Origin: a virus
Direction: 5' to 3' (one strand)
IMG/VR virus record: IMGVR_UViG_3300050509_000438
Coordinates: 14,416-78,415 of that record
DNA length: 64,000 bases
Shown here: positions 1 through 64,000 of the stretch, piece by piece
Layout: the number at the start of each line of letters is the position of its first letter
Numbering within the stretch: position 1 is the stretch's first letter
Program-made: the position numbers and the translations under genes
The notes under the pieces: generated by a model
What the model saw: the letters and a program-made list of their open reading frames with translations, nothing else
Databases searched by the model: none
What the model was told of the DNA's origin: nothing

Positions 1-775
1 TACCTGGCGTGGTCTGATTGTAGCTGCCCTGTGCCCATGTTACAGCAATGGATATCACCGATGCATCATCAAGAGTACAGTTGACAGTAGAGGGCAGAGA
101 TGCCTGCACCGTGGCGAAAGCAGTATTGTAGGCGAAGGTACGCGATGTTTGTGCAGCGATCGCGGTAATATTCCGGTCGTCGCCAGGCCCGTCAACCACG
201 ACGATGTTGATCGCTGCGGTTACAGATCCCGGGTTGGCAACATGGTCTGGTAGCGTGAGTGTACCTGTAATCGGATAGGTAGCCTCAACATCCGGGTCGT
301 ATGATCCTTCATCCCATGTAACTTCCATCGCCACTACAGAGGCATCATCAAGTGTCACATTAACTGTTGACGGCAACGCGATGTCCTCAAAAGCGGTTGT
401 TACCGGCACGGTGATGTTTGCCTGAGCGGCAACCGAAACAACATCATGCACTTCTTCCTCAACCGTTACAAGGATTGTGGCCAGTACTCCAGCAGTATTG
501 GCGGTATCCGGGATAAGCTGGATCACACCTGTTATCGTGTGATCTGTTGGCGAAGCAGCATTATAGTCGTTCTGTTGCCAGAAGACATTCAGGTTGGCCG
601 TGCTGGCGTCATCGAAGGTTACTTCAACTGTGGATGGTAATGCCAGATTCTGATAAGGGGTGCCGAATGGAACAGATTGTGGGGTTTGGTCGGCAACAGT
701 TTCAATTTCCTTCGGTGGTCTTACATCCGGGAATGGGAGTGTTGAGGACGATATGCCGATGTCAATTCCAAACAT
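1..775 (-). CDS. Virion fibre/surface protein, N-terminal part (3-prime end runs off the left edge), tandem Ig-like repeats
   Basis: Own minus-strand translation from the ATG at 775-773 (MFGIDIGISSSTLPFPDV...) stays open to the window edge. At least 3 tandem copies of LPSTV-x-V/C-T-x-DDAS-x5-VTW-x3-SY...ITG (bacterial Ig-like, Big_4 style). Missing from the ORF track only because the stop lies outside the window. Confidence 0.6.
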   Translation of the reverse strand, partial: MFGIDIGISSSTLPFPDVRPPKEIETVADQTPQSVPFGTPYQNLALPSTVEVTFDDASTANLNVFWQQNDYNAASPTDHTITGVIQLIPDTANTAGVLATILVTVEEEVHDVVSVAAQANITVPVTTAFEDIALPSTVNVTLDDASVVAMEVTWDEGSYDPDVEATYPITGTLTLPDHVANPGSVTAAINIVVVDGPGDDRNITAIAAQTSRTFAYNTAFATVQASLPSTVNCTLDDASVISIAVTWAQGSYNQTTPG

Positions 776-780
776 TTACA

Positions 781-2814
781 TTATAGTAATGGCCCGTGAT
801 ATAGCGCAAATTTCTGTCCTAATTGTTCACTGCCGGTAGAAGATGGGTGTACCCCATCACCACCACGTTGAACATCTGCAGTCGTAAATTGTCCACCGTA
901 TAAGGTAGCAACTTCTTGCTGTGCTTCGACAATCTGTGGCTTATACAATGGAGCAGAGGCATATGCATAGTCGGTAAGAGCAACACATAATTTTGCATCA
1001 CTGGTATCAAACCCAGCATCCTCTACCTGATCTATCAGGTATTCCCACCATGCGATGAACTGTGACTTGTATGCTGCCTTGACAGCAGCAGCACCATTGG
1101 CATATTCCGGGTTATTGTCCCCCATATCACCAAGCCCCTGCATGAAGCACACTCCTTTGAAATTCACAGTTTTTCCCTGTGCCTCAAGGACATTAAGTCC
1201 CTGAATCAATGTTTGTACAGAAGTTCGCCCAATGCTGTTGTTGGCAACATTAAAGTTCAGGAACATAGATGCTCCTGACAGAGCCTTCTTCACCAGGAAT
1301 ATTTCATTATTGGCCAACGCGTTCATATCAAACCCGAACTTAAGCTCTGAAGAGAATCCATTCGGAACAGAGCCGCCGTTATTATTAGGCCAGTCAAGGT
1401 TCTCAAAACCAACTGATGAGTTTATATATATCATGGCTCCTAATGGTCCGACCAGTGATGGAGATGGGCTGGTGGAAGTATTCCCTCCAATCATTTCGGA
1501 CTGACCTGTCAACAGATAAACATTTGCTATCCCTGGAGCAGGTGGTAATTCTGAACCTGCATTATAGGTCAATCTTATCAATCCCTTACCACCATTACCA
1601 CCGCGTTGATTTGTAGCACTTGTGGTTCTAGCGCCACTCCCTGCCCCTCCGTAATCATTTCCGGCCGCACCAACACCAGATGAGCCCGCTGCGCCGGAGC
1701 CTCCATTTTCAGATGTAGCCGCTCCGCCTGGCGCGGATGTAGAGCCCGATCCAGCAGGAGCATCTCCACCATTGCCAGTGCTGCCAGCACCACCACCACC
1801 AGCCGCCGAACGCGATGATGCCTGAACTGTTGATCCATTACCACCTCTGTATTTTGTAGTGCCATTGCCATCAGCTATAGCCCCACCTAAGCCACTGGCT
1901 GTTGTAGTTCCCTTCTTCCCTCCTGCGGCTTTTACAACAGACCCATCTTCCCATGAAGTATCCTGGCCGTCAGTTCCATCAACGTTGGCGCCGCTTGGTA
2001 CAGGGCACGAAACAGCAGCGGCAACATGGTATGAACTTGAGCCTGAAATCGGTCTTGTCACAGTCCCCAATGAATATCCTCCTCCTCCTCCTCCCCATCC
2101 TCGTGCTGCTGCACCACCAACTCCAGAGCCAGCACCCCCTCCAGCCCAACATTCTACCTGCATTTCATCCACGCCAGCGAGCCAGTTGTATGTTCCATCA
2201 CCAGTAACCTCAAGAAGCTCAACAACGATCTGGGGTTGAACTTCAACATCGAGAGCGCCCTGTATAAAAAATGGATTGGTTATACCACCCGTCAGAGTGA
2301 TATCACCAAGAAGAGTCTGCACTCCTGCAGCATTAGGATCATAAGTGCCTTCTAGCCACGTTATAGCCAGTGATTGAACATTCCCATTGTTGAGGGTTGC
2401 GTTAAGGTTTGATGGTTTAGTTATAGCACTAAACAATGTTCCATAAGATACAGACACTGGAGTGGCCACTTGTATCGAAGCAATGTACAAAGCAATACTA
2501 TACGGATCAGAGGTTGCTGATGCGGATCCTTGAGCGTTCGTCGCCGTAACAGTAACACTGATATCAGTATCAACGTCTGTATTCGTCACAACGTAAGTGA
2601 TATTGGTAGCAAGAGGAATATCCACTCCGTCTCGTTTCCATTGATAAGTAAAGCTTGTCGGGTTGTTAGCCCACGACCCGTTGCTTGCGGTTAGCGTTCC
2701 GTTAACATCAAAAACGCCTGATATTGTTGGCGCCTGAATATTCGATGGGGGTCCTGCGGAGTTAGGTTGACTTGGGAAAATGCAGACTTGCGCGATGATT
2801 GTGTATTGCGTCAT
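781..2814 (-). CDS. Tail fibre / receptor-binding protein: Ig-like repeats + Gly-rich domain + C-terminal SGNH/sialate-O-acetylesterase-like domain
   Basis: 677-aa ORF. N-terminal repeats (YQWKRDGVDI...; LAITWLEGTYDP, the same repeat as gene 1-775). Central Gly-rich block (WAGGGAGSGVGG...GGGGGYS). The C-terminal third has LLTGQSEMIGG (GQSNM-like) and GDGVHPSSTG (D-x-x-H-like) esterase motifs. Confidence 0.55.
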   Translation of the reverse strand: MTQYTIIAQVCIFPSQPNSAGPPSNIQAPTISGVFDVNGTLTASNGSWANNPTSFTYQWKRDGVDIPLATNITYVVTNTDVDTDISVTVTATNAQGSASATSDPYSIALYIASIQVATPVSVSYGTLFSAITKPSNLNATLNNGNVQSLAITWLEGTYDPNAAGVQTLLGDITLTGGITNPFFIQGALDVEVQPQIVVELLEVTGDGTYNWLAGVDEMQVECWAGGGAGSGVGGAAARGWGGGGGGYSLGTVTRPISGSSSYHVAAAVSCPVPSGANVDGTDGQDTSWEDGSVVKAAGGKKGTTTASGLGGAIADGNGTTKYRGGNGSTVQASSRSAAGGGGAGSTGNGGDAPAGSGSTSAPGGAATSENGGSGAAGSSGVGAAGNDYGGAGSGARTTSATNQRGGNGGKGLIRLTYNAGSELPPAPGIANVYLLTGQSEMIGGNTSTSPSPSLVGPLGAMIYINSSVGFENLDWPNNNGGSVPNGFSSELKFGFDMNALANNEIFLVKKALSGASMFLNFNVANNSIGRTSVQTLIQGLNVLEAQGKTVNFKGVCFMQGLGDMGDNNPEYANGAAAVKAAYKSQFIAWWEYLIDQVEDAGFDTSDAKLCVALTDYAYASAPLYKPQIVEAQQEVATLYGGQFTTADVQRGGDGVHPSSTGSEQLGQKFALYHGPLL

Positions 2815-3191
2815 AAAATAGCTAGATATTTAATAGTGATGGCGCGCCCATTTCCAATCCTTGTCCAACTTAGTGTAAATCCGTCTGCGTCTAAAGATGA
2901 GATTATAGCCGAATGACCATCACCACCATTAGTTTGCACTTGAATTGACCTTGTGTGACTCTTGGTTGCTCTGGTTAAAAGCGTCGCCAGAAGATTGAGA
3001 TTGTTTATAAAATTGCAACCTAAGTTTATGCCATCATCCCATCCATCAGAATATGTGTTTGAATCACCATCATCAATAGCCGAAAACAAAACCATGATTG
3101 GTTTACCCCCTAGGCCGGTGATTGATTGTGAGCCTGAACCTGTTGCCGCTGCCCGTGTTGTGGACCCTGATATTTTTCTATGTATTCCCAT
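2811..3191 (-). CDS. Hypothetical protein (fibre-associated by position)
   Basis: 126-aa ORF that overlaps the downstream fibre gene start by 4 nt. No motif recognised. Confidence 0.5.
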   Translation of the reverse strand: MGIHRKISGSTTRAAATGSGSQSITGLGGKPIMVLFSAIDDGDSNTYSDGWDDGINLGCNFINNLNLLATLLTRATKSHTRSIQVQTNGGDGHSAIISSLDADGFTLSWTRIGNGRAITIKYLAIL

Positions 3192-3202
3192 AACGTTAAT
3201 AT

Positions 3203-6200
3203 TTACCTTATTGCAACATCAAACCAGCGACTACTTGTTGAATCATACTGAATGACCAATGAACCATTCGGAGCAATTGTAAGATTCCCACCAGTGGACG
3301 AGGTGATCCTGTTTGCCGCTGATGAAGCAGCATCTTCATTGGTCACCACAACATTGTTTGCCCCAACATTCCTGATCACAATTATCTTCCCATCAGAACC
3401 TCCGGTAAAGCCTGTTATGTTACGGCTGGCATCAGTACTTATACGAAACGAAGTTTGAGTACCAATGGCATAATCGTTCTGGTTAGACGTGATCTGAGAT
3501 TTCGTAGTTTGTCTTAACGCAAATCCTCCATTTACATCCAATGTTACATTCGGAGTGGCCGTTGCAAATCCGTTAAGTCCATCAATAGGAACGGACAGGA
3601 AAGGGTAATGAGTTAGTCCAGTAGTGTTTGTCAGAACCGGATTAATGTATACACCTCTGGCTGTGGTTGTGCCTCCTGTAAGATCTAAGGTATATCCAAC
3701 AGTCATCGCATTAATAATAGCTCCTGAATTAGCACTGTTTATAAACCCTGTTCGCAACCTAAGCATGTGACTTTCTGTAGCCGCCTGTGCAGACATATTC
3801 ACGTTCACGTTCACAATATCAAACTGGGCCGCTCCTGATGTGACAGTTACTCCTGGTATCTGGAAGTAATGAGTGCCTCCGCGGTATATCAGATGCGTGC
3901 CAGTAACTCCTACTGTTCCTGTTGTGCCGGGGGCAATGTATGTAGATGAGCCAGTGCCGAATCTTGACTCCCCTCCGTTATCCACTCTGAATATGGCCTG
4001 GTTGCTGCTATTGGCCACACGTAATCCTACATCTCCCGAACCTGCGTTGATATGCACAACCGTATTGGCTGTGATCGTATCACCAGAATTCTCAGTGAAC
4101 AGTACATTGCCAACAATCTTAGGAGTTGTAACTGTGCTGGTACCTGTAACCTGCCATCCAGTACTACTGGTTAAGATGCTGCTATCTACATGTGATGAAG
4201 TAATCTTTCCCCATGATGGTGCTGTGCTTACGCCACCAGAGATCAGCGCGTTTCCGGTAGCAACTCCAGCAAGTTTTGATAATGCTGTAGTCGTCGATGC
4301 ATATAGCAAATCCCCAACAGCATATACAGTTTGTCCAGTACCTCCGTGATCAGCAGCAATTGCAGTACCTGCCCAAGTACCGGTTGCAATTGTTCCTAAG
4401 GTTGTAATAGATGTTTGACCTACATACGTTGCAGCAATATCCAGCGTAATTGATCCAGTACCATTAGTAATTGATAGCCGGTCAGTAGTTGGCGTAAGCG
4501 TTGCTTTTGTCAGGGTATTGCCAGTCGTATTACCAATGAGTAGTTGTCCATTGGTATAAGAAGTGTTACCCGTTCCTCCGTTATCTACCTCAAGAGTTCC
4601 GGTCATCGTTATTGTACCAGTAGAAGTAACAGGACCGCCAACAAATGTCAATCCTGTCGACCCACCGGATACATCTATGGAAGTTACCCCGGAGATATTA
4701 GACCATACAGTGCCATTGCTGAATTTTACAGTATTGGTCGTAGTATCATAAACAAGCCCTCTCGCATGAGAAGAAGCCGTAGGCAATGATACTGTTGCAT
4801 ATCCTGCAAGCACGAATGGAGAGTCCACATAAACCTGATCAGCGGTGAACCTTATCTTACCAGCACCAGCAGTTGTTCCGGATATAAAAACACCCTGACT
4901 AAGATTTGTTCTCAATAGGATACCACCATCTGAACCAGAATCAGTTGCTGTTACACTGAAGAAATTCAGACGATCAGCACCCCCGCTATTCTGTCCAAAT
5001 ATAACTCCAAAAGATCCTGCGTTACCACCTATCTCTGTAGTACCGGTAAGCTGACCTCCCCAAATAATATCTGTTACCGGAGTATCATCAGCTGCAGATA
5101 ATCCATTGAATACGTTTATTTTTGCGCGCTGTGTGAGATCAATGCCATTGTTTTGAATTGTTTGATAGAAAGAGGATCCACCAATATCGGCAACAGCAAT
5201 CCATCTTACAGCATTACCAGAGTCGAGTGCAAGTATCTGTGTAACCGTATTATCTTCAGTGATGTCCAGAAGAAATAGGTTGCTAAGTCCTGAGAATGTG
5301 AAACTGTATGTGCCAGTGTTGCCATCGATGACAGTATCCATGCTCAGCGCGGTGCCGCCGAGGCCGATGAATCCAGGGTTTGTTTCACTCAACCCATTTT
5401 CAGGAACAAGTCCGCCACCACCACTGGTGCCAAGAGAACCAAAGCCAGTCCATGTGGTCGCATCCTGCTTGACAAATGTGGCTGCGGTGTTCTGGATGGA
5501 GATCGTATCGGACACTGAAACAAGAGTAAGTCCTGTGTCAGCGGCAAAGACAAGATTACCGGTTCCCTGCTTGATGAAGATCACTCCGAACCCAACATCT
5601 TCATCGGTAAGTGTAATGTCAACCTGCGCGGCACTGGTGCAATACACTACTTTGTTTCGATAGGTTGAGTCGATCGTAAGTGTCGTGCCAGCTTCAATCA
5701 CTATCTCATACGCCGGGAACAGTTCACCGGAAGACAAACTCAATCCATACAGAGCCTGAATTTCTTCAACAGGTCCCGCGGATGCTGTTGTGCGCGCCAG
5801 GATCCGGTTGGTGTTCATCGTCATCGAACTGATGCCGATGGTCCCAAATCCAATGCTTGTTCCTGATCGGCGCAGAATATCTCCATCGCTTGCCGCGGTG
5901 ATCGCAGCAGTTACACCAGATGAGTTTGCTGAACGACCAACCACAGACAACCCAGCAATATCCTGAAACTTAGCATACGTAACCGCAGCATTTGCGATGG
6001 TAGTGGCTACTGTGCCGGTACCTGTCCCGGTCACATCCCCGGTAAGTGTTACCGAGCTTACACCGCCAGATGCCGACAGGGTATGGGTAGCATGATCATA
6101 CGACAGATTGGTGCCGATCGTGATAAAAGCGATCGCGTTATCCGTGTCGTCCCATCCCCATAGCCGGTTCGCGCCAGGGTCGCTGAGACTGGATCCGGTA

Positions 6201-8086
6201 CCACCATCCGCAAGAGCCACATCTGTTCCTCCAACCCGGTAAATGTATGCCGTACCGATGGTGGTTGAGGTATGGATGTCGAAGGAAACTGTATTATTGG
6301 CGGTCAGTGTTGCCCACGTAACGTAGGCCGTACCGTCCACATCGTAGGCTTGCAGCAACAACGTGTTACCTGCGCTGGTTGATGTGCGCAACGCGGCACC
6401 TGTAGGATAAGTGGTGTTGTTGGAATCATCAAGGATCACTCCTGAATTCTGGATGGAGTCACCAGCGGCAAGGTTCCATCGAACAATGGCGTTGTCAGTT
6501 GAAGATACCGGGCCGCTCACATTGCCGGGTGAAGGAGGCGTCTGCCATGTCGGGTGTCCAGCGACAACGGTGAGCACCGATCCATCTGAACCAGGGCCAA
6601 CTTGCTGGGCTGTATCGCCGGGTCCACCGATGAAGATCGCGTGATACGTTAAACTGGCGGTAAGCTTACCATTAAGCTGGTCCTGGATATTCGCATTTGC
6701 GTTATCAAGGAAGTTGATCACAGTGGAATCAACAGTAAGTCCGGAAAGCAGGTTGATCTCTGTGGAGGTAGTCGATACATCCGTGACATCGGCCAGCACC
6801 AGCGTATGCCATTCAGTATTGTAATTGGTACCGTCGATCTTGCGGAGTACCTGATTGGTGCTGCCCCCGACAGGTAATCCATTGGCTGCGGATGAACCCC
6901 ACGATACAGATGTGCCATTTGTTGTGATCACCTGGCCCGCGGTACCAACTCCAAGATTGATCCAGTCCGTTCCATTATAAGTAAGCAGATCACCCTGTGC
7001 TACGCCGGTAAGGTTTACAACCAACCTCTCATCAAGAGATGCTTGAATGGAAGATGATACATCCAAGAAACCAAGAGTAGTTGTCGTGACGCCGCTCGCA
7101 ACTGGTATACCGTTCGCATCAGAAACAAGAACTCGGTTCGCAATGATCGATGTCGCATCTGTCATGACGCCAAGCGATGAATTAATCACAAGGCGATTTG
7201 CATTACCGGAAGCGATCTTACTTCTGGCTATCGCAGCAGCAGAATTAATATCAGCATTAACAATGGAATCATTGGTGATCGAGAACACACCGGCATTATC
7301 GAAAGTGACAACACCGGATGGAGTAACTGCAGTTGCTACATCTGCCAGATTGCCAACAAAGAACTTTCCGTTCTGAAGAGAATTCGAAAGCCTGTTGTTA
7401 AGCTGTATCTGTATGTTGGAGCTAATACCAGCGAGTTGATTGATGTCAACCGCAGCAACACCCGTCACGCCATCCATAATATTCAGTTCTGCAGCACTCG
7501 CCGTCAGATCTGTGATCTTACTTACAGTCAGCGTTGACCACTGTACATTGTATGAAGTGTTATCGATCTTGCTCAGGTATTGACCTGTGGTACCACCGGA
7601 CGGGATCCCATTCCCTACGACAGAGCTCCACACAAGACCAGCCGGTGTAGATGTAAGCACCTCGCCTGGATTCCCCATCTCGAGCGGCAAATAGATGATA
7701 CCGTTGGATTGCAGTAATGCACCCAATCCGCCCACCGGATAATTACCGGATATAGCCTGATTGAATTCAGTGGTTGTTAACGGGGTAGGAAGTGTTGACA
7801 GGGCATTGAGTCCAGAGGCGTCCCGAATCTGAAGAAGCAACGAATTGGCTACTGATGTATCAATGTTAACAGCTATTATTGCATCCCCATCATCGTTTAA
7901 AACAAGGGCATTGCTGAGTTCGTAGAACAGCGATGCACAATGGATAAGCTGATTTTCAAGAGCAGGCTGCTTAGGGCTGTTGCTATTGGCTGCCTCTACC
8001 GCTTCAAAACCTATCTCACCGATCCTGGCATAGGCATCGGAATAAATCGTGAAGGCATTTGGTATGAGTTGATACAGGTTTCCCAT
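3203..8086 (-). CDS. Giant tail fibre / structural protein (1627 aa)
   Basis: Uninterrupted 4.9-kb ORF with T/S/G/N/V-rich composition. Duplicated module (GQYLSKIDNTSYNVQWSTL..TDLTASAAELNIMDGVTG and NQVLRKIDGTNYNTEWHTL..TDVSTTSTEINLLSGLTV). Repeated GGTG motifs (ADGGTGSS, VDNGGTGNT, DHGGTGQT). Confidence 0.75.
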   Translation of the reverse strand: MGNLYQLIPNAFTIYSDAYARIGEIGFEAVEAANSNSPKQPALENQLIHCASLFYELSNALVLNDDGDAIIAVNIDTSVANSLLLQIRDASGLNALSTLPTPLTTTEFNQAISGNYPVGGLGALLQSNGIIYLPLEMGNPGEVLTSTPAGLVWSSVVGNGIPSGGTTGQYLSKIDNTSYNVQWSTLTVSKITDLTASAAELNIMDGVTGVAAVDINQLAGISSNIQIQLNNRLSNSLQNGKFFVGNLADVATAVTPSGVVTFDNAGVFSITNDSIVNADINSAAAIARSKIASGNANRLVINSSLGVMTDATSIIANRVLVSDANGIPVASGVTTTTLGFLDVSSSIQASLDERLVVNLTGVAQGDLLTYNGTDWINLGVGTAGQVITTNGTSVSWGSSAANGLPVGGSTNQVLRKIDGTNYNTEWHTLVLADVTDVSTTSTEINLLSGLTVDSTVINFLDNANANIQDQLNGKLTASLTYHAIFIGGPGDTAQQVGPGSDGSVLTVVAGHPTWQTPPSPGNVSGPVSSTDNAIVRWNLAAGDSIQNSGVILDDSNNTTYPTGAALRTSTSAGNTLLLQAYDVDGTAYVTWATLTANNTVSFDIHTSTTIGTAYIYRVGGTDVALADGGTGSSLSDPGANRLWGWDDTDNAIAFITIGTNLSYDHATHTLSASGGVSSVTLTGDVTGTGTGTVATTIANAAVTYAKFQDIAGLSVVGRSANSSGVTAAITAASDGDILRRSGTSIGFGTIGISSMTMNTNRILARTTASAGPVEEIQALYGLSLSSGELFPAYEIVIEAGTTLTIDSTYRNKVVYCTSAAQVDITLTDEDVGFGVIFIKQGTGNLVFAADTGLTLVSVSDTISIQNTAATFVKQDATTWTGFGSLGTSGGGGLVPENGLSETNPGFIGLGGTALSMDTVIDGNTGTYSFTFSGLSNLFLLDITEDNTVTQILALDSGNAVRWIAVADIGGSSFYQTIQNNGIDLTQRAKINVFNGLSAADDTPVTDIIWGGQLTGTTEIGGNAGSFGVIFGQNSGGADRLNFFSVTATDSGSDGGILLRTNLSQGVFISGTTAGAGKIRFTADQVYVDSPFVLAGYATVSLPTASSHARGLVYDTTTNTVKFSNGTVWSNISGVTSIDVSGGSTGLTFVGGPVTSTGTITMTGTLEVDNGGTGNTSYTNGQLLIGNTTGNTLTKATLTPTTDRLSITNGTGSITLDIAATYVGQTSITTLGTIATGTWAGTAIAADHGGTGQTVYAVGDLLYASTTTALSKLAGVATGNALISGGVSTAPSWGKITSSHVDSSILTSSTGWQVTGTSTVTTPKIVGNVLFTENSGDTITANTVVHINAGSGDVGLRVANSSNQAIFRVDNGGESRFGTGSSTYIAPGTTGTVGVTGTHLIYRGGTHYFQIPGVTVTSGAAQFDIVNVNVNMSAQAATESHMLRLRTGFINSANSGAIINAMTVGYTLDLTGGTTTARGVYINPVLTNTTGLTHYPFLSVPIDGLNGFATATPNVTLDVNGGFALRQTTKSQITSNQNDYAIGTQTSFRISTDASRNITGFTGGSDGKIIVIRNVGANNVVVTNEDAASSAANRITSSTGGNLTIAPNGSLVIQYDSTSSRWFDVAIR

Positions 8087-8087
8087 A

Positions 8088-8765
8088 TCAGCAGGTCGAG
8101 CAGGTTTGTTCTATTGAACGTATTATGGCCTCCATTTCCGTGTAGTTGCTATTGGCAAACTCAGCATCTGCTGCAAATAGCTTGGACATCAACAGCAAAG
8201 GGATTTTCAACTCATTCAAGTCTCCATTACAACCACACCCACATTTGTTTTTGAATTGCTCACCAACACATTCGGCAGAACGGATTTTAATGTAGAACGC
8301 CTGAATGAATACATCCACATTCGGATTATCAAGCAGCGTGCTCAGGTCTGTCACCTCTTCCCAATAAGTTGCATTTGGCGGTTGCACTCCGGTTATAGGG
8401 GCGATGCACTTATACACGAAGCCTCCATCATAGACGATGCTTGCATATTGAGTGATCACGTTCCCGCTTTGCTGTTGCTCAACATAGTTTGCTCCATTAT
8501 CATAAAGAGAAAACCGGCAGAGGATGCCTTCATAATATCCGTCGATCGGAGTGTTGACAGTGTATGTGAGCGTCGAGAGTACGTTGCCCTGGCTTGGATT
8601 GTCGAATGATCGCGCTCCTTGTGAATTGGTCTTGGACCACAGAAGATAGTTCGCTTTATCGCTGCGGACCGGATTTCCGCTGACTCCGTAATTGGAGGTG
8701 TCAGTAACGACACCTGTGGCGATGTCGACGTTTTGTAAGAATGATAAGCCGTCTACAAGGGCCAT
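8088..8765 (-). CDS. Hypothetical virion-module protein
   Basis: 225-aa ORF, 1 nt upstream of the giant fibre gene. Cys-rich C-terminus (CGCGCNGD). No family recognised. Confidence 0.55.
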   Translation of the reverse strand: MALVDGLSFLQNVDIATGVVTDTSNYGVSGNPVRSDKANYLLWSKTNSQGARSFDNPSQGNVLSTLTYTVNTPIDGYYEGILCRFSLYDNGANYVEQQQSGNVITQYASIVYDGGFVYKCIAPITGVQPPNATYWEEVTDLSTLLDNPNVDVFIQAFYIKIRSAECVGEQFKNKCGCGCNGDLNELKIPLLLMSKLFAADAEFANSNYTEMEAIIRSIEQTCSTC

Positions 8766-8767
8766 AG

Positions 8768-8804
8768 GCGTACCTTTGGGGTTATTGTTACTCCAAAGGT
8801 ACGC
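8768..8804. repeat. Perfect 12-bp inverted repeat (hairpin) carrying TACCTTTG boxes in both arms
   Basis: GCGTACCTTTGG (8768-8779) and CCAAAGGTACGC (8793-8804) with a 13-nt loop. It lies between the stop of 8835-9947 and the ATG at 8765. Confidence 0.6.
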
Positions 8805-8834
8805 TAAAATTAGAATAATTGCCTATCCGATTTC

Positions 8835-9947
8835 TTACCGTTCCCAGTAGTCCAGCATGTTTCTGATGGCATCATACATGGTAACGTTTTCGGGCTTGGT
8901 TAAGTGGTCAACAAAATCCATCACCGGATCATTACCGGCAAGCACATGATGTACAGGTTCCATGGTATATGGCACCCACCACTTCTTTTTGTCAGGATCA
9001 TACTCGATGATGCCAAAACTATCAGCCTCAAGAACCGTCATTTTAACTGCATGGCGAGTGTTCTTGCTGAGCGCAAAGAATCCACGCGGATTCTTGAATG
9101 CCCATCCACGGAGATCGCTTTTTATCAGCGCGAGATCACGTTGTTTATTGCCCTCCATTGTAGGAATCCCTGCGCTGGCGGCGTAAGCATTGATATCGTC
9201 AACCCTGGATAGCTTGCGAACCTCCGCTATCGCTTCTTCCTGAAGTTCTTCTTCTGCCAGCATAAAGGCAATAGATTTGTTGGTCTTAATGTCAATACGC
9301 TCAAAAGCCGGCACGATCGATTTATCGCGGTGCCGGTTGGACTTATTAAGCGGATGCAGTTCAAGCCATACATACAGAGGATACTGAGCTTCAACACTTA
9401 CGGTCTTCACACCATCAATGAATTCCACGGATTCAATGATGTCTTCGATGCTTTCCATGCCAGTCTTGCGATCTCGAATTTTTTCCTTTTTACCAGTCTT
9501 ATTCTGCCTGAGTTTTTGACGCTTTGATAAATCTGGTTCTCCGAAATCATAGATCATGTAGCTGCCCTCCAGATAAATGGGTTGTACATCAGCAAGTTGT
9601 TTGGTGGCCGGATTGATCTCATCTCCACCGATCACGCGATACTTTGCAATGGTCTTCCGTGTGATGGGTGGTAGGATCAGATCACTCAATCCCATGTCGA
9701 TAATACGCTTCTTCCTCTCCGGGGTGCCGAAGATGTCCCTTACCACAGCACCGCGATTCTTAGGATTATTCGGACTATAACGGTTCGTTGGATCTTGTGA
9801 TGATTTCCTTGGCCCATCTGCCAGTGGCTCCTCGGGTGCAGATTGATCAGCACCTGCGTCACCGCCTTCATTATCTTCTACCTCCGGATCAGGCGCGAAA
9901 GCACCTGGCTGCTCATCTAATCCCTTAGGATTTGTTGTTTTTGCCAT
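8835..9947 (-). CDS. Hypothetical protein (head-module neighbour)
   Basis: 370-aa ORF downstream of the capsid candidate and its terminator. Acidic/Pro-rich N-terminus. No motif recognised. Confidence 0.55.
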   Translation of the reverse strand: MAKTTNPKGLDEQPGAFAPDPEVEDNEGGDAGADQSAPEEPLADGPRKSSQDPTNRYSPNNPKNRGAVVRDIFGTPERKKRIIDMGLSDLILPPITRKTIAKYRVIGGDEINPATKQLADVQPIYLEGSYMIYDFGEPDLSKRQKLRQNKTGKKEKIRDRKTGMESIEDIIESVEFIDGVKTVSVEAQYPLYVWLELHPLNKSNRHRDKSIVPAFERIDIKTNKSIAFMLAEEELQEEAIAEVRKLSRVDDINAYAASAGIPTMEGNKQRDLALIKSDLRGWAFKNPRGFFALSKNTRHAVKMTVLEADSFGIIEYDPDKKKWWVPYTMEPVHHVLAGNDPVMDFVDHLTKPENVTMYDAIRNMLDYWER

Positions 9948-10000
9948 GTTGAAATATTTTGTGTTTAGAAATTCTTGTGAATATTTTTATGCGATATGGA

Positions 10001-10035
10001 GCCAAAAAATGGCAAGGTCATCCCTGCCATTTTTG
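10001..10035 (-). terminator. Rho-independent terminator after capsid gene
   Basis: Minus strand reads ATGGCAGGG-atga-CCTTGCCAT (10030-10009) followed by TTTTT (10008-10004), about 15 nt after the stop at 10045. Confidence 0.6.
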
Positions 10036-10044
10036 GTGTTCCGA

Positions 10045-11484
10045 TTAAGGGGTCGGTTTGCCGACGATGAACTTCGAGGCTCCAACCACCTGCATGCCCA
10101 TGTGAACATACATGTGAATCCTGCGCACCATTTGACCATCGGTAGCCCCGCTGCGAGCGTTCGCGCCGGTCTCGAAGATCTTGTAGTGGCCACGGGCACC
10201 AGATCCAACCGTCTTCTGGTATAGGATCGTGAAGGCATCCCGAGGGATGTTCGTCTTTGCGTCCTGCATCTTGTCCATGGGCGCAATGATGAAGTAATTC
10301 GGGTAAGGGAAGCCGGGGGCTCCTGCGAACTTCGGATGGTTCAGAGTCCGCAGCTCCTTGATGTTATACTCCAGGTTACCACTCTTGATCTGGTTGATGT
10401 TCAGATCAACCGCCTGGCGGTCATACACCATGGAACCATTCACGCCGAGTGCTGAAATGATGTCCTCTGCCTTGTACAGAAACTCAGCACCTACGTGCAT
10501 GATCACCCGGTTACCTTGCTGCTGAGACCGGCGTATCCGCGCGATCTGGCGGAACAAGTTCACTGTCGGGTTGGTGTCATAATATAGCTTCGGTGCGTTG
10601 AGCTCCAGGTTCTGAATATACCCCTGAGTGGTGTAAACACTCAGCTCTTCGCCAGTTTCCGGGTCAATGTTGGTCAGGTTGCCGTCATCTTTGTTCTGCA
10701 GGAACAGACCGTTATCGATGGCTGCGGCCATACGGATCTCGGTGTCGTTCATACCCTTGACGTAGTTGAGGTTAAAATCCTGGCCCCTCCAGTTCATCGG
10801 ATAAGTTTCATCCTGCTCCTGGAAGTCAGTGGTGATGTACTTATCAGTGAATGTCTGCAGGTAAGAAGTGAACGCCTTAGCGGTAGGCACCAGACCTTGT
10901 TGCTGGCCGCGGGTTCCTTCCTCCCATGAGTTGGATGGCAGGATGAAGCGATCACCACCGTAGGTAGAGCCTACCTGGGTAATCGTTGCTGCAAGCGAAG
11001 CCATCGATGCATGAACCTTTTGCAGGTACAGACGGTGCGCGCCTGGTGTATCTGTGTTCTTGAAGGCAATCCGCCATTCACTGTTGTTTTTGAATAGCAC
11101 ATGCTGTCCTTGGCGCGGATAGCTGTATTTGAGTGCATTCGGTCCAGTTTGAGGGCTATGGGATTCAGCCGCGAGCTGAATATACGCGTAGCCGTTGTAT
11201 GTACCTCCAGACACAAGTCCATACACATCACCAACAGTGGTGGAGGTATTGACTGCCGGTACGTCAAAGCGGGAGTTTGCTTCGTGGTGGATGAATTCCT
11301 GGCCTTTGATCTCTTTCATCAGGCCCATCTTCATCATGTCACCCCAGTCTGCTTCAACCGGGTTAACATCGAAAAGCTCAGCGCCGACCTGCGGCTTGAG
11401 CCAAAAGCTGAAGTTCGAGACCAGAGGATATTTATCTGAACTCGCGACGGAATAGTCGTTATAGGTATTTGATTCGGTTGCCAT
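10045..11484 (-). CDS. Major capsid protein candidate (positional)
   Basis: 479-aa ORF. The order portal -> E/K-rich scaffold -> this gene -> strong terminator is the canonical head module. No sequence motif verified. Confidence 0.5.
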   Translation of the reverse strand: MATESNTYNDYSVASSDKYPLVSNFSFWLKPQVGAELFDVNPVEADWGDMMKMGLMKEIKGQEFIHHEANSRFDVPAVNTSTTVGDVYGLVSGGTYNGYAYIQLAAESHSPQTGPNALKYSYPRQGQHVLFKNNSEWRIAFKNTDTPGAHRLYLQKVHASMASLAATITQVGSTYGGDRFILPSNSWEEGTRGQQQGLVPTAKAFTSYLQTFTDKYITTDFQEQDETYPMNWRGQDFNLNYVKGMNDTEIRMAAAIDNGLFLQNKDDGNLTNIDPETGEELSVYTTQGYIQNLELNAPKLYYDTNPTVNLFRQIARIRRSQQQGNRVIMHVGAEFLYKAEDIISALGVNGSMVYDRQAVDLNINQIKSGNLEYNIKELRTLNHPKFAGAPGFPYPNYFIIAPMDKMQDAKTNIPRDAFTILYQKTVGSGARGHYKIFETGANARSGATDGQMVRRIHMYVHMGMQVVGASKFIVGKPTP

Positions 11485-11515
11485 GTTGCTTTAAAAAGTT
11501 GAATGGATAAAATTT

Positions 11516-12811
11516 TTATCTCATCACCATACTCTTGCCGTTAGCATTCGCTTTCTTCTTTTGGATATTCATCTCCCATTGCTTCTCTTCGCTCAAGTTC
11601 CCCGTGACCTTGCCGCCGGCAACCTTAGCCTGCCGGTCAGGTTTCTTTGTAGCGATTTCTTCCGCGCGTATGATATTGTTTTTATCAGTGGCGCGGCGAA
11701 GCAGTTTTTCGAAAATGTCGTCACCAAATTCCATGTAAGCTATGCGCTTGACATTTTGATCAAAGTCGAGCTCACCGGCAACAAACTCTCCCTTTGTGTT
11801 GTAGTTGGCCGGGTTCCCTACCCATGCCTTGTACGCTTCATGGATCATTTTTTTCTGATCCTTGGTGAATTTGAACGGGATATCGTCCTTGGTATCATTT
11901 GTAGGACTGAAGATCAGCTCGCTGAATTCCTTCATGCTTTCGTCGATGGCAGACACATTCGCCTTGATGTTCTTGCCGACGAGAGGGTTTTCTTTGACCT
12001 TATCCTCAGTCTGAGTAGTGGTTTCTGTCTTGAGTTTGGCCTGCTCTGTTTTGATGGTTTTGCGGGCCTTGTGTACAGCGTCTTCCAGGTTGATCTCACG
12101 CAATTCCTTTGCCTCGTCAAAGGCTTCTTTGCTATCAAAATTGTCGCGATTCAGTTCGCCGTACTGCTGATTGTATTCGAAGTTGAACTTCTTGAGCGCG
12201 CGATCGCGCGGAAGCTCCGGGTGATCCATGATGAACTGCTCTTCCAGCAGCATCTTCGGATTCTCTTTCTCCACGTCCATACCCACGATACGGGAATAGG
12301 ACTGCATGCGATCGCCAAAACGGGCCGGATCAATGTCCTTAATGAAGTCCCACATTTTTTCCTGGGCTTCAGACTTGAACTTCGGCTTGGTATCCTTGGA
12401 TGACTCGAGCTGCTTTTTAAGATCTTCGTTCTCTTTAAGAACGGTGTCAACAGAGGCAAGAACTTCATCAAGATCTTCCTCATTTTTGATCTCGTAGTCC
12501 TTTGCGTATTTGCTGTTGATGTAATCGTTAACAGAAACCGGCTCTTCTACCTTTTTGTCGGTAGGATCTTCCTTGTGGTCCTCTTCCTTTTCTTCTTCGG
12601 ATTCCTTCTCGTCAGCCTCTTCTTCTTTCTCTTCCTTGCCGGACTTGTCGGACTCCTTTTCTTCTTCCTTGGTCTCTTCCTGCTCTTCTTCGACCTCCTC
12701 CTTGGTTTCAGCCTCTTCTTTCGGCTCATCCTTTTTGGCTACCGGAACGTCGACGTGCTCCATTTTTTCAAGGTCGAATACTTTTTTGGTTTCTGTAGCG
12801 GGTGTTTCCAT
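11516..12811 (-). CDS. Scaffolding protein candidate
   Basis: 431-aa ORF with an extremely E/K-rich N-terminal third and coiled-coil-like composition, located between the portal and capsid candidates. Confidence 0.5.
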   Translation of the reverse strand: METPATETKKVFDLEKMEHVDVPVAKKDEPKEEAETKEEVEEEQEETKEEEKESDKSGKEEKEEEADEKESEEEKEEDHKEDPTDKKVEEPVSVNDYINSKYAKDYEIKNEEDLDEVLASVDTVLKENEDLKKQLESSKDTKPKFKSEAQEKMWDFIKDIDPARFGDRMQSYSRIVGMDVEKENPKMLLEEQFIMDHPELPRDRALKKFNFEYNQQYGELNRDNFDSKEAFDEAKELREINLEDAVHKARKTIKTEQAKLKTETTTQTEDKVKENPLVGKNIKANVSAIDESMKEFSELIFSPTNDTKDDIPFKFTKDQKKMIHEAYKAWVGNPANYNTKGEFVAGELDFDQNVKRIAYMEFGDDIFEKLLRRATDKNNIIRAEEIATKKPDRQAKVAGGKVTGNLSEEKQWEMNIQKKKANANGKSMVMR

Positions 12812-12817
12812 GCATTA

Positions 12818-12825
12818 CAAAGTTA
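12818..12825 (-). promoter_or_regulatory. TAnnTTTG-type box next to start codon
   Basis: TAACTTTG on the minus strand, 6 nt upstream of the scaffold ATG at 12811. Confidence 0.4.
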
Positions 12826-12876
12826 AGTGAAATATTTGAATACTCGTTTAGACGATTATTTAAGGTATAAAAAAAT

Positions 12877-15327
12877 CTACTTCTTCTTCCCTGCCGCCGT
12901 AGGCTTCGGCCGTGCCTTTATTTCCTCACGCTTCACCTGGTTCTTCTCGGCCTCAGTCTGCGCCTTTACCATCGTATCCATGTTCTTGCTGTCTACCTTC
13001 TGCTTCTCGGGGATATTCCGGATGGTCTGCTTGACGATCTCGGCCTGCTGATCACCCTGCGCGATGAAGCGCTTGGTCTGGTTATCCAGGGATTTGATCA
13101 TCCGGTCATCCATGCGCTTCTGCGCCTGCAAGCGTTCCTGTATCTGGCCGTTCAGGATCGCGAGTTCCTTATCGAGTTGAGCCTGGGCCTGCATAACCGC
13201 CATCTCGCCCTCGATCTTGAGTTGTGCTGACTGCTGATTGCCTTCGAGTTGCATCTGGTGGTTGCGCTCAAGCTGAGCCTGCATCTTACGCTCGAACTGC
13301 TTCTGTTTGACCCCCAGCATTTGCCGGGCCTGTTTGAGGTTGTCGATCTCCCGGACGTAAGCACTATCGGCCAGGGATATCCCGCCGGGGAGACCATTTA
13401 CGCCAGCCTGTATGGCTACTGATACATCCGCGTAGAACGATGCCCACTCTTGTTCTGTAGGCTGCCGTGTCAGGAACAGCCCATATTCGCAGTACGCGAT
13501 GTCCGGAGCCACATTGTAGTACCCGGAGTTGACCTTGCCTAATGCCGGGATGAAGCCTTCGATCGTGTGCCCATCAGCCTTGGACTGCTGCGCCAAGAGC
13601 AATAACTGGTGGCTGCAGCGCTTGTACAGGTACTCATGGGCATTATACAGATACTCCATATCGAAGTCCGAGGTCATCTGGCTGAGCTGCGCATTACGTA
13701 CGGCGAGCCGGTCCGGGATCTCCGAAGACTCGATCGCCGAGGTTCCCGTCATCTGCTCAAGCATGTTGATAGCCAGCGTGAGCATGTTCATGTAGTCGGC
13801 CATCACAAGGCCGCCAGAGGTCACTCCCATAGCATCGCCTATCTTCTGATCGTACTTGTTGGTCGCGCCACGCTTGATGAGGATCTGCTTCTTTAGGAAC
13901 AGTTTCATCACATCGAGCGGCGTCCAAACCTTTCCGCCGTGGCCGATAGCCACATCTTCAAGCTGATTGAAGTCAATCTCCAGGATGCCCATGTAGCCCT
14001 TGGCCAATACCTCCTTGATCTTGTTCCAGGCCACGTTCACCATGAACAGCGGCTCGATCATCTGGGAAGCGAAGCTCACAGTACGGCCTTCTTTGAAGTT
14101 AGTGGCGAAGGTTTTGATCGGCAGGCTGGAGTTCACAAGGTTGGTCCGGGGGTACTTCTTGCGGCCGTAGCCATACACACAATTGCTGTCCACCACCCAG
14201 GTGCCGCCATAAATCGAGGTATAGTCGTTCTTGATCAGGGAGCGCTCACCGGTATCGTATAGATGCGCAACTTCCTTTGGAGGAGTGTAGTTGTAGCTCT
14301 TTTCAATAAATATTTCCCCATCGTTGAGGTTCTTCTGTTTGACGAACCGGCGGTTATCTTCAGACCGGAAGTAGAACTTCATCACGGGGATGTACCCCAG
14401 GCCGTCGTAGTTCTCCAGGCGTTTGTAGTCGACAAAGTAGGAATTGTTGGGGGTGGTGCTGGAGTGAGCGCGGACGATCTCCATCTGTTCATCCAGGCTA
14501 AGCTCATCGCGGGTTTCCTTGATAAACTGGCTTACGGTAATAAAATCGAAGAATCCGGCATACTCCTGCTCCTCAAAGTCGTCGTTATCCACATAGGATC
14601 CGATCCAGAACTTCGGGTTGATCCGTTCTGATCGCGGCACGCCATTGCAATCCAGGTAACAGTGCAGGTGCCCGCGGCCGATCACAGTCAGGTCCCAGTC
14701 CACCTCACGCATCTTCTGGTTGAAGTTGTTGATCTCCTGGATTAGTTTGATGGTCAGCTCCGCCTCGATCTCCTTTTTGATCTTGGGGTTGACCATAATA
14801 TCGTACTCCATCTCATCAGGATACTGCGGCAGAGAGTCGACATCGAGTTCCGGAAATAGCTCTTTTGGGTCAAAACCCATACTGGTAACCCATTCTTTGA
14901 GCCGGTAGAAGGCATCGAGGGCTGCTGCGTAATCGGCTTTTTCGTCGACCGACACGATGTCGATCGCGTTCACACCAATGTCAAAGTGGTTCTTTTGGAT
15001 CTTGGCGACGGCGCGGTTGACGTACTTTGGCGCCAGGTTTAGAACCTGGATGTCGAGGAAGGCCAGTGCGTTGCTGCCGTCGTTGAGTGGACTGTTGGCA
15101 TCGAGGTACCCGAAGAGCTTCCTGATTCCGTCTACTGACTGGCGACCCTGGGCGAGTTCAACCAACGAGTCGAACTCCGAGGTACCGTAGAAGAAGGTCG
15201 AGCCATAGCGATTGCTGCTGAAGTACATCGCGCGTGCATAGCTCAAGCCATACGCTGGCAACTCCTTGGTTTTCGGATCAACAAATTCACTTGGAAAGTA
15301 GCAGTGTCCGTCGGGCAAACCTACCAT
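12877..15327 (-). CDS. Portal protein candidate
   Basis: 816-aa ORF, the first large gene after the terminase. Q/E/K-rich coiled-coil C-terminal tail. Call is based on size and position. Confidence 0.55.
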   Translation of the reverse strand: MVGLPDGHCYFPSEFVDPKTKELPAYGLSYARAMYFSSNRYGSTFFYGTSEFDSLVELAQGRQSVDGIRKLFGYLDANSPLNDGSNALAFLDIQVLNLAPKYVNRAVAKIQKNHFDIGVNAIDIVSVDEKADYAAALDAFYRLKEWVTSMGFDPKELFPELDVDSLPQYPDEMEYDIMVNPKIKKEIEAELTIKLIQEINNFNQKMREVDWDLTVIGRGHLHCYLDCNGVPRSERINPKFWIGSYVDNDDFEEQEYAGFFDFITVSQFIKETRDELSLDEQMEIVRAHSSTTPNNSYFVDYKRLENYDGLGYIPVMKFYFRSEDNRRFVKQKNLNDGEIFIEKSYNYTPPKEVAHLYDTGERSLIKNDYTSIYGGTWVVDSNCVYGYGRKKYPRTNLVNSSLPIKTFATNFKEGRTVSFASQMIEPLFMVNVAWNKIKEVLAKGYMGILEIDFNQLEDVAIGHGGKVWTPLDVMKLFLKKQILIKRGATNKYDQKIGDAMGVTSGGLVMADYMNMLTLAINMLEQMTGTSAIESSEIPDRLAVRNAQLSQMTSDFDMEYLYNAHEYLYKRCSHQLLLLAQQSKADGHTIEGFIPALGKVNSGYYNVAPDIAYCEYGLFLTRQPTEQEWASFYADVSVAIQAGVNGLPGGISLADSAYVREIDNLKQARQMLGVKQKQFERKMQAQLERNHQMQLEGNQQSAQLKIEGEMAVMQAQAQLDKELAILNGQIQERLQAQKRMDDRMIKSLDNQTKRFIAQGDQQAEIVKQTIRNIPEKQKVDSKNMDTMVKAQTEAEKNQVKREEIKARPKPTAAGKKK

Positions 15328-15407
15328 TGGATCTCAGGTGGGGTTATTTTCATAAAGATAGGTAAAAAATTGCATAGGCGAGTATTTGTGTCATTGGTGA
15401 AGATTTT

Positions 15408-15448
15408 TGTAAAAATATTTGCACATAAAGATTCAATTGTTACCTTTG
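15408..15448 (+). promoter_or_regulatory. Promoter-like pair of recurrent boxes (plus strand)
   Basis: TGTAAAAAT (15408-15416), 24 nt, TACCTTTG (15441-15448), 8 nt, ATG at 15457. Confidence 0.4.
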
Positions 15449-15456
15449 GATTACTT

Positions 15457-15519
15457 ATGGCGGGCAGTGGTGGTGTGAGGTTTGGTAGTGGTCCGGTACG
15501 CATAGGTGGGGTCGGCTAA
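15457..15519 (+). other. Candidate small transcript / 20-codon Gly-rich micro-ORF
   Basis: ATG...TAA encodes MAGSGGVRFGSGPVRIGGVG. It is flanked by the promoter-like boxes upstream and a hairpin + T-run downstream, and lies on the opposite strand to every neighbouring gene. Confidence 0.3.
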
Positions 15520-15534
15520 CGGCAAGGTATGGGG

Positions 15535-15563
15535 AAGAGAGATCATCACTGATCTCTCTTTTA
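15535..15563. terminator. 10-bp perfect hairpin between terminase and portal genes
   Basis: AAGAGAGATC-atcact-GATCTCTCTT (15535-15560). On the plus strand it runs into TTTT; on the minus strand it directly abuts the terminase stop (15561-15563). Confidence 0.5.
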
Positions 15564-17723
15564 ATTTAAGGCCCTCCCTTCATTATCTGTTAGCGGTAGC
15601 ATTTGGGCAATATCCATAAATACTTTCGGTTTTACTTTCGGCTGAATTTTTGTTGCGAGTTCAGCAAATCCACAAGCAACCGCAAAATCAAATTCAGTTG
15701 TTCGTCTTGGATTAAAAAGCAAAAGATCTTCTATAAGATCTACAAAAGGAATTGTGTGGCCAAAATATTCTACATATGTCGCGAGCAGCGACGTATAATC
15801 CTGAATGATGGTTTGACTAGCCGGTGTACCCTCCGTTGACAAGCGCGTCTTGTTCTTCAACCATTCCGGTTCATACTTGTTCAAAATGAACTGCCCGCAT
15901 CCATGATCATTGAAATAGTTGATCACCGAATATTTCTGACTCTCCACATGTACCGACACTCCGAAGAACCAGCAGATCATGAGCACGCGCTCGAATAGCA
16001 CGTTGGGATCGTTCGGGCGCGAATCCATCATGCCGAAGTACCGATTGGTCTTATACTGATACTTCTGCTCAGCACGCTCTTTCAGTATCTCAAGACTTAG
16101 TGACCCATCGATTGCCGGATCATACTTAGTCTTCAGCAGCATCACAGGCTTGGAACGACGCGCGCTTAAGAACTCATCCTCACCAATGCCTTGCTTGGAT
16201 TCGATGATAATCCCGTGCTCGATGGGGTCAAGACCGGCGGCGAACCTGGCATCATTGCGCGGGACGTATTGATACTCTCCACCGATCAGTTTCTTGTCTA
16301 CAAGATTGCATTCTTTCTCAACATCCAGTGGTAACCATGACGCCTTAAACCATCCGGAGGTTGGGTTGTGCCTGTAGCGTATTTTGCTGAACCTGACGTT
16401 GTTCTCCCAGTATAGATCGAACCGATTGTACATAGGAGTCGTCTGCATGTCGATCTCTGACTTACGATCCTGAAGTATGGTGGCATTGAACTCACAACGG
16501 TCTGCGCTGACATAGAATATCTCCTTGACGGTGAGTGGATACTTACGGATGATGTCTGCGTGGTCGCTCGGATTGTTCTTGACTGACTCTCGTTCAGCCA
16601 GGATCCATTCCTTCGCTTCCTTGCGCATCGGGAATCCCCACTCGTCGAAGTAACCCTCAAGCGCACAGTCCCCTGGAAGATAGGCGAAGTACAGACCTGA
16701 GATGGTTTGGCCAATTGGTGTACGCACATCATAATCGCTTTCCATTGCGAGCTTCTGGTATGCCTTACCACCACGCGCCGCGACATCCAAAAACTCGACC
16801 GTCGTTGCCCCGAAATGCTTGCCTCGTATGAATTTACCTCGTTTGAGACATGGCTTTATGAATGACCATCGCTTCGATACATTACCGCCGAGAAACTTAC
16901 CAAGTTCTTCGCCAACATAGCTGTGCAGCACAGCCTGATCGTATGCAGCTTCTTTCGAGATGCGGTAGTCCATGAATGACTCCAGGGTATCTGGCTGATC
17001 ATGGATGTTAAATCGCTTGCCGCGCCGCGGAGATATTTCAAATCGGATTCCTTCGGATTGCTTGTCGGTGACGTCGTAAGTTGGCTTGAAATAAAATGGA
17101 ATTTTGTAAAAAGGTTTTAATACGTGGGTGTCGTAGAACGCATAAACTTTATCATCGTTCTCGCCCTGCATGCCGCTGTAGTGCTTGCGTGCTCGAATGG
17201 TCCTGAACACGATCCACGCGCCCATTAGTGCCGACTTGCCGTAACGTCGAATAGTATTGAGTAGACCACCAAAAGAGTTCGGATCCTCTTCCCAGAACTG
17301 TACCCAGTACGTTATCTCAATATCTGGTATGCGGAAGTCTGGATACCCGAAGTATGTCTCCCATGCTGTCAGGTAGAACCAGTAGAACCTTGTAAGGAAC
17401 GTCTTCTTGCCTTTATTCCAAATCCATACCCCATCCGTTGTGCGCTTCCACTCGCGATCTTCCCATTCGGCAAGGTCAGCCTCGAACGGACTTTTGAAGT
17501 TTGGATCATATTGCTTGCTATCGGGATCTGACTTTACGATCCATTCCTTTGCTGCCTTCTGAAGATATTCAGGCATGACAGGCCGTACGAACTTGTTTTC
17601 TTCTTTGAAGAGGACATCTTCATCAGCAGGTTCTGGTGGCAGGTAGACTTCTTTGATGCCTTCACCGCTGAGTCCGGTGATAAGGAACTGGAACTTGTAG
17701 GGGTTCGAGGTTGGTTGATACAT
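15561..17723 (-). CDS. Terminase large subunit
   Basis: 720-aa ORF. P-loop-like RRYGKSALMG with later acidic motifs (VGEELG, GLDPIEHG). Flanked by HNH and the portal candidate. Confidence 0.6.
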   Translation of the reverse strand: MYQPTSNPYKFQFLITGLSGEGIKEVYLPPEPADEDVLFKEENKFVRPVMPEYLQKAAKEWIVKSDPDSKQYDPNFKSPFEADLAEWEDREWKRTTDGVWIWNKGKKTFLTRFYWFYLTAWETYFGYPDFRIPDIEITYWVQFWEEDPNSFGGLLNTIRRYGKSALMGAWIVFRTIRARKHYSGMQGENDDKVYAFYDTHVLKPFYKIPFYFKPTYDVTDKQSEGIRFEISPRRGKRFNIHDQPDTLESFMDYRISKEAAYDQAVLHSYVGEELGKFLGGNVSKRWSFIKPCLKRGKFIRGKHFGATTVEFLDVAARGGKAYQKLAMESDYDVRTPIGQTISGLYFAYLPGDCALEGYFDEWGFPMRKEAKEWILAERESVKNNPSDHADIIRKYPLTVKEIFYVSADRCEFNATILQDRKSEIDMQTTPMYNRFDLYWENNVRFSKIRYRHNPTSGWFKASWLPLDVEKECNLVDKKLIGGEYQYVPRNDARFAAGLDPIEHGIIIESKQGIGEDEFLSARRSKPVMLLKTKYDPAIDGSLSLEILKERAEQKYQYKTNRYFGMMDSRPNDPNVLFERVLMICWFFGVSVHVESQKYSVINYFNDHGCGQFILNKYEPEWLKNKTRLSTEGTPASQTIIQDYTSLLATYVEYFGHTIPFVDLIEDLLLFNPRRTTEFDFAVACGFAELATKIQPKVKPKVFMDIAQMLPLTDNEGRALN

Positions 17724-17730
17724 TCAACCT

Positions 17731-17738
17731 CAAAGGTA
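17731..17738 (-). promoter_or_regulatory. TAnnTTTG-type box next to start codon
   Basis: TACCTTTG on the minus strand, 7 nt upstream of the terminase ATG (17723), inside a 20-nt intergenic gap. Confidence 0.4.
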
Positions 17739-17743
17739 CGTAA

Positions 17744-18211
17744 TTATTTTTTCACACGCTCTTCGGGTCGCATGATGCGCAGTTGCTGCTTGGCCATCTC
17801 GATCTCGTCCTTGTAATTGTAAATCTTCTCGAAGGTACGGTTGATGCGATCAAGGAGCTCTTCGGACTTAGCTGAGATCGTGTTCTTCAGATTGATTGCC
17901 TTCAGGATGGATTCCTCATCGGCCTTTTCTGTATCGAGAGATTCCATCTTAATATGCTGCATCTCCCAAAAGAGTTGCTGATCACTGACCAGCATGACGT
18001 ATTCATTTGGGTTCTCTGCGGACAGGAAGTCGAAGATCTCTTTGTTGATCTTCTTGTCCTTGAGGTTGACAATATCCTGACTCTTCTCCCAGTCGAGTCC
18101 GGCACGCTTGCAGGCTTCCTTCTTGCGCTCATCCAGGCTGGCGATCTTGTTGAGATCGGAGTCCTTGGAGTAGAGGTGCTGGATGTATTTAAGGGTTTTG
18201 CGGTCGGTCAT
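17744..18211 (-). CDS. Hypothetical protein (small terminase only as a positional guess)
   Basis: 155-aa K/E-rich helical ORF directly upstream of the large terminase. Overlaps the HNH gene end by 4 nt. Confidence 0.35.
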   Translation of the reverse strand: MTDRKTLKYIQHLYSKDSDLNKIASLDERKKEACKRAGLDWEKSQDIVNLKDKKINKEIFDFLSAENPNEYVMLVSDQQLFWEMQHIKMESLDTEKADEESILKAINLKNTISAKSEELLDRINRTFEKIYNYKDEIEMAKQQLRIMRPEERVKK

Positions 18212-18624
18212 CTTGGAATATTTATTACTTCATCAAGTGCTTGTTGACACCATACTGTTATCTGTTTCCTGTTTGCCCTTCGCCATAATATATATTCAAT
18301 GTACATCATATCTGCCTTCTCCGTATTGCAGGACCGGCATGCAGGCACTATATTTTCCTTCCCTATGCCTCCTTTTGATTTTGGTATTTTGTGATCTCGG
18401 GTGATGCGGGAAATGGCAACTAATTTTCCACAGTAATGGCATTGTATAAATGCCTTGTCATGGGTTTGGTGAGTCTTGGCTGCAAGTTCAGGGAGCGATA
18501 TTATACGCTTTGGTCTATAGTCAATTCTCTTTTCTTCACTAATCCTTTTATCGCGCATGGCCTTCGTCTCTGCATCCAGTGCATCAAAAAATGCTTGCCT
18601 TTTATCGTCGTGCTTTATACACAT
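18208..18624 (-). CDS. HNH endonuclease (packaging-associated)
   Basis: CHYCGKLVAISRITRDHKIPKSKGG...NIVPACRSCNTEK is a canonical HNH motif with flanking Cys pairs. Adjacent to the terminase genes. Confidence 0.85.
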   Translation of the reverse strand: MCIKHDDKRQAFFDALDAETKAMRDKRISEEKRIDYRPKRIISLPELAAKTHQTHDKAFIQCHYCGKLVAISRITRDHKIPKSKGGIGKENIVPACRSCNTEKADMMYIEYILWRRANRKQITVWCQQALDEVINIPR

Positions 18625-18870
18625 TCTGTTTTAACTTAAAAAAAGGGGTTCCCGATTACAGCCAGTACCACACGGGAAGGGCTCAGATTGTTTTCACGTG
18701 GGCTACAAGCGTATTACTACTTGCCCTGCATCGGCCTCTCATCACCCAATGCATCGCTTTACCGAATTTCATTCTGCCGATCTCATTTGATCGGTGTCTG
18801 TACCAGAATTACAATCATTCTCTCACTGGTTTCCCTGCAATGGACACGCCAATGCACCCCATGCGGCTTC

Positions 18871-19689
18871 TCATCCCGCAATTACCTTACAAAGCACATC
18901 CTCCTTCAAAACCGCAAAATACTCCACTCCCTCCACCTTCACCGGCCAGTTCGCCCCGTAGTTGTAGATGATCTTGTCGCCTACCTGCAGGTCGCAGAAT
19001 GGGCTGAAGTGGCGCATGAACGCCTCGAGCGGCTTGTTCTCCGGCTGGGACTTCTTCACTATCCATTCCTCCTTGGGCCGCATGCGAATAGAGCCATCCG
19101 GGTTGGTCAGCGGCTTGCCGTTCACCACTACCGGCGTGGGGATGCTGATGTCCTCCCATGTCTCCACGTTGGGCTCCACAAGGCACCAGTCGCCCTGCAT
19201 GATGATCTCACCATCACGTACCGAGCAGATGATCTCGTTGCAGCCTGCCTTGTACAGCGTGCGCCCGCGGTGCTTGCCGAGCTCGTTGTCGGGCTCGGTT
19301 ACCCACTCTCCGAAGTAAACCTTGTCGCCACGCTGAATGTCACACTTGGCGGCGATGTCCGCGATCGTGATGGTCTTGAAGCCTTCCCATGTTGAGCAGG
19401 AATAGTACTCTGCGCTTCTATTGTACCCGGCACGAATCTTGGCTTCAATATGGTCGCCGCCAACATAGGCGCGCGGCGCCGGCACCCCGGGATCCACAAG
19501 TTCAAGAACCTGGCGCGTGAAATTGATCGGACAGGTTTCCACGAAGCCGTAGATGCGTTTGCGGGCAAAGCGCTCGATCTCTTCGTCGTTCTGATGGGCG
19601 GTGTTCAGGGTCACAATCCCGCTGTTCGTGGTCTTGGACTCGTACTTTTGGTCTACGGAGACGATGAAAAAGTCGTTAATGATTTGCAT
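18871..19689 (-). CDS. Hypothetical protein with GroES-like N- and C-terminal segments
   Basis: 272-aa ORF. The N-terminus (MQIINDFFIVSVDQKYESKTTNSGIV) and C-terminus (GDKIIYNYGANWPVKVEGVEYFAVLKEDVLCKV) resemble the two ends of a Cpn10 barrel separated by a large insertion. Confidence 0.4.
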   Translation of the reverse strand: MQIINDFFIVSVDQKYESKTTNSGIVTLNTAHQNDEEIERFARKRIYGFVETCPINFTRQVLELVDPGVPAPRAYVGGDHIEAKIRAGYNRSAEYYSCSTWEGFKTITIADIAAKCDIQRGDKVYFGEWVTEPDNELGKHRGRTLYKAGCNEIICSVRDGEIIMQGDWCLVEPNVETWEDISIPTPVVVNGKPLTNPDGSIRMRPKEEWIVKKSQPENKPLEAFMRHFSPFCDLQVGDKIIYNYGANWPVKVEGVEYFAVLKEDVLCKVIAG

Positions 19690-19709
19690 CTTTGTTAAAA
19701 TTTACAGCT

Positions 19710-20057
19710 ATGGCAATGAAAGTAAGAACCAACATCGATCCCAAGAAGGGTGTACGCAGCGGCTCAAAGTCGGTTATCGTCCGAAACAAGAAGGGTGAAA
19801 CTGAGGCTATCCGTAAGAAAGGCGATGCGTACATCAACGAAGAGACCATGGCTGAGGATCGGCAGATCGCCGCAGGTACTGGCTCGGGGCAGTTTGCTGG
19901 TTCTGGTTCAGCGCCCCGCAGTGGCGGTTCTGCTTCTTCCACACAAGGCGCAGCGCCGGCGGGTGGCACCAAAAAGCAGGTGAAGGCATCCAAGCTCCGG
20001 GTGCGCACCAACTCAGCATCGCCGCAAGCCAAAAGATCTGCGCGTAAATTGTACTGA
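19710..20057 (+). CDS. Small, strongly basic low-complexity protein (uncertain)
   Basis: ATG at 19710; 115 aa, K/R/S/G-rich. It is the only plus-strand ORF inside the 29-kb minus block, and the competing antisense ORF 19676-20065 has implausible composition. Confidence 0.35.
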   Translation: MAMKVRTNIDPKKGVRSGSKSVIVRNKKGETEAIRKKGDAYINEETMAEDRQIAAGTGSGQFAGSGSAPRSGGSASSTQGAAPAGGTKKQVKASKLRVRTNSASPQAKRSARKLY

Positions 20058-20061
20058 TGGA

Positions 20062-20466
20062 TCATCGGAAGCTGTAGATCATCACCAGCACATATTCTTC
20101 GTGTGAAGCCACTGATATTGTGGCTTTTTTTATGTCTTTCTCGCGATAACTGGCTTTTTCATCGGCCATGATTGTAGAGATCAGCGCTTCGTAGTCGCTG
20201 GCCAGATATACATCCGCTCCGGCGTACCAAGAATTATCGGTCTCATTCAGCACTCTATCCAGACCCTGCTCTCCATCACTAATGAAGGCAGAGAATATTG
20301 CGTCGGTGAATACATCGGCTCTCAGGGAAGAGACTATCTCAGGGCCGTGGGAGGCAACGTAGGAACTGACCTCTGGCTTGATGTCCTGCGAGCTTGCGGC
20401 ATACGCTGCAAGAATGAAGGTGATCATTGCGATAAGGATGATGGCATCTTTGATCTTGGTGTTCAT
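20062..20466 (-). CDS. Secreted/membrane-anchored hypothetical protein
   Basis: 134 aa with an N-terminal hydrophobic segment (AIILIAMITFILAAYAASS). Confidence 0.55.
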   Translation of the reverse strand: MNTKIKDAIILIAMITFILAAYAASSQDIKPEVSSYVASHGPEIVSSLRADVFTDAIFSAFISDGEQGLDRVLNETDNSWYAGADVYLASDYEALISTIMADEKASYREKDIKKATISVASHEEYVLVMIYSFR

Positions 20467-20470
20467 GACT

Positions 20471-20502
20471 CAAAGGTGTGAAAATATTTTTACATTGTCA
20501 AT
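20471..20502 (-). promoter_or_regulatory. Promoter-like composite (TTGACA / TGTAAAAAT / CACCTTTG)
   Basis: Minus strand reads TTGACA (20502-20497), a, TGTAAAAAT (20494-20486), attttca, CACCTTTG (20478-20471), agtc, ATG (20466). Confidence 0.5.
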
Positions 20503-20512
20503 AGCGGTAAAA

Positions 20513-20541
20513 GCAAAAACCCCGGGGATCGGCCGGGGTTA
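20513..20541 (-). terminator. Rho-independent terminator (second of a tandem pair)
   Basis: Minus strand reads AACCCCGG-ccgatcc-CCGGGGTT followed by a T-run. Confidence 0.6.
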
Positions 20542-20587
20542 ATGGAAAAGGAGGCTGAAAAGCTAAGAATGCAGAAGATCAAAGCTA

Positions 20588-20620
20588 AAGAAAAAGCCCC
20601 GATCTTGCAACCGGGGCTTC
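20588..20620 (-). terminator. Rho-independent terminator (first of a tandem pair)
   Basis: Minus strand reads AAGCCCCG-gttgcaagat-CGGGGCTT followed by TTTTT, about 41 nt after the stop of 20661-21317. Confidence 0.6.
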
Positions 20621-20660
20621 CGCTATGTTTAAATGCCAAAAACCTGGGCGCGAAGGTAGG

Positions 20661-21317
20661 TTATTTTTTTACTATCACAAAAGGACAATCATCGGCATTG
20701 ATCTGAATCTCAAGATGGTTCAGGGCATTGTGGTAATCTGATCCATAGCCGGCCAGCGGAACATCACCCTGATCATTTGTGAGATAAACAGAATGGTTGC
20801 TGAGTGGTGGTTGATCTGTAATTCCGTGAGCCAATTGCCATCTATCCGATTCTGGATGCGGCTGGGTCGACCTCCGCGATTCATACCATTCGCTCCATTC
20901 TTTTTCTTGCTGTTCTTGAGCCGAGGCCTCCAGGGGGCAGGCATCAGAAGTACGGTTCCAGAATTCGTGCAGTAAATTAACCTTGGGTTTTTCATCTTTT
21001 TTGATGCCGGCATCAGCAATGAACTTCCTGAACTCTGTGATGAACTTCTCGGCTTCATCACGGATGTAGGCAGTTGTAACACCGACCCTCAGGTCATTCA
21101 TCTGATAATCGCCCTTGTTGATGTGATAATAGAAGATCGCTTTCTCGTAAGCGGAGCTTTCTATTTTGTGGGTCTCGACTACTCGCCATTCATACTCTCG
21201 TTCTCTGGATTCTCCGATAACTGCATACTTGCCATCGAACATTGCTTCCATGCCGTAGGTTACAGCCAAAAACAGATTCAATTGAATCTCGTTGTGAGTG
21301 ATGATTATATTTTTCAT
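20661..21317 (-). CDS. Hypothetical protein
   Basis: 218-aa ORF in a strand-consistent block. No motif recognised. Confidence 0.55.
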   Translation of the reverse strand: MKNIIITHNEIQLNLFLAVTYGMEAMFDGKYAVIGESREREYEWRVVETHKIESSAYEKAIFYYHINKGDYQMNDLRVGVTTAYIRDEAEKFITEFRKFIADAGIKKDEKPKVNLLHEFWNRTSDACPLEASAQEQQEKEWSEWYESRRSTQPHPESDRWQLAHGITDQPPLSNHSVYLTNDQGDVPLAGYGSDYHNALNHLEIQINADDCPFVIVKK

Positions 21318-21360
21318 GTTATGTGTTGTTGGGTTATCGGCCCTCCCTCCGTTAAATTTT

Positions 21361-21732
21361 CTAACTAAACCACACCAGCGCCATCGACGCTATCATCAGG
21401 AATGCCTTTATCCCCAGCAATAGCATTGGATCTACCTTCTTCTGAAGGTTGTCAAGGAAGTTGTCACCCAGAAAGCTCCAATGAGCCTGGAGCCCATATT
21501 TATTGAAGGTGTAGTTGAAGATCAGGTAATGGAGTGAAGTCATTGTTGCCAGCGTCTTCCACCAGAGAATCTCTGGATAGGTGAAGGCTCCCCATAACAT
21601 CACTATTGAACGTAACCATGCGCTCAGGATGTGCTTGTCATTCCGCCCCAGCACTCGCGTACGAAAGATTTCAACCCCGAGCTCGATCGCGGGAGGTAGA
21701 AGTGCAAGGTAGAGTACGTGGAGTAAGATCAT
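21361..21732 (-). CDS. Multi-pass membrane protein
   Basis: Start set at the internal ATG 21732, which forms an ATGA overlap with the upstream stop. Several hydrophobic helices (ILLHVLYLALLPPAIELG..., LLLGIKAFLMIASMALVWF). Confidence 0.5.
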   Translation of the reverse strand: MILLHVLYLALLPPAIELGVEIFRTRVLGRNDKHILSAWLRSIVMLWGAFTYPEILWWKTLATMTSLHYLIFNYTFNKYGLQAHWSFLGDNFLDNLQKKVDPMLLLGIKAFLMIASMALVWFS

Positions 21733-21917
21733 GGCTTCTTTTTTAGGTTGATGATGATTGCGGTCCCTACTAATATAATGAATCCCAGCGCCCAAGGCCA
21801 GAAGTCATGGAAGAAACCTGGCGGCATGTCATATCCGGCGATCTTGAGAATGCCCCAGATCAGCGGTAATGCCAGCAGGACGATCATAGCTGCGATTAAT
21901 GTGCCTTTTGTGTTCAT
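21729..21917 (-). CDS. Small two-TM membrane protein
   Basis: 62 aa with two hydrophobic helices (LIAAMIVLLALPLIWGIL and WALGFIILVGTAIII). Confidence 0.5.
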   Translation of the reverse strand: MNTKGTLIAAMIVLLALPLIWGILKIAGYDMPPGFFHDFWPWALGFIILVGTAIIINLKKKP

Positions 21918-22135
21918 ATCAGTTCATTGATTCGTTTGTAACATGTGCTGCGCGATATATTAAGTATTTCAGCAACCTCCTCCCATCTCTTTGTTTTAAG
22001 CAGTTCGCGTTGCTGCTCTTTTTGCTCTTCTGTGAATACAGGACGTTGTATTATTACCATCCCATTCTTCTTGCGCTGATAGTATGTTCGTTTTAATTCT
22101 TCGCTGGTCAGCTTGTAGTATTTTTTTCGCCCCAT
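21914..22135 (-). CDS. Small HTH DNA-binding protein
   Basis: 73 aa. The C-terminal WEEVAEILNISRSTCYKRINEL is a helix-turn-helix of the resolvase/sigma-r4 type. Confidence 0.5.
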   Translation of the reverse strand: MGRKKYYKLTSEELKRTYYQRKKNGMVIIQRPVFTEEQKEQQRELLKTKRWEEVAEILNISRSTCYKRINELI

Positions 22136-22578
22136 AGCGCAGAAAATTGAAAATAAAAATCATCCCATGTTTTGATCAGGAAGTACTTGCCGCCGGAAGC
22201 TTCGATCTCTGCCTGAAACTTCTTCTGATCCTCGCGCTGCCGATCCTTACCAACCTTGACTTCCCAGGAAGTGAACTGCCCCTGAATTACCGCGGCGATA
22301 TCCCCAATCCCCTTACTCTCCTTGCTGCGTGGTATGAAGCGGCCCTTCTTGACCGTAATACGATGGCCTACCACATTATGAACATGCTCTGGCTGGATGT
22401 ACCTGCCTTCACTGGCCTGGCGCCATGCTTTGACTCCGCGGTACTTGAAGAACGCCAGCACGGCCTTGGTGAGATCGTTCGCTGTCTTGTCGCTGAAGGT
22501 CTTCTTGGGGCGACAGTGCTCAGGAATGTTCGCGTATTCCTGTTTGGAAATTATGGTGGCCAGGTCGCGGAGGGTCAT
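22108..22578 (-). CDS. VRR-NUC family nuclease
   Basis: GIGDIAAVIQGQFTSWEVKVGKDRQREDQKKFQAEIEASGGKYFLIKT matches the VRR-NUC PD-(D/E)xK core (D...E-x-K...Q). Start set at the internal ATG 22578. Confidence 0.65.
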   Translation of the reverse strand: MTLRDLATIISKQEYANIPEHCRPKKTFSDKTANDLTKAVLAFFKYRGVKAWRQASEGRYIQPEHVHNVVGHRITVKKGRFIPRSKESKGIGDIAAVIQGQFTSWEVKVGKDRQREDQKKFQAEIEASGGKYFLIKTWDDFYFQFSALWGEKNTTS

Positions 22579-22580
22579 AA

Positions 22581-22907
22581 TTAGTTGCCTTCCTTTTGAT
22601 TTGACTGAACAAGAGTCAAAGTATTTGGATTCCAAAATTGATTTGCAGTATCTGCCAGATACGCCAACTGGTATCCATCTAAGGTGTCATTGTAGGCTCT
22701 CCAGCTTTGCGCGTGGTCATCCATATAAATTCCTCCGATCTCTAAAAGTTCATCGCATTTAATGATGCACTGAATTGCCAGAAGAGGTTCTTTAAGACGA
22801 GCTTCGCCACTCATGTGCCCTTCCTCAACATCCGGATCAGTGATAGTAGCTAATACTTTCTTGTGGGTGATGATTCTGATGTGTAGTGATACGATTTCTA
22901 TTTTCAT
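22581..22907 (-). CDS. Hypothetical protein
   Basis: Start set at ATG 22907, which forms an ATGA overlap with the HAD gene stop. No motif recognised. Confidence 0.45.
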   Translation of the reverse strand: MKIEIVSLHIRIITHKKVLATITDPDVEEGHMSGEARLKEPLLAIQCIIKCDELLEIGGIYMDDHAQSWRAYNDTLDGYQLAYLADTANQFWNPNTLTLVQSNQKEGN

Positions 22908-23284
22908 AAATAAGAATTTTCTATAAACCATTCCTCTAATGCCATCCAATCCACATACGGCTTCTTGCCATCTTCCCGGATCAAAGGTACGCCAGCATTC
23001 TTATCGTCGATATTGCAATGACAGTAGACCTTCCGTGATCCTGTTTCATACTCTGGATTGCACATGACATATTTGAACTCTATCGAATTATTTCGAGCCC
23101 ACTCCTGTACGTCATCCAGCAAATGACCTGTGCGCATGGTCATCAGGATGAACTCATGACCGGCGTTTCTGAGCTTATGAAGAACCTCCACGGCATGCGG
23201 TACAGTTGGCCCCACGTAAGGATTCCAGTTCTCTACAAGCGTGCCGTCAAAATCAAGTTCTATGAGTTTACGCGTTGTCACCAC
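22904..23284 (-). CDS. Small HAD-superfamily phosphatase (candidate GmhB-equivalent, heptose-1,7-bisphosphate phosphatase)
   Basis: 126 aa. HAD motif I (LIELDFDGTLV) is present. Directly downstream of, and overlapping, the heptose kinase gene. The substrate assignment is contextual only. Confidence 0.5.
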   Translation of the reverse strand: MVTTRKLIELDFDGTLVENWNPYVGPTVPHAVEVLHKLRNAGHEFILMTMRTGHLLDDVQEWARNNSIEFKYVMCNPEYETGSRKVYCHCNIDDKNAGVPLIREDGKKPYVDWMALEEWFIENSYL

Positions 23285-24185
23285 TCACCTCCTCCCATCT
23301 CTTGATCAGTTCTTCCTTCGTTATTGCATGGACACCAGCATAACGACATACCTCTGAAGCCGCAATGTTGGCAAGACTAACTCCGTCCTGAATGTCCTCA
23401 TTCAAAGCAGTCATCATACCCACTACTCCCGTTACGGTGTCACCGGCACCACAGACATCCACGATATTAATTTTGTGTCCATTGGTCCGTCCAGCCATAC
23501 CTTCGTTGTTGGTGTACATGATCCCAGACTCACCTTGCGTTACGATGAACCATCGACTATATAACTCCGGCCATTGTGGCATCGCATCAAACTCCTTTTG
23601 GTTACACTTGATTACAGTAGATCCCTTGAATCTAGCGTAGTCCCTCTTCGCGTCCACCACCACTGGGATCTTATAATGTAGCGAAAGTTCCATGATCGCG
23701 TTGATCAACGAGTCAGAGAGACACCCCTTATGGTAATCAGCAAGCACAATGCAGTCGTACTTACCCATCGTGGCTTCTAGTTCCTTCCACCAGGAATACG
23801 CGGTGAACGGCAGCCACTCGATCTGCATGGGATCGATCTCGTCGTCGATGCGCAGCAGGTGATGACTTCCGGACATGATGCGCATCTTCTTGGAATGCTT
23901 GCCTTCATGGGTTTTGATGTTGTCGTTGTACTCCATAGGCCAGCAGTAGCCGCCGTTGCTATGGATGCAGAACAAGTCTGTCGGCACGCCCATGCCCACA
24001 AGATTCATAAACACATTGCCAGCTCCACCGGGTCTGCTGAAGGCGATCTGTTGATTGACCACTGGCACAGGTGCCTCCGGGCTGATGCGGTCGACGGAGC
24101 CGAGAATGTAAGCGTCTTCGATGAAATCACCGATGACTGCTATCTTGAGTTCGGCGGCACGAGTGAGGAGGGCGTGGAGGTTCAT
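23268..24185 (-). CDS. hldA: D-glycero-beta-D-manno-heptose-7-phosphate kinase (HldE N-terminal-domain / HldA type)
   Basis: KIAVIGDFIEDAYILGSVDRISPEAPVPVV...RPGGAGNVFMNL closely parallels the E. coli HldE kinase domain (GDVMLDRYW.G...RISPEAPVPVV...RPGGAANVA). Ribokinase-family VCGAGDTVTG sits near the C-terminus. Confidence 0.85.
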   Translation of the reverse strand: MNLHALLTRAAELKIAVIGDFIEDAYILGSVDRISPEAPVPVVNQQIAFSRPGGAGNVFMNLVGMGVPTDLFCIHSNGGYCWPMEYNDNIKTHEGKHSKKMRIMSGSHHLLRIDDEIDPMQIEWLPFTAYSWWKELEATMGKYDCIVLADYHKGCLSDSLINAIMELSLHYKIPVVVDAKRDYARFKGSTVIKCNQKEFDAMPQWPELYSRWFIVTQGESGIMYTNNEGMAGRTNGHKINIVDVCGAGDTVTGVVGMMTALNEDIQDGVSLANIAASEVCRYAGVHAITKEELIKRWEEVSGDNA

Positions 24186-24400
24186 GCTAAAAAGTTATAT
24201 CGTTTTAATCCGTTATCTTGAGATATTTCAACTGGCATTTCTACAGGAGCAGGCTGTTGATGTTCATCTATAAACTCATCGAGTTCCATTGCCTCTCGTG
24301 AGAATTCCGGTAAAATTAAATCCGAAGTTATATGCTGGAGAGTCAATTCCCCAAAACAATTGGTGAACTCCTGTTGTGCGTCAAGTACGGAGTTCATCAA
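24182..24400 (-). CDS. Hypothetical small protein
   Basis: 72-aa ORF that overlaps both neighbours by 4 nt. Confidence 0.45.
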   Translation of the reverse strand: MMNSVLDAQQEFTNCFGELTLQHITSDLILPEFSREAMELDEFIDEHQQPAPVEMPVEISQDNGLKRYNFLA

Positions 24401-24618
24401 TCGTTATTGCTTTTTGTGTACCCCGGCGGATTCGGTGCGTCACAGGAGCGCTTCATCTGCCATTCAGCAAGTGCTTTATTGTATTCCCTCATTGATTCTT
24501 CATAAGAATATGGACCGACATAGTCATCCCGATTAGGCTCCTGCGGCTTAATGCTCTCCATATACTCATTCCACTCCTTGAGCTTCTGTTCGTAGGCGGC
24601 TTGTTCTTCTATATTCAT
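24397..24618 (-). CDS. Hypothetical small protein
   Basis: 73-aa ORF, strand-consistent, overlapping the downstream gene by 4 nt. Confidence 0.45.
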   Translation of the reverse strand: MNIEEQAAYEQKLKEWNEYMESIKPQEPNRDDYVGPYSYEESMREYNKALAEWQMKRSCDAPNPPGYTKSNND

Positions 24619-24738
24619 TTTACAATTCTCTTCTTTGGATCCATAACAAACGCGATGAAGTATTTAATCCACTCAGGATGGTTAAGATCGAGATCAAGTC
24701 GTCCTTCTTTTGTTGCACGCACCCATGGAGGCATTCGT

Positions 24739-25191
24739 TTAATCTTCATACGCTTTCAATACCATTTTAATAATGTCCGAACTGCTGATCTTATCACCAA
24801 GCCCATTGGCTGTAGGCTTGTAGAACACCATTGTCGCATGGTGCTGACCGATGACCGGTTTGCCGAGCCATTCGGCACCTTTGACGAGGTAGTCGGGCGT
24901 TGCCTTCGCGATCTCATACAATAGTTCTTCATCACTGTCTATACCGATAACTTCGTCGATCATACTGCGGTTACCACACTGCATTGCCATCAGGTTGATT
25001 TTCCGGATCGCGTACGGGATGATCGGCAGTCGTGAGTTACCTTCTTTAATACGTTCGTCTTCATCGAGCATCACTATCACTTTGCCTTCGGGTCCTGCGA
25101 GAAGGCGGCATTGATTTAATGCGTTAAAATGCCCCACATGGAGCAGGTCTAATTTACCGGTGGTGATCACTTTAGGCATAAGCTGTGGCAC
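24739..25191 (-). CDS. hldC: D-beta-D-heptose-1-phosphate adenylyltransferase (HldE C-terminal-domain / HldC type)
   Basis: Cytidylyltransferase-fold signature TTGKLDLLHVGHFNAL, then IVMLDEDERIK, PDYLVKGAEW and ISSSDIIKMV. These are collinear with the HldE adenylyltransferase half (NGVFDILHAGH...VAVNSD...LVKGGDY...STTNII). Confidence 0.75.
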   Translation of the reverse strand: MPQLMPKVITTGKLDLLHVGHFNALNQCRLLAGPEGKVIVMLDEDERIKEGNSRLPIIPYAIRKINLMAMQCGNRSMIDEVIGIDSDEELLYEIAKATPDYLVKGAEWLGKPVIGQHHATMVFYKPTANGLGDKISSSDIIKMVLKAYED

Positions 25192-25499
25192 ATTTTTATT
25201 AAGTCTTCAAACTGGCCGTAGTTGAACCATATTGATTCTTTTACTTCTTCAGGCTCTGTAGGCTCCACAATCAATTCTATCACACAAGCCGTGGTCTGGT
25301 TCTTCATGGTGACAGAGCCTTCGATGGCCTCAGTAACCATGTAGTATGCATGGTGCTGGTCGCCTTTAATGTCTTTAATGAGTTGAGATCGAAACCCGTC
25401 GATATACCGAAGGAAATATCTCTCAACCTCGTTCACCATGTCCTTACTTATGACTCCGGCTTCCGCCATTGACTCTGTGATTTCTCGTGCTGTTTTCAT
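25167..25499 (-). CDS. Hypothetical protein
   Basis: 110-aa ORF, strand-consistent. Confidence 0.45.
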   Translation of the reverse strand: MKTAREITESMAEAGVISKDMVNEVERYFLRYIDGFRSQLIKDIKGDQHHAYYMVTEAIEGSVTMKNQTTACVIELIVEPTEPEEVKESIWFNYGQFEDLIKMCHSLCLK

Positions 25500-26110
25500 G
25501 CTGCCTCTCTTTTATACTCCGGAAATGTCTCCAAAAATAACTTAACATTCTTCTCGATCTTCACCACACCACGTTTGTAGTAATCATGCTGGCGATTCAC
25601 GATACGCTTGAAGAGGCGAGATGTGTTCTTCTTACTCACCGCTACGAGCAGCGCTTGCCTGTAACCGCTGACATCGAGGTACCAGGCAATACCTTGATCA
25701 TAATGGAATCTGTTAACAGCATCATCGAATGCTCGATCGGTTTCAACACTGAGACCTTTCAATTCAAATACTAAGCTTAGCGCTCTGCTATCTCCATCCA
25801 TTTTGCATCTTGCAGGAACCCCAAACCTATTAGATCGGTACCATTCATGTTGTCGTCTTAAATCATGCACCCATAATAATTGCTGACAAATGGGGTCAGT
25901 TTTAAAAGTTCTTGCCATAGAAAGAGCTTTTTCAATATCCTGGTGTTCATAATTTGCTTGATGAGGTTGCATTATGCAATCTTCAACCAATCTCCCAAAG
26001 GCAAATATCTCTTCCAAATCGGACGGATCTTGAAAATCAGGATTGATCATTTTCTGTAGTTTTTTCAGATCGCTATTGCTTATGTAATGATGATTAAAAT
26101 ATGAATCCAT
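25496..26110 (-). CDS. PD-(D/E)xK exonuclease candidate (partner of RecT)
   Basis: KMDGDSRALSLVFELKGLS (D...E-x-K) followed by HYDQGIAWYLD (Q-x-x-x-Y). Lies in a recombination module with RecT. Confidence 0.5.
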   Translation of the reverse strand: MDSYFNHHYISNSDLKKLQKMINPDFQDPSDLEEIFAFGRLVEDCIMQPHQANYEHQDIEKALSMARTFKTDPICQQLLWVHDLRRQHEWYRSNRFGVPARCKMDGDSRALSLVFELKGLSVETDRAFDDAVNRFHYDQGIAWYLDVSGYRQALLVAVSKKNTSRLFKRIVNRQHDYYKRGVVKIEKNVKLFLETFPEYKREAA

Positions 26111-26202
26111 AAAAATGGAGGCTTAACCCCACAACCTCCAGAGGCCTTTGCTAAACTGCACGATACGCCACCTGACGTCACGTAACATCACAAAACTCTA
26201 CC

Positions 26203-26775
26203 TCACGATAATTCTTCAATGTGTTTTAATTCAAACCTACCGAACATTCCATTATTTGTTGGCCGATAGGAGCCTATTCCAACATAGTTACCAGCATACT
26301 CTATAACGTTCCTAACCATGTCCGTAGTGATAGACTTTTCGGCAACAAGTAATGTAAACTCCGGTTCCCATTCTGTCCATTTTGGGCGAATGGTAATTAT
26401 CCTGGCTTTTACATTGCGGTTAACTGTTGATCTCTTATCAATCACGTCATAATCAGGAATAATAATTTGCTCTGGAGTGATCGTGAACATCGCTGCAACG
26501 AGTTGCTTCATTGACTTACCACGGCCACCAACTTTAGATTTGATGTATGCTCCGGCATTAATGAAAGAGCATCTTAATTGATCGGCCGGTATGTAGCATT
26601 TACCATCAGGGTTTCGGTAGCAACGGTATTCAGCGCGCACAGTATCGTCATGGGAAATTTCTGGTCTTTCATGGATGAGTCCCCGTTTCTTTTCCCATTC
26701 CTCAAGTTTAAGATCATCCATACGGTGTTGCATGTACGGAGTCAGCCCTTTAATTTTTATTGAAAATTTTTTCAT
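26203..26775 (-). CDS. Hypothetical protein with C-terminal Gly-rich loop
   Basis: 190-aa ORF. The C-terminal YVGIGSYRPTNNGMFGRFEL is reminiscent of RAMP G-loops. Not assigned. Confidence 0.5.
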   Translation of the reverse strand: MKKFSIKIKGLTPYMQHRMDDLKLEEWEKKRGLIHERPEISHDDTVRAEYRCYRNPDGKCYIPADQLRCSFINAGAYIKSKVGGRGKSMKQLVAAMFTITPEQIIIPDYDVIDKRSTVNRNVKARIITIRPKWTEWEPEFTLLVAEKSITTDMVRNVIEYAGNYVGIGSYRPTNNGMFGRFELKHIEELS

Positions 26776-26883
26776 TTATTCCTTCTTCTTTGGTTCGTAC
26801 TCGTAGCAGCCCATAGCTATAAACTTCATCACTAATCGGAACGGCATATTTTGCATGAATATCCTCCGCTGTTAACCTGTCTT

Positions 26884-27243
26884 TCATCCTACACTCCTCG
26901 CTATCCTCGCATATCTCTCCTCATGGTTGCGTCCATGAACCAAGACAACTCCTTGTCCATTCAGGTCGCCGCTCTTCAGTGTCTCCACCTCCTTGTAGGT
27001 GATCACCTTGATAATATCACCATCTATTCTGGTGATGATCACGCGCACTCCATGCCGCAGCATTAGAATGTCGTGCTTGTTCAGTCCAACCGGACTCTCA
27101 ACCCGTAATGTAAGGTCGTAATGATACAGCTTTGGCTTCTCTTTGTCGAGCCTGCCGAATCGCTTCCATACACTCTGCCAGAAGGTAAGCTTGGGAGTGA
27201 GTGGGTAAGCCCGCGTGATGATGGAGGAGGTGATCGTGATCAT
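26884..27243 (-). CDS. Hypothetical protein
   Basis: 119-aa ORF that overlaps the upstream gene end by 4 nt. Confidence 0.45.
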   Translation of the reverse strand: MITITSSIITRAYPLTPKLTFWQSVWKRFGRLDKEKPKLYHYDLTLRVESPVGLNKHDILMLRHGVRVIITRIDGDIIKVITYKEVETLKSGDLNGQGVVLVHGRNHEERYARIARSVG

Positions 27244-28466
27244 TTGCGTATGATTACTTTTGAGTCTTCAAATACATCCGTACCGTCGATTTCCGCATCG
27301 CACTTGGATAAAAATAAATTGATCCAGTACTGGATAGCGTCGATGTATTCCGGACGACCTTGTGCATCGACCACAGGCTTCTTGCTCTTATCTCGCTTCT
27401 GGATGCCAGGAAAATCAGGATGAGACATGCAGTGATAGATGATTGTCGCGAGTGCTTTTGGTACCTTCTTAGGATCATTGAACTTGAGCACATACTTCAC
27501 TGGACCTGTCTCCATGCCGGGAACTTGCGTTGCAGCCTGCTCCGCAAATGAATTGCTCATCTTATCGAGTGATGCTTGCGTCTCGATCTCAAGTTGTTGT
27601 TTCTTATTCTGCTCCGCAATCTCAGCCTCTCTGCGTGCCGCTTCCTGCTGTGCCTTGCGTTTCTGCTCAAGCTCAAGCTTCTCCAGTGCCTCTTTGTCGT
27701 CGGCAAGTTTCTTCCGCTCGAGCATCTCCTGCTTCAGGTCGGGTATCTTTGCGCGCCATGCGTTGATGATCGGGGTGCATTGCTCCATGACAACAGTGTT
27801 CCATTTGTCGAATGATTCCTGTTCAATAAGATCCTTGTACCATGCAGCCATCGCTTCATCTCGTTCATACTTACTGGGTAAGAAGCATGCTTCCCAGTCC
27901 TCTGGCTTGAGCTTAGGCTTCATCTTCTTGTAGTCCTCGGCACGCTTGTCGAAGTCATCAGGTGTCGACGCCGCGAAATACTCAGCCGATCCGGTCTCCG
28001 CCTTCCTGACCTTTTCCGTAACCAGATTATTGAGCGCCTTCAGGATACCGGTCTTCAGGTCTACCAGGTAGTTCTCACGTTCGCGCTTTCTGGCAGCCTC
28101 GGCCTCAATCGCTTTTTTCTTATCAAGTTCGCGCTGCTTATAGGCAGCAAGAAGACCGCGAAGGCGGTTGTACTCATTGTCCTTCTTGGACTTGTAGTCG
28201 AATGGGGAGATCAGCTCTCGAGCTTGATCAAGGATGGACTCTACCGGCTCGGCAAGCTTTCGATACAGCGGGTAGCTGACATCGTCGTAGGTGATCTTGA
28301 GGCGCGCACAGAGTGTCTCTACCTCAGAGTACTCATCTTCGCTCTCCACTTGCGTTACCGCTCGCGTAACAGCCAGTGCTTTGTCGTGGCTGCTGCGCAA
28401 CTTTGGGATGATAGTCTTGAGGTCCTCGATATTGAGTTGAGGAAGGCTGTTGGTTTCTTCGGTCAT
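27240..28466 (-). CDS. Coiled-coil hypothetical protein (recombination-module neighbour)
   Basis: 408-aa ORF with long E/K/A/Q-rich helical stretches. Confidence 0.55.
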   Translation of the reverse strand: MTEETNSLPQLNIEDLKTIIPKLRSSHDKALAVTRAVTQVESEDEYSEVETLCARLKITYDDVSYPLYRKLAEPVESILDQARELISPFDYKSKKDNEYNRLRGLLAAYKQRELDKKKAIEAEAARKRERENYLVDLKTGILKALNNLVTEKVRKAETGSAEYFAASTPDDFDKRAEDYKKMKPKLKPEDWEACFLPSKYERDEAMAAWYKDLIEQESFDKWNTVVMEQCTPIINAWRAKIPDLKQEMLERKKLADDKEALEKLELEQKRKAQQEAARREAEIAEQNKKQQLEIETQASLDKMSNSFAEQAATQVPGMETGPVKYVLKFNDPKKVPKALATIIYHCMSHPDFPGIQKRDKSKKPVVDAQGRPEYIDAIQYWINLFLSKCDAEIDGTDVFEDSKVIIRK

Positions 28467-28548
28467 GCTATATAAGTTCAGTTTTCATCTTGTCACATCC
28501 ACGTTGTCGTCCATAAAGTCTTGCTTTAAAAAACCTCTTTGGTTTATG

Positions 28549-28705
28549 AAATAGTAGAAGGATTCGAACCTTCAATCCCGATTCCTTTATTGCTCAGTCG
28601 GGAAATCCACCTTATCAAGTCATGAGCAAAAGGCCTCACGCAGTCAACGCTTCGGCACTCATATAGACCATTTGTGGAGGCGTATACCAATTCCGCCATA
28701 CTATT
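28549..28705 (-). ncRNA. tRNA-like RNA gene with oversized anticodon/variable region (157 nt)
   Basis: Minus strand has acceptor AATAGTA/TACTATT, D-arm GCG-AAUUGGUAU-CGC with GG, and T-arm GAAGG-TTCGAAT-CCTTC. A TCCAC/GTGGA stem encloses 63 nt where a 7-nt anticodon loop is expected. There is also a TCCCGA/TCGGGA arm. A small hairpin + T-run follows at 28527-28545. The 311-nt gap contains no ORF. Confidence 0.5.
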
Positions 28706-28716
28706 TACCATGAGGT

Positions 28717-28752
28717 GAACGGCTTCCCCCTCACGAGTCGCCGTTCCGTGAG
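28717..28752. other. Interleaved inverted repeats (H-type pseudoknot potential) 5-prime of the tRNA-like gene
   Basis: GAACGGC (28717-23) pairs with GCCGTTC (28740-46), interleaved with CTCACG (28730-35) pairing with CGTGAG (28747-52). Confidence 0.4.
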
Positions 28753-28777
28753 CACCCGCCTGGTGCCCGACTCTGAG

Positions 28778-29731
28778 TTATGTAAAAGGAACCTGATCGT
28801 CCTTTTTTGTTTTCTTCTTGCCGCCGGTCACCTCCGGTTCATATACCTCGCCGGTCCGCTCGTTGACATCAGCGCGGAACTCGGCTGTCTCACCTTGCGC
28901 CACCAGCGTCGGGTCAGCTACCTCCTCCTGCTGCGCCGGCAGATCAATGGTCTTCTGTTCTTCTTCATCCGGAGCCTCATACTGCTTATACAGGATCACT
29001 GTATCCGGCTGCTTGTACTCCACCTTGAACACATAGTTGATCACGCTCTTCTTAGCCGCCTCGCCGTAGTGCTGCTGCCAGAGCATGCCGCCTTCCTTCA
29101 TCTGGCTTTTGGATCTTCTGATTTTGAGTTCCTCCAGTGTCAGCATGTAATCGCTTGACTTGCCATCAGCCCAGTCTACCGTAACGTACACCGCCATCAC
29201 GGTCTCTTCGCTGGGCCTTGGTACCGGGAATGACATCTCGTGCTTTGTGACGAGTTTGAGTTTTGGGTTGTATGAAAACTGATCTTTATTGAAGACCAGC
29301 ACGGGGTCGTTGACACGCTTGATGGTTGTCATGCGCTCGAGCATCTCTTTTTTTGCAAATGGATCGGGATCAACCTTCATCATCTGCTTCCAGCTACCGT
29401 CCTTCTGCTTAACTCCTTGCGGACGCAGATACAGCTTCTCCGGCGAGACACCATAGGAACCGACCTTGACGAAGGCGGCAAAAATAGAGAAGGGATCACA
29501 TTGCATGAGCTCCGGGTTGGCATTCACCTTCTCCATGAAGGCGAACACATCGCGCTCATATTTCGATGCACCATCTTCGCGCGTGGTGACAGCCTGGTAG
29601 TTCTGGATGTAGCGGTTCTTGATCGCGTCGATCGCCAGAAGGTCTTTTACGTTCTTGGCGGCTGAAATCTGCTGCTCAAGAGCCTTGATCGGATTTGTTT
29701 TCTGTATTTGAGTTTGGTCTGCCATTGTCAT
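28778..29731 (-). CDS. recT: RecT-family single-strand annealing protein
   Basis: 317-aa ORF whose central region (CDPFSIFAAFVKVGSYGVSPEKLYLRP... and VNDPVLVFNKDQFSY) matches the RecT layout. An exonuclease candidate lies in the same operon. The tail ends in KKDDQVPFT. Confidence 0.65.
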   Translation of the reverse strand: MTMADQTQIQKTNPIKALEQQISAAKNVKDLLAIDAIKNRYIQNYQAVTTREDGASKYERDVFAFMEKVNANPELMQCDPFSIFAAFVKVGSYGVSPEKLYLRPQGVKQKDGSWKQMMKVDPDPFAKKEMLERMTTIKRVNDPVLVFNKDQFSYNPKLKLVTKHEMSFPVPRPSEETVMAVYVTVDWADGKSSDYMLTLEELKIRRSKSQMKEGGMLWQQHYGEAAKKSVINYVFKVEYKQPDTVILYKQYEAPDEEEQKTIDLPAQQEEVADPTLVAQGETAEFRADVNERTGEVYEPEVTGGKKKTKKDDQVPFT

Positions 29732-29749
29732 GCTTTGTTTATGTTGAGG

Positions 29750-29774
29750 TAAAGGTGTAGAAAAGATTTTTACA
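29750..29774 (-). promoter_or_regulatory. Promoter-like boxes for the minus early operon
   Basis: Minus strand reads TGTAAAAAT (29774-29766), cttttcta, CACCTTTA (29757-29750), 18 nt, ATG at 29731. Located in the divergent region between the two main blocks. Confidence 0.45.
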
Positions 29775-29814
29775 TTAAAAGTGTTTTGAGATTTTTTATT
29801 TCAAATTTAATTCA

Positions 29815-29822
29815 CAGCTTTG
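29815..29822 (+). promoter_or_regulatory. YAnnTTTG box next to start codon
   Basis: CAGCTTTG, 5 nt upstream of the ATG at 29828. Confidence 0.35.
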
Positions 29823-29827
29823 CTTTC

Positions 29828-30019
29828 ATGAAATTCATCAATAAGAACGAGTTTTACAAAGAGCTCATATCCAGGCATGGCAAGGGGTATACTTACATTA
29901 AGGTGTGCTCTGCGCTTGATGGTGATCAACACACTACCTCAGACAAAGAGAAGAAGCAGATGATCGCCATCGTTGAGGAGCAGTTCAAAAGAGTGAAAGA
30001 AAACATCCTTAAATCATAA
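29828..30019 (+). CDS. Hypothetical small protein
   Basis: In-frame ATG (MKFINKNEF...) inside track ORF 29786-30019. First gene of the plus block. Confidence 0.45.
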   Translation: MKFINKNEFYKELISRHGKGYTYIKVCSALDGDQHTTSDKEKKQMIAIVEEQFKRVKENILKS

Positions 30020-30022
30020 TTC

Positions 30023-30346
30023 ATGGACTTGCAATTAAACATCAATGCTGAGGAACTTGCTAAAAAGCTTACCGATGCACTTACAACCGAGGCTTTCTTC
30101 AAACTTTTCAAGGAATCTGTGGAGTCAGAATTAAAACGACTCACTGAGTCCAATGCATGGAATGGCACCAACACCATCATGCGCAGAACTATTGAGGGGT
30201 TCATTGCAGAGGAAATGCGAAAGCAACTCGATAACGAATACAAGCCAAAAATCCAGGCAGCGATAAAAGCCCGTCTTGAAAAAGAAGACCTTGACAAGCT
30301 TTGTGCTGAACTTGCAGATAAAGTTAATATCAGAACTAACTATTAA
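30023..30346 (+). CDS. Hypothetical protein
   Basis: 107-aa helical K/E-rich ORF. Confidence 0.5.
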   Translation: MDLQLNINAEELAKKLTDALTTEAFFKLFKESVESELKRLTESNAWNGTNTIMRRTIEGFIAEEMRKQLDNEYKPKIQAAIKARLEKEDLDKLCAELADKVNIRTNY

Positions 30347-30352
30347 ATCACT

Positions 30353-30967
30353 ATGACACCGCACCTATGTTGCCCGCAGACCCTCACGCCGGAAAACCTC
30401 GGCCAATGGATCGAACAGAATTCGAAGCATTCCTTCGAGCACAACGAAAAGATCCCACTCACTGATCTCGACATTCAGGAGTTCGAGCACAAGTCTTCAG
30501 CCGCCTCACGTGCCCTGGACCGCCTCAAGCTTGTAGAGGACAACTTCAAACATTACATGAAGCGCGGCACTCCAGTGGAAGTTGGCATCGTACAGCCCAT
30601 CGACATTACCATACCGCCTACTGCCGGCACGGATGTGCTCAAAGCCAACCGCGAGCACGCCGACAAGATACTTGAGCAGGGCTACCAGGTGGAGATCACC
30701 AAGCTTTACACCATCCCTTATCCTGAAGAGAGCACCATGGTAGTGGTTACCATCGAGGGCCAGGAGTGGCCGATGTATACCAAGCCCATGGGTAAGGACC
30801 AGAAGGCGATGTACGGGGAGTTGTTTGCGGAGGGCGGGAAGAGAGGACATATCGGTACTCCTTTGAAGAACAAGAAGGAGGTAGCAATTGAGTTCAAGCG
30901 GCCCGATGAAAGTTCATATCAAGGCGATGGAGATGATTCCACACAGGCTGATGGTCTCTTCAGTTAA
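30353..30967 (+). CDS. Hypothetical protein
   Basis: 204-aa ORF. No motif recognised. Confidence 0.5.
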   Translation: MTPHLCCPQTLTPENLGQWIEQNSKHSFEHNEKIPLTDLDIQEFEHKSSAASRALDRLKLVEDNFKHYMKRGTPVEVGIVQPIDITIPPTAGTDVLKANREHADKILEQGYQVEITKLYTIPYPEESTMVVVTIEGQEWPMYTKPMGKDQKAMYGELFAEGGKRGHIGTPLKNKKEVAIEFKRPDESSYQGDGDDSTQADGLFS

Positions 30968-31179
30968 GCCCTCTTCATATTGAACTTAACACCCAGCAGA
31001 TCTCCCCATGCCTCAAGTCCTTCATACAGCGCGTTGCACAGCCTGGTCTTCTCGGCTTCCGTCAGGGTGCTGGTCTCATACCGGCCGATGCTGTTCGCGT
31101 AGATCTTGCTGTACTTGATAGAGGATACTCGCGCGAGCTCGCGCATGGAGACGAGCTTCTTGGATTTTTCTTTTGCCAT
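30964..31179 (-). CDS. Small HTH regulator candidate (lone minus gene in plus block)
   Basis: Start set at the internal ATG 31179 (MAKEKSKKLVSMRELARVSSIKYSKIYANSIG...), which has an HTH-like segment. A TACCTTTG box lies 5 nt upstream. Confidence 0.45.
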   Translation of the reverse strand: MAKEKSKKLVSMRELARVSSIKYSKIYANSIGRYETSTLTEAEKTRLCNALYEGLEAWGDLLGVKFNMKRA

Positions 31180-31184
31180 AGTGG

Positions 31185-31201
31185 CAAAGGTATGTAAAAA
31201 T
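31185..31201. promoter_or_regulatory. Back-to-back recurrent boxes (divergent promoter region)
   Basis: CAAAGGTA (TACCTTTG on the minus strand, 31192-31185) abuts TGTAAAAAT on the plus strand (31193-31201). Confidence 0.45.
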
Positions 31202-31303
31202 AAATTAACATCATAACGCATGAAAATCATCCTTGTGAGTCTTGTTGTAGTGGCGTTTGTTCTGTACTACGATTACATTAAGGCTGTACTAAAAAAATAA
31301 CAC

Positions 31304-31570
31304 ATGATCAGCATCGGCCGGCATGGAACCAAAGTCAAGATTACTATTGAAACCGGAATGGCTACTGGCGGTGACCTGTTTTTATACTGGGAGTGTAGCA
31401 ATGAACTTTTCGCAGAACTACTCACCACCAGGCTTCAAAGAAAATTAGCTGATCGCATAGAGGCTATCCGGCAGGAAGAATACAATAAAGGCTGGAAAGA
31501 CGCCAAATCCAAAAAGAAAGCGAAGCAAACCTGGTTCACTAGCGTGTTCCGACTTTTCTACGAAAAATAA
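31304..31570 (+). CDS. Hypothetical protein
   Basis: 88-aa ORF. Confidence 0.5.
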   Translation: MISIGRHGTKVKITIETGMATGGDLFLYWECSNELFAELLTTRLQRKLADRIEAIRQEEYNKGWKDAKSKKKAKQTWFTSVFRLFYEK

Positions 31571-31601
31571 CCCCTATCCTAAATGCAACCATGAGAACAA
31601 T

Positions 31602-31838
31602 TTGACCAGTATGACCATCACAATTAAACTCCTCGAATCCTACCGTGATCACGAGCACATCATTGTTCGGGCGCGGTACGGCGAACTCAACCAGGAAATA
31701 AGAGCAGAAGGCAATGATACAGACAGCGCTAAAAAGAATCTGGAGCTTCATTTTAAAGCTCAACACGGCCCTCATACAGTGGTTCGGTTTACACTTGCAC
31801 GAGCGCGAACTGGAGAGTCTTACCAGGGCGGAGATTAA
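31602..31838 (+). CDS. Hypothetical protein
   Basis: 78-aa ORF that overlaps the next ORF out of frame. Confidence 0.4.
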   Translation: MTSMTITIKLLESYRDHEHIIVRARYGELNQEIRAEGNDTDSAKKNLELHFKAQHGPHTVVRFTLARARTGESYQGGD

Positions 31839-31962
31839 GTTGCTCTACCTGGGCAACCATCGCCTGCAGTTCATCAAGGCTGTAGCAATGGGCATCATCG
31901 GCGGAGTGGCTGTTGGGGTTGTGATTGGCGTGAGCGTGATCAGTATAATGAGAGCGTGGTAA
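31714..31962 (+). CDS. Hypothetical protein with C-terminal TM helix
   Basis: 82-aa ORF ending in MGIIGGVAVGVVIGVSVISI. The 125-nt out-of-frame overlap with 31602-31838 may reflect a frameshift. Confidence 0.4.
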   Translation: MIQTALKRIWSFILKLNTALIQWFGLHLHERELESLTRAEIKLLYLGNHRLQFIKAVAMGIIGGVAVGVVIGVSVISIMRAW

Positions 31963-31973
31963 ATTAGTAAAAT

Positions 31974-32210
31974 ATGAATGAAGATAGAACAGCTATGATC
32001 ATCAAGATGCTATTGCATGGCGATGAGAATGAAAAAAAATTAACTGCAAGACTATATCCTAAAATAGCGTCTGCGCTGAGTGGTTCTGGGCTTTATTTAA
32101 TTGGACGTTTTTTAGAGGATACCGGTATTAAAGAGAACGGATGTCTTGTAATGCCAATCATATACAAGGGAGTTGATCTTAATTTGGAGATTACTGTTAA
32201 AAAGAAATGA
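31974..32210 (+). CDS. Hypothetical protein
   Basis: 78-aa ORF. Confidence 0.45.
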   Translation: MNEDRTAMIIKMLLHGDENEKKLTARLYPKIASALSGSGLYLIGRFLEDTGIKENGCLVMPIIYKGVDLNLEITVKKK

Positions 32211-32383
32211 CCTGCCTCTCCTGCCGCCGTGACCTCCCGCGCAAGCGGTTCGCGATCGTAACCTCGACCTATATTACCGTCAAGGGGGAGAAGCGGATCA
32301 ACAAGGGGCGCCGGAAGAAATGCAACAGTTGCACATGGGGGCGGAAGTATAAAAAGAAGAAAGAAACTTTAACGTGTTATTGA
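32207..32383 (+). CDS. Small basic Zn-ribbon-like protein (58 aa, below track cutoff)
   Basis: Own translation gives MTCLSCRRDLPRKRF...KKCNSCTWGRKYKKKKETLTCY, with CxxC...CxxC. ATGA overlap with the upstream stop. Confidence 0.4.
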   Translation: MTCLSCRRDLPRKRFAIVTSTYITVKGEKRINKGRRKKCNSCTWGRKYKKKKETLTCY

Positions 32384-32384
32384 C

Positions 32385-32612
32385 ATGTGGCACTACGTAG
32401 TAGTTGAGATCGAGCATACTTATAATGGGTATAGTTCTTCCGGAGAAGTAGCTATCACACAGCCCTGCTGGAACATTGTTTACAAAATCCCGATCTATCG
32501 CGATGACCTCGGTGAAGAAGAGTCGCTATGCCTCAAAGGCTGCCTCTCCTGGATCGAGAACAACAAAGCACCCGGCAGCAAGTATGCTGTGATGAAAATG
32601 TATTTAGTTTAA
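32385..32612 (+). CDS. Hypothetical protein
   Basis: 75-aa ORF. Confidence 0.45.
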   Translation: MWHYVVVEIEHTYNGYSSSGEVAITQPCWNIVYKIPIYRDDLGEEESLCLKGCLSWIENNKAPGSKYAVMKMYLV

Positions 32613-32621
32613 TAAAGCAAT

Positions 32622-33668
32622 GTGGATCATACCTTCAAACCACCCTCTTTACTCTCAGTTTGCACAGGTCGTCGTGGAATCGAAATCGGAATTGAGAGAG
32701 CAATTAGATCATTTCGGCGCTTATTCGGTGATAAAGAATGGGAAACCAGAGACGTTATCCAACCTGCCGTTTATGTGGAAATCGAATCCGTTATCGCCTA
32801 CAATCTGGTTGCGCAAATGGAGCAAGGTGTATTGGCTCCCACTCCTGTTTGGACGGACCTTAAAACATTCCCATGGGGGCTATTTCGGAATAAAATATGC
32901 ATCCTCACTGGAGGATATCCATGCCAGCCCTTCAGTACAGCCGGAAAGCAGTTCGGAGTTAATGATCCGCGACACCTCTACCCATATCTCGAATACGGAG
33001 TCGATGCAGTTAAACCTGTTTGCTGCTTCTTCGAAAACGTCAGCAACCACATCAATATCGGATACAGAGAGGTCAGACATTCTTTGGAAACGCTTGGTTA
33101 CACGGTTGAAGAGGGAATATTCTCGGCGGAAGAAGTTGGCGCGCCACACTTACGCAAACGCCTATTCATCCTCGCCGTGGCCGACTCCTACTGCACAGAA
33201 CAGAGTAAGAGACGAGGAGACTTTGCAAAAATGCTTGGCCTTCAGGAAGGCCAACGCGAATCAGAACACGGTTCCTCTTTATCTGGAAGAAAAAGTGAGA
33301 TTATGGAAGACTCCAATATCAAGCGAGTTGGAAGGAGGCAAAATGAAGATATTGATCGGAAAGGACGGTCGTTACAAACTAAGAGATCAAGTGATGGAGT
33401 TGGCCTGGCCAACTCCATCAGCCAGAGATTGGCGCAGCGGAAAAAGCAATCAGCACGAGAAGAATTCCAGACCATTGAACGAAGTTGCTTTCCATCAGGA
33501 CAAGGGCAATACCAGCAAGGATGGGAACATCCTCGTCTTGAATCCCGCATGGGTTTTACAGTTAATGGGTACGACTTTACAGAAGACCTTCTTCGCCTGG
33601 CGGGAAATGCCGTCGTTGAGCAGCAATCTGAACTCGCCTTTAGAACACTCTTAAATAAATTTATATGA
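32622..33668 (+). CDS. DNA (cytosine-5) methyltransferase, with frame anomaly
   Basis: GTG start. Motif I-like LSVCTGRRG, motif IV GGYPCQPFS, motif VI FFENV, motif VIII HLRKRLFILA, motif X LAGNAVV. TRD-type WPTP motifs occur only in the overlapping frame ORF 32620-33654. Confidence 0.7.
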   Translation: MDHTFKPPSLLSVCTGRRGIEIGIERAIRSFRRLFGDKEWETRDVIQPAVYVEIESVIAYNLVAQMEQGVLAPTPVWTDLKTFPWGLFRNKICILTGGYPCQPFSTAGKQFGVNDPRHLYPYLEYGVDAVKPVCCFFENVSNHINIGYREVRHSLETLGYTVEEGIFSAEEVGAPHLRKRLFILAVADSYCTEQSKRRGDFAKMLGLQEGQRESEHGSSLSGRKSEIMEDSNIKRVGRRQNEDIDRKGRSLQTKRSSDGVGLANSISQRLAQRKKQSAREEFQTIERSCFPSGQGQYQQGWEHPRLESRMGFTVNGYDFTEDLLRLAGNAVVEQQSELAFRTLLNKFI

Positions 33669-33892
33669 CCGCAACCTACATCGGAACAACCAACAAGCAC
33701 TACACTGCCGGCAACACGTACTCGTTGCAAACACAGAACTTCACCGGCCGCCGCTACAAGGATCTCAACGATCGAGTCGGTGAACCCGACAACAGGATCA
33801 TGGTATGGAAGAATGAACGAGACGCCGCGCTCAAAGTGTACGAGACGCAGGCTGACATCGCTAAGGACTTTGTGGTAAAGACGGATTGGTGA
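33665..33892 (+). CDS. Hypothetical protein
   Basis: 75-aa ORF with a 4-nt overlap onto the MTase stop. Confidence 0.45.
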   Translation: MTATYIGTTNKHYTAGNTYSLQTQNFTGRRYKDLNDRVGEPDNRIMVWKNERDAALKVYETQADIAKDFVVKTDW

Positions 33893-34104
33893 TGCGACGG
33901 TTCTTCAGGCGACTATACTTTAAGGTGTTCAAGCGATATGAACGGCTTGAGTTCATGTGTCTCAATTGGCCGGAGGCTGATGTGCTGCTCAAAGAGAACA
34001 AAAATAAATCTGAAGAAGAGCAATGGCATCTGGCGAAGGAAGAAGATTTCAATCAGATTTATGGGACTGTGTTTCTTGAGAGAAGGAGGAGGATATTGGA
34101 GTAG
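33886..34104 (+). CDS. Hypothetical protein
   Basis: 72-aa ORF. Confidence 0.4.
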   Translation: MVMRRFFRRLYFKVFKRYERLEFMCLNWPEADVLLKENKNKSEEEQWHLAKEEDFNQIYGTVFLERRRRILE

Positions 34105-34136
34105 TTAAAAGAGATCGATTATTTGATTGAGGTATT

Positions 34137-34820
34137 ATGAACAAAGAGCACCCAATTTTATACAGCACACCGATGATCCGCGCAAAGCTGGAAGGTCGGA
34201 AGACGCAGACGCGGAGAATATGTAAGCCGCAGCCTGAATTAAAACCAGAGGAATATCGAGGTAGTGAGTTTGGGGATTACTGGTGGCCATCGAACAAAGC
34301 TAGATTGATGTTGGACATCAAACAGATGCAAATGGTTTGTCCCTACGGAACAGTCGGCGATGTTCTATGGTCGCGAGAGACGGCATGTATAGAAGTAGAC
34401 CCCGAAAGTGGTAATCATTACCCTGTTTATAAAGCTGACTGTCCCAACTATCCATTAGGATCGAATCGATGGACACCATCAATTCATGTCCCTAAAATTT
34501 ATTCCCGCATCTGGGAGCGTATCACAGACATTCGTGTTGAGAGGTTGCAGGACATCAGCGAAGAGGATGCGATCGCTGAAGGAATTATCCGTATATCAAC
34601 AATCATTGATACTGAGTGGTACGCCAACTACGGAAACGAAGATATAGGAACATCACTTCATCCAATCGAGTCTTACCGCACGCTTTGGGAGTCGATCAAC
34701 GGTGAAGGCTCATGGATTGTCAATCCCTGGGTATGGGCGATCACCACTGAAGTACTGTCAACCACCGGCAGACCGAAAGAGTTGAGCGACGAACTGATTC
34801 TAAACATACCTGAGAGATGA
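34137..34820 (+). CDS. Conserved phage protein with ASCH-like N-terminal motif
   Basis: 227 aa. The N-terminal ILYSTPMIRAKLEGRKTQTRRI is a motif I recognise from ASCH-like prophage proteins often found near DNA methylases. Confidence 0.45.
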   Translation: MNKEHPILYSTPMIRAKLEGRKTQTRRICKPQPELKPEEYRGSEFGDYWWPSNKARLMLDIKQMQMVCPYGTVGDVLWSRETACIEVDPESGNHYPVYKADCPNYPLGSNRWTPSIHVPKIYSRIWERITDIRVERLQDISEEDAIAEGIIRISTIIDTEWYANYGNEDIGTSLHPIESYRTLWESINGEGSWIVNPWVWAITTEVLSTTGRPKELSDELILNIPER

Positions 34821-35083
34821 AGCCGGTCTTCGTGAAAAATATTCCTGATGAACTGGAGCCTAATACTCACTATATCTCAGAGGAGTTTTCAGTATCAGCT
34901 CACTTGTGCCCTTGTGGTTGTGGCCTTCAGGTATTTTTGCGCCTCGGTAATCAAAACAATAAGGATGTAACTGAATGGTCTCTAATAAAGGATGGTGAAT
35001 TTGTAAGTATTGAACCATCGATTGAAATACGAGGTAATTGCCGATCACACTATTTTATTACTAGAAATGAAGTTAAATGGTAA
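34817..35083 (+). CDS. Small Zn-binding protein (CPCGCG...PSI...C-x-SHYFI)
   Basis: 88 aa. HLCPCGCGLQV...IEPSIEIRGNCRSHYFITRNEVKW resembles a DUF6527-type pattern (recalled from memory, not verified). Confidence 0.45.
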   Translation: MKPVFVKNIPDELEPNTHYISEEFSVSAHLCPCGCGLQVFLRLGNQNNKDVTEWSLIKDGEFVSIEPSIEIRGNCRSHYFITRNEVKW

Positions 35084-35104
35084 ACACACCTAACAAATAG
35101 AGAG

Positions 35105-35416
35105 ATGAGTGAAGCCCAACACAAAGAAATCGTGCGCAGCGTGCGCAGCGCGCGCAACATACCATCCAAGTACATGATGGCCACCAAGGCGCTGCATCTA
35201 CTCGGGGACATCTCGCGTGAGACTCCAGACTTGTGCCATGTGCACAGCGAGACCGATCGGTACTACGTGGGATCCTGGGTAACCGGGTTCGGGTTCTTTG
35301 ATGTACTGTTCTCCAAAGAGACCACACGAGAGCTTACCGCTGAGGAGATCGCTTACTGGAATACTCGCGCTGTGCAGATCGGATCACAGCCGCCGATGAA
35401 GCTTAAGGTGGATTGA
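35105..35416 (+). CDS. Hypothetical protein
   Basis: 103-aa ORF. Confidence 0.5.
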   Translation: MSEAQHKEIVRSVRSARNIPSKYMMATKALHLLGDISRETPDLCHVHSETDRYYVGSWVTGFGFFDVLFSKETTRELTAEEIAYWNTRAVQIGSQPPMKLKVD

Positions 35417-35562
35417 GGTCACACCCTCAGCTCAACCACTCCTTCCGCCAGTAAGGTATTCCACCTCACCCTGAGCACGTAACACCGCAGACGCACGGGT
35501 ATAGTAGGAAATAATAATTTAATGCCATACTTTGGTGTCACTTAATCACCCCACAACACTCT

Positions 35563-35748
35563 ATGGCTAAAGAGGAACCACGGGTACAGATGCGTCTGTC
35601 TCCTCCCAAAACTCTTCACAAAAAAATAGTCGCTTATCAAAAACTTCGAAGCATCGGCACCGATGAAGATCTCTCTCTAAGAGAGGCTGCTTATGAGCTC
35701 TGGCAGAAGGCTCTCGACTCCATTCCTGCTATTAAAGAAGTCGCTTAA
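35563..35748 (+). CDS. Hypothetical small protein
   Basis: 61-aa ORF. Confidence 0.45.
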   Translation: MAKEEPRVQMRLSPPKTLHKKIVAYQKLRSIGTDEDLSLREAAYELWQKALDSIPAIKEVA

Positions 35749-35763
35749 CCCCAGCCCTGCGCC

Positions 35764-36051
35764 ATGGAAGATATTATCTGTAAGCGTTGTGGCTCCGTCA
35801 ACGATTTCTCTGCCACACCATCAGGTCCTCACCTGAAAGCTACCTGCAATAAGTGTGGCCAGTACATAAAATTCCTGCCTCAACAACAAACAAAACCAAC
35901 CCTTTACTTCGGGAAATACCGCGGCCGCGAGATCTCGTCCATGAATTCCGAGGAGGATCTGCGCTACCTGCAATGGCTTATATCGCAACCCGATCTAAAA
36001 CCAAAGCTTAAGACCGATATTCAGTTCCAACTCAAACGCCTTGGTAAGTGA
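35764..36051 (+). CDS. Zn-ribbon + DUF3820-like protein
   Basis: CKRCGS...CNKCGQ, then YFGKYRGREISSM...LRYLQWL (the FGKYKG...YL-W pattern of DUF3820). Overlaps the primase gene start. Confidence 0.5.
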   Translation: MEDIICKRCGSVNDFSATPSGPHLKATCNKCGQYIKFLPQQQTKPTLYFGKYRGREISSMNSEEDLRYLQWLISQPDLKPKLKTDIQFQLKRLGK

Positions 36052-38009
36052 GTACCGCCGAAACAGCAAATCGCCTCATAGAATGCGGGATGTCGGTGAT
36101 CCCCATCCAGATGCCAAGCAAGGTTCCTACTGTAAAAGCATGGCATCAGTTCCAGCAGCATCCACCAGCCCCGGGGGAGCTTACTTTCAACGGAGGAATG
36201 GCGATGATCTGCGGAAAAGCCTACAATCTGGAGTGTCTCGACATCGATTTGAAGTACGATATGACCGGAACCCTGCTTCAGCGCTTCCAGGATGCGCTCG
36301 GAGAGCTATGGGAACACCTGGAACCGCTGATTTTGATACAGCAGACCGTAAAAGGAGGCGTTCACCTGGTTTACCGGTGCAAAGAGGTCGGAAACAACGA
36401 AAAACTAGCCTCCAGGCCCACTACAGAGGCCGAAAAAGCCTTAAATCCAGGCGAAAAATGCAAGGTTTTGCTCGAAACCCGTGGTGAAGGCGGTTATTTC
36501 GTCATCAGCCCAACCCCCGGCTATGAGGTCCTCCAGGGATCCTTCGAAAACATCGGCTGGATCACCCCGGACCAGCGCCGGCAGCTCCTTGATGCCGCAA
36601 AATCACTCAATGAGTACTGGGAAGAGGTCTCTGTGCGCCCCACTCGCAAAGTTCAGGAGGCCGCCGGAGGTCTGCGGTCATGGGAGGACTACGACCGGAA
36701 GGCGGATGTTGCCGCCCTCCTCGAAAAACACGGCTGGACCTACGTCCGGTCCAATGCCAGGCAGCAGTTTTGGAAGCGGCCCGGCTCAACCGACAGCCTC
36801 TGGAGCGCATCCTACCACCCGGAGCTCAACCTGTTCTATGTCTACAGCTCCTCGGTAGCTGATTTATCCGCAGGCAAGGCATATACGCCCAGCGCGCTGC
36901 TCGCCCACCTGGAGTTCAAAGGCGACTTTGAGTCCATGGCCCGCGATCTCTTCCGCCTGGGATACGGTGATCATACCAAAACCCCTCAAAAACCATCAAA
37001 TCAGCCCAATTTGCCAGGCGGGTCACCCGTCAGCCTAGCTCCCGCGCAGCGCAATCAGCCTACCGATGCACCTGACCAGGAAGCCATGAAAGCCATTTGG
37101 CGCGAGGTGCTGGTCACCAGCGAGCCTCCGGAAGATGTGGTCCTGCTCCAGATCCAGAACGTGCCGGTCGCCACCCTGGGCAACCACTCGCTCCTGATCG
37201 GGAAGAAGAAGTCCCGCAAGACCCTCTTCATCTCCTGGCTCATCAGCCAGTATCAAGGCCAGATCGATACCGATATCATGCTCTTCGACACCGAGCAGGG
37301 ACGCCGTCACGTATGGCGCCTGCGCGAGAAGATATACCAGCTTACCGGCGTTTACATCCCCACGTTCTACCTGCGTGGCAAGAGCCTGGAGGAACGCCGC
37401 CAGATCATCGACGGCACATTGAAACACTGGCCTACCAGGCCCCGCATCATCATCATCGACGGTATCCGCGACCTGATCTCCAACATCAACGATCCCGACC
37501 AGTCAACAGACCTTATCCTCTGGCTTGAGCGCTTGATCCTATCCTATAACATACACGTAGTCAACGTACTGCACATCAACAAGACCGACAACAACGCCCG
37601 CGGGCACATCGGCTCAGAGCTCCTCAACAAGGCTGAGATCACGATCGAGCTCGAGAAAGACGAAGCCTCCGGCTCCACGATCGTCAAATGCGAGTCGAGT
37701 CGTGACAAGCCCTTCGAGGACTTCTCCTTCACTCACGGTGATGATGACCTGCCGGTGCTCTGTTCCCTGCCGGTCAGAGGCCAGGTATTACCAGAAAGCG
37801 AACGACGCATACGCCTGCAGGCAGCCTTTGACGGACGCATGCTCAAATACTCCGAAGCCGTCGAAGAGATCAAAGCCCAGTTCGGCGTGGGCCGAGATAA
37901 AGCAAGAACCCTGATAGCGGAGTTCCACCGGAAAGGATGGCTCATCAAAGTGGGGGCAACAGAAGGCAAAAACTCAAACCAGAACGTGACCTACAAACTC
38001 ATGATATAA
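36048..38009 (+). CDS. Bifunctional primase-polymerase / P-loop (RepA/DnaB-like) helicase
   Basis: 653 aa. The N-terminus has MSVIPIQMPSKVPTVKAWHQF, CLDIDLKY, GGVHLVYRC and ETRGEGGYFVISP (Prim-Pol layout). The C-terminus has LLIGKKKSRKTLF (P-loop-like), RIIIIDGIRDL (Walker B) and VLHINKTDNNARGH. Confidence 0.75.
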   Translation: MSTAETANRLIECGMSVIPIQMPSKVPTVKAWHQFQQHPPAPGELTFNGGMAMICGKAYNLECLDIDLKYDMTGTLLQRFQDALGELWEHLEPLILIQQTVKGGVHLVYRCKEVGNNEKLASRPTTEAEKALNPGEKCKVLLETRGEGGYFVISPTPGYEVLQGSFENIGWITPDQRRQLLDAAKSLNEYWEEVSVRPTRKVQEAAGGLRSWEDYDRKADVAALLEKHGWTYVRSNARQQFWKRPGSTDSLWSASYHPELNLFYVYSSSVADLSAGKAYTPSALLAHLEFKGDFESMARDLFRLGYGDHTKTPQKPSNQPNLPGGSPVSLAPAQRNQPTDAPDQEAMKAIWREVLVTSEPPEDVVLLQIQNVPVATLGNHSLLIGKKKSRKTLFISWLISQYQGQIDTDIMLFDTEQGRRHVWRLREKIYQLTGVYIPTFYLRGKSLEERRQIIDGTLKHWPTRPRIIIIDGIRDLISNINDPDQSTDLILWLERLILSYNIHVVNVLHINKTDNNARGHIGSELLNKAEITIELEKDEASGSTIVKCESSRDKPFEDFSFTHGDDDLPVLCSLPVRGQVLPESERRIRLQAAFDGRMLKYSEAVEEIKAQFGVGRDKARTLIAEFHRKGWLIKVGATEGKNSNQNVTYKLMI

Positions 38010-38011
38010 CA

Positions 38012-38171
38012 GCTAGGCTGGCGCTAGGCGGCAGCTAGGCTAGCCTACCCCCTAGAAGCTGTGTCGCTAGGCGGGCGGGCTAGGCTATATGTAGCCTACC
38101 CGCCTAGCAGCCTAGCTCGTTTCAGCCCAGTTAAAAAAACACCCGCTAGGCTGAACAACTTTCAGCCTAGC
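38012..38171. repeat. Iteron array, candidate replication origin
   Basis: The 7-mer GCTAGGC occurs at 38012, 38023, 38034, 38066, 38079 and 38145. Its complement GCCTAGC occurs at 38102, 38110 and 38165. TAGCCTACCC occurs twice (38041, 38092). An A-tract lies at 38133-38139. The array begins immediately after the primase/helicase stop. Confidence 0.6.
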
Positions 38172-38189
38172 TAACAAACCAACAGAACC

Positions 38190-38531
38190 ATGAAACTCAC
38201 CGACCTGATCAAACCCAAGCCACTGTCCCCAGGTGGTCTGACCCCCAAACAACTCCGCCTCCTCCAATCCCTCGACCCCGAGGTTCTGGCCATCCTCGAT
38301 CTCACACCCGTCCCAAGCCAGGAGTTCAAAACCAACCAGGCTATTGCCGCCCGCGTGGAACAGTGGATCGAAGAGGCCCGAAATAAGCCCGTGGTTAAAC
38401 GAACGATCTCAAAGGGGTATCAATCCACCAACCCCTGGGTGATCGTCGATCTGAGTGGCCTTCCTGAAAGCGACAGACCCATGCGTGGTTGGCAGTGTAT
38501 GGCCGGAAAGACGATTCGCGCTCCGTTCTGA
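38190..38531 (+). CDS. Hypothetical protein
   Basis: 113-aa ORF. Confidence 0.5.
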   Translation: MKLTDLIKPKPLSPGGLTPKQLRLLQSLDPEVLAILDLTPVPSQEFKTNQAIAARVEQWIEEARNKPVVKRTISKGYQSTNPWVIVDLSGLPESDRPMRGWQCMAGKTIRAPF

Positions 38532-38568
38532 TGGAATTACGTAGAAATCTACGTACAAAGGCACCCGC

Positions 38569-38611
38569 TGTAAAAATCCCTTGACAACCAGGCACAGGGT
38601 GACTACCTTAG
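38569..38611 (+). promoter_or_regulatory. Promoter-like composite
   Basis: TGTAAAAAT (38569-77), ccc, TTGACA (38581-86), 17 nt, TACCTTAG (38604-11), 4 nt, ATG at 38616. Confidence 0.45.
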
Positions 38612-38615
38612 CGTC

Positions 38616-39062
38616 ATGAGAAACCCAAGATACCTCTTCATCGCAATCGTACTCTGCCTGACATTCTGGGTAACAGTATGGAGCTGCGCATGTGCGCCAG
38701 GCGGCACCCCCTCCCCCCGGTCGAGCTCGCCAGGGCAAACGGAATTTTGCGACCCCAGGGGTCCGCTTTTCTCTGATCGTTTTTTTCAAGCATTATGCTT
38801 ATCCCAGGATCCGGCTGGAGTTAAACTAATTCTGCGATCAGCCTCAAACAGCGCAGTGCAGCCATCGTTTGGTAATGTGTGTGCTATCTTTGCATGGGAG
38901 AATAGTCCCGGAAACCGTTCGTCAACCCGGACTGTACGTAGTTGCGATGATGCCAAATATAATTTGGTTGGTGTGTTACCGCACACAAACACTCATAATC
39001 GACTGTTAAATACGAATTGGCTCGTAGTATTCCACATAATGACAGTATTCAGGTCTGCGTAG
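38616..39062 (+). CDS. Doubtful ORF; possibly only a short signal-peptide protein or a non-coding transcript
   Basis: 148-aa ORF with a hydrophobic N-terminus (YLFIAIVLCLTFWVTVWSCAC) but implausible downstream composition. A hairpin + T-run lies inside it at about 38749-38785. Confidence 0.25.
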   Translation: MRNPRYLFIAIVLCLTFWVTVWSCACAPGGTPSPRSSSPGQTEFCDPRGPLFSDRFFQALCLSQDPAGVKLILRSASNSAVQPSFGNVCAIFAWENSPGNRSSTRTVRSCDDAKYNLVGVLPHTNTHNRLLNTNWLVVFHIMTVFRSA

Positions 39063-39072
39063 TAATACCTAC

Positions 39073-39519
39073 ATGTCAATAGATTTTTACACTTATAATC
39101 TGATCTTCCGGCGGGCTTCTTTCCCTTCTTATTCCAAGTTTCGTGTAAACAAATTTGAGCTTACTATGCTTTGTCAGCTCAACGGGTTTTTGCGGTTTAA
39201 GAACGTTGTGATAGTGAGCAAGACGGAACTGTTTGATGTTATAACAAACAATGGGACGGAGAAAGCAAAGATGGCGGGTTATTACACTGGTTTGTTGACA
39301 AAGGGCATGATTGGAGAGTATGAATATATTTCACAGCCAGGTTCAACAAGTGTTGGGTTGTCAGATCTTGGGGTTAGCGTGCTTAAGCAGTTCGAGCACG
39401 AACTGCGATTGCTTGCCGATCGGTATAGATGTAGTCCGTTGCGGGTTGGTGTTGATACCGCGGCACCAACACCGGCGAGCGCACCGCGGCACACGCCAAA
39501 GCAGCAATCCGCGGCATGA
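39073..39519 (+). CDS. Hypothetical protein (possible winged-helix)
   Basis: 148-aa ORF. FELTMLCQLNGFL...VSKTELFDVI resembles a MarR-like wHTH (weak). Confidence 0.45.
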   Translation: MSIDFYTYNLIFRRASFPSYSKFRVNKFELTMLCQLNGFLRFKNVVIVSKTELFDVITNNGTEKAKMAGYYTGLLTKGMIGEYEYISQPGSTSVGLSDLGVSVLKQFEHELRLLADRYRCSPLRVGVDTAAPTPASAPRHTPKQQSAA

Positions 39520-39692
39520 GTCGTGACCCTTCCACATATTACCCTCCTTTACGCTTCGAGCATGTATCCAAGCACAACCCAAAGACCTCAAAGTATGCTG
39601 GTGTGTTCATTCACCGGGTTTATAGCAGGGAGTTGCCGTTTGTTGCGATCAAGATCTTTAAAGGTGTTGTAAAGCACTCATCAGCGAATTGA
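39516..39692 (+). CDS. AP2-like DNA-binding domain fragment (58 aa, below track cutoff)
   Basis: Own translation gives MSRDPSTYYPPLRFEHVSKHNPKTSKYAGVFIHRVYSRELPFVAIKIFKG... The SKY-x-GV...A-x-I pattern is AP2-like. ATGA overlap with the upstream stop. Confidence 0.35.
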   Translation: MSRDPSTYYPPLRFEHVSKHNPKTSKYAGVFIHRVYSRELPFVAIKIFKGVVKHSSAN

Positions 39693-39703
39693 TCGATAAT
39701 ACA

Positions 39704-39733
39704 AGAGCCCGACCTATTTAGCCGGGCTCTTTC
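39704..39733 (+). terminator. Rho-independent terminator
   Basis: AGAGCCCG-acctatttagc-CGGGCTCT followed by TTCAATTT. Confidence 0.55.
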
Positions 39734-39928
39734 AATTTAACTTACAGGTGTTTGCGGTGTGTTCCTTGAACAGGGGCCGCAATAGTTTACTTGCGCATAA
39801 TCGTATTTGTTTGGTGTGTTTGCGTCCCTATGGCCATTGCCAGGAGGATGCGTGTTCATTGCCTATCAGGTCCAAATATAGTATTTTCTGTTCATGTAAA
39901 AAAAATTTTACAGAATTGTTGCTCGGTA

Positions 39929-39949
39929 TGTAAAAATGTGTTTACTTTG
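39929..39949 (+). promoter_or_regulatory. Promoter-like boxes
   Basis: TGTAAAAAT (39929-37), gtgt, TTACTTTG (39942-49), 21 nt, ATG at 39971. A degenerate TGTAAAAAA copy lies at 39895. Confidence 0.4.
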
Positions 39950-39970
39950 AGGTATCAAACAACGACAAAT

Positions 39971-40150
39971 ATGAACACCACACAACGAGCAATCGAAGCT
40001 GGGCTAACCTTCAAGCGCCTTGAAAAGGCTGAAGGTGCTGTGACTGCAAACACGATCAGCGCCTATAAGGTATTCAATACCCTGATCAACGGACTGACCG
40101 ATCAGGAGAAAGAATTCATCAACAAAGAGGTGCGCCGGTTGAACAAATAA
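39971..40150 (+). CDS. Hypothetical small protein
   Basis: In-frame ATG (MNTTQRAIEAG...) inside track ORF 39791-40150. It shares the leader AACAACGACAAAT with the next gene. Confidence 0.45.
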   Translation: MNTTQRAIEAGLTFKRLEKAEGAVTANTISAYKVFNTLINGLTDQEKEFINKEVRRLNK

Positions 40151-40180
40151 CGGATAGGCTAACATAAACAACAACGACAA

Positions 40181-40714
40181 ATGAAAATCAAGACAATCAC
40201 ACTTCACCAGTTCAATGAGCTGGAGGGCAAGGCCAGAGAAAAGGCATTGCAAAAACATTCCGATATTAATGTGAATTATGAATGGTGGGATTATACCTAC
40301 GATGATGCCGCACGTATCGGTCTGAAGATATCCGAATTCGATCCGGATCATTATTGCAAAGGGAAATTACAAATCTCGTTGTGTGAAGTTTGCGACAAGA
40401 TCAAGACCGAATACGGTGAGCAGTGCGATACGTACAAACTGGCTGACGAGTACCTCACTAAATGGGCTGAGCTTGTCAAAAAATACTCTTACGGGGTCAA
40501 TATTGATCAGGTGGCTGAGGACAAAGAATATGAATTTGATCAGGAGGCCGACGAGATGGAGGAAGATTTCCTCAAAGATCTTTGTGAAGAGTATCGCATC
40601 ATCCTGCGTAAGGAGTATGAATATCTGACCAGTGAAGAGGCTATTGTTGAAACGCTGGAATCAAACGGGTATTATTTCGATGAAGATGGCAACATTGAAA
40701 CACCAGACGCATGA
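40181..40714 (+). CDS. Acidic conserved hypothetical protein
   Basis: 177 aa, D/E-rich. The N-terminal HQFNELEGKAREKAL...YEWWDYTYDD and C-terminal LTSEEAIVETLESNGYYFDEDG are patterns I recognise from plasmid/phage proteins of unknown function. Confidence 0.55.
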   Translation: MKIKTITLHQFNELEGKAREKALQKHSDINVNYEWWDYTYDDAARIGLKISEFDPDHYCKGKLQISLCEVCDKIKTEYGEQCDTYKLADEYLTKWAELVKKYSYGVNIDQVAEDKEYEFDQEADEMEEDFLKDLCEEYRIILRKEYEYLTSEEAIVETLESNGYYFDEDGNIETPDA

Positions 40715-41043
40715 AAACTCAACACACACCCGGACCGTGGGAAGTGCACCCCCATTATGAATCTGTTTACGCATCAGGAAAACGGATTTGTATAATCGTC
40801 CCACAAGGTGGGAGTTTAAAACCTTTTGACAAAGAGAACGCTTTGCTGATCGCCGCCGCCCCCGAAACAGCAGCCGAAAGGGATAGGCTGAAGGAAATCA
40901 ATAGTGGGCTATTGAATGCTCTGGAGAACCTTTGTCAGCAGGTGGCGCGTGATTGCTCAATCAGCAGTGACACGAAGTATTTTGAACTTTTTCAACGGCA
41001 TCAGGAAGCATTGCAAGCGATCAAAAAAGCAAAACAACAATAA
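40711..41043 (+). CDS. Hypothetical protein
   Basis: 110-aa ORF with a 4-nt overlap. Confidence 0.5.
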   Translation: MKTQHTPGPWEVHPHYESVYASGKRICIIVPQGGSLKPFDKENALLIAAAPETAAERDRLKEINSGLLNALENLCQQVARDCSISSDTKYFELFQRHQEALQAIKKAKQQ

Positions 41044-41064
41044 CCACGGCGGCAAGCCGGTAAT

Positions 41065-41442
41065 ATGACAACGACGAAAGAAACAATGAGAGATGTATTG
41101 CAGCCCACCCTCAACAATATTGAAATCGAGGGCTTAACGGCTATGTTCAACGAGTTTTTCAATGATTACTGTGAGCAACACGGCGCGGAACAGGCAAAAG
41201 CTGGGTTCTTTTATTGTAACGGTCATTTGCAAAGTGAAGATGATGCCAACGGAACGCCTATCCACTTCGAGGGTCTTAAAGTAAGCTATTTAGGCAAGCG
41301 TAAAGACGGTGATCTGACGTATGTTATTCTTGAGGATAGCAAAGGTAATGAACGGCTATGTGAGTTTAATCAGTACAATGGGCAATGGCACCTATTCAAC
41401 AAGCAATGGACGAAAATTGTGAAGTCCGGTAAAACCTTTTAA
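41065..41442 (+). CDS. Hypothetical protein
   Basis: 125-aa ORF. Confidence 0.5.
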   Translation: MTTTKETMRDVLQPTLNNIEIEGLTAMFNEFFNDYCEQHGAEQAKAGFFYCNGHLQSEDDANGTPIHFEGLKVSYLGKRKDGDLTYVILEDSKGNERLCEFNQYNGQWHLFNKQWTKIVKSGKTF

Positions 41443-41452
41443 ACTTACTCCC

Positions 41453-41839
41453 ATGACACGCGCACAATACGAACAACTATTCAAGACCGGTATTGAGATC
41501 AACCTCCCGGCCAACGACAAGCCTGCTTTACGCGAAGCTTGGAATAATAATATTGATGCCCTGGTAAAAGAGGGAACACTCCCCGACCGTGCCCGAGACT
41601 GGTCACACCCGCGAAGGTTCTACCCATACGGATCCACAGAGAACCCCTTGCGTAACCATAAACGTAAGACCCGGGACGAATACCAGGTACACGGATGTTA
41701 TGCCCACGGTTGGGAGGAAGTAACAGCAGAGGACACACGCGCTGAAGCCAAACAGAGGCTTAAGGAGTACAGAGAGAACGAGCCAGGCACGGCCTTCAGG
41801 CTTGTGCGCAAGCGCGTGCCGCTGGCCGTCATAGCATGA
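41453..41839 (+). CDS. Hypothetical protein
   Basis: 128-aa ORF. Confidence 0.5.
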   Translation: MTRAQYEQLFKTGIEINLPANDKPALREAWNNNIDALVKEGTLPDRARDWSHPRRFYPYGSTENPLRNHKRKTRDEYQVHGCYAHGWEEVTAEDTRAEAKQRLKEYRENEPGTAFRLVRKRVPLAVIA

Positions 41840-41969
41840 AAAGGCGACACCGGTTCAACTCCGGCGCTCTCTGGGTTGCGTGTGGTCGATTAGCGCAGGC
41901 GGTAATGGGTTGTTACCGTGGCAATTTGGTGCCAGATCGCAGAGAGCAATTTTTATAGCAAACTAAATT

Positions 41970-41987
41970 TATATATATATATATATA
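41970..41987. repeat. (TA)9 dinucleotide microsatellite
   Basis: tatatatatatatatata read directly, 5 nt upstream of the ATG at 41993. Confidence 0.9.
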
Positions 41988-41992
41988 GGATT

Positions 41993-42181
41993 ATGAGAAG
42001 ATCAAAACAGCATGCGTATTATGTTGGTAATCAATTTCCTGATAGGGTTGGTCAGATGGTGATAGTTAAAAATAGAATTGGAAGCTCATCAGCCTTTGAT
42101 GTTGTATTTACAGAAGATCAAAAACAGCATGAATGCAATAGAAGTTTTTTAATTCCAACCACATTGAATAGAAAAATATAG
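41993..42181 (+). CDS. Hypothetical small protein
   Basis: In-frame ATG (MRRSKQHAYYVGNQF...) of track ORF 41918-42181. AT-rich segment. Confidence 0.4.
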   Translation: MRRSKQHAYYVGNQFPDRVGQMVIVKNRIGSSSAFDVVFTEDQKQHECNRSFLIPTTLNRKI

Positions 42182-42288
42182 GGAGCCTATCCTACCCCGT
42201 GGATCTTTCGTCGTTGTTAGTCCACGGGGTTATTTTAAACAACGGCCACGTGTCCCGGTGATCAGGGGCGCAAACTAAAATTGGAATA

Positions 42289-42768
42289 ATGAACACAACA
42301 TCAGAAGACATAATAACATCTAACGCTATCGAGCAAACTGTTTGCTCTCCAATGCACAAAGCCCCCCGTGAACCAATGACACCGGACTTAACACAATTCA
42401 TGATGCAATGTATGCTTAGTGAAATGAAAGTGTTAACAGAGGACGAAAAACCGTTCCTAGATAAACTGATCGAAAAGCGTGTGCAGCACTGCTTTAAGTA
42501 CACACTCGAACCTAAGTTGATCCTATTTCTGGCAATTCTCTGTAAAAGCCCTGGTAATTGCGTGCTTTATCTATGGTATCTTCAAATGATCAGTCGGGAT
42601 GAAAAGATAATGCATTTCACAGTCGAAAAAATTTGTGAAGTGTTCCCGGTCGGGTTTCTCTCTGAAAGTTCATTGCGTGAAATATGGAATAGCCAAAAAG
42701 TTTCATGGAGAGGCAGCGATAATATGGTAGACCATCAGCAGGCAGGGGCGTCATTGTTAGCAAACTAA
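42289..42768 (+). CDS. Hypothetical protein
   Basis: 159-aa ORF ending in ...LLAN-stop within a GCAAACTAA motif. Confidence 0.45.
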   Translation: MNTTSEDIITSNAIEQTVCSPMHKAPREPMTPDLTQFMMQCMLSEMKVLTEDEKPFLDKLIEKRVQHCFKYTLEPKLILFLAILCKSPGNCVLYLWYLQMISRDEKIMHFTVEKICEVFPVGFLSESSLREIWNSQKVSWRGSDNMVDHQQAGASLLAN

Positions 42769-42770
42769 TT

Positions 42771-42887
42771 ATGGACCTCCTAAAATTCATCTTCGCTGAT
42801 CCCTTTACCTTCATAGGCGTCATTGTGCTGCTGCTGGTAATATTCGAAGGCTGTGCAGAGATCATTAGAGCGATACGTAAAAAATAA
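42771..42887 (+). CDS. 38-aa single-TM micro-protein (below track cutoff)
   Basis: Own translation gives MDLLKFIFADPFTFIGVIVLLLVIFEGCAEIIRAIRKK. The ATG follows GCAAACTAATT. Confidence 0.35.
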   Translation: MDLLKFIFADPFTFIGVIVLLLVIFEGCAEIIRAIRKK

Positions 42888-42895
42888 AAAGCATT

Positions 42896-43015
42896 ATGAA
42901 AGCACAAGACATTATAGATTTGATTTGGGCCGCCTGTCATGCAGTAGAGATTGGCCTTCTTTTGGGCGTAGTGGGATTGCTGAATGACATCAAGAAAGAT
43001 AAACCCGCAAACTAA
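42896..43015 (+). CDS. 39-aa single-TM micro-protein (below track cutoff)
   Basis: Own translation gives MKAQDIIDLIWAACHAVEIGLLLGVVGLLNDIKKDKPAN. The stop lies inside GCAAACTAA. Confidence 0.35.
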   Translation: MKAQDIIDLIWAACHAVEIGLLLGVVGLLNDIKKDKPAN

Positions 43016-43412
43016 TTTTATGACCTATGCAACAAGACTATTTCTTTCAATCATCCACCGGCTGGAACATTGGTTGGTACGGATACAATCAGTATCACTT
43101 CGATACCTACGAAGAGGCCGAACTGTTCGCCCGCTACTGGAATGTGCGCGTACCTTCTACCAGCTCAAGAGGTTAGAGCGTGTAGTGTACCTCGATGGCG
43201 CGTGGACTTACTTCTGGCGCTATAGCCAGACTCCTACGTTTGCCACCCCGGAAAACCTGGTCATGCGCTGCAGGCTCCGGGCAAAGCTCGACACGGATCG
43301 GCGTTGCAATATACAGGAGCGCCGCTGGCATACAGAGTATGTGAAGGAGTGGGGTGAGATCAGCTATAGGGAGACGCTGGATCCTGTGGGACAGCGGTGG
43401 AGTAGTAATTAA
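42984..43412 (+). CDS. Hypothetical protein, probably split across two frames
   Basis: The 3-prime two-thirds of the track ORF look protein-like (VVYLDGAWTYFWRYSQTPTF...). The 5-prime third looks like mirror-frame junk, whereas the alternative frame 43027-43176 reads MQQDYFFQSSTGWNIGWYGYNQYHFDTYEEAELFARYWN. Confidence 0.35.
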   Translation: MTSRKINPQTNFMTYATRLFLSIIHRLEHWLVRIQSVSLRYLRRGRTVRPLLECARTFYQLKRLERVVYLDGAWTYFWRYSQTPTFATPENLVMRCRLRAKLDTDRRCNIQERRWHTEYVKEWGEISYRETLDPVGQRWSSN

Positions 43413-43424
43413 TGCAAACTAATT

Positions 43425-43682
43425 ATGACTGAACAACAGGGCTATGAAGAGTACTTAAGCTTTGGAGGCACTAAGACCCGATTGGAGTGGGTAGCTGCCA
43501 CAAAACACTGGCCTTATGGCATAGACTCCGAAGGACTCATCACCGCCGTGCTCGCCTGGTGGGAGGAGCATCAGCACGACACCGACACTGTATACGATCA
43601 CGAGGGGTATACAGAGCATTACAACCGCTACAACGAGCCTCCGGAGTTCGTTCGCATAGCGCAGGAGTTGAAAGCAAACTAA
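43425..43682 (+). CDS. Hypothetical protein
   Basis: 85-aa ORF ending in ...LKAN-stop within GCAAACTAA. Confidence 0.5.
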   Translation: MTEQQGYEEYLSFGGTKTRLEWVAATKHWPYGIDSEGLITAVLAWWEEHQHDTDTVYDHEGYTEHYNRYNEPPEFVRIAQELKAN

Positions 43683-43697
43683 ATCTTGAAAACCTAT

Positions 43698-43883
43698 ATG
43701 GAGCAAAGAATAATCTCATCACTCACCAATGGCCAGTTGGTCGAATGCACAAAAGAAGAATATCCAGAAGTGCGTAAAATTCTCCATAGGCAGGCCGCCA
43801 AATATCTGGAAGAGGGACAGGAAATGAGAAGCATCATTGCTCTGGAAGAGGTAAGACGTCTTGATAAAACACATTTATGGTAG
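43698..43883 (+). CDS. Hypothetical small protein
   Basis: First ATG (MEQRIISS...) in track ORF 43686-43883. Confidence 0.45.
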   Translation: MEQRIISSLTNGQLVECTKEEYPEVRKILHRQAAKYLEEGQEMRSIIALEEVRRLDKTHLW

Positions 43884-43920
43884 TGCACACAATTAATATA
43901 AACTTTAATCAAAAACAAAA

Positions 43921-44193
43921 ATGAAAAACATCTTAATCACAACCCAGCATCGCGGTGTCTTCTTCGCACAAGTGGATGACAACACTGACCTAACTCAAAA
44001 GACGCTGGTTAACCTCAAGAATTGCCGTATGGCTATTTATTGGGGCACCACCAAAGGGGTGATGCAACTCGCTCATGAAGGCCCCACATCCTCATCTAAG
44101 ATCGGCGCACCTGCCGACATTGATGTAATGCACGACATCACCGCTGTGTTTTCGGTTTCAGATAAAGCCGCTCAAGCATGGACAATCGCCTGA
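43921..44193 (+). CDS. Hypothetical protein
   Basis: 90-aa ORF. Confidence 0.5.
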   Translation: MKNILITTQHRGVFFAQVDDNTDLTQKTLVNLKNCRMAIYWGTTKGVMQLAHEGPTSSSKIGAPADIDVMHDITAVFSVSDKAAQAWTIA

Positions 44194-44678
44194 TCACTTT
44201 TAACGAGGTTTGCCATAACGGTGCCTGTGTTGAAGGTGTGAAGGAATTTTACATTGACAATTTTTATGGCCAAACCGCCGTATCGCTGGCTGATGCCATC
44301 GATGCTGGAGCTGACCTAAAATATTTAGGAGGCTACGGCTACGGCGACGGCTACGGCTACGGCGACGGCTACGGCGACGGCTACGGCTACGGCAACGGCG
44401 ACGGCTACGGCAACGGCTACGGCGACGGCGACGGCTACGGCAACGGCAACGGCGACGGCTACGGCGACGGCAACGGCAACGGCTACGGCGACGGCGACGG
44501 CTACGGCAACGGCAACGGCGACGGCTACGGCGACGGCGACGGCGACGGCAACGGCGACGGCGACGGCTACGGCAACGGCAACGGCGACGGCTACGGCGAC
44601 GGCGACGGCGACGGCAACGGCGACGGCTACGGCAACGGCTACGGCGACGGCAACGGCGGTTGGCCCAAACCATCATGA
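44178..44678 (+). CDS. Gly-Tyr-Asp-Asn repeat protein (GYGDGYGNG...)
   Basis: 166 aa: an ordinary 50-aa N-terminal domain followed by 111 codons of strict G-[Y/D/N] alternation. The stop overlaps the recombinase ATG (ATGA). Confidence 0.55.
   Translation: MDNRLITFNEVCHNGACVEGVKEFYIDNFYGQTAVSLADAIDAGADLKYLGGYGYGDGYGYGDGYGDGYGYGNGDGYGNGYGDGDGYGNGNGDGYGDGNGNGYGDGDGYGNGNGDGYGDGDGDGNGDGDGYGNGNGDGYGDGDGDGNGDGYGNGYGDGNGGWPKPS
44328..44660 (+). repeat. Perfect hexanucleotide coding microsatellite (GGC-NAC)n, N = T/G/A
   Basis: 333 nt read directly. Every Gly codon except the first (GGA) and the last (GGT) is GGC, and every second codon is TAC, GAC or AAC. Nested longer tandem units are visible. Confidence 0.95.
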
Positions 44679-45223
44679 CCCTAGGCTACGCCCGCGTGAG
44701 CCGCGAAGACCAGGACCTCACCCGCCAGATCGACGCCCTGCAAAAGGCTGGCTGTGATAAGCTCTACCTCGATAAGATGTCGGGCGTCAAAAACTCCCGG
44801 CCTGAGCTTGACAAGCTGCTGATCGACGTGCAGCCAGGCGATACTGTGGTGGTCCATAAGCTCGACCGCCTGGGCAGATCTACTATCCACCTGCTGAGCA
44901 CCGTCACGGGCTGGCGCGATCGCGGGATACACTTCAGATCGCTCAGCGAGAGCCTGGACACCTCTTCGCCCCATGGCCGGATGATCTTTACGGTGATGGC
45001 AGCCTTTGCTGAGCTCGAGCGCGACATGATCTCGGAACGCACCAGGCATGCGCTCAGTGTGAAGAAGAGCAATGGACAGCGTATGGGGAGGCCGGAGGCT
45101 GACAGGACGCAAACTAAATCTGAGATTGCGGCTATGGTTGAGCGTGGTATGTCAGATGCCGAGATCATATCAGAGCTCAGGATGGGGAGAAGTACTTATT
45201 ATAGGTTGAAGGCTAAGCTATGA
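44675..45223 (+). CDS. Small serine recombinase (resolvase/invertase family)
   Basis: MTLGYARVSREDQDLTRQ...DKMSGVKNSRPELDKLL...GDTVVVHKLDRLGRS...FRSLSESLDTSSPHGRMIF...FAELERDMISERT, plus a C-terminal HTH (MSDAEIISELRMGRSTYYRL). Confidence 0.85.
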   Translation: MTLGYARVSREDQDLTRQIDALQKAGCDKLYLDKMSGVKNSRPELDKLLIDVQPGDTVVVHKLDRLGRSTIHLLSTVTGWRDRGIHFRSLSESLDTSSPHGRMIFTVMAAFAELERDMISERTRHALSVKKSNGQRMGRPEADRTQTKSEIAAMVERGMSDAEIISELRMGRSTYYRLKAKL

Positions 45224-45612
45224 AGCCAAGAGTAATATTCGTAGGCGTACACAATAAGCCAGGTAAGACGCCGCTGGATTCATCCACGCTGACCGGTAGA
45301 ACAGTCGATGCAATTGCAAGTCTGTTGCCTGAGTTTGAGATCGTAAAGTCAAATTTGCATGATATGGAGTATCTGCCTACAGATCGGTTGATGACTGTAA
45401 CATCATGGCGCAGGAGAGTAAAGTATAAGCGTGATGATATTGTGGTAGTATTGGGTCGCCAGGTTGGTTGGGATTTTGGAAGAAATCATGGTAGCCAAAT
45501 ACCTATTCCCTTTATCCAAATGGAACATCCTGCCAAGGTCATGTCATCAGTCGAGCGCGCACGGTATATTCAGAATGCGGTTGAGGTAATTAAAAATAGA
45601 GTTAAACTTTAA
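45220..45612 (+). CDS. Hypothetical protein (weak uracil-DNA-glycosylase-fold resemblance)
   Basis: 130 aa. VIFVGVHNKPGKTPLD...TGRTVD and a late EHPAKV weakly recall UDG-superfamily motifs A/B. Not assigned. Confidence 0.4.
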   Translation: MKPRVIFVGVHNKPGKTPLDSSTLTGRTVDAIASLLPEFEIVKSNLHDMEYLPTDRLMTVTSWRRRVKYKRDDIVVVLGRQVGWDFGRNHGSQIPIPFIQMEHPAKVMSSVERARYIQNAVEVIKNRVKL

Positions 45613-45617
45613 AACAA

Positions 45618-45956
45618 ATGGAATACGGTAAAGCACCATGGATATTAAAAAAGCGTGGGAGAACACAAATCAAACGCAACATAACAACTGCCGATGGCTT
45701 TCACATAGCGTCAGTGGGTGGCTGTTTTGGATTGAAGGATGATATTGATGCAATCGCTATCCTGCTTACAGCCGCCCCTGATCTTCTGAATGCACTCGAG
45801 TTCATCATGAACATAGACGAAAGCCAGGGTGTGAAGGGCCGCACATACGGAGACACTCAATACGACAGTCTTTCAGGACACTATGGTTCTAATGAAATGC
45901 TGAACTACATCAAGTCACTGATTGAGCCAGCCATCAAAAAAGCTCGTGGCCTATGA
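45618..45956 (+). CDS. Hypothetical protein
   Basis: 112-aa ORF. Confidence 0.5.
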   Translation: MEYGKAPWILKKRGRTQIKRNITTADGFHIASVGGCFGLKDDIDAIAILLTAAPDLLNALEFIMNIDESQGVKGRTYGDTQYDSLSGHYGSNEMLNYIKSLIEPAIKKARGL

Positions 45957-46249
45957 AAAAGAAAAAATATCTGCCGCTTTACGAGAAGTGGATGAAGACT
46001 GGCCAATTGCCAGAATGTGGATTGTGCAACTGCTTTGGTGAATGTATTACTGATGACGAATATTTTTTAGACCCATCACATCAGCTTTTTAAACTCATGT
46101 ACCCTGAAGACATAGAAATGCCGCAGAGTGAATATTGGGGGCGCGGTCCAATTGAAGAGCTTGTAGATATTGAAAAAATTCACAACGAGTTCACTCCCCT
46201 TCGTCAGAACATAGTACTCTTAATGGCCGCGATGAACGGGGAGCTATGA
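45953..46249 (+). CDS. Hypothetical protein
   Basis: 98-aa ORF with a 4-nt overlap. Confidence 0.5.
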   Translation: MKKKKYLPLYEKWMKTGQLPECGLCNCFGECITDDEYFLDPSHQLFKLMYPEDIEMPQSEYWGRGPIEELVDIEKIHNEFTPLRQNIVLLMAAMNGEL

Positions 46250-46319
46250 CTACCCCCGAAGTCCAATCCCTTATAGAAGTCCTGACCAAGTGGTTCGGAG
46301 ATCACAACTATTTCAACGT

Positions 46320-46475
46320 ATGACATACCTCGAAATTAAGGTTATCCTAAAGTACAAGTGTGAAGAACGCTGGATCGAGAACGGTTCGGCCCGTTACTTT
46401 CACGCGCATTGTGCTACGGTAGATGACTATAGCTTTAAGCGCTTGTGCATGGCGGTACAATTTTACTTCAACTGA
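46320..46475 (+). CDS. Hypothetical small protein
   Basis: In-frame ATG (MTYLEIKVILKYKCEERW...) of track ORF 46290-46475. Confidence 0.35.
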   Translation: MTYLEIKVILKYKCEERWIENGSARYFHAHCATVDDYSFKRLCMAVQFYFN

Positions 46476-46495
46476 AATGATCTAACGAAAAAGGA

Positions 46496-46738
46496 ATGAA
46501 GACACTTGAAGAGATCAAATACGAAGTGGCAAAAGAGCTTGGATACAAAGACTATGAGCACATGGTTCTGTTGGGAAATACCTATTGGATAAGCCAAGCC
46601 ACAGACCATGTCGCCAAGCGCTACGCAGAGCAGGCGATTGAAAGGTGTGCTGCGGTGGCAGATACATGCTTAAATCACGTCAACGAAGTAATCGTTGATA
46701 CTGAAGTAATCTACAACGTTAAAACCGAACTGAAATGA
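46496..46738 (+). CDS. Hypothetical protein
   Basis: 80-aa ORF. Confidence 0.5.
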   Translation: MKTLEEIKYEVAKELGYKDYEHMVLLGNTYWISQATDHVAKRYAEQAIERCAAVADTCLNHVNEVIVDTEVIYNVKTELK

Positions 46739-46935
46739 GAAAATACTGGAAAGACATCCTGCCGTCAATTAAGCTCGGCCTTTTAGTGGCGCTTCTGTTA
46801 ATCGTTGTGATTGCTATATTCCGATCCACAGTGGATGATGACAGCATCCAGCAATTCTTACGAAAGCAAATCACCGACCTTTCAGTAGGCGAGTTGATAT
46901 TAATAGTGGTTCTTATTGTAACGCTCACAAAGTAA
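46735..46935 (+). CDS. Small membrane protein
   Basis: 66 aa with two hydrophobic segments (LGLLVALLLIVVIAIF and LILIVVLIVTL). Confidence 0.45.
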   Translation: MRKYWKDILPSIKLGLLVALLLIVVIAIFRSTVDDDSIQQFLRKQITDLSVGELILIVVLIVTLTK

Positions 46936-47171
46936 TGACCTACCCCGACGAACTCCAGCAATACGAAGACCGCATGGCGCGGCGCAACCGCGTGATCAAC
47001 CGGATCATCGTGCTTTGCTTCGTGCTGATCGTTCTTACGCTGCTGGCCTTCATTACGGCGATCGGGTGGTATGTGAATGCGCAGCATAGAGAGCCTACTG
47101 TGCACAAGACCGAGTCAGGGAGCAATAAGGTTGAGCATACAAGCAGAAGGAGGATGTATGACGGTAGATGA
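46935..47171 (+). CDS. Small membrane protein
   Basis: 78 aa with a central TM helix (IIVLCFVLIVLTLLAFITAIGWYV). Confidence 0.45.
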   Translation: MTYPDELQQYEDRMARRNRVINRIIVLCFVLIVLTLLAFITAIGWYVNAQHREPTVHKTESGSNKVEHTSRRRMYDGR

Positions 47172-47319
47172 AGGAGATGAGGATGACTACTTCGATAATG
47201 AAGAGGAATCTGAACCTGATTATTATGTGTGTATGTGCTGCGGGTATACATGCGTAGAAGACCACAATGGATGGGGGTGTCCTCACTGTACAGCAATAAT
47301 GGAAGAAGGATATTATTAA
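47158..47319 (+). CDS. Acidic Zn-ribbon micro-protein
   Basis: MTVDEGDEDDYFDNEEESEPDYYVCMCCGY...GWGCPHCTA, from an in-frame ATG of track ORF 47077-47319. Confidence 0.4.
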   Translation: MTVDEGDEDDYFDNEEESEPDYYVCMCCGYTCVEDHNGWGCPHCTAIMEEGYY

Positions 47320-47429
47320 ACAAATGAAAGGAGCCACCTACATCCGCGAAGTCAACGATTACTCTGTAGTGATCAAGGTATGGCGCTGCAACAGAACAGG
47401 AGAAATATTTAACACAATACACAAACGAC

Positions 47430-47702
47430 ATGAACAAACCCAAATCAAAACGCGGCTTCGCATCGATGTCGCCGGAAAAACAACGAGAGATCGCATCTAT
47501 GGGAGGTAAGACGCATGGCAAAGAATTCTTCCAGGCTATTGGTAGCAAGGGCGGTAAGGTACACTCACGCCAGCACATGGCCGAAATTGGGCGAAAGGGT
47601 GGCTCCAAAGTATCTCAGGATCGGCGATACATGTCTGAGCTTGGTAAAAAAGGAGTCGACACCAAGCGGAAGAAGTCCGGTAAGCCCATTGCGCAGGTGT
47701 AA
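47430..47702 (+). CDS. KGG-repeat general-stress-protein-like protein
   Basis: RGFASMSPEKQREIASMGGKTHG...GSKGGKVHS...GRKGGSKVS...GKKG is the stress-induced KGG repeat pattern (YciG-like). Confidence 0.6.
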   Translation: MNKPKSKRGFASMSPEKQREIASMGGKTHGKEFFQAIGSKGGKVHSRQHMAEIGRKGGSKVSQDRRYMSELGKKGVDTKRKKSGKPIAQV

Positions 47703-47868
47703 ACAAATGTTTACATTGCTGTATGTTTACCTTTAACATCGGCCCTCAATTCTTGTACGAATACTGGGAGTATCGCCATGCTTTAGATGGGCATCATTAC
47801 GATGTCAGAATAAAAGTTTGGCTTGATCTATTCACAATGCAGGTATTTTCAACTGAACATCCACTACG

Positions 47869-48165
47869 ATGAGCAAAGACAAATTCGAGTACTTCCACAA
47901 CCACGGTGACGAAGAGGGCAACAATAGCCTCACTATTTGCTATGGGGATTCAAGCGAGCCTGATCATATCATGGTCACCTGTGAGGACACAGAAGAAGAT
48001 GCCATCGAAGCAGTGAGGCGGCTTAATGTAATCTTGGACACCTACGCCCAGCAAAAGGTCGATGAGTTCAAGGAGAAGTTGAAGATTGCTATTTGGAATC
48101 GATACCAACGGAGTGACTATCATTTAACCATCACATGTATTAATAAAGACATCGATAACCTATGA
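47869..48165 (+). CDS. Hypothetical protein
   Basis: 98-aa ORF. A TACCTTTA box lies at 47728-47735 in the upstream gap. Confidence 0.5.
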   Translation: MSKDKFEYFHNHGDEEGNNSLTICYGDSSEPDHIMVTCEDTEEDAIEAVRRLNVILDTYAQQKVDEFKEKLKIAIWNRYQRSDYHLTITCINKDIDNL

Positions 48166-48890
48166 AAAACTTCCACATCTTCCTTGATCCCACCGGTACG
48201 TGGAAAGGGAATGAGTTTCCGGACGAGCCAGGTAGATTTTTTACCTATTACAGTGCTGGTGGCAAAACTGCTGAAACAGCACAAGAAGCCGGAAGAATTT
48301 ATCAAATAGCCGTCAAGAAGCTAAAGTCCGAAGCCCTCGAAGCCAAGGATGTTCCCGCTGAACAGATTAATCCTGATGATCCGACAAGGTGGCTATTGTA
48401 TCTGGTCGAAGATGACCCCATTGAAGTCGTTCCCGGCGTTCTTTACCCCTGGGACGGAGGGTGGAAAATTTATGAGGATATGCAAGAGGACATCGGTGGT
48501 ATCTATAAAATTCGTCTCCTCCCCAAGTCTCCGGTAACCCTTGGTGCTTGTATTATTTGTGGGGCTATTGAAGGAGAACCGCACTATGCGACTTGCAGTA
48601 AAGCAACAACCGCAGCGCCGCCGACTCCGTTAATTCCGGAACGCAGCATCGCCTCGCCTGATCACTTACCCTCACTCAACACAGGCATAGTAGCCACGGG
48701 AGAACCTGAGTTTAATGTCAGGGATAACGCTATAGTAGTAAGTGGTACCGTTTCAGGCAAATCATCATCTGAAATCCTTGATGAGTTTTCTACCTTGAGG
48801 GGAGCCACAGGAAGAGAGGAGCCACAGGAAGAGAGGAGCCTGAACTATGGCAGTCAATCGATGCAAACAAGCCTAAGTATATCTGTTTAA
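48162..48890 (+). CDS. Hypothetical protein
   Basis: 242-aa ORF. Confidence 0.5.
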   Translation: MKNFHIFLDPTGTWKGNEFPDEPGRFFTYYSAGGKTAETAQEAGRIYQIAVKKLKSEALEAKDVPAEQINPDDPTRWLLYLVEDDPIEVVPGVLYPWDGGWKIYEDMQEDIGGIYKIRLLPKSPVTLGACIICGAIEGEPHYATCSKATTAAPPTPLIPERSIASPDHLPSLNTGIVATGEPEFNVRDNAIVVSGTVSGKSSSEILDEFSTLRGATGREEPQEERSLNYGSQSMQTSLSISV

Positions 48891-49035
48891 CGAACGTGTA
48901 CACCGATGGCATGCCTCTGCCACTGCTTGAATTTTGGGCACAAGTTGAGAATTGGTACGGAGACATTCAGAAAAAAGAAACAGGCGAACAGTTCTTAAAA
49001 CGAATGCTCGAAAAATACACCATAACCCGCAAGCC

Positions 49036-49449
49036 ATGACCGACGACCAGAAAAAGAAGTACGAAGAGGCGGCGAAGGAGCACACTCGCACCCACTTTTC
49101 ATTTCACAGCAGTCTTAGCGCGATGCAAGGCGAATCGTTCTTCATGGGTGCCACTCACGCCCACAATGAACTATCAGAAAAAATAGATGCTCTTGCAAAC
49201 TTCAAGAAGTATGTGCATGATCGCCTCGATAAGATGGGGATACCGTCGGATCCAGAACCGGAGAACAACAACAAACACGGATGCCGAATCGAAGGTCGGT
49301 TAAATTTCATGGAAAATCGGCTGAAGCAGGCCCACAACGCCGCAATAGACGCCGCGATTCAGCAACTAAACAGTGAACGACAAAACAGCTACATAATATC
49401 CACGTTCGAGTCGTTCTCGATTGAAAGACTCCAAAAACTGAAACTATGA
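49036..49449 (+). CDS. Hypothetical protein
   Basis: First ATG (MTDDQKKKYEEAAKEH...) in track ORF 48952-49449. Confidence 0.45.
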   Translation: MTDDQKKKYEEAAKEHTRTHFSFHSSLSAMQGESFFMGATHAHNELSEKIDALANFKKYVHDRLDKMGIPSDPEPENNNKHGCRIEGRLNFMENRLKQAHNAAIDAAIQQLNSERQNSYIISTFESFSIERLQKLKL

Positions 49450-49679
49450 CCGCCAGCAACATCGAGCACGAAGGAGAGTGCCAAGAGTGCCTCCGACATG
49501 AGAAAGACGGGCAACTGCTTTGTGATAAGATTGCCAAGCTAGAGCATGAGAACAGGGAACTGCGGGATGCACTGAAGAGTTTCGTTTACAGCGCGGCAGT
49601 AGATGCTATTTTGGAGATGAATCCCAATAGCGAATTTTCAGCAAAGCATGAAACAGCTCGTAAACTCCTCGAACCATGA
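49446..49679 (+). CDS. Hypothetical protein
   Basis: 77-aa ORF with a 4-nt overlap. Confidence 0.5.
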   Translation: MTASNIEHEGECQECLRHEKDGQLLCDKIAKLEHENRELRDALKSFVYSAAVDAILEMNPNSEFSAKHETARKLLEP

Positions 49680-49920
49680 AAACAGAAACCATCTTCATCG
49701 TAGCGATAGTCTTCGCTATATGCACCCCTTGTAAAGACAATAGAAAACATGCAATTGCGTGATGAGATTCAGGAATTAAAAACAAAATGTGACTGCCAAT
49801 ATTGAAACTATTTCAAACCATATGACTCAGCAGTTTTATAACTGCACATGCGAAGCGATGGCAGCCAGAGGCACGCCATGTCTTTGTTTTGCATGTAACA
49901 ATATTAAAATACCAAAAACT

Positions 49921-50520
49921 ATGATTGACATCATCCGCGATGAGCTTACCTCTTCCAGGTATGTGCTCACTGAGTTTATTAAAAACGAAGCCAACCTGCA
50001 GTCCATCCAACGCGCCGCAGACATTATGATCACCTGCCTGAAGAACGGCGGTAAGATCATCGCCTGCGGTAACGGCGGTAGTATGTGCGATGCCATGCAC
50101 TTCGCCTCTGAGCTTACCGGGAAGTACAGGAAAGACAGACCTCCTATTGCTGCGCTGGCAATCGGGGATCCTGCGCATTTGAGTTGTGTGGGGAATGATT
50201 ATGGGTACCGGGAAGTCTTTGGACGATACGTTAAGGCGCACGCAAAGACCGGGGATGTGTTACTGGCGCTAAGCACAAGTGGTAATAGTGATAACATAAT
50301 CATTGCTTCACATGCAATGCACATAAAGCAATGTGCGGTTGTCTACATCACAGGTAATGACAAGAACAGTTTGGTTCATAAGACGGCACTTATTGGTGGA
50401 GGTGACTGCTTGATTGAAATACCTCATTCTGGATCGGCAGATAGAATTCAGGAGGTTGGATTGATTGTTATACATGTTTTGTGTAACTTGATAGAAAAAG
50501 GCATCTATGAAGAAGATTAA
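49921..50520 (+). CDS. gmhA: Phosphoheptose isomerase GmhA (SIS domain)
   Basis: MIDIIRDEL...IQRAADIM...GGKIIACGNGGSMCDAMHFASELTGKYRKDRPPIAALAI.DPAHLSCVGNDYGYREVFGRYV...GDVLLALSTSGNS.N...ADRIQEVGLIVIHVLCNLIE is collinear with E. coli GmhA over its whole length. The track ORF extends 44 codons further upstream (49789). Confidence 0.85.
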   Translation: MIDIIRDELTSSRYVLTEFIKNEANLQSIQRAADIMITCLKNGGKIIACGNGGSMCDAMHFASELTGKYRKDRPPIAALAIGDPAHLSCVGNDYGYREVFGRYVKAHAKTGDVLLALSTSGNSDNIIIASHAMHIKQCAVVYITGNDKNSLVHKTALIGGGDCLIEIPHSGSADRIQEVGLIVIHVLCNLIEKGIYEED

Positions 50521-51217
50521 ATTAACTCATGGAGAATATGCTCTTGTTGATTCTGATGATTCTGATGATTTTGACTTTTTGAGTCAGTATACATGGAGTT
50601 TGTGTATAAACGTAAAAAATAGAACAAACCGATATGCAGCCACAAATATCGCAGGCAAAACCATTCACATGCACCATCTTCTTTTGAAGAAAAAGAGCGG
50701 ATTTGTTAGAGACCATATAGATAAAAATGGACTCAACAATCAACGGAAAAATCTTAGATATCTCACTATCTCTCAAAACAACTTTAATCAAAAGAGAAGA
50801 ACCAATACGCGAACTGGTATCACTGGAGTTTATTTTGAAGATAATTCATATGTAGTTAAAATATCTTTTAAAGGGAAAAACATCCATATAGGTAGATCCA
50901 AATCTCTCATGGTAGCCAAGAAGTTAAGAAAAGATGCAGAGAAAAAATACTATCCGAATATTAAGATTGGTAAGGAAACAGATATTGTGCATTACCCCAA
51001 GCCTCCAAAAATTCCACTGCATGAACGACAACCAAATAAGAATAGAACTTACAAATACAAAGGGGTATATCCACATGCTTTGAAATGGAGAGCAGCAATA
51101 AGTAATGGTAAAAAGGGAATGAAGTACTTAGGATTATACAGCACACAGGAGGAAGCTGCAAAAGTATATATACAAGCATTCAAAGAAAAACATGGAGTGG
51201 CTCCATATTCTATTTGA
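50507..51217 (+). CDS. HNH (HNH_3-type) homing endonuclease with AP2 DNA-binding domains
   Basis: HMHHLLLKKKSGFVRDHIDKNGLNNQRKNLRYLTISQN (HNH_3). TGITGVYFEDNSYVVKISFKGKNIHIGR and YKYKGVYPHALKWRAAISNGKKGMKYLGLYSTQEEAAKVY are AP2 repeats. Visibly AT-rich compared with the flanks. Confidence 0.8.
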   Translation: MKKIKLTHGEYALVDSDDSDDFDFLSQYTWSLCINVKNRTNRYAATNIAGKTIHMHHLLLKKKSGFVRDHIDKNGLNNQRKNLRYLTISQNNFNQKRRTNTRTGITGVYFEDNSYVVKISFKGKNIHIGRSKSLMVAKKLRKDAEKKYYPNIKIGKETDIVHYPKPPKIPLHERQPNKNRTYKYKGVYPHALKWRAAISNGKKGMKYLGLYSTQEEAAKVYIQAFKEKHGVAPYSI

Positions 51218-51522
51218 TGTCATCCACATCCTGGTTCACCTTATTGAGAAAGGGCTGGGGCATGAGTAGGTTGCTACGAAAGATGAAGAAGCGGATTAAG
51301 AAGATCCTGAACAGTCCAGAGATTAAAGAAGCACTGCGAGAGATGTCTGACTCCTTGCTGACCTATGGTCGCGCCATCAAATACATGCGAACTCCACCAA
51401 TGACTGACGAGCAGAAGAAGGCTTTGTTTGAGGAACGCGGCATATCTATCCATACTGAGACAATGACACCAGAAGAAGCAATGGAACGATATGGTCTTAC
51501 AAAGGAGTACTTAGGCTTATGA
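51214..51522 (+). CDS. Hypothetical protein
   Basis: 102-aa ORF. Confidence 0.45.
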   Translation: MMSSTSWFTLLRKGWGMSRLLRKMKKRIKKILNSPEIKEALREMSDSLLTYGRAIKYMRTPPMTDEQKKALFEERGISIHTETMTPEEAMERYGLTKEYLGL

Positions 51523-51683
51523 CCGAACCCGAATTCTACACCCTCGTCGAGCGCATGCGCCAGGCGCAGATCGACTACTTCAGGACTCGTGATAAGGACT
51601 GCTTGAGAGACAGCAAGTCATTGGAGAAGAAGGTTGATGAACAGGTCAAGCAGTTTAAGATGAAGCAGGGTAACTTGTTTTGA
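51519..51683 (+). CDS. Hypothetical small protein (54 aa, below track cutoff)
   Basis: Own translation gives MTEPEFYTLVERMRQAQIDYFRTRDKDCLRDSKSLEKKVDEQVKQFKMKQGNLF. ATGA overlap. Confidence 0.35.
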   Translation: MTEPEFYTLVERMRQAQIDYFRTRDKDCLRDSKSLEKKVDEQVKQFKMKQGNLF

Positions 51684-51706
51684 ATCAATAAATCAATAAA
51701 ACTAAT

Positions 51707-51934
51707 ATGAAGAACTACGAAATGACAGACGATGAACTGGACAAGATGAAATCCATTTCTCAAGACAACACACCGGTTATGAAATTCGGTGAGTACTGGT
51801 CCGGTATGGACAAGCAGGAACGGGCTAACACTTTTTGGAAAGAGCTCGCAGTTAAGTACGGGTTTGTATGGGATTCAGCCGAGGCTATACCAGGTGAATC
51901 TGATATCAAAAAGTTTCAAGCACAGGAGGTGTGA
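51707..51934 (+). CDS. Hypothetical protein
   Basis: 75-aa ORF. Confidence 0.5.
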   Translation: MKNYEMTDDELDKMKSISQDNTPVMKFGEYWSGMDKQERANTFWKELAVKYGFVWDSAEAIPGESDIKKFQAQEV

Positions 51935-52287
51935 CCGGACCTGAAATCCAAATCCGTGAGAAGATCAAAGGCCAGGAGCAGCGCATTGCCAACTGCCAGA
52001 AGAAGATCGAGGCTCTGAATAAGGAACTCGAAGACTATCTGGCCAGCGTGCCTCCGAAGCCTGAGCCATTCGCAGTATTGCCAAAGGAGGATCACCATGA
52101 TTACTGCGGTAAGATTCTGTATCATTCAGAGAAGGCAGCCCATGCAGCGCGGAAGCTGATCAATCGTGATCTCAAGAAGGTAGGTAAGCCTCCGCTCAAG
52201 CGGGCGTATCTGTGCGATAAATGTGAGGCGTGGCACTTGACTACAGTTGAGAGTTGGATACCTTATCCGGAAATGGGTGGCAGGTAG
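51931..52287 (+). CDS. Hypothetical protein (C-terminal CxxC...WH Zn-like motif)
   Basis: 118 aa containing YLCDKCEAWHLTT. Last gene of the plus block; converges on and overlaps the GT2 gene end. Confidence 0.5.
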   Translation: MTGPEIQIREKIKGQEQRIANCQKKIEALNKELEDYLASVPPKPEPFAVLPKEDHHDYCGKILYHSEKAAHAARKLINRDLKKVGKPPLKRAYLCDKCEAWHLTTVESWIPYPEMGGR

Positions 52288-53096
52288 TTCATGATTTGAT
52301 TGCGTAGGTGAGGGTAGCGATCAGCACACCATTCACGTATGTACACCGGCAGTGGCCCAGGAATAGGCACAATGTCATCTCCCTGGAATGGGAACTTACT
52401 CCAATCGAAGACTTCACCGATGCGTGAGTCCATGCCGAGGCCAAAGATATCAACGAGCATATTCTTAGCCTTTACCACATGTTTAACAGGATCTCTAATA
52501 TAACCGGCGTGGTAAATTTCGATCGCATCTTCACGTCCGAAGACATGAACACTATTTGATGCAACATGCTCACCATCATCGTATGAACGACAATGTGATT
52601 TCGCTAATCGGATTACCTCTGTTGAACAAGGTTTCCGTTCTTGAATCACATTTAGCATTGATAAAGGATCTCGCCAAGCATTGTATCTCTTACAAACATA
52701 TGCTTCAACATCATGTTCGATTGCTTCTCGAATGACCGGAAAGCTCCTTGGATAGATGATCTCGTCTGCCTGAAGCAGAACTGTCCAGTCACAACCATTA
52801 GCTTCGAGTATCCCCATGGCAACATTTTGAAAATAGCTCAATTTTTGCCTACCCATCTGAGCGTTCCAATCACTATAAGTTATCTCAAATAATTCACAAT
52901 GGCCTATGGCATTAGAATGAATTAATTCTTCCACAGCGCTTTTTGTTCCATCATTCCCGCCAGCTAATACCACAACATTGTCACACAAGTCCAGCAAGCA
53001 CTGCATTGACTCACGAAAATTGTAGTCTTGACTTATTCCATTCCATACAAATAGACATCCGCCGAGTTTTTTCATACTTTGCGCGCTACGATCCAA
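52263..53096 (-). CDS. Glycosyltransferase (GT2-like) candidate
   Basis: 277 aa. The N-terminal CLFVWNGISQDYNFRESMQCLLDLCDNVVVLAGGNDGT has the layout of GT-A/GT2 enzymes. Sits within the sugar-modification island. Confidence 0.45.
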   Translation of the reverse strand: MDRSAQSMKKLGGCLFVWNGISQDYNFRESMQCLLDLCDNVVVLAGGNDGTKSAVEELIHSNAIGHCELFEITYSDWNAQMGRQKLSYFQNVAMGILEANGCDWTVLLQADEIIYPRSFPVIREAIEHDVEAYVCKRYNAWRDPLSMLNVIQERKPCSTEVIRLAKSHCRSYDDGEHVASNSVHVFGREDAIEIYHAGYIRDPVKHVVKAKNMLVDIFGLGMDSRIGEVFDWSKFPFQGDDIVPIPGPLPVYIREWCADRYPHLRNQIMNYLPPISG

Positions 53097-53602
53097 AAAC
53101 TATACCTATCCTCACCTATATCGAGCCCGTGATCAACCAGATCAAACATCTTTGGCAGATGCTCACCTTTGAAGTCCTTGCCTTCGCCACAGAAAGCGCG
53201 CCGGAACCAGAACATAAATGGGTCATACTTTATGTCAATCATGTGCTCGGGATTGGATTTGTTGTCGTAATAATCACCATCTGGAAGATAGAGCACGAGA
53301 TGACCGCCACTTTTAAGGACATGATACCATGTAATTACTGTTAGATATTGGTCACGGCAATGTTCCAAAAAATGCGATGAAAATATTGTATCAAACTTGT
53401 CTCTCTTAACAAACTTGATCTTATCCCAAAATTCATCGTGAATGCCAACTATATCAACACCCGGGAGAGAGCGGCCATCGAACCCGATCGCTTCAGGTAT
53501 GATCTTATCACCGCCGCATGCAACATCGAGAACCTCGCCCGTAATGTACTTCATCACCTGTGGCAAGTCTCTAACCTTCGCCGCTTCACTCATGTACGCC
53601 AT
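53072..53602 (-). CDS. Class I SAM-dependent methyltransferase
   Basis: Motif I is GEVLDVACGGDKIIPEAIGFDG, with later FDTIFSSHFLEH and LKSGGHLVLY. Confidence 0.65.
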   Translation of the reverse strand: MAYMSEAAKVRDLPQVMKYITGEVLDVACGGDKIIPEAIGFDGRSLPGVDIVGIHDEFWDKIKFVKRDKFDTIFSSHFLEHCRDQYLTVITWYHVLKSGGHLVLYLPDGDYYDNKSNPEHMIDIKYDPFMFWFRRAFCGEGKDFKGEHLPKMFDLVDHGLDIGEDRYSFWIVARKV

Positions 53603-54203
53603 AAGCCCATTGTTTAGTTTTAAGAATTGATTTTATGCGTTCATATTCATCGGCGCCCCATGGAGATCTCCACCCGAACCAGGCGCTTCCGTTCCACTTC
53701 TTGTGATAGTCTGGGAAGACAATTGCATTCATCCCTGGCAGCATCTCAGGCTTCCACAGTGATCGGTGAGCCTCCGGGTCATTGTTATCATCCTCCGCCA
53801 TTCCAAACAGATCGGTAAGAGGCGTGAAGATGATCTGTTTGTGAGAGAGCATAATCATTGTACGGATGAGTTTCATACCATCCTCCAGTTTCAAGTGCTC
53901 AATACCATCAGAACAGATTGCTACATCGAATGGATTAATGACCTTCGCATCGATAATCCAGTCCGGACAAGCAAGTTGTAGCACATCCATTTGCCTGAAA
54001 AACTGTTGCTCCTCCTTATGATCAAGTTCTCTCGGCAGCACATCCACATAACACCGCTTACTAAAACCGAGCTTCGGAGTGTTCGGTGCGAACGCACACA
54101 TCAGATCAATCATCGACTTGCCTTCGGTGTCTCCACAGATCGCTCTCATCACGTCCATGTATACTTCGATGTTGCCTACTACGTTTGGGAAGGTGAGGGT
54201 CAT
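53586..54203 (-). CDS. Methyltransferase-like protein (degenerate class I fold)
   Basis: MIDLMCAFAPNTP...FDVAICSDGIEHLKLEDGMKLIRTM has the class I MTase post-I/II/III layout with a weak motif I. Confidence 0.4.
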   Translation of the reverse strand: MTLTFPNVVGNIEVYMDVMRAICGDTEGKSMIDLMCAFAPNTPKLGFSKRCYVDVLPRELDHKEEQQFFRQMDVLQLACPDWIIDAKVINPFDVAICSDGIEHLKLEDGMKLIRTMIMLSHKQIIFTPLTDLFGMAEDDNNDPEAHRSLWKPEMLPGMNAIVFPDYHKKWNGSAWFGWRSPWGADEYERIKSILKTKQWAYGVHE

Positions 54204-55618
54204 GATAAATAATATCCCAGTTGATCAATAATCAAATCAATATCCCATGTAATGCATGGTGGTCGTTGTACATTAACTACACAATCTTTGCCAACCTCCG
54301 ATAAAACATCGTGATAGCATCCTGCCTTCGCTACTGGACAGGGCCTCTGTAGTACAAATAAGTTACTCCGATCATAATACCGATACTTTGGATCAACAGA
54401 TCCAAAAAACACAATGCTCTTCACACCACAGGCCATCGCTATTTGAGCACAACCCGAGTCGATCCCGATAAAGTACGAAGCCCCAGCAATGACATAAGCG
54501 AGCACTGGCTCTGTGGGAGTGTTGATGTGGACAGCAGCATCTCGCCGTCCGCCGATCTGAAACACCTTGTATTTTGTGTGGGCCTCGATCCATTTAACCA
54601 CCTCCGCCCAATCCACCCCATGCACATTCCTGTGCGCCATTGCCGTATCATCCACATGCAGCACAATATAGTCATCGAAGAGCCGTGTCTCCGCCGTGGG
54701 CGCGAAGTTAAGCTTAGGATTACGCAGCGTATACTCTGTGATCCCCGCCGCCTTGTAATACGACTCCAGCACCAGCTTCCTTGGCTCTACCTCGTAAGCC
54801 ATGTCCAGGTTGATGATCCGGTAGCCGCCGAGGTCTTCCTTCAGGTGCGGCGCGTACTCGACCTGGAAATAGTGCTTCTCGAAGAGGTTATAGTACGGAG
54901 GCAAGCAGTCAAGGATCACCCGGTAGCCGTCGTTATGCAGGCGCTCCAGCAGCGGCTCAGCCATGATCACGTCGCCCATGGCCCCTGTACGGTGTACGAT
55001 CACAGGCTCGCGGTAGGGCTGATGGAAGAGGGCGTGGAACCCGAACGTCTTCTGCCTGGGAGCATGCATCTCGAAGCTGAAGCGGTGCGCGAGGTCTTCA
55101 GGAGCGAACTTGTAGCCGTATCGCTCTTCCAGGATCTTCCGGTACAACCGGCAGATCACCTCGTCCTCCGGAGCATATACACCATTATATGCCACAAACT
55201 CATCCGTACCCATGGCATGCATCAGCCGATAGCTCCGCATGCTGAACCCACCATTGCCCACGTTACGTCCATCCCTGTAGTTCCACGGCGCGCCGATGTA
55301 GTCATAGTCCATGAACTCGTCAGTCCATGCGCTGGAATCAAGCACATACCCGTCAAACTGGATTAAAAGAACATGTGAAGTTTTAATATGCTTCCATAGC
55401 TCACAACAAACAAATTTATTGTAGTTTAACCAATCAAGCTTTTCAATAAGCACACACTTGAAGTCATCGTCCTGATATTCTACATCAGTGAAAAATAAAG
55501 TTTCGGCAGGATGTATTTGTTCAAGAGATTTTTTGATTGATGAAATAGTTGGCCCATAATCTCTGGTTGTTATTGCCACCATGGTAATATCCTTTAGGTG
55601 CTTCATGCGTATTGCCAT
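54200..55618 (-). CDS. Fusion of DUF5672-like domain and GT9 (ADP-heptose heptosyltransferase-like) domain
   Basis: 472 aa. The N-terminal half has YDYIGAPWNYRDGRNVGNGGFSMRS (DUF5672 signature). The C-terminal half has VIVHRTGAMGDVIMAEPLLERL and FIGIDSGCAQIAMACGVKSIVFFGS (GT9 signatures). Confidence 0.65.
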   Translation of the reverse strand: MAIRMKHLKDITMVAITTRDYGPTISSIKKSLEQIHPAETLFFTDVEYQDDDFKCVLIEKLDWLNYNKFVCCELWKHIKTSHVLLIQFDGYVLDSSAWTDEFMDYDYIGAPWNYRDGRNVGNGGFSMRSYRLMHAMGTDEFVAYNGVYAPEDEVICRLYRKILEERYGYKFAPEDLAHRFSFEMHAPRQKTFGFHALFHQPYREPVIVHRTGAMGDVIMAEPLLERLHNDGYRVILDCLPPYYNLFEKHYFQVEYAPHLKEDLGGYRIINLDMAYEVEPRKLVLESYYKAAGITEYTLRNPKLNFAPTAETRLFDDYIVLHVDDTAMAHRNVHGVDWAEVVKWIEAHTKYKVFQIGGRRDAAVHINTPTEPVLAYVIAGASYFIGIDSGCAQIAMACGVKSIVFFGSVDPKYRYYDRSNLFVLQRPCPVAKAGCYHDVLSEVGKDCVVNVQRPPCITWDIDLIIDQLGYYLS

Positions 55619-55797
55619 TTAAAACCCCTGAAAGAATCTCGCTTACCTTTGCAACACTTAATAATGTCAACAGACCAAGCAATTCTAGCACGTTCAATGT
55701 CTGCAATAGCATCCCATGTTTTAACCACATCAGATGCTTCCTTTTCCTCTTTACATCGGTAGCATACCTTGCTGATCACTACTGCTGTCTCAATCAT
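55603..55797 (-). CDS. Small protein resembling a homing-endonuclease DNA-binding (NUMOD-like) remnant
   Basis: 64 aa ending in ...IIKCCKGKRDSFRGFKWQYA, similar to the sI..c..gk...agGf.W.y tail of NUMOD/IENR modules (weak). Confidence 0.3.
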   Translation of the reverse strand: MIETAVVISKVCYRCKEEKEASDVVKTWDAIADIERARIAWSVDIIKCCKGKRDSFRGFKWQYA

Positions 55798-56150
55798 ATC
55801 TTCGCTATCAAATCCGTCATCCTCATAATAAGAACTTCCTTGCCGTCAACTTCATGTCTCACGCCGGCATACTTGCTATGCAGCACGCGATCACCAGGCT
55901 TGAAGTCAACCTTCGGAGGCTCGACGCGAGCCGGGATCGGCACGTTGAAGAACTCGCAGACCGCGATCAGTACCCACAGGATCTTGGTGAGCGTGGGATC
56001 GTTATTGAGACCGGGGCCAATAGCGATGATCGTTCCTTGCGCGGGGCGCAGGCGTTCTTTGCTGGTATCGGGTACGATGATACCGTTGATGTCATCAGGA
56101 GCTGCATCAGGCTCGATAATTACGCGGTCTTCGAGGGGGAGTAGGGGCAT
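55794..56150 (-). CDS. groES: GroES/Cpn10 co-chaperonin homolog
   Basis: LPLEDRVIIEPD...NGIIVPDTSKE...GTIIAIGPG...KPGDRVLHSKYAGVRHEVDGKEVLIMRMTDLIAKI shows full-length Cpn10 collinearity with an internal insertion. Confidence 0.75.
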   Translation of the reverse strand: MPLLPLEDRVIIEPDAAPDDINGIIVPDTSKERLRPAQGTIIAIGPGLNNDPTLTKILWVLIAVCEFFNVPIPARVEPPKVDFKPGDRVLHSKYAGVRHEVDGKEVLIMRMTDLIAKI

Positions 56151-56155
56151 GTGGA

Positions 56156-56539
56156 TTATAGTTTAATTGGTAGTTCTTTTAAGCTTACGGCATAAAAGGC
56201 ATTCTGGAGTTGGTGAATGTACTTCAGGTCATCACTCAACACATGGATAAGCGGATTACAATCCATGCCTAATATCCACTCACCATTCTCGTAAAAAATG
56301 ATTCTAAAGTATGAGAATTCTGGGTAGTGATAGATTTTTAATGATTCTTTCTGCTTAAGAATCCATCCATTATTGGTGAGAATGTCTTCGGTGAGAGGGA
56401 CACCATGCATCATTGAGTCTGCTCCATCCTCTTCGATGGTTGCCAACTGCGCTATCATCATAGGGTAAACCTGCTGAGGCTTTTGTGTATAGTAGTTGAA
56501 TACCCAGTTATTGATGCGTAGTTCTTTTGAATGAATCAT
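56156..56539 (-). CDS. Hypothetical protein
   Basis: 127-aa ORF. Confidence 0.5.
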   Translation of the reverse strand: MIHSKELRINNWVFNYYTQKPQQVYPMMIAQLATIEEDGADSMMHGVPLTEDILTNNGWILKQKESLKIYHYPEFSYFRIIFYENGEWILGMDCNPLIHVLSDDLKYIHQLQNAFYAVSLKELPIKL

Positions 56540-56940
56540 AACTTATTGATGATGTACCTTTTCGCATCTTCGATATTCTGATTTCCATTGCCATCATAGC
56601 CACCTGTGGAAAACGGTGAATGGTTATAACCTTCATCAATTCTCTTCATCAGTGCTTGCTTCGTGGTTTCTTCAGGACTCCATTGTCCTTCAAATCCATA
56701 GCAAGAGCAGTGTGATCCGTGGACCTCATACAACTTCCCTTCTTTTTCAAAGAGAAACCACGATGAAGAGTCGCAACCATAATCACCAACAGATTCGTAT
56801 GCGATAAGTATTTTACACTTACGCAACGACTTCTTTAATTCTTTATCTACTTGCTCATACTCAGCATTACCATACTGGGAGACAATGTGAGCCTTCACCT
56901 GTGTGGTATTCATGTCCTTTAAATCTTCTAGTGCTATCAT
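56536..56940 (-). CDS. Hypothetical protein
   Basis: 134-aa ORF with 4-nt overlaps on both sides. Confidence 0.5.
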   Translation of the reverse strand: MIALEDLKDMNTTQVKAHIVSQYGNAEYEQVDKELKKSLRKCKILIAYESVGDYGCDSSSWFLFEKEGKLYEVHGSHCSCYGFEGQWSPEETTKQALMKRIDEGYNHSPFSTGGYDGNGNQNIEDAKRYIINKL

Positions 56941-57773
56941 AACTCCTTCATCATTTTATCAACCAAATAAACCAATCCTTCCTGAAATTGAAAATCCCAC
57001 CCATTGGGTCCGATCGGCTGCACATTCGGCGCGAAGTCACAGACTTCCAGGAGACGATGCGACTTTAACCCTTCAGCGATCGCGTAGCACATACTCTGGT
57101 TACCGATAAAAAACTTGCAGCACTTGATGGCGATCGCAAGCTCAAGGAAGTTATCCACGACCAGCAAAGGTAACTCAAATCCCCAATCCTTCTGGAACTT
57201 CTCGTGTTCCTGCGGCAGCCCACAGAACATCAGTTGCTCCTTGTATTTCTCCATGAACCAGTAGGTCAGGTACGGCTTGTTGTAGCGCGAGGTGCGGTTG
57301 ATGAGAACTTTCTGATTGGCTTTGTTGTGGTACCATGATGGGAAATTATGCCACGGCACATGCAACCATGGCTTACTCAAATCGCACTGCGTATCCGGGT
57401 AGCAGAACCCGAGCCATCGGTGGATTGAGCCGTAGGGCATGCCGATGAATTTGGTCCTGTGAACATCGAGATCTACAACGATCTCCTCTCCCTTCCAGAT
57501 GTTGAAGCTATTAACGTATGCCTGGGCCTCGATAAGGGGCTTCATCATGTCGTAGGCATGCTGCGGAAACATGGACTCATAAGGATGCTCTGCGCCCTGG
57601 TAATAGAACGCCTTCTGGTCAAGCCACATGTAGATGTCGGCCTTGGCGCCCAGGTTCTCGCAGGCGGTTTTGACGGCGGGGAGGAACGAGATCAGGTCGC
57701 CTGAAGGACCCGATGACTTGAATGATATGGTTTTCATTTCCATGTTCTGTTTGATAGCACAGATCTGATACAA
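56937..57773 (-). CDS. GT-B glycosyltransferase, GT9-like (second heptosyltransferase candidate)
   Basis: ISFKSSGPSGDLISFLPAVK (N-terminal GT9-like) and CKFFIGNQSMCYAIAEGLKSHRLLE (the f-I-G-n-D-S-G...A-x-A-l-g pattern). Weaker than in 54200-55618. Confidence 0.4.
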   Translation of the reverse strand: MYQICAIKQNMEMKTISFKSSGPSGDLISFLPAVKTACENLGAKADIYMWLDQKAFYYQGAEHPYESMFPQHAYDMMKPLIEAQAYVNSFNIWKGEEIVVDLDVHRTKFIGMPYGSIHRWLGFCYPDTQCDLSKPWLHVPWHNFPSWYHNKANQKVLINRTSRYNKPYLTYWFMEKYKEQLMFCGLPQEHEKFQKDWGFELPLLVVDNFLELAIAIKCCKFFIGNQSMCYAIAEGLKSHRLLEVCDFAPNVQPIGPNGWDFQFQEGLVYLVDKMMKEL

Positions 57774-58351
57774 CGCCGTGATACACTATACATAGAAGCT
57801 AATTTGTTTTGAGAAATAAGCCCCTTATTGGCTCGTATTTCTCGCACATCCCATTCTGTTAATTTAGCTACTCTACTATTTCTGATGTTCACCTTTCTAA
57901 TCACCCACCTAACATTACCTGGCTCATAATTCCCATCGTTATTAATCCGATCAATATCAAGTCCAGGAATATAATCTTCAATGGTATCATTATAGAAATT
58001 AGTAAAGCTTTGCATCCAACGATCACACACTTTTATTCCTCTGCCACCGTAAATGTGATATGATTTATGTTTTGGGTTATTAACCCTTTGCTTCATGCTG
58101 TTCCATACTTTTTTCAGAGAATGATTCTTGATTCTCTGCTTTTGATTTTTACACCCACAACTGGTTTTTCGACCAGAAAGTAAATATGAGGATGGGATAG
58201 AGACAGCTGCCCCACAGATACAAAAACATGTCCATGCAGGCATCCTGCGAATAGTACCCGATCTGGAACCAACCTTTAGATGGCCAAATGTCTGATCCTT
58301 CAAGTCTTTTAATTGCCCCATAAAATGCCTATCTTCGTATTTCATGCACAA
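57734..58351 (-). CDS. Homing-endonuclease-like protein (HNH-type, phage family)
   Basis: WTCFCICGAAVSIPSSYLLSGRKTSCGC...HKSYHIYGGRGIKVCDRW...GLDIDRINNDGNYEPGNVRWV is a pattern I recognise from free-standing phage HNH endonucleases. AT-rich. Confidence 0.55.
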   Translation of the reverse strand: MCMKYEDRHFMGQLKDLKDQTFGHLKVGSRSGTIRRMPAWTCFCICGAAVSIPSSYLLSGRKTSCGCKNQKQRIKNHSLKKVWNSMKQRVNNPKHKSYHIYGGRGIKVCDRWMQSFTNFYNDTIEDYIPGLDIDRINNDGNYEPGNVRWVIRKVNIRNSRVAKLTEWDVREIRANKGLISQNKLASMYSVSRRCIRSVLSNRTWK

Positions 58352-58385
58352 AACTCAAATCACACAACTCTAAACGATTTACACC

Positions 58386-58616
58386 ATGGCACAAGTACTT
58401 TTGGTTGATGTCTATCAATTTGCGGCAGCAGGTAACAAATACAGTGGCAACGCATTGCAAGCAATTCCGATTCCCTGCCAAGTAGTTAAGGCCACCTCCC
58501 CCGATCCGAATGTGTATTGTTACAGCAAGGTCATTTACGAAATGCCGAAGGGTATGATTCAGGAAGGTTATACCGCAGAAAGTGTCAGTGCTCTCGCGAG
58601 CAGGCTCAATTCCTGA
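58386..58616 (+). CDS. Hypothetical small protein
   Basis: 76-aa ORF, preferred over the antisense ORF 58329-58679 on composition grounds. Confidence 0.4.
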   Translation: MAQVLLVDVYQFAAAGNKYSGNALQAIPIPCQVVKATSPDPNVYCYSKVIYEMPKGMIQEGYTAESVSALASRLNS

Positions 58617-58660
58617 CCTGAATAACCATTGAGTCTTCGTAAGATCCATCGCCACAAATC

Positions 58661-58678
58661 TGTAAAAATCTTTTGACA
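58661..58678 (+). promoter_or_regulatory. Promoter-like composite
   Basis: TGTAAAAAT (58661-69), ctt, TTGACA (58673-78), 49 nt upstream of the ATG at 58728. Same arrangement as at 38569. Confidence 0.45.
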
Positions 58679-58727
58679 AGTCAAATTAATTGTTGAGTTT
58701 TGTTCACTTTAAAGCAAAACGACAATT

Positions 58728-59066
58728 ATGAGAGACCCACAAGAAATTGCAACAGTTGAGCCTAAGTCAACTTACAGAATTCCTACGTACAAAGTTACCA
58801 ATGAAGGATTGGTAGATGGTGATGGATGCGCATTGGACTTCTGCAAAGGCAATAAAGAAGATGAATCTGTTCCACGTCAGGAAGGTGTTTTTACTGAAAC
58901 CCTGATCGCCGCCGCAAAAAAATATCTCGAAGAGAACAACGTCGGAGACCTTGCTACACGCGAGACCTCAATGGCTATTACCAAGCTTGATGAAGCGCTG
59001 CTCTGGATCGGTAAGCGCGCCGCAGATCGGCAGAGACGTGGTGTACAAGGCACTTACCAGAAATGA
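58728..59066 (+). CDS. Hypothetical protein
   Basis: 112-aa ORF with a conserved-looking C-terminal helix (SMAITKLDEALLWIGKRAADRQRRGVQGT). Confidence 0.55.
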   Translation: MRDPQEIATVEPKSTYRIPTYKVTNEGLVDGDGCALDFCKGNKEDESVPRQEGVFTETLIAAAKKYLEENNVGDLATRETSMAITKLDEALLWIGKRAADRQRRGVQGTYQK

Positions 59067-59554
59067 ACCTCCACGCCCTCTACATCCTCCTGATCTTTCT
59101 CGCCGGTGGTCTCGGCTACTACCTCGGCACTCTCCCTCAACCATCAACCACTCCTTCTGACCTTCAGGCTGCACGCGACAGCCTGAAGGCTCAGAGGCTT
59201 CAAAGCATAGCGCGCGAGCAATGGTACATCGACGAGATCGCCAGGGATAGCGCTGCGATCGTAGCACTCGAAGCCAAGGAATATTCCCACCAAGTCAAAA
59301 TACACACCTATGAGAAACGTTTGCAAGACCTTCGTAATGTGCCTGTCGCTCATCCTGACAGCTTCCTTATCTGGCGCTACCCAGGACCTGCTCCTGGTAG
59401 ACCGGTGGCGCCTGGAGATGGCGGCGCGGGAACTGATGCAGAAGGACCTGCAGGACAGTTTGCTGGTGCAGAAGGACAGTTTGATAAATACTCTACAGCA
59501 GATCAACGGGACCCGGCTCAGTATGATCTCATCGCTCAATGGAGTGATCACTGA
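59063..59554 (+). CDS. N-terminally anchored coiled-coil protein (i-spanin-like), 3-prime part doubtful
   Basis: The N-terminal TM helix (LHALYILLIFLAGGLGYYLG) is followed by helical sequence to about residue 90. The rest is G/A/P-rich, junk-like sequence overlapped by the next ORF. Confidence 0.45.
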   Translation: MNLHALYILLIFLAGGLGYYLGTLPQPSTTPSDLQAARDSLKAQRLQSIAREQWYIDEIARDSAAIVALEAKEYSHQVKIHTYEKRLQDLRNVPVAHPDSFLIWRYPGPAPGRPVAPGDGGAGTDAEGPAGQFAGAEGQFDKYSTADQRDPAQYDLIAQWSDH

Positions 59555-59708
59555 GAAGGATCGGCAGCTCGAGATCATGAGCGAGTTCAATACCACTTAT
59601 ATGAAGGAGATCGTATACTGGCGCGAAGATGCCGGTAAAAAGAAGAAGCAAAGAAATCTGCTGGCGGCGTCCGCTGCTATTTTGGTGGGGATTCTGCTGT
59701 TTCGGTAA
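59310..59708 (+). CDS. Overlapping +1-frame ORF: signal-like N-terminus, coiled coil, C-terminal TM
   Basis: MCLSLILTASLSG..., then Q/L/E-rich heptad-like sequence, ending in KKKKQRNLLAASAAILVGILLFR. Confidence 0.45.
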   Translation: MRNVCKTFVMCLSLILTASLSGATQDLLLVDRWRLEMAARELMQKDLQDSLLVQKDSLINTLQQINGTRLSMISSLNGVITEKDRQLEIMSEFNTTYMKEIVYWREDAGKKKKQRNLLAASAAILVGILLFR

Positions 59709-59880
59709 AGAGATTGGTGATCATCTTCCCAAGAGCAGTGACAACTGCTGCCCCAATAACCCAGCCTTTATCGACCTCCATGCCTGCAAATGTCGCGGTG
59801 AGTGTTGTACCCATGATCAGGATCGAGTCTCCCAGCTTGCGCCACGCTGGCGGTGTCGGTGAGTAGTAATTCTTCATCAT
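59677..59880 (-). CDS. Small membrane protein (holin-like) downstream of endolysin candidate
   Basis: Start at ATG 59880, forming an ATGA overlap with the endolysin-like stop. MMKNYYSPTPPAWRKLGDSILIMGTTLTATFAGMEVDKGWVIGAAVVTALGKMITNLF has two hydrophobic helices. Confidence 0.45.
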   Translation of the reverse strand: MMKNYYSPTPPAWRKLGDSILIMGTTLTATFAGMEVDKGWVIGAAVVTALGKMITNLFTETAESPPK

Positions 59881-60479
59881 ATCATTTGATCTTCGTTGAA
59901 TAATGCGTAGGAAAAAGGCTTGGCATAAAACTCCCATGACCGGGCACCAACATTGTACCATACAGCATGCTCCTTGTCGTCCTGTAGCACCTGGCATCCT
60001 GCTGAGAATGCACCGACCTTCTCCACGTTCGTATCGTGACGAGTAGTGTGTCCGTTGACTCCTTGAGAGTCTTTATAAATCTTCCCTGTGAGGTCGAGCA
60101 CGCCATCAGAATCGAAATCACGATAGCCTGAGAATACCCCAGGACCTGACTGAACCATAGCCGCGTATTTGCCATTATGCAGCCCCGGCTTCCAGCATCC
60201 AGCATGGAACCCGGCAGCAACAATGAACGTGCCTTTGTCGTTACCGAGCTTATCCTTGAGGTACACCAGTCCGGGCTTGGTAGTGCCTTTAAAGATCAGG
60301 CAGTGCTTATTAAGAAACACATCACACCAGGCAACGCCGATCAGATCATTGAACTCATTGACCGTTGTATCCTTCGACCGGATTCCGAAGTAGTTCACTT
60401 CATATTTACCGGTAAGGAATGGATACTTGTTGTCAGAATATTTATCCTGAATGAGCGCGTAGGTGATGGTTGTGTTCAT
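59877..60479 (-). CDS. Cell-wall hydrolase (endolysin) candidate
   Basis: 200 aa. GTTKPG...FIVAAGFHAGCWKPGLHNGKYAAMVQ...YRDFDSDGVLD...GVNGHTTRHD...FSAGCQVL is a pattern I associate with phage peptidoglycan peptidases (unverified). Flanked by small membrane proteins. Confidence 0.4.
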   Translation of the reverse strand: MNTTITYALIQDKYSDNKYPFLTGKYEVNYFGIRSKDTTVNEFNDLIGVAWCDVFLNKHCLIFKGTTKPGLVYLKDKLGNDKGTFIVAAGFHAGCWKPGLHNGKYAAMVQSGPGVFSGYRDFDSDGVLDLTGKIYKDSQGVNGHTTRHDTNVEKVGAFSAGCQVLQDDKEHAVWYNVGARSWEFYAKPFSYALFNEDQMI

Positions 60480-60883
60480 GCTTCAATTATAGTGGCCAGT
60501 ACAAATCCTGTTTGATCCTCGTAGAATGGCTCAAGGCTGATCTTGATGCTGAACTCTGTCTTGTCTTTTTTAAGACCACGGAGCGACATATCCGTAGTGC
60601 CCATGTTTCTGAACTTAGGGATCTTACTGTAATTAGAAAGATGCGCGTCGTGGCGTGCTCGATACTCTTCCGGCATCAGGTCCGTTATTTTCTTCCCCTC
60701 TATTTCATTGTAGATGTAGCCGAATATATCGTTGATGCGCTTGGAGGCAAAAACGATTAGCCCGGTGGTCATCTCCACTACAATGCAGGGGGCCTGATCG
60801 AGGATCTTCTCATGGATCGTGTTCCTGTCTCCATGAACAAGTTTGAACTTCAGGTCAGCGAGACGTTGTTTGATGTCATCCAT
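60476..60883 (-). CDS. Stand-alone PAS domain protein, FixL (heme-PAS) like
   Basis: ILDQAPCIVVEMTTGLIVFASKRINDIFGYIYNEIEGKKITDLMPEEYRARHDAHLSNY...LRGLKKDKTEFSIKISLEPF is collinear with the FixL heme-PAS (ILMPEPDRSRHDSYISRY...TGKRRDGTTFPMHLSIGEM), including the position of the proximal His. Confidence 0.7.
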   Translation of the reverse strand: MDDIKQRLADLKFKLVHGDRNTIHEKILDQAPCIVVEMTTGLIVFASKRINDIFGYIYNEIEGKKITDLMPEEYRARHDAHLSNYSKIPKFRNMGTTDMSLRGLKKDKTEFSIKISLEPFYEDQTGFVLATIIEA

Positions 60884-61109
60884 TTTGTTTGAAGAAAAAT
60901 CCTATCGCTGCACTTGCCACGATTGCCAGCACTCCGAAGAGTACCCATACCTTTACTTCCATGGCTGACATTCTCGATTCAAGCTTATTGACCTTCTCAT
61001 TTCGGGCGAGCTCAAGTTTTATCTGCTCAATATCTTTCTTTACTTCTTCGACTTTACCAGAGAGATTCGATATCGCTCCTATGATCTGCTTAGCGTCCAC
61101 CGTTGTCAC
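60876..61109 (-). CDS. Small coiled-coil protein with C-terminal TM helix
   Basis: 77 aa ending in VWVLFGVLAIVASAAIGFFF. Confidence 0.45.
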   Translation of the reverse strand: MTTVDAKQIIGAISNLSGKVEEVKKDIEQIKLELARNEKVNKLESRMSAMEVKVWVLFGVLAIVASAAIGFFFKQNG

Positions 61110-61365
61110 GCTTAGCGCCTATTTTCTGCATGAATGAAAAAGCGTTCTTCAGGAACACATTCTCCTGAGCAATGAAGTCATCAAGCTTGCTGTTCATGCC
61201 AGACTGCATGAGTTTGATCTCTTGCAGATCGGACTGCATGTTCTGCAGGTTGAGCGAGTTGATCCGAACCTCTTCCTTGTTCTGGTAATGGCCAACGGAG
61301 AGCCAGATACACCAGCTACCGAAGATTCCAATCACAACAATCAGGGGTACCGTTAGTCCTTCCAT
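61090..61365 (-). CDS. Small protein with N-terminal TM helix
   Basis: 91 aa starting with LTVPLIVVIGIFGSWCIWLSV. Confidence 0.45.
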   Translation of the reverse strand: MEGLTVPLIVVIGIFGSWCIWLSVGHYQNKEEVRINSLNLQNMQSDLQEIKLMQSGMNSKLDDFIAQENVFLKNAFSFMQKIGAKRDNGGR

Positions 61366-61748
61366 GTAAGTATTTTGTTTAAAGCAAAAGGAATCAGTAT
61401 AAAAAACCGCAGGTTGGTCACATTTACATGCAGGTGATGGCTGCCGAAGTAAAGTGTGAACCAGGGATAGTTGTAATTGAAAAAGAACTCGATCACCTCG
61501 GCCAGTTGAATGATGAATGCAACAGCAAAGAACCGTTTGAGCCTATCGGCATACCACCATAGCACTGAGATAAAGATCATGATCTGGGTATGGCAGCAGA
61601 GTATCCAAATGAAAGAATCCCACCTGATAGCCATTTCTGGGGCAAATGGGAATGGTGTTATTGCCACCTCTGGCCAGTTCACCCAGGTCCAGCATTCTTC
61701 AATGACTACCGCCGTGCAGAAGAGGCCGATGATGATGCGCTCTTTCAA
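61353..61748 (-). CDS. Multi-pass membrane protein (holin-class candidate)
   Basis: 131 aa with 3-4 hydrophobic helices. Upstream of the endolysin cluster. Confidence 0.45.
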   Translation of the reverse strand: MKERIIIGLFCTAVVIEECWTWVNWPEVAITPFPFAPEMAIRWDSFIWILCCHTQIMIFISVLWWYADRLKRFFAVAFIIQLAEVIEFFFNYNYPWFTLYFGSHHLHVNVTNLRFFILIPFALNKILTWKD

Positions 61749-61826
61749 GGCTTCCCGGGTGGCGGTGGGGGATTAGCAGGGTTGGTGGCATCCTGTGTTT
61801 TCGGATCCGCCGGCTTCGGCTTGGGT

Positions 61827-62033
61827 TTAGCCTTCGTTGTCTTCTTGGAATTCTTTGCCATGGAGTTTATTATTTAGGGTGTCAATCTCACGCTTGTAAT
61901 ATTTGATCTCATTTTGCAGATTTTCATTCTGTTCGCGCTCCTGCTGTCGTTTACGTCGCTCTTTTTTTGCCCTGTAGGTGAGGATCGTAAACCAAACTCC
62001 CATTACACCGATGAATGCAATGAGGACTGCCAC
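61827..62033 (-). CDS. Small N-terminal-TM protein
   Basis: 68 aa: MAVLIAFIGVMGVWFTILTY followed by a K/E/R-rich tail. Confidence 0.45.
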   Translation of the reverse strand: MAVLIAFIGVMGVWFTILTYRAKKERRKRQQEREQNENLQNEIKYYKREIDTLNNKLHGKEFQEDNEG

Positions 62034-62036
62034 CTT

Positions 62037-62546
62037 TTACTTGTGCGCCTCAAACTCGATCGTGCCTCCTCCGGTCGTATCATAGCTCAACGGAGCGCCG
62101 GCACTCACATGTGTATTACCCGCTGCGAACTGGGCTTCCTGAAGGACTGCCGCAGTTGTTGCATGTGTATTCTTAGCATAGATCATCCTGTAGATCTGCT
62201 GTTCACAGATCAGCGGGCTGATGGGAGTTGCAATATCGGTAGGGAATGCCTCGACAAGCGTGAGAAGCGTATCGGACTCGATGTAATCGATCCGGCGCAC
62301 GACATCCTTGGCATAGATGTGGTCGCCGGGCTTCATTTGGGAGATAAACAGCGTGCCGGTGCCACGGACTTTAGTCCCTTGTGAGATGATCACGCCGTTC
62401 TTATTGACCGGCTGTGGGATGGCTCCTTTTGTCGGGAAGGCTGATCCGGAATAGATCGTTCCATAAGCACCGGGGAAGTTATAGGCGCCTCCGGTTGCCG
62501 CGCGCCAAATACCCACTTCAGGGTGCCACATTGTTTCGTTGATCAT
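62037..62546 (-). CDS. Hypothetical protein (possibly virion)
   Basis: 169-aa ORF. Confidence 0.5.
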   Translation of the reverse strand: MINETMWHPEVGIWRAATGGAYNFPGAYGTIYSGSAFPTKGAIPQPVNKNGVIISQGTKVRGTGTLFISQMKPGDHIYAKDVVRRIDYIESDTLLTLVEAFPTDIATPISPLICEQQIYRMIYAKNTHATTAAVLQEAQFAAGNTHVSAGAPLSYDTTGGGTIEFEAHK

Positions 62547-62576
62547 GGTTGGAGTTCCGGGGTTAATTAATCAAAG

Positions 62577-64000
62577 TTAGCGATTTTTATTAATGGCTTC
62601 AAGCCTCTTAGGGGTCAACACACCCCATCCTGTTTGCATCATAAACTTCTTCTTTCCACGTTCACGGCCTTCTGCGTATAGCTCTTTCAAACGCTCAATA
62701 CGCTGCTCTGGCTTCTGATAGCGCCAGCCCGTGTTGATGTATCCCTGCACCGCGCGGGCACGCTCCTGGCCAACGAAAGTGGCAAGCTGCTCAAACTCCT
62801 TGGGGCTGAGCTTCATGTCAACGCCGCGCACCTTGAGATTCCTGGTGGGCATCGCCGGTAGCCACTCCGAGTTGAAGTTGTCATCTCTCCACGCCTCATA
62901 CAATTTCCATTTGTAACTGTCCGTGTCGACGTTCTTGAATTTGGTAGGGTCGAACAGGTAGTAGGTGAATTTGTTGCGACCTTCTGGGTTCCCGGTGACC
63001 TTCTCTCCCCAGAGGTTGACCTTCGGCGGGAGCTGGCCACCAAGGAAGACCTTGGCTTTGAAGGTTGCGGCGAGGCGATCGGTGAAGTCCCGGTTGTAAG
63101 TATCGCGTATGTACTCGTCGCTGGATTTGCTGATTGTGGCCAGTGTGTTCGGTAACACAATGCTGGATACGGCCCCTGTGGTCTCGATGGCCCATTGCTG
63201 GGTCTCATAACCACCCTGGTCTTGTAAAGCATTTAGGAAAGAATTTGTACCCTTTAGGAAAGATTGTTCCAGGGATGAACTCAACACCCGGGGAGCGGAA
63301 GTCACCATCTCCTCCATGAATCCCGGCATCTGCTGCTCATCCTTGAGCGAACGGAAATAATTGTTGGTGTAGTTGTTGAACAGGATCCCGACAACGCCCA
63401 TCTTTTTATAAGCCACCCAGGTATCATCATCCTTGACGCCCCACCCCTGACCAGTAAGTCCGCGAGCGAGTGCGTCGACGTTCATGGAAGCCGGCGGCAC
63501 GGAGTCGTACTGGATGTTGCGACCCTTCTTATCCTTGTCATCCTCCCATGAGAGCAGGCCCATGGAGAAGAGTTGCTTGGCCACAGTCATGATGATCGCA
63601 CCTACCACAGCCTTACCGATCAGCACGGCGCCATCGCGGCGGTTGCCTTTCATAATACTGTACACTCCGCGCGCGAACGTGAGAGGAGGCAGCGCATAAT
63701 CGAATGTCTCGATTACGATATTGAGCGGGGTCTTGACGTATGGTATTTGGGATTTCAGCAAAACTTTAACAGGCCCTCCGATTAACGGAATGTCTTGCAC
63801 TAAATTCAAAAAGTCAGTAATCGCTTTCTGAATCTTTTTGCTGAGCTCAGTCTCCTGTTGGAATGTGGCCTCTTTACCAGCCTTATCGATCTCAGTCGCA
63901 GATGTCTCATCAGGAAACATCAGGAACTTAATCCGGTCATCGCCCGTGAGCTTCTTTTTGTCAGCTATCTCCATGGCCCTGGCAAGTTCCGATGCCCGCC
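62577..64000 (-). CDS. Large hypothetical (virion?) protein, 5-prime end probably beyond the right edge
   Basis: The track ORF starts at 63974, but the frame stays open to position 64000 (own reading upstream of that Met gives ...RASELARA-MEIADKK). At least 465 aa. No motif recognised. Confidence 0.55.
   Translation of the reverse strand, partial: RASELARAMEIADKKKLTGDDRIKFLMFPDETSATEIDKAGKEATFQQETELSKKIQKAITDFLNLVQDIPLIGGPVKVLLKSQIPYVKTPLNIVIETFDYALPPLTFARGVYSIMKGNRRDGAVLIGKAVVGAIIMTVAKQLFSMGLLSWEDDKDKKGRNIQYDSVPPASMNVDALARGLTGQGWGVKDDDTWVAYKKMGVVGILFNNYTNNYFRSLKDEQQMPGFMEEMVTSAPRVLSSSLEQSFLKGTNSFLNALQDQGGYETQQWAIETTGAVSSIVLPNTLATISKSSDEYIRDTYNRDFTDRLAATFKAKVFLGGQLPPKVNLWGEKVTGNPEGRNKFTYYLFDPTKFKNVDTDSYKWKLYEAWRDDNFNSEWLPAMPTRNLKVRGVDMKLSPKEFEQLATFVGQERARAVQGYINTGWRYQKPEQRIERLKELYAEGRERGKKKFMMQTGWGVLTPKRLEAINKNR

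What the first reader, a model, noticed from the sequence alone, without database searches (positions are those of the whole stretch)
22904..25191. Stand-alone ADP-heptose activation genes (kinase, HAD phosphatase, adenylyltransferase) in a phage operon
Seen:
- 23268-24185 matches the kinase half of bifunctional HldE/RfaE (RISPEAPVPVV, RPGGAGNV, GAGDT).
- 24739-25191 matches the adenylyltransferase half (TTGKLDLLHVGH..., LVKG, ISSSDII).
- 22904-23284 opens with HAD motif I (DFDGTL) and overlaps the kinase gene.

Established: sedoheptulose-7-P -> GmhA -> kinase -> GmhB phosphatase -> adenylyltransferase yields ADP-D-glycero-beta-D-manno-heptose.

Inference: together with the GmhA at 49921-50520, the phage appears to make its own activated heptose. 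That would matter most if the host (apparently a Bacteroidota member) lacks the pathway. The two HldE halves are separate genes interleaved with small unknown ORFs. I am not aware of a characterised phage system built on ADP-heptose.
Basis: partly seen in the sequence, partly recalled or inferred. Interest (0 to 1): 0.8.

Follow-up and report, generated by a model that had tools for sequence, protein, structure and literature searches.

The report
Phage-encoded ADP-heptose pathway feeding heptosyltransferases
An uncultured ~78-kb crAss-like phage of Bacteroidota encodes all four enzymes needed to make ADP-heptose, plus two heptosyltransferases, another glycosyltransferase and two methyltransferases, so it probably builds its own heptose-containing glycan; the pathway genes are real but widespread in phages, and what gets glycosylated is still unknown.

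Summary
On the minus strand lie an HldC-like nucleotidyltransferase (24739-25191), an HldA-like PfkB kinase (23268-24185) and a small HAD phosphatase (22904-23284). A GmhA isomerase lies at 49921-50520(+). The kinase and GmhA assignments are strong. The NTase is weak alone but firm through its syntenic orthologues. The HAD is BT0820-type, not GmhB.

An operon at 52263-57773(-) encodes a DUF5672+GT9 fusion whose best structural match is the protein heptosyltransferase TibC. It also encodes a second GT9 enzyme, a GT2-family enzyme and two methyltransferases. The kinase and the GT fusion share at least 17 phage contigs of ~67-82 kb, judged by matching contig lengths.

The module is not unprecedented. 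Cyanophage P-SSM2 (2005) has the same NTase-kinase-HAD order. PHROGs holds all four families. At least 566 IMG/VR stretches encode the kinase, with the NTase adjacent in 78 of the 80 examined. A phage heptosyl-5hmC DNA system built from different enzymes has been reconstituted.

Best reading: a self-supplied ADP-D,D-heptose line for phage heptosyltransferases. The acceptor is unresolved: a protein, perhaps virion (~0.4), host LPS-core-type glycan (~0.35), or DNA (~0.05). This is a new variant of a known kind, of moderate interest.

The parts
49921..50520 (+). GmhA-like sedoheptulose-7-phosphate isomerase (SIS_2), 199 aa; step 1
   Evidence: NF001628 225.6 bits E=4.1e-67, and TIGR00441 164.7 bits; both are the best hits but fall below the curated cut-offs of 265 and 209. 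PF13580 82.3 bits. phrog_14703. The public call is 199 aa.
23268..24185 (-). [quoted passage not shown]
   Evidence: TIGR02198 188.5 bits E=1.6e-55, with the next PfkB family at 31 bits. HldA 4e84 E=1.6e-24 with an identical VDRISPEAPVPVV motif. GAGDT and 40+ invariant columns across 34 phage orthologues.
22904..23284 (-). Small capless HAD phosphatase (BT0820 family), 126 aa; inferred to act as heptose-1,7-bisphosphate 7-phosphatase, step 3
   Evidence: NF046079 69.6 bits with no GmhB hit. PDB 2OBB E=4.3e-15, with motif I DFDGT and motif IV IDD aligned. phrog_1238. The same family lies beside the kinase in L004, L090, L092 and L093.
24739..25191 (-). HldC-like heptose-1-phosphate nucleotidyl(adenylyl)transferase, 146-150 aa (likely start 25179); step 4
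   Evidence: TIGR02199 41.8 bits against TagD 32.5. Syntenic orthologues score 73.9 and 78.7 against 23.5 and 31.6. It is 34% identical to the P-SSM2 NTase. It lies on the same strand beside the kinase in 78/80 viral loci.
24182..24749 (-). Three small ORFs (72, 73 and 44 aa) between NTase and kinase; lineage-specific and not part of the module
   Evidence: No family hits and no homologue in 169 related loci. Relatives have a single unrelated 61-67-aa ORF at this position.
54200..55618 (-). Bifunctional glycosyltransferase: N-terminal DUF5672 (GT-A-like) plus C-terminal GT9 heptosyltransferase fold with an invariant Cys/His cluster; candidate consumer of ADP-heptose
   Evidence: PF18922 68.7 bits, and PF01075 19.8 bits. 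AF2 model pLDDT 89.9. The top 30 Foldseek hits are all ADP-heptose GT9 enzymes, with TibC best at 3.9e-12. The profile's best PDB hit is TibC. C423, C430, H432, C442 and C451 are invariant.
56937..57773 (-). Second, compact GT9-fold glycosyltransferase (266-278 aa)
   Evidence: AF2 model pLDDT 92.7. The top 9 PDB hits are all GT9 enzymes: 3tov, WaaC and WaaF. hhalign to the GT9 domain of the fusion gives 95.6%, E=1.1e-8.
53586..54203 (-). Methyltransferase-like protein, 205 aa (divergent paralogue of the adjacent MT)
   Evidence: hhalign against the MT176 family gives probability 95.9%, E=5.8e-9. There is no direct Pfam or NCBIfam hit.
53072..53602 (-). Class I SAM-dependent methyltransferase, 176 aa
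   Evidence: PF13489 30.5 bits, and PF08241 26.6 bits. It is conserved next to the GT fusion in 38/79 viral loci.
52263..53096 (-). GT2-family (GT-A) glycosyltransferase, 270-277 aa
   Evidence: The window copy has no direct hit. Of 21 orthologues (31-47% identical), 9 hit Glyco_tranf_2_4 and 5 hit Glycos_transf_2, best E=8.8e-11.

Best explanation

Inferred steps, from family assignments and the established HldE/HldA-HldC pathway:
1. GmhA (49921-50520) isomerises host sedoheptulose-7-P.
2. The HldA-type PfkB kinase (23268-24185) phosphorylates C1 to give the beta-1,7-bisphosphate.
3. The small BT0820-type HAD (22904-23284) removes the 7-phosphate. It would be a non-orthologous replacement of GmhB.
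4. The HldC-like nucleotidyltransferase (24739-25191) makes the ADP-sugar. No HldD epimerase is present, so the sugar stays D,D.
5. The donor is used by two phage GT9-fold heptosyltransferases (54200-55618, fused to a DUF5672 GT-A-like domain; and 56937-57773). Together with a GT2 enzyme and two methyltransferases in the same conserved operon, they assemble a methylated, heptose-containing glycan.

What is shown: the gene families, the folds, and their linkage and co-occurrence.
What is inferred: substrates, the identity of the nucleotide, and above all the acceptor.

My preferred acceptor is a protein, most plausibly a virion component, O-heptosylated in the cytoplasm as TibC does to autotransporters (about 0.4). 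An LPS-core-type host glycolipid is nearly as likely (about 0.35).

The stated confidence of 0.65 is for steps 1-5, meaning ADP-heptose is made and consumed by the phage GT9 enzymes. It does not cover the acceptor.
For: Pathway enzymes:
- Kinase: rfaE_dom_I 188.5 bits against <=31 for other PfkB families; HldA 4e84 1.6e-24.
- GmhA: 225.6 bits.
- NTase family: 74-79 bits on rfaE_dom_II against 24-32 on TagD in syntenic orthologues.
- HAD: catalytic motifs intact and aligned to 2OBB.

Linkage:
- NTase lies on the same strand next to the kinase in 78/80 viral loci, and a GT9 gene lies within 10 kb in 20/80.
- In this clade, the BT0820-type HAD and GmhA were found only on contigs that also carry the kinase.

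Consumers:
- GT fusion: the top 30 structural hits are all ADP-heptose-dependent GT9 enzymes.
- Second GT9: top 9 hits likewise.
- Many orthologues carry a precomputed PF01075 hit.
- Kinase and GT fusion appear to share at least 17 contigs of 67-82 kb, from contig lengths that occur in both hit lists. Record names confirm it for 4 contigs.

For a protein acceptor:
- TibC is the best structural match (3.9e-12, against ~1e-8 for WaaC/WaaF) and the best sequence-profile match.
- An invariant Cys/His cluster sits just downstream of where TibC's Cys4 iron finger lies.
- The N-lobes are compact.
- No operon protein has a membrane segment.
- The GT fusion is conserved at 47-80% identity across the clade.
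Against: - Every enzyme scores below its curated NCBIfam cut-off, so none is a certified equivalog.
- The window's own NTase barely prefers HldC over TagD (41.8 against 32.5 bits).
- The HAD is not GmhB and its family has no known substrate.
- The window copy of the GT9 domain is below Pfam's gathering score (19.8 against 22).

Against a protein acceptor:
- The sugar-pocket motif is GxDSG as in WaaC/WaaF, not TibC's P300 or AAH's S294. TibC's W305 is not conserved and K230 is replaced by His-Arg.
- TibC's N-terminal beta-barrel is replaced by DUF5672.
- Cellular DUF5672 genes sit in LPS-core clusters.
- The second GT9 is closer to WaaC/WaaF than to TibC.
- No acceptor was identified.
Confidence: 0.65

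Rival explanations
1. The donor pathway is the same, but the acceptor is a host envelope glycolipid or glycan (LPS/LOS inner core or similar). The phage would remodel the cell surface during infection, for example to block superinfection or to stop progeny re-adsorbing to debris. This was proposed for the cyanophage LPS-like clusters.
For: - GT9 is overwhelmingly an LPS-core family.
- The phage GT9a keeps the WaaC-type GxDSG motif.
- GT9b's best matches are WaaC, WaaF and the Veillonella GT9.
- Stand-alone DUF5672 in Zoogloea dura lies in a cluster of GT4, GT4, GT9, GT9, GT25, DUF5672 and O-antigen ligase, with a PfkB kinase ~5 kb beyond. Of 80 cellular DUF5672 loci, 14 have a GT9 gene within 10 kb.
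- A mix of GT2 and methyltransferases is typical of polysaccharide assembly.
- Sullivan et al. 2005 (PMC1079782) put forward this hypothesis for P-SSM2.
- The tail protein carries a SASA esterase, implying a polysaccharide receptor.
Against: - The best structural and profile match of the conserved fusion is TibC, not WaaC.
- The reduced N-lobes differ from the lipid-A-Kdo-binding lobes of WaaC/WaaF.
- No priming transferase, flippase, polymerase or ligase is encoded in the operon.
- The GT fusion behaves as a conserved core gene of an apparently lytic crAss-like lineage, not as a variable moron.
Confidence: 0.35
2. The heptose is attached to phage DNA as a hypermodified cytosine, as in the reconstituted contig-53 system that makes 5-heptosyl-hydroxymethylcytosine.
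For: - The phage encodes a C5 cytosine methyltransferase at 32622-33668.
- A phage cluster with a HAD/kinase, a cytidylyltransferase and a GT-B makes mono- and di-heptosyl-5hmC (10.1101/2023.12.21.572611).
- GT9 enzymes are GT-B fold.
Against: - No TET/JBP/5mYOX or dCMP hydroxymethylase was detected, either in my Pfam scans of nearly all window ORFs of at least 50 aa from 20.5 kb to the end (the structural block before 20.5 kb got only PHROGs scans of its large proteins) or in precomputed Pfam hits on public gene calls for about 51 kb of the ~78-kb genome. So there is no hydroxyl acceptor on the base.
- The methylase is ~20 kb from the GT operon, not adjacent.
- The known DNA heptosyltransferase resembles T4 beta-GT, BshA and MshA. 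Here T4 beta-GT is absent from the top 50 structural hits.
Confidence: 0.05
3. The kinase, HAD and NTase activate a different sugar phosphate (the same isomerase-kinase-phosphatase-NTase logic as the phage arabinosyl pathway), or the NTase is a TagD-like CDP-glycerol synthase. The heptose assignment would then be an annotation artefact.
For: - All scores are below the curated equivalog cut-offs.
- The window NTase scores 41.8 on HldC against 32.5 on TagD, and its best PDB hit is TagD 1coz.
- The HAD belongs to a family of unknown substrate.
- The phage Ara pathway uses an SIS isomerase, a kinase, a HAD and an NTase (PMC13326640).
Against: - The kinase's margin for the heptose-kinase model is ~157 bits, and it shares the HldA-specific ISPEAPVPVV motif.
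- The isomerase matches GmhA models, not KdsD/KpsF-type arabinose-5-P isomerase.
- The Ara pathway uses APH/protein-kinase-fold kinases, not PfkB.
- Orthologous NTases clearly prefer HldC.
- Two GT9 heptosyltransferase-fold enzymes co-occur with the pathway.
Confidence: 0.1

Closest known systems
[quoted passage not shown] Burkholderia, PDB 4e84 and 5x9q)
   Same: The order of chemistry is the same. The phage has a GmhA-like SIS isomerase, an HldA-like PfkB kinase with the ISPEAPVPVV and GAGDT motifs, and an HldC-like HxGH/ISxxxI nucleotidyltransferase, with kinase and NTase as separate proteins.
   Different: The phosphatase is a 126-aa BT0820-type HAD instead of HAD-IIIA GmhB. There is no HldD epimerase. 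All proteins are diverged below the equivalog cut-offs. The genes are scattered over three places in a phage genome.
NTase-kinase-small HAD module of T4-like cyanophages (P-SSM2 PSSM2_309-311, S-SSM7, S-CAM1; phrog_7878/8133/1238)
   Same: The three families occur in the same order and on the same strand. The NTase is 34% identical and the kinase 28% identical. The third gene also opens with HAD motif I, although it is annotated 'phosphoheptose isomerase'.
   Different: The host phylum and phage type differ (myovirus against crAss-like). The cyanophage kinases are shorter (~250 aa). In P-SSM2 no SIS gene is annotated within 5 kb of the module. The partners there are epimerases, a carbamoyltransferase and 2OG oxygenases, not the DUF5672-GT9 operon. 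Neither system has been characterised experimentally.
BAHT protein O-heptosyltransferases TibC/AAH (PDB 4rap, 4rb4; eLife 2014, PMC4358343)
   Same: TibC is the best structural (E=3.9e-12) and profile match. Shared features are the GT-B fold with a reduced N-lobe, the conserved beta-phosphate Thr (T226 aligned with T321), a conserved Cys-rich insertion at the equivalent C-lobe position, and a soluble cytoplasmic enzyme. TibC uses ADP-D,D-heptose, the form this phage would make.
   Different: DUF5672 replaces the N-terminal beta-barrel. GxDSG replaces P300/S294. W305 is not conserved, and K230 is replaced by His-Arg. TIGR04414 scores 17 bits against a cut-off of 200. The metal site and the oligomeric state are unverified.
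Phage 5hmC-heptose DNA hypermodification cluster (contig 53; bioRxiv 10.1101/2023.12.21.572611)
   Same: It is a phage-encoded sugar-activation module (phosphatase/kinase plus a CTP_transf-like NTase) with a GT-B that transfers one or two heptoses.
   Different: That system has a HAD-APH fusion kinase and a T4 beta-GT-like transferase, and is embedded next to a C5-MT and a TET-like oxidase. Here the kinase is PfkB, the transferases are GT9, there is no oxidase, and the methylase is distant.
Virus-encoded virion glycosylation machineries: mycobacteriophage GT/methyltransferase operons and chlorovirus PBCV-1 A064R
   Same: These are soluble virus-encoded GTs combined with methyltransferases, and in chloroviruses with virus-encoded nucleotide-sugar synthesis, acting independently of host glycosylation pathways.
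   Different: They use different GT families and sugars. Heptose and GT9 enzymes have not been reported there. Virion glycosylation is only a hypothesis here.

Membership tests
HldA / HldE domain I (heptose-7-phosphate kinase, TIGR02198) | PfkB fold with the catalytic GAGD(T) anion-hole motif | tested here: met
   PF00294 49.2 bits. CGAGDT is invariant in 34 orthologues.
HldA / HldE domain I (heptose-7-phosphate kinase, TIGR02198) | Scores best on, and above the curated cut-off of, the equivalog model | tested here: inconclusive
   It is the best hit by ~157 bits (188.5 against 31), but below the cut-off of 345. The best solved relative is HldA 4e84, 1.6e-24, with the next PfkB at 8e-5.
HldA / HldE domain I (heptose-7-phosphate kinase, TIGR02198) | N-terminal (V)DRISPEAPVPV motif shared by HldA and HldE | tested here: met
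   The motif is identical in the alignment to 4e84. R33, S35, P36, E37, P39 and V40 are invariant in the phage clade.
HldA / HldE domain I (heptose-7-phosphate kinase, TIGR02198) | Phosphorylates D-glycero-D-manno-heptose-7-P at O1 (beta) | not testable with these tools
   This needs an enzyme assay.
HldC / HldE domain II (heptose-1-phosphate adenylyltransferase, TIGR02199) | Cytidylyltransferase-like fold with HxGH and C-terminal ISxxxI motifs | tested here: met
   PF01467 25.9 bits, above the gathering score of 21. LHVGH and ISSSDII are present.
HldC / HldE domain II (heptose-1-phosphate adenylyltransferase, TIGR02199) | Closer to HldC than to TagD or CoaD | tested here: inconclusive
   The window copy scores 41.8 against 32.5 bits, and its best PDB hit is TagD. 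Syntenic orthologues score 73.9 and 78.7 against 23.5 and 31.6. All are below the cut-off of 181.5.
HldC / HldE domain II (heptose-1-phosphate adenylyltransferase, TIGR02199) | Genetic coupling to the heptose kinase | tested here: met
   It lies on the same strand, mostly abutting the kinase, in 78/80 viral loci, and is apparently fused in 5.
GmhB (HAD-IIIA heptose-1,7-bisphosphate phosphatase) | Matches GmhB / HAD-IIIA models | tested here: not met
   No GmhB or HAD-IIIA hit at E<=0.01. The best hit is the BT0820 family at 69.6 bits, with 2OBB at 4.3e-15.
GmhB (HAD-IIIA heptose-1,7-bisphosphate phosphatase) | HAD catalytic motifs (DxDxT; downstream DD) | tested here: met
   DFDGT and NIDDKN align with the 2OBB motifs.
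GmhA (sedoheptulose-7-phosphate isomerase) | SIS_2 domain that scores best on GmhA equivalog models | tested here: inconclusive
   The top three hits are all GmhA models (225.6, 175.6 and 164.7 bits), with DiaA at 118.7. Each is somewhat below its cut-off of 265, 276 or 209.
CAZy GT9 heptosyltransferases | GT-B fold most similar to ADP-heptose-dependent enzymes | tested here: met
   For the fusion, the top 30 PDB hits are all TibC, WaaC, WaaF or the Veillonella GT9. For the 266-aa protein, the top 9 hits are all GT9.
CAZy GT9 heptosyltransferases | Passes Pfam PF01075 gathering score | tested here: inconclusive
   The window copy scores 19.8 against 22. Many orthologues at 47-63% identity carry a precomputed PF01075 hit.
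BAHT (TibC/AAH autotransporter heptosyltransferases, TIGR04414) | Cys4 iron-finger insertion in the C-lobe | tested here: inconclusive
   C423, C430, H432, C442 and C451 are invariant. They begin ~18 residues after the last aligned position, as C339-C370 do in TibC. The geometry and the metal could not be checked.
BAHT (TibC/AAH autotransporter heptosyltransferases, TIGR04414) | Conserved ligand residues T226, K230, R286, W305 and the P300/S294 selector; N-terminal beta-barrel | tested here: not met
   Only the T226 equivalent is kept. K230 aligns with H325 (R326 is invariant), P300 with D383 of GxDSG, and W305 with Gln. R286 falls in an unaligned insert. The N-terminus is DUF5672. TIGR04414 scores 17.2 bits against a cut-off of 200.
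Phage 5hmC glycosylation clusters (C5-MT + 5mYOX/TET + GT) | TET/JBP-type oxidase or hydroxymethylase next to a C5-MT and a GT | tested here: not met
   The C5-MT is present. No oxidase or hydroxymethylase was found in any scan. The GT operon is ~20 kb away.

The most novel reading that the evidence does not exclude
A widespread, uncultured crAss-like lineage of Bacteroidota phages runs a self-contained protein O-heptosylation system. It makes its own ADP-D,D-heptose and uses a TibC-like, metal-finger-bearing GT9 enzyme fused to a GT-A domain, plus a second GT9, a GT2 and two methyltransferases, to coat virion proteins with a methylated heptoglycan. This would be the first heptosylated virus particle and the first BAHT-like enzyme working outside autotransporter glycosylation.
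Probability: 0.3. Interest if true: 0.75.

Novelty: new variant of a known kind. Interest (0 to 1): 0.5.

Why it matters
Phage-encoded heptose-activation genes have been in databases since 2005 and turn out to be very common in viral metagenomes, yet nobody has shown what phages do with the sugar. This genome offers an unusually complete and compact test case: all four donor-synthesis steps, two candidate heptosyltransferases and tailoring enzymes in one ~78-kb phage.

If the acceptor is a virion protein, that would extend virus-encoded glycosylation to tailed phages of Bacteroidota and to a new sugar. This would bear on phage-host recognition, immune recognition of phages and particle stability. 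If the acceptor is the host LPS core, it would be a lytic-phage example of surface remodelling that brings its own precursor supply.

There are also practical corrections:
- The small HAD (phrog_1238, PSSM2_311) is mislabelled 'phosphoheptose isomerase'.
- BT0820-type HADs gain a candidate substrate class.
- DUF5672 gains a context, namely LPS-core clusters and viral multi-GT proteins.

Tried and rejected
- A megablast of the region against 50,697 phage records found nothing.
- The first IMG/VR scan with the single kinase sequence found no confirmed relative, because the patterns were too specific. The profile-based scan then worked.
- Single-sequence PDB searches of the GT fusion and of the 205-, 277- and 278-aa proteins gave nothing usable.
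- The hhalign comparison of the GT family profile (A1) with the single 278-aa sequence was not significant. It became significant only profile against profile.
- The SDR next to the GT in a relative (L006) could not be assigned to HldD: GalE 115.8, RmlB 97.8 and HldD 89.5 bits.
- P277 showed no detectable relation to DUF5672, GT9 or the MT. Scanning its orthologues resolved it as GT2.
- Literature searches for DUF5672, BT0820 and phage heptosyltransferases returned nothing relevant.
- I suspected a frameshifted or dual-coding methylase at 32.6 kb. I rejected this because frame B aligns to homologues in one piece over residues 51-345.
- Concatenating proteins with GS linkers for the Pfam scans produced spurious Serglycin hits. 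It also missed at least one weak domain (Acb2_Tad1_hairpin) that precomputed annotation reports. The 'no TET' statement therefore rests on both sources and is not absolute.
- A look-up of the 465-aa edge protein found no record.

Full report
**1. Observation**

The window is a phage. It has a portal at 12877-15327, a large terminase at 15561-17723 and a tail fibre at 3203-8086. It is the reverse complement and a circular permutation of a 78,362-bp JGI contig (Ga0075420_100000026). It is therefore part of a complete genome of about 78.3 kb.

- The kinase (23268-24185, 305 aa) scores 188.5 bits (E=1.6e-55) on TIGR02198 rfaE_dom_I, and at most 31 bits on any other PfkB family.
- Its best solved relative is Burkholderia HldA (4e84, E=1.6e-24), with an identical VDRISPEAPVPVV segment. 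The next PfkB structure is at 8e-5.
- The SIS protein (49921-50520) scores 225.6 bits on the sedoheptulose-7-P isomerase model NF001628.
- The nucleotidyltransferase (24739-25191; public start at 25179) is weak taken alone: 41.8 bits on rfaE_dom_II against 32.5 on TagD, with TagD 1coz as its best PDB hit.
- Its syntenic orthologues in two sister phages score 73.9 and 78.7 bits on rfaE_dom_II, against 23.5 and 31.6 on TagD. The family is therefore HldC-like.
- The HAD (22904-23284, 126 aa) has intact motifs. However, it belongs to the BT0820 family (NF046079 69.6 bits; PDB 2OBB 4.3e-15) and gave no GmhB or HAD-IIIA hit.
- The three small ORFs between NTase and kinase have no homologue in 169 related loci.

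**2.

A minus-strand operon at 52263-57773 encodes the probable consumers of the sugar.

ORF 54200-55618 is a fusion of DUF5672 with a GT9-like domain.
- An AlphaFold model built on 35 orthologues (pLDDT 89.9) has only ADP-heptose-dependent GT9 enzymes among its 30 best PDB matches. It is led by the protein O-heptosyltransferase TibC (E=3.9e-12), ahead of WaaC and WaaF (~1e-8).
- The sequence profile also finds TibC first.
- Five C-terminal residues (C423, C430, H432, C442, C451) are invariant. They lie where TibC carries its Cys4 iron finger.

ORF 56937-57773 is a second, compact GT9-fold protein.
- Its model has pLDDT 92.7, and its top nine hits are all GT9.
- It is related to the first GT9 domain at 95.6% hhalign probability.

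The rest of the operon:
- ORF 53072-53602 is a SAM methyltransferase.
- ORF 53586-54203 is a divergent paralogue of it (hhalign 95.9%).
- ORF 52263-53096 belongs to a GT2 family. Of 21 orthologues, 9 hit Glyco_tranf_2_4 and 5 hit Glycos_transf_2.
- None of these proteins has a membrane segment.

**3. Linkage and distribution**

The kinase has about 100 clusters of phage-clade relatives (37-74% identity), many on contigs of 78-82 kb. The GT fusion has 3025 relatives, and the best 120 are 47-100% identical.

- Seventeen contig lengths of 67-82 kb appear in both lists. Record names confirm co-residence for SRR33471261_159419 and three IMG/VR contigs.
- In sister phages the core of GT9b, GT fusion, MT-like protein, MT and GT2 is kept, while other genes vary (an SDR, another HAD, DUF1643).
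- Within the clade, GmhA and the BT0820-type HAD were detected only on contigs that also hold the kinase.
- About half of the large GT-bearing contigs are not in the kinase list. The donor pathway therefore looks accessory to a more conserved transferase operon. This is an inference from truncated lists.

Beyond the clade:
- A kinase profile finds at least 566 stretches in IMG/VR.
- In the best 80 of these, an HldC-like NTase is on the same strand in 78, usually abutting the kinase and apparently fused to it in five. A GT9 gene lies within 10 kb in 20.
- Cyanophage P-SSM2 has the same order of NTase, kinase and small HAD. Its third gene is mis-annotated 'phosphoheptose isomerase' although it opens with IDIDGT.
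- PHROGs already holds all four families.

**4. Host**

- Shine-Dalgarno cores occur upstream of 8 of 107 genes, which equals background.
- The portal's only cultured relatives are Cellulophaga and Flavobacterium podophages at 21-23% identity.
- The 14 kb outside the window encodes a crAss_MUZ_C protein.
- Sister contigs of 78-82 kb are binned with Cyclobacteriaceae, Chitinophagaceae, Mucilaginibacter and 'Bacteroidetes' MAGs.

A Bacteroidota host is therefore well supported. Whether that host lacks ADP-heptose is unknown. A chromosomal Bacteroidota kinase ~35% identical to the phage one exists.

**5. Mechanism**

The established bacterial route runs GmhA, then HldA or HldE domain I, then GmhB, then HldC or HldE domain II (textbook knowledge of the pathway). 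It maps onto the four phage proteins, with the BT0820-type HAD as a non-orthologous stand-in for GmhB. [quoted passage not shown] That is the form TibC uses.

The two GT9 enzymes, the GT-A-like DUF5672 domain, the GT2 enzyme and the two methyltransferases would then build a methylated heptose-containing glycan. The gene families, folds and linkage are shown. Substrates and products are inferred.

**6. The acceptor is the open question**

For a protein acceptor:
- TibC is the best match by both structure and profile.
- The Cys/His cluster is invariant and correctly placed.
- The N-lobes are reduced.
- The enzymes are soluble.
- The fusion shows core-gene-like conservation.

For an LPS-core-type acceptor:
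- The phage GT9a has the WaaC-type GxDSG motif where TibC has Pro300. It lacks TibC's Trp305, and has His-Arg at Lys230.
- GT9b is closer to WaaC and WaaF.
- Stand-alone DUF5672 in Zoogloea dura lies in a cluster of GT4, GT4, GT9, GT9, GT25, DUF5672 and O-antigen ligase, with a PfkB kinase ~5 kb beyond. Of 80 cellular DUF5672 loci, 14 have a GT9 gene nearby.

DNA is unlikely. There is a C5-methylase (32622-33668), but no TET/JBP oxidase or hydroxymethylase was detected. The published heptosyl-5hmC system also uses a T4 beta-GT-like enzyme, a HAD-APH fusion and a cytidylyltransferase placed next to the MT and TET.

My estimates are protein 0.4, envelope glycan 0.35, DNA 0.05 and a non-heptose sugar 0.1.

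**7. Comparison and novelty**

The pathway genes are new members of a known, widespread but experimentally untouched phage module. What is distinctive here:
- all four steps are present in one crAss-like Bacteroidota phage;
- a BT0820-type HAD replaces GmhB;
- the pathway is partnered with a conserved DUF5672-GT9 fusion that is TibC-like in fold yet fails BAHT membership on ligand residues, N-terminal domain and model score.

I therefore rate it a new variant of a known kind, with interest 0.5.

**Caveats**
- All NCBIfam scores are below the curated cut-offs.
- Co-occurrence rests partly on matching contig lengths.
- Part of the Pfam survey used concatenated proteins, which lose weak hits.

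Noticed in passing
window 32620-33668 (+): The C5 cytosine DNA methylase is in frame 32622-33668 (PF00145; 1346 phage records by tblastn). Public gene calls use the fully overlapping same-strand frame 32620-33654 (344 aa, no domain). Both frames are open for ~345 codons, while the third frame has 23 stops. The alternative open frame is unexplained.
   Followed up: partly
window 58728-59066 (+): A 112-aa protein carries a precomputed Acb2_Tad1_hairpin Pfam hit on the identical public contig (L005 6541-6879), so it is a candidate anti-CBASS/anti-Thoeris nucleotide sponge. A sister phage has a 'Sequestin' domain protein at the equivalent place (L006 5528-5848). My concatenated Pfam scan did not recover it.
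   Followed up: no
window 50507-51217 (+) and 57734-58351 (-): Two HNH endonuclease genes (the first with an AP2 domain) sit immediately next to sugar genes. One directly follows GmhA and the other directly precedes the second GT9 gene. This suggests homing-endonuclease-associated mobility of these cassettes.
   Followed up: no
window 781-2814 (-): A 677-aa tail-associated protein has Gly_rich_2 and SASA (sialate O-acetylesterase-type) domains, which hints that the phage receptor is an O-acetylated polysaccharide.
   Followed up: no
L170 17074-21042 (genome part outside the window): A 1322-aa protein has the crAss_MUZ_C (crAss-like muzzle) domain. Together with the distant portal hits to Cellulophaga and Flavobacterium podophages, this places the phage near crAss-like viruses.
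   Followed up: partly
L010 5755-6099 (P-SSM2 PSSM2_311) and phrog_1238: The cyanophage gene annotated 'phosphoheptose isomerase', and the PHROG label derived from it, is a small HAD phosphatase (IDIDGT motif I), not an SIS isomerase. It is a propagated mis-annotation.
   Followed up: yes
window 44660-45223 (+): A small serine recombinase (Resolvase 150 bits plus an HTH) sits in an otherwise lytic-looking genome. Its role (inversion switch, resolution or integration) is unknown.
   Followed up: no
window 60476-60883 (-): A PAS-domain protein (135 aa) overlaps the start of the adjacent 200-aa gene (59877-60479). In a sister phage the equivalent region holds an Amidase_3 lysin. A sensor domain is unusual in a phage lysis region.
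   Followed up: no
window 36001-38000: There is a local GC rise to 0.561 against ~0.47 elsewhere, coinciding with the 653-aa Prim-Pol gene (36048-38009). It may be a recent acquisition.
   Followed up: no
L248 4779-16857 (Zoogloea dura) and 80 cellular loci L171-L250: Stand-alone DUF5672 proteins are common in proteobacterial chromosomes (at least 574 hits). In Zoogloea the gene lies inside an LPS-core/O-antigen-ligase cluster. This gives a functional context for an uncharacterised domain family.
   Followed up: partly
window 22108-22635, 25496-26110, 28778-29731 (-): A Cas4-like/PDDEXK nuclease, a DUF3799 PDDEXK protein and a RecT recombinase flank the heptose genes. Sugar activation is thus embedded in a recombination module, not next to the GT operon.
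   Followed up: no

Follow-up and report, generated by a model that had tools for sequence, protein, structure and literature searches.

Two small RNAs, RNA1 of phage T5 and rnaC of phage T4, have been known for decades. The T5 gene rna1 (NC_005859, 30501-30644) bears the label 'tRNA-like stable RNA with unknown functions', and our literature search found no paper on it. T4 rnaC, also called species 1 RNA (NC_000866, 70908-71046), is annotated as a stable RNA whose function is unknown. In the 'tRNA scaffold' of Ponchon and Dardel, a structured RNA is reportedly placed at the anticodon loop, and the chimera is said to be processed and stabilised like a tRNA. Finally, the tRNA genes of Lak megaphages, which infect Prevotella, contain introns that have been called 'enigmatic' (Devoto et al. 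2019, PMC6784885).

The DNA analysed here, referred to as the window, is a stretch of 64,000 nucleotides (positions 14,416 to 78,415) of the IMG/VR virus record IMGVR_UViG_3300050509_000438. The record is complete at 78.4 kb, with direct terminal repeats, and its portal protein is 21-23% identical to the portals of Cellulophaga and Flavobacterium podoviruses, so that the host is probably a member of the Bacteroidota. All window features described below lie on the minus strand. Directly after a recT gene there is a tRNA-shaped gene (28549-28705) of 156 nt plus the discriminator U73. We lean towards the view that this element is a genuine gene and that its product is a tRNA-shaped, non-decoding RNA of the T5 RNA1 kind, derived from a leucine tRNA, trimmed as tRNAs are and acting as a mimic or scaffold.

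The upstream neighbour (28778-29731, 317 aa), named as RecT in an earlier note on this DNA, is indeed assigned to the RecT-like PHROG 148, and its homologues carry Pfam PF03837. The downstream neighbour (27240-28466) encodes a conserved 408-aa protein that is present in all relatives and returned no Pfam, PHROG, PDB or structure match. It has a weak protein-atlas lead to DUF1351, which we take to be a family of phage recombination modules. The idea that it might be an RNA ligase was dropped, given the missing family or structure match and its occurrence in relatives that have no RNA gene. The 311-nt gap between the two neighbours (28467-28777) does follow RecT as the earlier note had it, but it is not free of open reading frames: an ATG-started ORF of 55 aa (28544-28711) spans the tRNA-like gene, and gene callers may therefore annotate a hypothetical protein here. 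The small hairpin and T run that had been noticed just downstream are present (28528-28544), but the stem, AACC/GGTT, has only 4 bp and was not called by the terminator scan; it could act as a weak terminator.

The element retains those parts of a tRNA that make up the L-shape. All seven pairs form between the acceptor strands AATAGTA (28699-28705) and TACTATT (28550-28556), giving the 7-bp stem expected of an RF00005 tRNA. U8 precedes a leucine-type D arm, GCG-GAATTGGTATA-CGC (28680-28696), which has a 3-bp stem, the loop GAAUUGGUAUA and the canonical A14 and G18-G19. The T arm, GAAGG-TTCGAAT-CCTTC (28557-28573), is canonical, carries the GTTCRANYC loop pattern and matches the Rfam tRNA model. 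The departures from a tRNA lie elsewhere. A canonical tRNA would have here a 5-bp stem and a 7-nt loop in which position 33 is U and position 37 a purine; in the element the 5-bp stem TCCAC/GTGGA (28674-28678 and 28606-28610) encloses an insert of 63 nt (28611-28673). The variable arm is enlarged to 28 nt (28576-28603), with the 6-bp stem TCCCGA/TCGGGA and a 16-nt loop. No CCA is encoded at the 3' end, and TCATAA comes after the acceptor stem. The 157-nt cloverleaf described earlier, with its D and T arms, 63-nt insert, extra arm and lack of CCA, is thus found as reported, and none of its five stems contains a mismatch.

An unconstrained minimum free energy (MFE) fold recovers the entire cloverleaf at -46.8 kcal/mol (z = -2.3), with 4 of 200 shuffled sequences folding as well. 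It also bears out the suggestion that the insert can form a long irregular hairpin, which takes the shape of a rod built from the pairings GGTC/GACT, ATGAGTG/TGCTCAT and GCC/GGC and an apical hairpin. In the 78-kb genome the element is the sole candidate to combine seven acceptor pairs out of seven with a T arm. With this rod in place of an anticodon loop, the element is almost certainly unable to read codons.

Standard annotation tools pass over the gene. ARAGORN found no tRNA in the window under default settings and calls the element only in its intron mode; it detected no other tRNA in the phage genome. At gathering scores, Rfam gave no match in the window. In the Rfam check that the earlier note had proposed, relaxed thresholds let only the T arm match the tRNA model, as a fragment scoring 14.4 bits where the cut-off is 29, and no intron or ribozyme family appeared. 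Default tRNA finders and Rfam miss genes of this type. A tmRNA was rejected, since the tmRNA mode of ARAGORN finds nothing genome-wide and the Rfam gathering scan holds no tmRNA match. Between the element and the phage's own genome there is no antisense complementarity of 12 nt or more.

The origin of the element can be read from its D-arm side. Positions 5-26 match a tRNA-Leu annotated in Enterococcus phage ZJGS2 at 22 of 22 nucleotides, and the D-arm region is 95% identical to cyanophage tRNA-Leu genes. Judged by the first of these matches and by that of the T arm to the Rfam model, tRNA ancestry is beyond chance, and the D-arm identity to phage and cyanophage genes shows that the body of the element descends from a leucine tRNA. 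The acceptor end has a different character, being A/U-rich with A1-U72 and U73. In E. coli the main leucine identity element is A73, and leucyl-tRNA synthetase ignores the anticodon. A1-U72 combined with U73 is atypical for tRNAs and, by the E. coli rules, argues against charging by leucyl-tRNA synthetase.

Homologues of the element itself were not found, either by blastn against GenBank phages or by searching IMG/VR for its exact T-arm/acceptor pattern. The locus can nonetheless be followed through RecT, homologues of which, 91% to 40% identical, occur in metagenome assemblies. Twelve distinct related loci were fetched in this way; one IMG/VR search and one metagenome search based on RecT were empty, and a second IMG/VR search yielded one distant relative. 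In 10 of the 12 distinct related phages, one or two tRNA-derived genes, first found by a T-loop motif and homologous position, stand directly after recT. The other two (L006 and L062) have a terminator only, so the gene is dispensable. A 7-nt anticodon loop is missing from every tRNA-like gene at the related loci, and with default settings ARAGORN reports no tRNA in 11 of the 12 loci. The Rfam tRNA model reaches its cut-off at two of them only, each time with an insertion of 39-40 nt in the anticodon region.

These genes come in several forms, none of which resembles the 63-nt insert of the window. Five (L002, L008b, L012a, L013, L015) combine a Ser/Tyr-like D loop with a long rod; in L009, which is grouped with them, the anticodon arm is just a 5-bp stem closed by a GAAA tetraloop. 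In L007, L008a and L012b, and more loosely in L003, a conserved structured insert of 33-40 nt is present. L011 is of leucine type: its stem of 7 bp closes a loop of 6 nt, and its extra arm is very long. L010 and L063 are divergent. A distant RecT-encoding viral contig has a 98-nt class II tRNA-like gene 1.7 kb upstream of recT (L036, 733-830). The D arm of this gene is of leucine type, its 7-nt loop reads UGUUGAU and so has G at position 33, and its extra arm is long and rich in A/U.

The flanks are more constant than the genes. In most relatives the tRNA-like gene is preceded by a conserved two-hairpin leader and followed by a trailer that is likewise conserved and contains a strong terminator. 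The leader of the window runs from the recT stop codon to the element (28706-28777), forms hairpins at 28750-28768 and 28717-28746, and represents another leader type. Its sequence agrees at about 85% with the leader ahead of the second gene in L012 (4292-4359), and both hairpins are kept, yet the genes behind these two leaders are entirely different. The closest relatives, L008 and L002 (RecT 91% and 87% identical, respectively), carry other gene forms. One leader type before different genes, together with other forms in the closest relatives, shows that the locus retains a tRNA-shaped gene of one kind or another and that the particular gene is swapped. As sequence patterns the flanks find little elsewhere: the leader gave nothing in IMG/VR and chance matches only in metagenomes, and the relatives' trailer gave chance matches only in IMG/VR.

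Two features of these flanks deserve mention in their own right. The first leader hairpin, H1, is found in L002-L015 some 90 nt ahead of the respective tRNA-like gene, and in the window at 28750-28768. Its loop is conserved as AGGGCGGA in leader type 1 and as AGGCG in type 2, its stem co-varies (GACCC/GGGTC, GCCC/GGGC, GCC/GGC), and it is a candidate site for protein binding or processing. In L012, L013 and L014, a conserved, hairpin-rich stretch of about 190 nt (L012, 3934-4120; L013, 3499-3685) separates the recT stop codon from the first leader. It has no Rfam match above chance and may be a further non-coding RNA.

The family allows the tRNA shape to be assessed by covariation, which the earlier note had proposed as a check, and the acceptor and T stems do co-vary strongly. 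In an alignment of 11 family genes, 98.5% of cells in these two stems are paired and 11 of the 12 pairs, including all seven acceptor pairs, show compensatory changes; sliding the partner by 1-3 columns lowers pairing to 43-56%, and shuffles never reach the observed level. Several members were recognised by stem pairing, which makes the 98.5% figure partly circular and hence inflated. Two contrasts are independent of this selection. Firstly, between L008a and L012b the acceptor stem, the D stem, the stem at the anticodon position and the T stem all differ by compensatory changes, whereas every loop and the 33-nt insert core are identical. Secondly, A18 in the D loop (L002, L015 and L009) always occurs with G55 in the T loop, whereas all nine G18 genes have U55. 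Positions 18 and 55 touch in the elbow of tRNA, and their covariation indicates that the elbow, and with it the L-shape itself, seems to be under selection in this family. The rod of the window is a separate matter, because the GenBank phage, IMG/VR and metagenome searches found no homologue of its 63-nt insert, so that it draws no support from covariation.

We are now able to propose how such a gene might work. It would be transcribed together with recT, through the conserved two-hairpin leader; co-transcription is suggested by a sigma-70-type promoter scan, which called nothing on the gene's strand and does not cover Bacteroidota-type promoters. RNase P would cut the 5' end, and host tRNA enzymes would trim the 3' end and add CCA, so that the RNA is probably trimmed as tRNAs are, with the tRNA body stabilising the product. 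Lacking an anticodon loop, it would take no part in decoding. Instead it could be a tRNA mimic, a decoy or sponge that occupies a protein recognising the acceptor or elbow in the conflict between phage and host, or else a natural tRNA scaffold that presents variable rods. A mimic or scaffold role is probable on this reasoning; any binding partner named for the mimic would be purely conjectural. Of the earlier suggestion of a tRNA-derived regulatory RNA or decoy, a functional, non-decoding tRNA-derived RNA is the part that we favour, while for the exact role we can only infer a decoy, a regulator or a scaffold.

Several other readings must be weighed against this proposal. One is that the tRNA shape acts in cis and does no more than attract RNase P, and perhaps RNase Z, for cleavage of the recT transcript. 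Cleavage would leave the leader hairpins as a protective 3' end, and the excised RNA would have no role of its own. The placement of the element directly after recT on the same strand, with no sigma-70-type promoter called, fits such a signal, as do the conserved leader ahead of interchangeable genes and the finding that only the acceptor and T parts are common across the family. Cutting alone would not, however, need perfectly paired rods and extra arms, which the relatives keep by compensation or strict identity. The D-loop/T-loop covariation points instead to selection on the full L-shape, and T5 RNA1 and T4 rnaC are annotated as stable RNAs. We regard a purely cis-acting signal as unlikely.

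We think it equally improbable that the element is a functionless tRNA pseudogene, decaying or recently captured, left by recombination at a variable locus. As an exact sequence the element is an orphan, it sits at a hotspot where cassettes and small ORFs come and go, L006 and L062 have nothing there, and the A/U-rich acceptor stem with U73 could be taken for decay. Against this stand five stems without a mismatch, a conserved leader, and intact tRNA-like genes with compensatory changes at the same place in relatives. For these reasons the degenerate tRNA considered in the earlier note is disfavoured.

The earlier note had also raised a tRNA interrupted by a short, unusual intron, comparable to those of Lak phages, from which splicing would give a working tRNA. 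Phage tRNA introns have been published for megaphages that infect Bacteroidota (PMC6784885), and ARAGORN, run with intron models as had been proposed, does return a 'Gly(ccc)' tRNA with a 70-nt intron. That solution, however, needs a mismatched anticodon stem. When the TCCAC/GTGGA stem is kept, hand enumeration gives eight possible 7-nt loops, each made of the first a nucleotides of AAAUGGU and the last 7-a of UGAUAAG, and position 33 is always G or A. As no excision that keeps the stem yields a 7-nt loop with U33, the reading is disfavoured. Nor does a less constrained approach converge on one solution, for 1700 virtual excisions produced 507 ARAGORN tRNA calls with 46 mutually inconsistent anticodon labels, and the one call inspected again had a mismatched anticodon stem. 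Furthermore, related loci hold no intron-less allele, unlike in Lak phages, and no Rfam intron or ribozyme family matches. A splicing rule not yet described and a non-canonical loop would both be required, and we give this reading little chance.

The relatives L007, L008a and L012b speak in favour of an intron, in that removal of their insert would leave the loop A-U-UUA-A-C. These genes (L007, 4059-4167; L008, 2648-2753; L012, 4360-4465) share an insert design comprising P2 GUGMGG/CC.., UGUC, a hairpin of 5 bp whose loop is GUAC or GCGC, and UAAUCC. A single strand, AUUUAAC, follows the insert. The 7-nt loop left by excision would contain U33 and A37, and its anticodon would be UUA, reading the stop codon UAA, with the register uncertain in L007. 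These three genes could be intron-bearing ochre suppressors.

That the stretch encodes a 55-aa protein is very improbable indeed: an ATG-started frame does span the element, but it has no PHROG match and is absent in relatives, whose sequences there are unrelated. Open frames as short as 55 codons are no rarity in random sequence, and the tRNA features fully explain this stretch.

The favoured reading of the element, a non-decoding RNA derived from a leucine tRNA, can be set against a wider class of viral genes. IMG/VR was scanned for a leucine-type D loop followed 82-112 nt on by a T loop, which gave at least 115 matches (L066-L180 among those listed). Default ARAGORN places ordinary tRNA genes, mostly tRNA-Leu and another tRNA, across the span of 38 of the 115 matches listed. 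Paired acceptor and T stems in the right place occur in 71 of these 115, corresponding to 61 distinct sequences of 129-159 nt, two of which are artefacts of adjacent tRNAs. There are thus at least 59 distinct leucine-type look-alikes of 129-159 nt, and default ARAGORN calls none of them. Among those listed, one is a homologue of T5 RNA1, and in four sub-families the middle region has a conserved structure supported by between one and four compensatory pairs. The discriminator position is A in 50 of the 61 distinct sequences from the matches listed; the element and T5 RNA1 both have U73. No RecT of this subfamily was found near any of the 115 matches listed, and ordinary tRNAs lie within 1 kb at about half of the listed loci. 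The recT neighbourhood therefore appears to be a feature of the clade rather than of the class, and a general link between the class and recT was dropped.

The notion that palindromic apical loops serve as protein operators was abandoned, as most loops are not palindromes. In L122, CUU...AAAA surrounds a 50-nt hairpin, and some look-alikes, this one included, could be tRNA-Leu(UAA) genes with a mini-intron after U34.

A broader proposal, which we offer tentatively and consider unlikely as a whole, is that many phage lineages carry a frequent but neglected class of anticodon-less RNAs derived from leucine tRNA, with T5 RNA1 as the founder and the element as a member. They would be made and trimmed like tRNAs, act as decoys or sponges, evolve their rods fast and be swapped as cassettes between phages. 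Given A73 in 50 of the 61 listed sequences, most of them could still be substrates of leucyl-tRNA synthetase. If this were true, their targets would be host immune enzymes directed at tRNA, or tRNA-dependent transferases.

We return finally to the described systems. The Lak introns resemble the insert of the element in being short, in sitting in the anticodon region and in belonging to phages of Bacteroidota. A Lak gene, however, has a clear tRNA type and anticodon once its insert is removed, and intron-less alleles exist; neither is true of the element. The design matches that of the engineered tRNA scaffold. The scaffold is a laboratory construct, and the element would be a natural use of the same principle. 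T4 rnaC shares the small size, a terminal stem, a long rod, a second long hairpin and a canonical T arm (CCGGG-UUCGAAU-CCCGG). It differs in having no recognisable leucine-type D arm, in lying within a tRNA cluster and in showing no sequence similarity to the element.

The closest known RNA is T5 RNA1. The two share the leucine type of D arm (CCGGAATTGGTAGACGG in T5 RNA1, GCGGAATTGGTATACGC in the element) and an identical T stem, GAAGG/CCTTC (the T5 arm is GAAGG-UUCAACU-CCUUC). In each, the stem that takes the place of the anticodon stem closes an extended, irregular hairpin, which measures about 50 nt in T5 RNA1 and 63 nt in the element, and a long extra-arm hairpin and, in our parse, a discriminator U are also shared. 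Only the D and T arms align, whereas the rods and extra arms are unrelated, and the similarity may stem from independent descent from tRNA-Leu. T5 RNA1 lies inside the tRNA gene cluster of a T5-like coliphage and is annotated as accumulating stably; the element stands by itself after recT in a phage without tRNA genes. What is new is a conserved locus next to recT at which cassettes are swapped, and how large the leucine-type class is. The design of T5 RNA1 is thus present also in a phage that is unrelated and uncultured and probably infects Bacteroidota, and the comparative data set of co-varying stems, conserved leaders and a mostly kept A73 could make the role of such RNAs testable.

Follow-up and report, generated by a model that had tools for sequence, protein, structure and literature searches.

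Phage-borne copies of gmhA, the gene for phosphoheptose isomerase, are counted among the well-characterised viral AMGs (PMC9238414), and viral enzymes of NDP-heptose biosynthesis have been documented, although what viruses use them for is stated to be unsolved (PMC11573728). Phage gene clusters that combine a HAD-like protein, a cytidylyltransferase and a GT-B enzyme put mono- or di-heptose on 5hmC (bioRxiv 10.1101/2023.12.21.572611), and the heptosyltransferase TibC takes ADP-D,D-heptose, not ADP-L,D-heptose (PMC4358343). GmhA is annotated in Caulobacter phage Cr30 and in Synechococcus phages, and GmhA relatives are encoded by 46 viral loci of IMG/VR. The locus described here, from a virus genome of about 78 kb (~78.4 kb) whose host group is probably the Bacteroidota, is like these viral AMGs and NDP-heptose enzymes in its phage-borne GmhA. 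To what was already known it adds a Cys-rich front and an endonuclease-invaded tail of the gene, and unlike other viral heptose loci it holds four steps together with a TibC/GT9-like transferase, split over two strands. On other viral contigs (L044–L049) hldA abuts gmhA, unlike in the window, by which we mean the whole stretch of 64,000 nucleotides that was analysed. Our preferred reading, to which we give a probability of roughly 0.7, is that of a predicted-competent GmhA starting at ATG 49822, with an endonuclease-invaded 3' end, a four-enzyme D,D-heptose route and a 472-aa enzyme as the consumer of its product.

The lineage is unrepresented among isolates: megablast of window positions 49000–52500 against 50,697 phage records returned zero matches. 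Its portal protein shares 21–23% identity with portals of Cellulophaga and Flavobacterium podophages, and the nearest cellular GmhAs are from Bacteroidota (e.g. Rufibacter, ~54% identity). No tRNAs were found, and a promoter and terminator scan of 48.0–53.5 kb gave counts no higher than those in shuffles. The gmhA gene is made up of the following parts:

49789..49821, plus strand: 11 in-frame open codons from a GTG, probably untranslated, without counterpart in relatives
49822..49920, plus strand: Cys-rich N-terminal module of 33 codons, a putative metal knuckle (Y-x-C-x-C-E-A-x2-A-x-G-x4-C-x2-C; CxC-x11-CxxC)
49822..50520, plus strand: gmhA, whose full product is probably 232 aa long (SIS/GmhA core preceded by the Cys4 N-module), from GmhA homology, a start aligned with those of relatives and an AF2 model
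49921..50520, plus strand: SIS/GmhA catalytic core of 199 aa, identical to the public gene call P0001, from GmhA homology and a conserved internal ATG

The sequence-only reading had found the gene product collinear with E. coli GmhA from end to end, and this was borne out: the open reading frame at 49789..50520 on the plus strand (243 codons counted from the GTG) contains every motif it had quoted in translation, and in a phmmer search against the PDB E. coli GmhA 2I22 ranked first, far beyond chance (E = 1.6e-58), with query residues 46–239 lying on native residues 3–190 and a single 6-residue insertion; V. cholerae GmhA 1X94 gave E = 1.9e-55. The search for SIS/GmhA HMMs that the same reading had proposed matched Pfam SIS_2 (E = 4.3e-23), and the best NCBIfam model was the GmhA equivalog NF001628 (E = 4e-67; query residues 47–239 against model positions 4–190 of 192). 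Both NCBIfam scores lay below the curated cut-offs (225.6 vs 265 bits for NF001628, 164.7 vs 209.45 bits for TIGR00441), which is unsurprising for a phage-borne GmhA that has diverged. The AF2 model of the product had a mean pLDDT of 87.3. In 243-aa numbering, the E. coli residues H61, E65, D94, Q172 and H180 are matched by H104, E108, D137, Q221 and H229, and these five catalytic or metal-site residues are invariant across 17–26 homologues (alignments A1 and A5); the phosphate loop S162-T163-S164-G165 is invariant in A1 and, except for a nearly invariant first Ser, also in A5. H61 and H180 are reportedly metal ligands of GmhA, a finding said to be Harmer's of 2010. In the E. coli enzyme, E65, D94 and Q172 have been named as catalytic (PMC4697000), and PMC11056994 places Zn in the GmhA active site.

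By homology, 49921–50520 is a full-length GmhA with its catalytic and metal-site residues intact, and gmhA encodes a genuine and probably active copy of the entry enzyme of heptose synthesis. It has the SIS fold and the full-length alignment in common with bacterial GmhAs (E. coli 2I22/2I2W, V. cholerae 1X94, B. pseudomallei 2X3Y), and at ~51% identity to the E. coli enzyme it retains the STSG phosphate loop and the residues of the catalytic and Zn sites. Unlike the bacterial enzymes, it bears a 33-residue Cys4 N-terminal module and a 6-residue insertion ahead of the last strand, its 17 C-terminal codons come from a mobile cassette, and its gene is phage-encoded, with hldA, gmhB and hldC not adjacent.

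Free-standing phage homing endonucleases, such as those of the seg and mob genes of T-even phages, carry out intron-less homing. The 3' end of gmhA and the region behind it are organised as follows:

50464..51217, plus strand: AT-rich homing-endonuclease cassette inside the gmhA 3' end, from GC content and presence or absence among relatives
50467..50520, plus strand: recoded gmhA tail coming from the cassette (VIHVLCNLIEKGIYEED, then stop), including the codon of the His equivalent to H180, from comparison with relatives
50507..51217, plus strand: HNH-AP2 homing endonuclease ORF of 236 aa (phrog_99)
51219..51269, plus strand: ancestral 3' end of gmhA, surviving as a 51-nt remnant (VIHILVHLIEKGLGHE, then stop) that no longer codes for GmhA, from nucleotide identity
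51262..51522, plus strand: next gene (MSRLLRKMKKRIKK...), its ATG within the remnant; a homologue stands directly after gmhA in L004 and L006

An AT-rich HNH-AP2 gene had been described as overlapping the 3' end of gmhA, and it does so: the endonuclease ORF overlaps the gmhA stop by 14 nt and matches PHROG phrog_99 'HNH endonuclease' (1.3e-34), Pfam HNH_3 scoring 22.4 bits, below its cut-off of 24.8, and AP2 being sub-threshold (E = 8.8e-4; 20 bits vs a cut-off of 33.3). A DH-x-D-x-N-x2-NN-x3-NLR stretch is visible in the translation, and the AP2-type YKGVY...W.A.I...LG...EEAA was seen there by eye. With a GC content of 0.334 vs the window mean of 0.478, the cassette is the sole stretch below 0.36 GC in 64 kb. 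At the gmhA site it is present in the window and in L007, where an endonuclease homologue of 47% identity occupies the same site, and absent in L001, L003, L004, L005 and L006; a tail ending in YEED and a stop is common to the window and L007 (P0004), the other HNH-bearing relative. The remnant agrees at 42/45 to 45/49 nt with the end of gmhA in L001, L003 and L006, which lack the HNH gene, and HNH-less relatives give …GTCATCCACATCCTGGTTCACCTTATTGAGAAAGG… as the ancestral sequence of the site.

Comparison with these relatives places the endonuclease gene inside gmhA, where it replaces the last 17 codons and does not merely overlap the gene. The recoded codons brought by the cassette, that of the catalytic His included, keep GmhA intact, and we infer that they also remove the endonuclease's own target site. 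In its AT-richness, its presence/absence polymorphism at a single site, its insertion beside or within strongly conserved coding sequence and its putative HNH_3 and AP2 architecture, the cassette is like free-standing phage HNH(-AP2) genes; unlike them, it carries the recoded last 17 codons and leaves a remnant of the old end. Such a combination is more familiar from mitochondria, where mobile endonuclease ORFs sit at the 3' ends of genes.

GmhA would perform the entry step of a four-enzyme route of the phage, leading on to an HldA kinase, a HAD phosphatase and an HldC nucleotidyltransferase. Candidates for these three enzymes are encoded as follows:

24739..25191, minus strand: HldC-like heptose-1-phosphate nucleotidyltransferase (rfaE_dom_II 8.7e-11; CTP_transf_like 1.2e-5)
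23268..24185, minus strand: HldA-like heptose-7-phosphate kinase (rfaE_dom_I 1.6e-55; PfkB 6e-13)
22904..23284, minus strand: small phosphatase of the HAD type, analogous to GmhB, whose ORF runs over the stop codon of hldA (NF046079, BT0820 family, 3.3e-19, below cut-off)

The HldC match is weak (41.8 bits), so that the nucleotide used is a prediction, and the HAD phosphatase is of the BT0820 type, not a GmhB orthologue. Together with three small ORFs between hldC and hldA, the genes form a tight run at 22.9–25.2 kb. This agrees with the earlier claims that GmhA completes a heptose pathway and that the pathway is split, as HldA, the HAD phosphatase and HldC are encoded by the same genome on the minus strand, ~25 kb away from gmhA, which ends a plus-strand block. 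Co-occurrence of the pathway on related 77–82 kb contigs was judged from matching contig sizes: 78511, 80169 and 78201 were common to the HldA, gmhA and glycosyltransferase homologues, and at least 12 further sizes of 67–82 kb were common to the HldA and glycosyltransferase lists only. A single-sequence HldA scan of IMG/VR found nothing.

The absence of HldD, previously noted for the window, extends to the whole ~78.4-kb genome. Pfam gave no Epimerase match among the window ORFs of at least 250 aa that were scanned, and the precomputed annotation showed no epimerase among the other large ORFs of the window. A look-up of ORF 62577..63974 (465 aa) gave no record; this ORF is the C-terminal portion of a 1653-aa gene with an off-window start. 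L008 and L009, which cover the off-window 14.4 kb, held large structural proteins only, with no epimerase Pfam match, and tblastn with a presumed E. coli HldD sequence gave a best E of 0.15 over 35 residues. With no HldD encoded, the sugar would keep its D,D configuration.

A conserved convergent glycosyltransferase/methyltransferase cluster lies 1.7–8 kb downstream of gmhA on the opposite strand. It was missed by the sequence-only reading, and this cluster, starting 1.7 kb downstream, is the functional neighbour nearest to gmhA, not the genes 25 kb away:

54200..55618, minus strand: 472-aa protein with a DUF5672 (GT-A-like) domain and a GT9/TibC-like heptosyltransferase domain, the putative heptose-nucleotide sink (Pfam, AF2, Foldseek and profile searches)
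53072..53602, minus strand: SAM-dependent methyltransferase (Methyltransf_23 3.6e-7; conserved synteny)
52263..53096, minus strand: conserved 277-aa protein, weakly GT2-like (Glycos_transf_2 in 3/9 homologues, best E 2e-4)

The order gmhA-u277-MT-u205-GT472-cpn10-u278 was found, whole or in part, in L001, L003, L010, L012, L043 and L056. For the 472-aa protein, Pfam returned DUF5672 (4.8e-19) and GT9 (4e-4; 20.2 vs a threshold of 22), Foldseek on its AF2 model (pLDDT 87.7) returned TibC at the top (5e-11), then WaaC (2e-8) and WaaF, and a PDB profile search gave TibC first (0.0055) and GT9 at 0.15–0.5. The TibC/AAH BAHT family (PDB 4RAP, 4RB4) thus supplies, with TibC, the best structural and profile match, at 17% identity and a TM of ~0.45–0.58, the LPS heptosyltransferases WaaC and WaaF being only slightly weaker matches. 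Across 35 homologues C427, C434, C446 and C455 do not vary; they stand after the GT-B C-lobe at roughly the place of C339, C342, C358 and C370 in the iron finger of TibC, a correspondence that is approximate. BAHT enzymes are characterised by a neighbouring autotransporter substrate, a dodecameric ring and a beta-barrel at the N-terminus; the 472-aa protein has its DUF5672 GT-A-like domain in place of that barrel, and no autotransporter gene was found. The use of ADP-D,D-heptose by TibC fits the HldD-less pathway; we infer that the phage's own 472-aa DUF5672+GT9 enzyme would consume the heptose nucleotide, and with a sink that uses ADP-D,D-heptose, HldD would be unnecessary. Regarding the other proteins of the cluster, GmaR and SunS were the top weak PDB profile matches of the 277-aa protein, PDB profile searches with the 205-aa and 278-aa proteins found nothing, and hhalign of the 278-aa family against the glycosyltransferase family gave an alignment confined to a GT9-like motif of 32 residues (probability 24%).

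At the other end of gmhA, the sequence-only reading had reported 44 extra in-frame Cys-rich codons; these are present, but only the last 33, from ATG 49822 on, have counterparts in relatives. The long forms P0002, P0006 and P0008 from three relatives begin, when aligned, at the position of ATG 49822, and the onset of DNA conservation coincides exactly with it, the ungapped identity upstream (0.21–0.35) being that of random sequence. Over the 33 codons, DNA identity among four sequences is only 59–77%, 14 of the 33 residues, among them the 4 Cys (C8, C10, C22 and C25), are invariant (8 of the 14 with synonymous codons), comparison in pairs counts 54/41/98 differences at first/second/third codon positions, the third dominating, and frame 0 is the sole stop-free frame in all four. 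The module has an AF2 pLDDT of 81–83, and among 1.84 billion representatives its Cys motif turned up in 4 further proteins, small or early ones. An ATGA overlap joins the long-form ATG to the stop of the upstream gene in L001, L004 and L005; in the window ATG 49822 is uncoupled from the upstream gene by a 142-nt spacer. Ribosome-binding sites cannot choose between the gmhA starts, because this phage uses essentially no Shine-Dalgarno sites (an SD-like motif at only 4/23 gene starts checked). From these comparisons the product is likely of 232 aa, rather than 199 or 243, and the Cys-rich extension is conserved and probably translated, MTQQFYNCTCEAMAAR being a stretch that belongs to the 232-aa form and lies outside the 199-aa form. 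A start at ATG 49822 would add the 33-residue CxC-x11-CxxC module, a putative metal knuckle, to the SIS core, and the conserved internal ATG 49921 could additionally yield a short isoform.

It is rather unlikely, if worth keeping in mind, that only the 199-aa protein from ATG 49921 is made and that the upstream frame is an untranslated leader or the relic of a fused small ORF. Such a start is the one of the public gene call for the same genome (P0001), it is equivalent in position to the start of E. coli GmhA, and both the internal ATG and the 'IPKTM' junction behind it are conserved. Moreover, the short forms of L003, L006 and L007, whose start is coupled to the upstream stop through ATGA, are clearly real; the extension was sought and not found in short-form relatives, it is absent from all 8 IMG/VR loci read (3 on ~77-kb contigs), and the majority of relatives do without it. 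A short form only is at odds, however, with a single open frame kept in four sequences of such low DNA identity, with invariant residues amid mostly third-position changes, with conservation that sets in exactly at the long ATG, with the coupling of that ATG to the upstream gene in three relatives and with the Cys motif also occurring within other proteins. The product could hardly be a DiaA-like SIS-fold, DnaA-binding factor manipulating host replication in place of an isomerase. It does match DiaA models and structures (NF008138, 2.5e-34; 2YVA, 7e-31), and the plus-strand block of gmhA also contains replication and recombination genes; yet NF008138 scores 118.7 bits, about half of the 225.6 bits of the GmhA model, all GmhA metal and catalytic residues are conserved, and the remaining heptose pathway is encoded by the same genome. 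The catalytic Glu is present in the window protein, whereas in E. coli DiaA the place of E65 is taken by Ser (PMC4697000). The DiaA identity was rejected on the scores and the retained Glu; a product with intact catalytic and metal-site residues would not be this paralogue.

Different uses of the heptose can also be envisaged. GmhA and its partners might form a generic AMG set that boosts or maintains the heptose of host LPS or capsule, unconnected to the phage glycosyltransferases, which we regard as doubtful. The standing of gmhA among well-characterised viral AMGs (PMC9238414) speaks for it, as do the many of the 46 IMG/VR loci without a glycosyltransferase cluster in the fetched flanks and the nearest cellular GmhAs of Bacteroidota (Rufibacter, ~54%), from which the likely hosts would own a heptose pathway. 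Weighing against it, the synteny of gmhA and the glycosyltransferase cluster is kept across divergent relatives with GmhAs 51–61% identical, the complete four-step pathway and a dedicated GT9/TibC-like enzyme are kept on many 77–82 kb contigs, and an E. coli-type host LPS route would normally need L,D-heptose and hence HldD. Hypermodification of phage DNA by the heptose nucleotide, e.g. to heptosyl-5-hydroxymethylcytosine, is decidedly improbable, because no 5hmC-forming enzymes were found: Pfam on the larger ORFs gave no cytosine-C5 methyltransferase, TET/JBP-type dioxygenase, dCMP/dUMP hydroxymethylase or phage DNA polymerase, and elsewhere in the genome the precomputed annotation likewise listed none of these four. 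The locus is like the 5hmC-heptose phage clusters (bioRxiv 10.1101/2023.12.21.572611) in its phage-encoded HAD-like protein, nucleotidyltransferase and GT-B enzyme for heptose, and a methyltransferase adjoins the glycosyltransferase; but this methyltransferase is small and of a generic class-I SAM type, and the 472-aa protein is of the GT9/TibC type, resembling TibC and WaaC and not T4 beta-GT.

A four-enzyme D,D-heptose route that ends in the 472-aa enzyme is the reading we retain. Beyond it, we offer as a rather unlikely speculation that this family of Bacteroidota phages of ~78–82 kb encodes a self-contained system of protein O-heptosylation, composed of the four-step ADP-D,D-heptose pathway, a TibC-like fusion of two glycosyltransferase domains, further glycosyltransferase-like proteins and methyltransferases. 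Its heptose-containing, maybe methylated glycans would decorate proteins of the virion, for instance beta-helical fibres, or else a surface protein of the host, and in a sub-clade the shuffled Cys4 metal knuckle of GmhA, seen on other proteins of these contigs, might tether or regulate the enzyme.

The cassette represents a clean natural case in which a coding region escapes inactivation when a homing endonuclease invades it, and its site at the catalytic-His codon gives a predicted target sequence for the endonuclease. The Cys4 add-on illustrates how gene callers truncate GmhA, here probably losing a conserved 33-residue module. Since the viral role of NDP-heptose enzymes is explicitly unresolved (PMC11573728), the gmhA locus makes this question testable: an epimerase-less pathway and a presumed D,D-heptose-using, TibC-like cluster predict that the phage would direct a heptose glycan onto a specific acceptor.

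The gmhA reading frame, 49789..50520 (+), was confirmed as 243 codons counted from GTG, and all motifs quoted in the sequence-only reading were present in its translation. End-to-end collinearity with Escherichia coli GmhA also held: by phmmer, residues 46-239 aligned to 2I22 with one six-residue insertion, and among all PDB chains 2I22 ranked first (E 1.6e-58) and V. cholerae 1X94 second. The proposed HMM search for SIS/GmhA matched both SIS_2 (Pfam, E 4.3e-23) and the GmhA equivalog NF001628, the top NCBIfam model (E 4e-67, 225.6 bits, model positions 4-190 of 192). In the 2I22 alignment, E. coli H61, E65, D94, Q172 and H180 corresponded to H104, E108, D137, Q221 and H229 of the window protein (243-aa numbering); all five were invariant in both protein alignments, and the S-T-S-G loop was mostly so. 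Glu65, Asp94 and Gln172 of GmhA have been named catalytic, and DiaA has Ser in place of the catalytic Glu (PMC4697000). Since this Glu is kept, and the DiaA model reached 118.7 bits against 225.6, a DiaA identity was rejected; together with the PDB ranking and the other conserved catalytic residues, this argues that the protein is GmhA, as judged by its sequence. Its score lies below the curated NCBIfam cut-offs for the GmhA equivalog, which we read as divergence of the phage copy.

Regarding the start codon, the proposed 44-codon Cys-rich extension stood from ATG 49822, which relatives share, whereas the first 11 codons (GTG 49789 to ATG 49822) had no counterpart anywhere. The public call for the same genome gives a 199-aa product from ATG 49921 (P0001). 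Three relatives (P0002, P0006 and P0008, 58-77% identical) are called at 229-236 aa, and the window matches their additional N-terminal residues from M12, namely ATG 49822, onward (consensus MT.(E)YY.C.CEA..A.G....C..C(D/N)..KIPKT). Comparison of the sequences provided evidence that the extension from ATG 49822 is coding: in all three long-form contigs, the long ATG and the stop of the gene before it share the bases ATGA; DNA similarity of the long forms was random (0.21-0.35) upstream and 0.59-0.77 from exactly ATG 49822; 14 residues of the 33-codon extension were invariant in four sequences, 8 of them via differing synonymous codons; pairwise differences at codon positions 1/2/3 were 54/41/98; and the GmhA frame alone was stop-free across the extension in all four. 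AlphaFold2 modelled the N-module at pLDDT 81-83, with the module present in only four alignment rows. Short GmhA forms likewise exist: it is the short ATG, and not the long one, that is coupled to the upstream stop in L003, L006 and L007, and the N-module was absent from all eight IMG/VR relatives whose upstream sequence was read, including three on ~77-kb contigs. Because of these short forms and module-less relatives, we set the probability that the window phage makes the 232-aa product at about 0.7; translation may also begin at the conserved internal ATG. Shine-Dalgarno sites do not help in this choice, since the phage hardly uses them. Between the upstream gene and ATG 49822 lies a spacer of 142 nt that relatives lack. 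Within it, a hydrophobic mini-ORF of 28 codons (49676..49762 (+), MKTETIFIVAIVFAICTPCKDNRKHAIA) opens with an ATG that shares the bases ATGA with the stop of the gene before it.

When a profile built from the four N-extensions was run against 1.84 billion representative proteins, it matched only four others, three stand-alone proteins of 70-92 aa and a 262-aa metagenomic protein with an internal motif (P0241, E 4e-14). As carriers are so few, Y-x-C-x-C-E-A-x2-A-x-G-x4-C-F-x-C is a rare mini-module shared by a handful of small or uncharacterised proteins. Its Cys4 CxC...CxxC arrangement suggests a putative metal knuckle, with tethering, oligomerisation or regulation as possible roles. At least one carrier, the 262-aa protein, is related to a gene of the window phage: its N-terminus is homologous to ORF 48162..48890 (+), 1 kb upstream of gmhA (LYPWDGGW...LLPKSPV), which has a different Cys/His cluster (ACIICGAIEGEPHYATC) where P0241 has the GmhA-type motif. 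This shared N-terminal part with differing Cys clusters suggests that small metal-binding cassettes are exchanged between genes in phages of this sort.

At the other end, the AT-rich HNH-AP2 gene reported to overlap gmhA does so by 14 nt (50507..51217 (+)), and the earlier description can be extended to an insertion into gmhA. The ORF matched PHROG 'HNH endonuclease' families (phrog_99, E 1.3e-34), with Pfam HNH_3 and AP2 both sub-threshold, and its region has a GC content of 0.334 versus 0.478 for the window, the sole 500-nt stretch below 0.36 in 64 kb. No HNH gene follows gmhA in five related loci (L001, L003, L004, L005 and L006), and L007 has a 47% identical homologue at the same site. Directly after the HNH stop, 51219-51269 encodes in frame VIHILVHLIEKGLGHE and a stop; this remnant is identical at 42/45 to 45/49 nt to the gmhA 3' ends of HNH-less relatives, and its terminal ATGAGTAG still supplies ATG 51262 of the next gene, which lies directly after gmhA in L004 and L006. 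The working gmhA tail (50467-50520, VIHVLCNLIEKGIYEED and a stop) is AT-rich and common only to the other HNH-bearing relative (P0004 in L007, ending YEED). Because the remnant matches HNH-less ends and the working tail is confined to HNH bearers, the cassette (about 50464-51217) must have entered at codons of the catalytic-His helix, bringing a recoded replacement of the last 17 gmhA codons and leaving the old end as a remnant. We infer that the recoded tail would protect against self-cleavage.

The claimed split of the pathway was borne out, with gmhA at the end of the plus-strand block and the following genes on the minus strand.

Heptose-pathway genes of the minus strand
24739..25191 (-), HldC-like (rfaE_dom_II, E 8.7e-11)
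Between the HldC-like and HldA-like genes (-), three small overlapping ORFs
23268..24185 (-), HldA-like (rfaE_dom_I, E 1.6e-55)
22904..23284 (-), HAD phosphatase, 126 aa (BT0820 family, E 3.3e-19)

The lack of HldD claimed for the window extends beyond it. No epimerase or SDR match was found among the window ORFs scanned or in the precomputed annotation, and tblastn with E. coli HldD as query gave a best E of 0.15. The window is most of the ~78.4-kb genome (JGI 3300006853 Ga0075420_100000026 and near-identical contigs), and the missing 14.4 kb, covered by contigs L008 and L009, contains large structural genes only, one of which (1322 aa, L008 17074..21042) has a crAss_MUZ_C (crAssphage muzzle) domain. 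Since no HldD was found, the predicted product should be a D,D-heptose nucleotide. (F/L)xxGRSTT is a promiscuity motif (PMC11573728); the HldC stretch at this position, aligned by eye, is LGDKISSS, without Arg, and because of this by-eye alignment ADP is only the default assumption.

The block ending in gmhA converges with a cluster on the minus strand. The last plus-strand gene before it, 51931..52287 (+), overlaps 52263..53096 (-) by 25 nt at the 3' ends, leaving no room for an intergenic terminator, and in a scan of 48.0-53.5 kb terminator-like sites did not exceed chance.

Genes of the glycosyltransferase cluster
52263..53096 (-), 277 aa, weakly GT2-like
53072..53602 (-), SAM methyltransferase
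53586..54203 (-), 205-aa protein
54200..55618 (-), 472 aa (DUF5672, E 4.8e-19; GT9, 20.2 bits against a cut-off of 22)
55794..56150 (-), Cpn10-like 118-aa ORF next to the glycosyltransferase
56937..57773 (-), 278-aa protein

The cluster order and adjoining gmhA are wholly or partly kept in six loci (L001, L003, L010, L012, L043 and L056) with GmhAs that share only 51-61% identity. TibC, an O-heptosyltransferase of proteins, uses ADP-D,D-heptose and not ADP-L,D-heptose (PMC4358343). All best PDB matches of the AF2 model of the 472-aa protein (pLDDT 87.7) were TibC chains (E 5e-11 to 3e-9), followed by GT9 enzymes, WaaC and WaaF among them (1e-8 to 3e-7); its DUF5672 N-terminal half matched GT-A enzymes. 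TibC was also first by sequence profile (E 0.0055). Four Cys invariant in the phage family (C427, C434, C446 and C455) follow the C-lobe at roughly the place of the TibC iron finger, to which they may correspond. The protein has hundreds of homologues, dozens of them on 72-84 kb contigs and many attaining the GT9 threshold, and its nearest viral folds in BFVD are phage proteins annotated RfaF, Aah/TibC and DUF5672.

The 278-aa protein is conserved and has a stretch, ELAIAIK..FIGNQSMCYAIAE, that pairs with the donor-binding GT9 motif in the 472-aa enzyme at an hhalign probability of only 24%; the protein may thus be another GT-B-like one that has diverged strongly. The highly conserved 205-aa protein had no Pfam, PHROG or PDB match and shows, by eye, class-I methyltransferase-like motifs (DLMCAFAPNTP; DVAICSDGIEHL). 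Stand-alone DUF5672 genes lie ~1-7 kb from gmhA-like or hldA-like genes in several Proteobacteria (cellular contigs L073, L087, L121, L125, L131, L132 and L133), an arrangement that hints at a general tie between DUF5672 and heptose glycans.

Bacteroidota hosts are indicated by four lines of evidence: full-length homologues of the 472-aa protein on contigs of ~78-82 kb that were binned with Cyclobacteriaceae, Chitinophagaceae, Mucilaginibacter and 'Bacteroidetes' MAGs, binning not being host proof; closest cellular GmhAs from Hymenobacteraceae and Cytophagales; phage genes without SD sites; and a P22-like portal with distant similarity to the portals of Cellulophaga and Flavobacterium (Flavobacteriia) podophages. 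Elsewhere, the tail protein 781..2814 (-) has Gly_rich_2 and SASA (sialate O-acetylesterase-like) domains, and a second Cpn10/GroES-like match covers the C-terminal end of the 272-aa ORF 18871..19689 (-), one of the structural block. A small plus-strand island within the minus-strand block (58728..59066 (+) and 59063..59554 (+)) carries in its first ORF an Acb2/Tad1-hairpin domain by precomputed annotation (anti-CBASS/anti-Thoeris sponge family), and L003 has a Tad2-like gene at that position. A 135-aa PAS-domain protein (PAS_9, 60476..60883 (-)) lies amid phage genes, and a serine recombinase kept in L001 and L003 (44660..45223 (+), Resolvase N-terminal domain, E 4.7e-44, plus HTH) could be an invertase or have an integration function. 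The replication and recombination genes recognised are a PrimPol fusion (36048..38009 (+)), RecT (28778..29731 (-)) and a PDDEXK (DUF3799-like) nuclease (25496..26110 (-)).

Heptosylated 5hmC occurs in the DNA of phages (bioRxiv 10.1101/2023.12.21.572611), but use of the heptose nucleotide for DNA is very improbable here, as the scanned ORFs included no cytosine methyltransferase, TET-like dioxygenase, hydroxymethylase or phage DNA polymerase. It is possible that gmhA is a plain auxiliary gene boosting host LPS, since it is a textbook viral AMG (PMC9238414) and 46 IMG/VR loci bear it; this leaves the conserved linkage to the phage glycosyltransferase cluster unexplained. Glycosylation of virion proteins would be compatible with the orientation of the cluster, which follows the long structural-gene block on the same strand, and is itself rather doubtful.

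Phage gmhA (PMC9238414), viral NDP-heptose enzymes (PMC11573728) and phage GT9 and Aah/TibC-like annotations (BFVD) were already known. No earlier description was found of a Cys4 module fused to GmhA, of an endonuclease cassette replacing a gmhA tail, or of conserved linkage, in this phage family, between an epimerase-less pathway and a TibC-like enzyme. A TibC-like consumer would account coherently for the lack of HldD in such a pathway.
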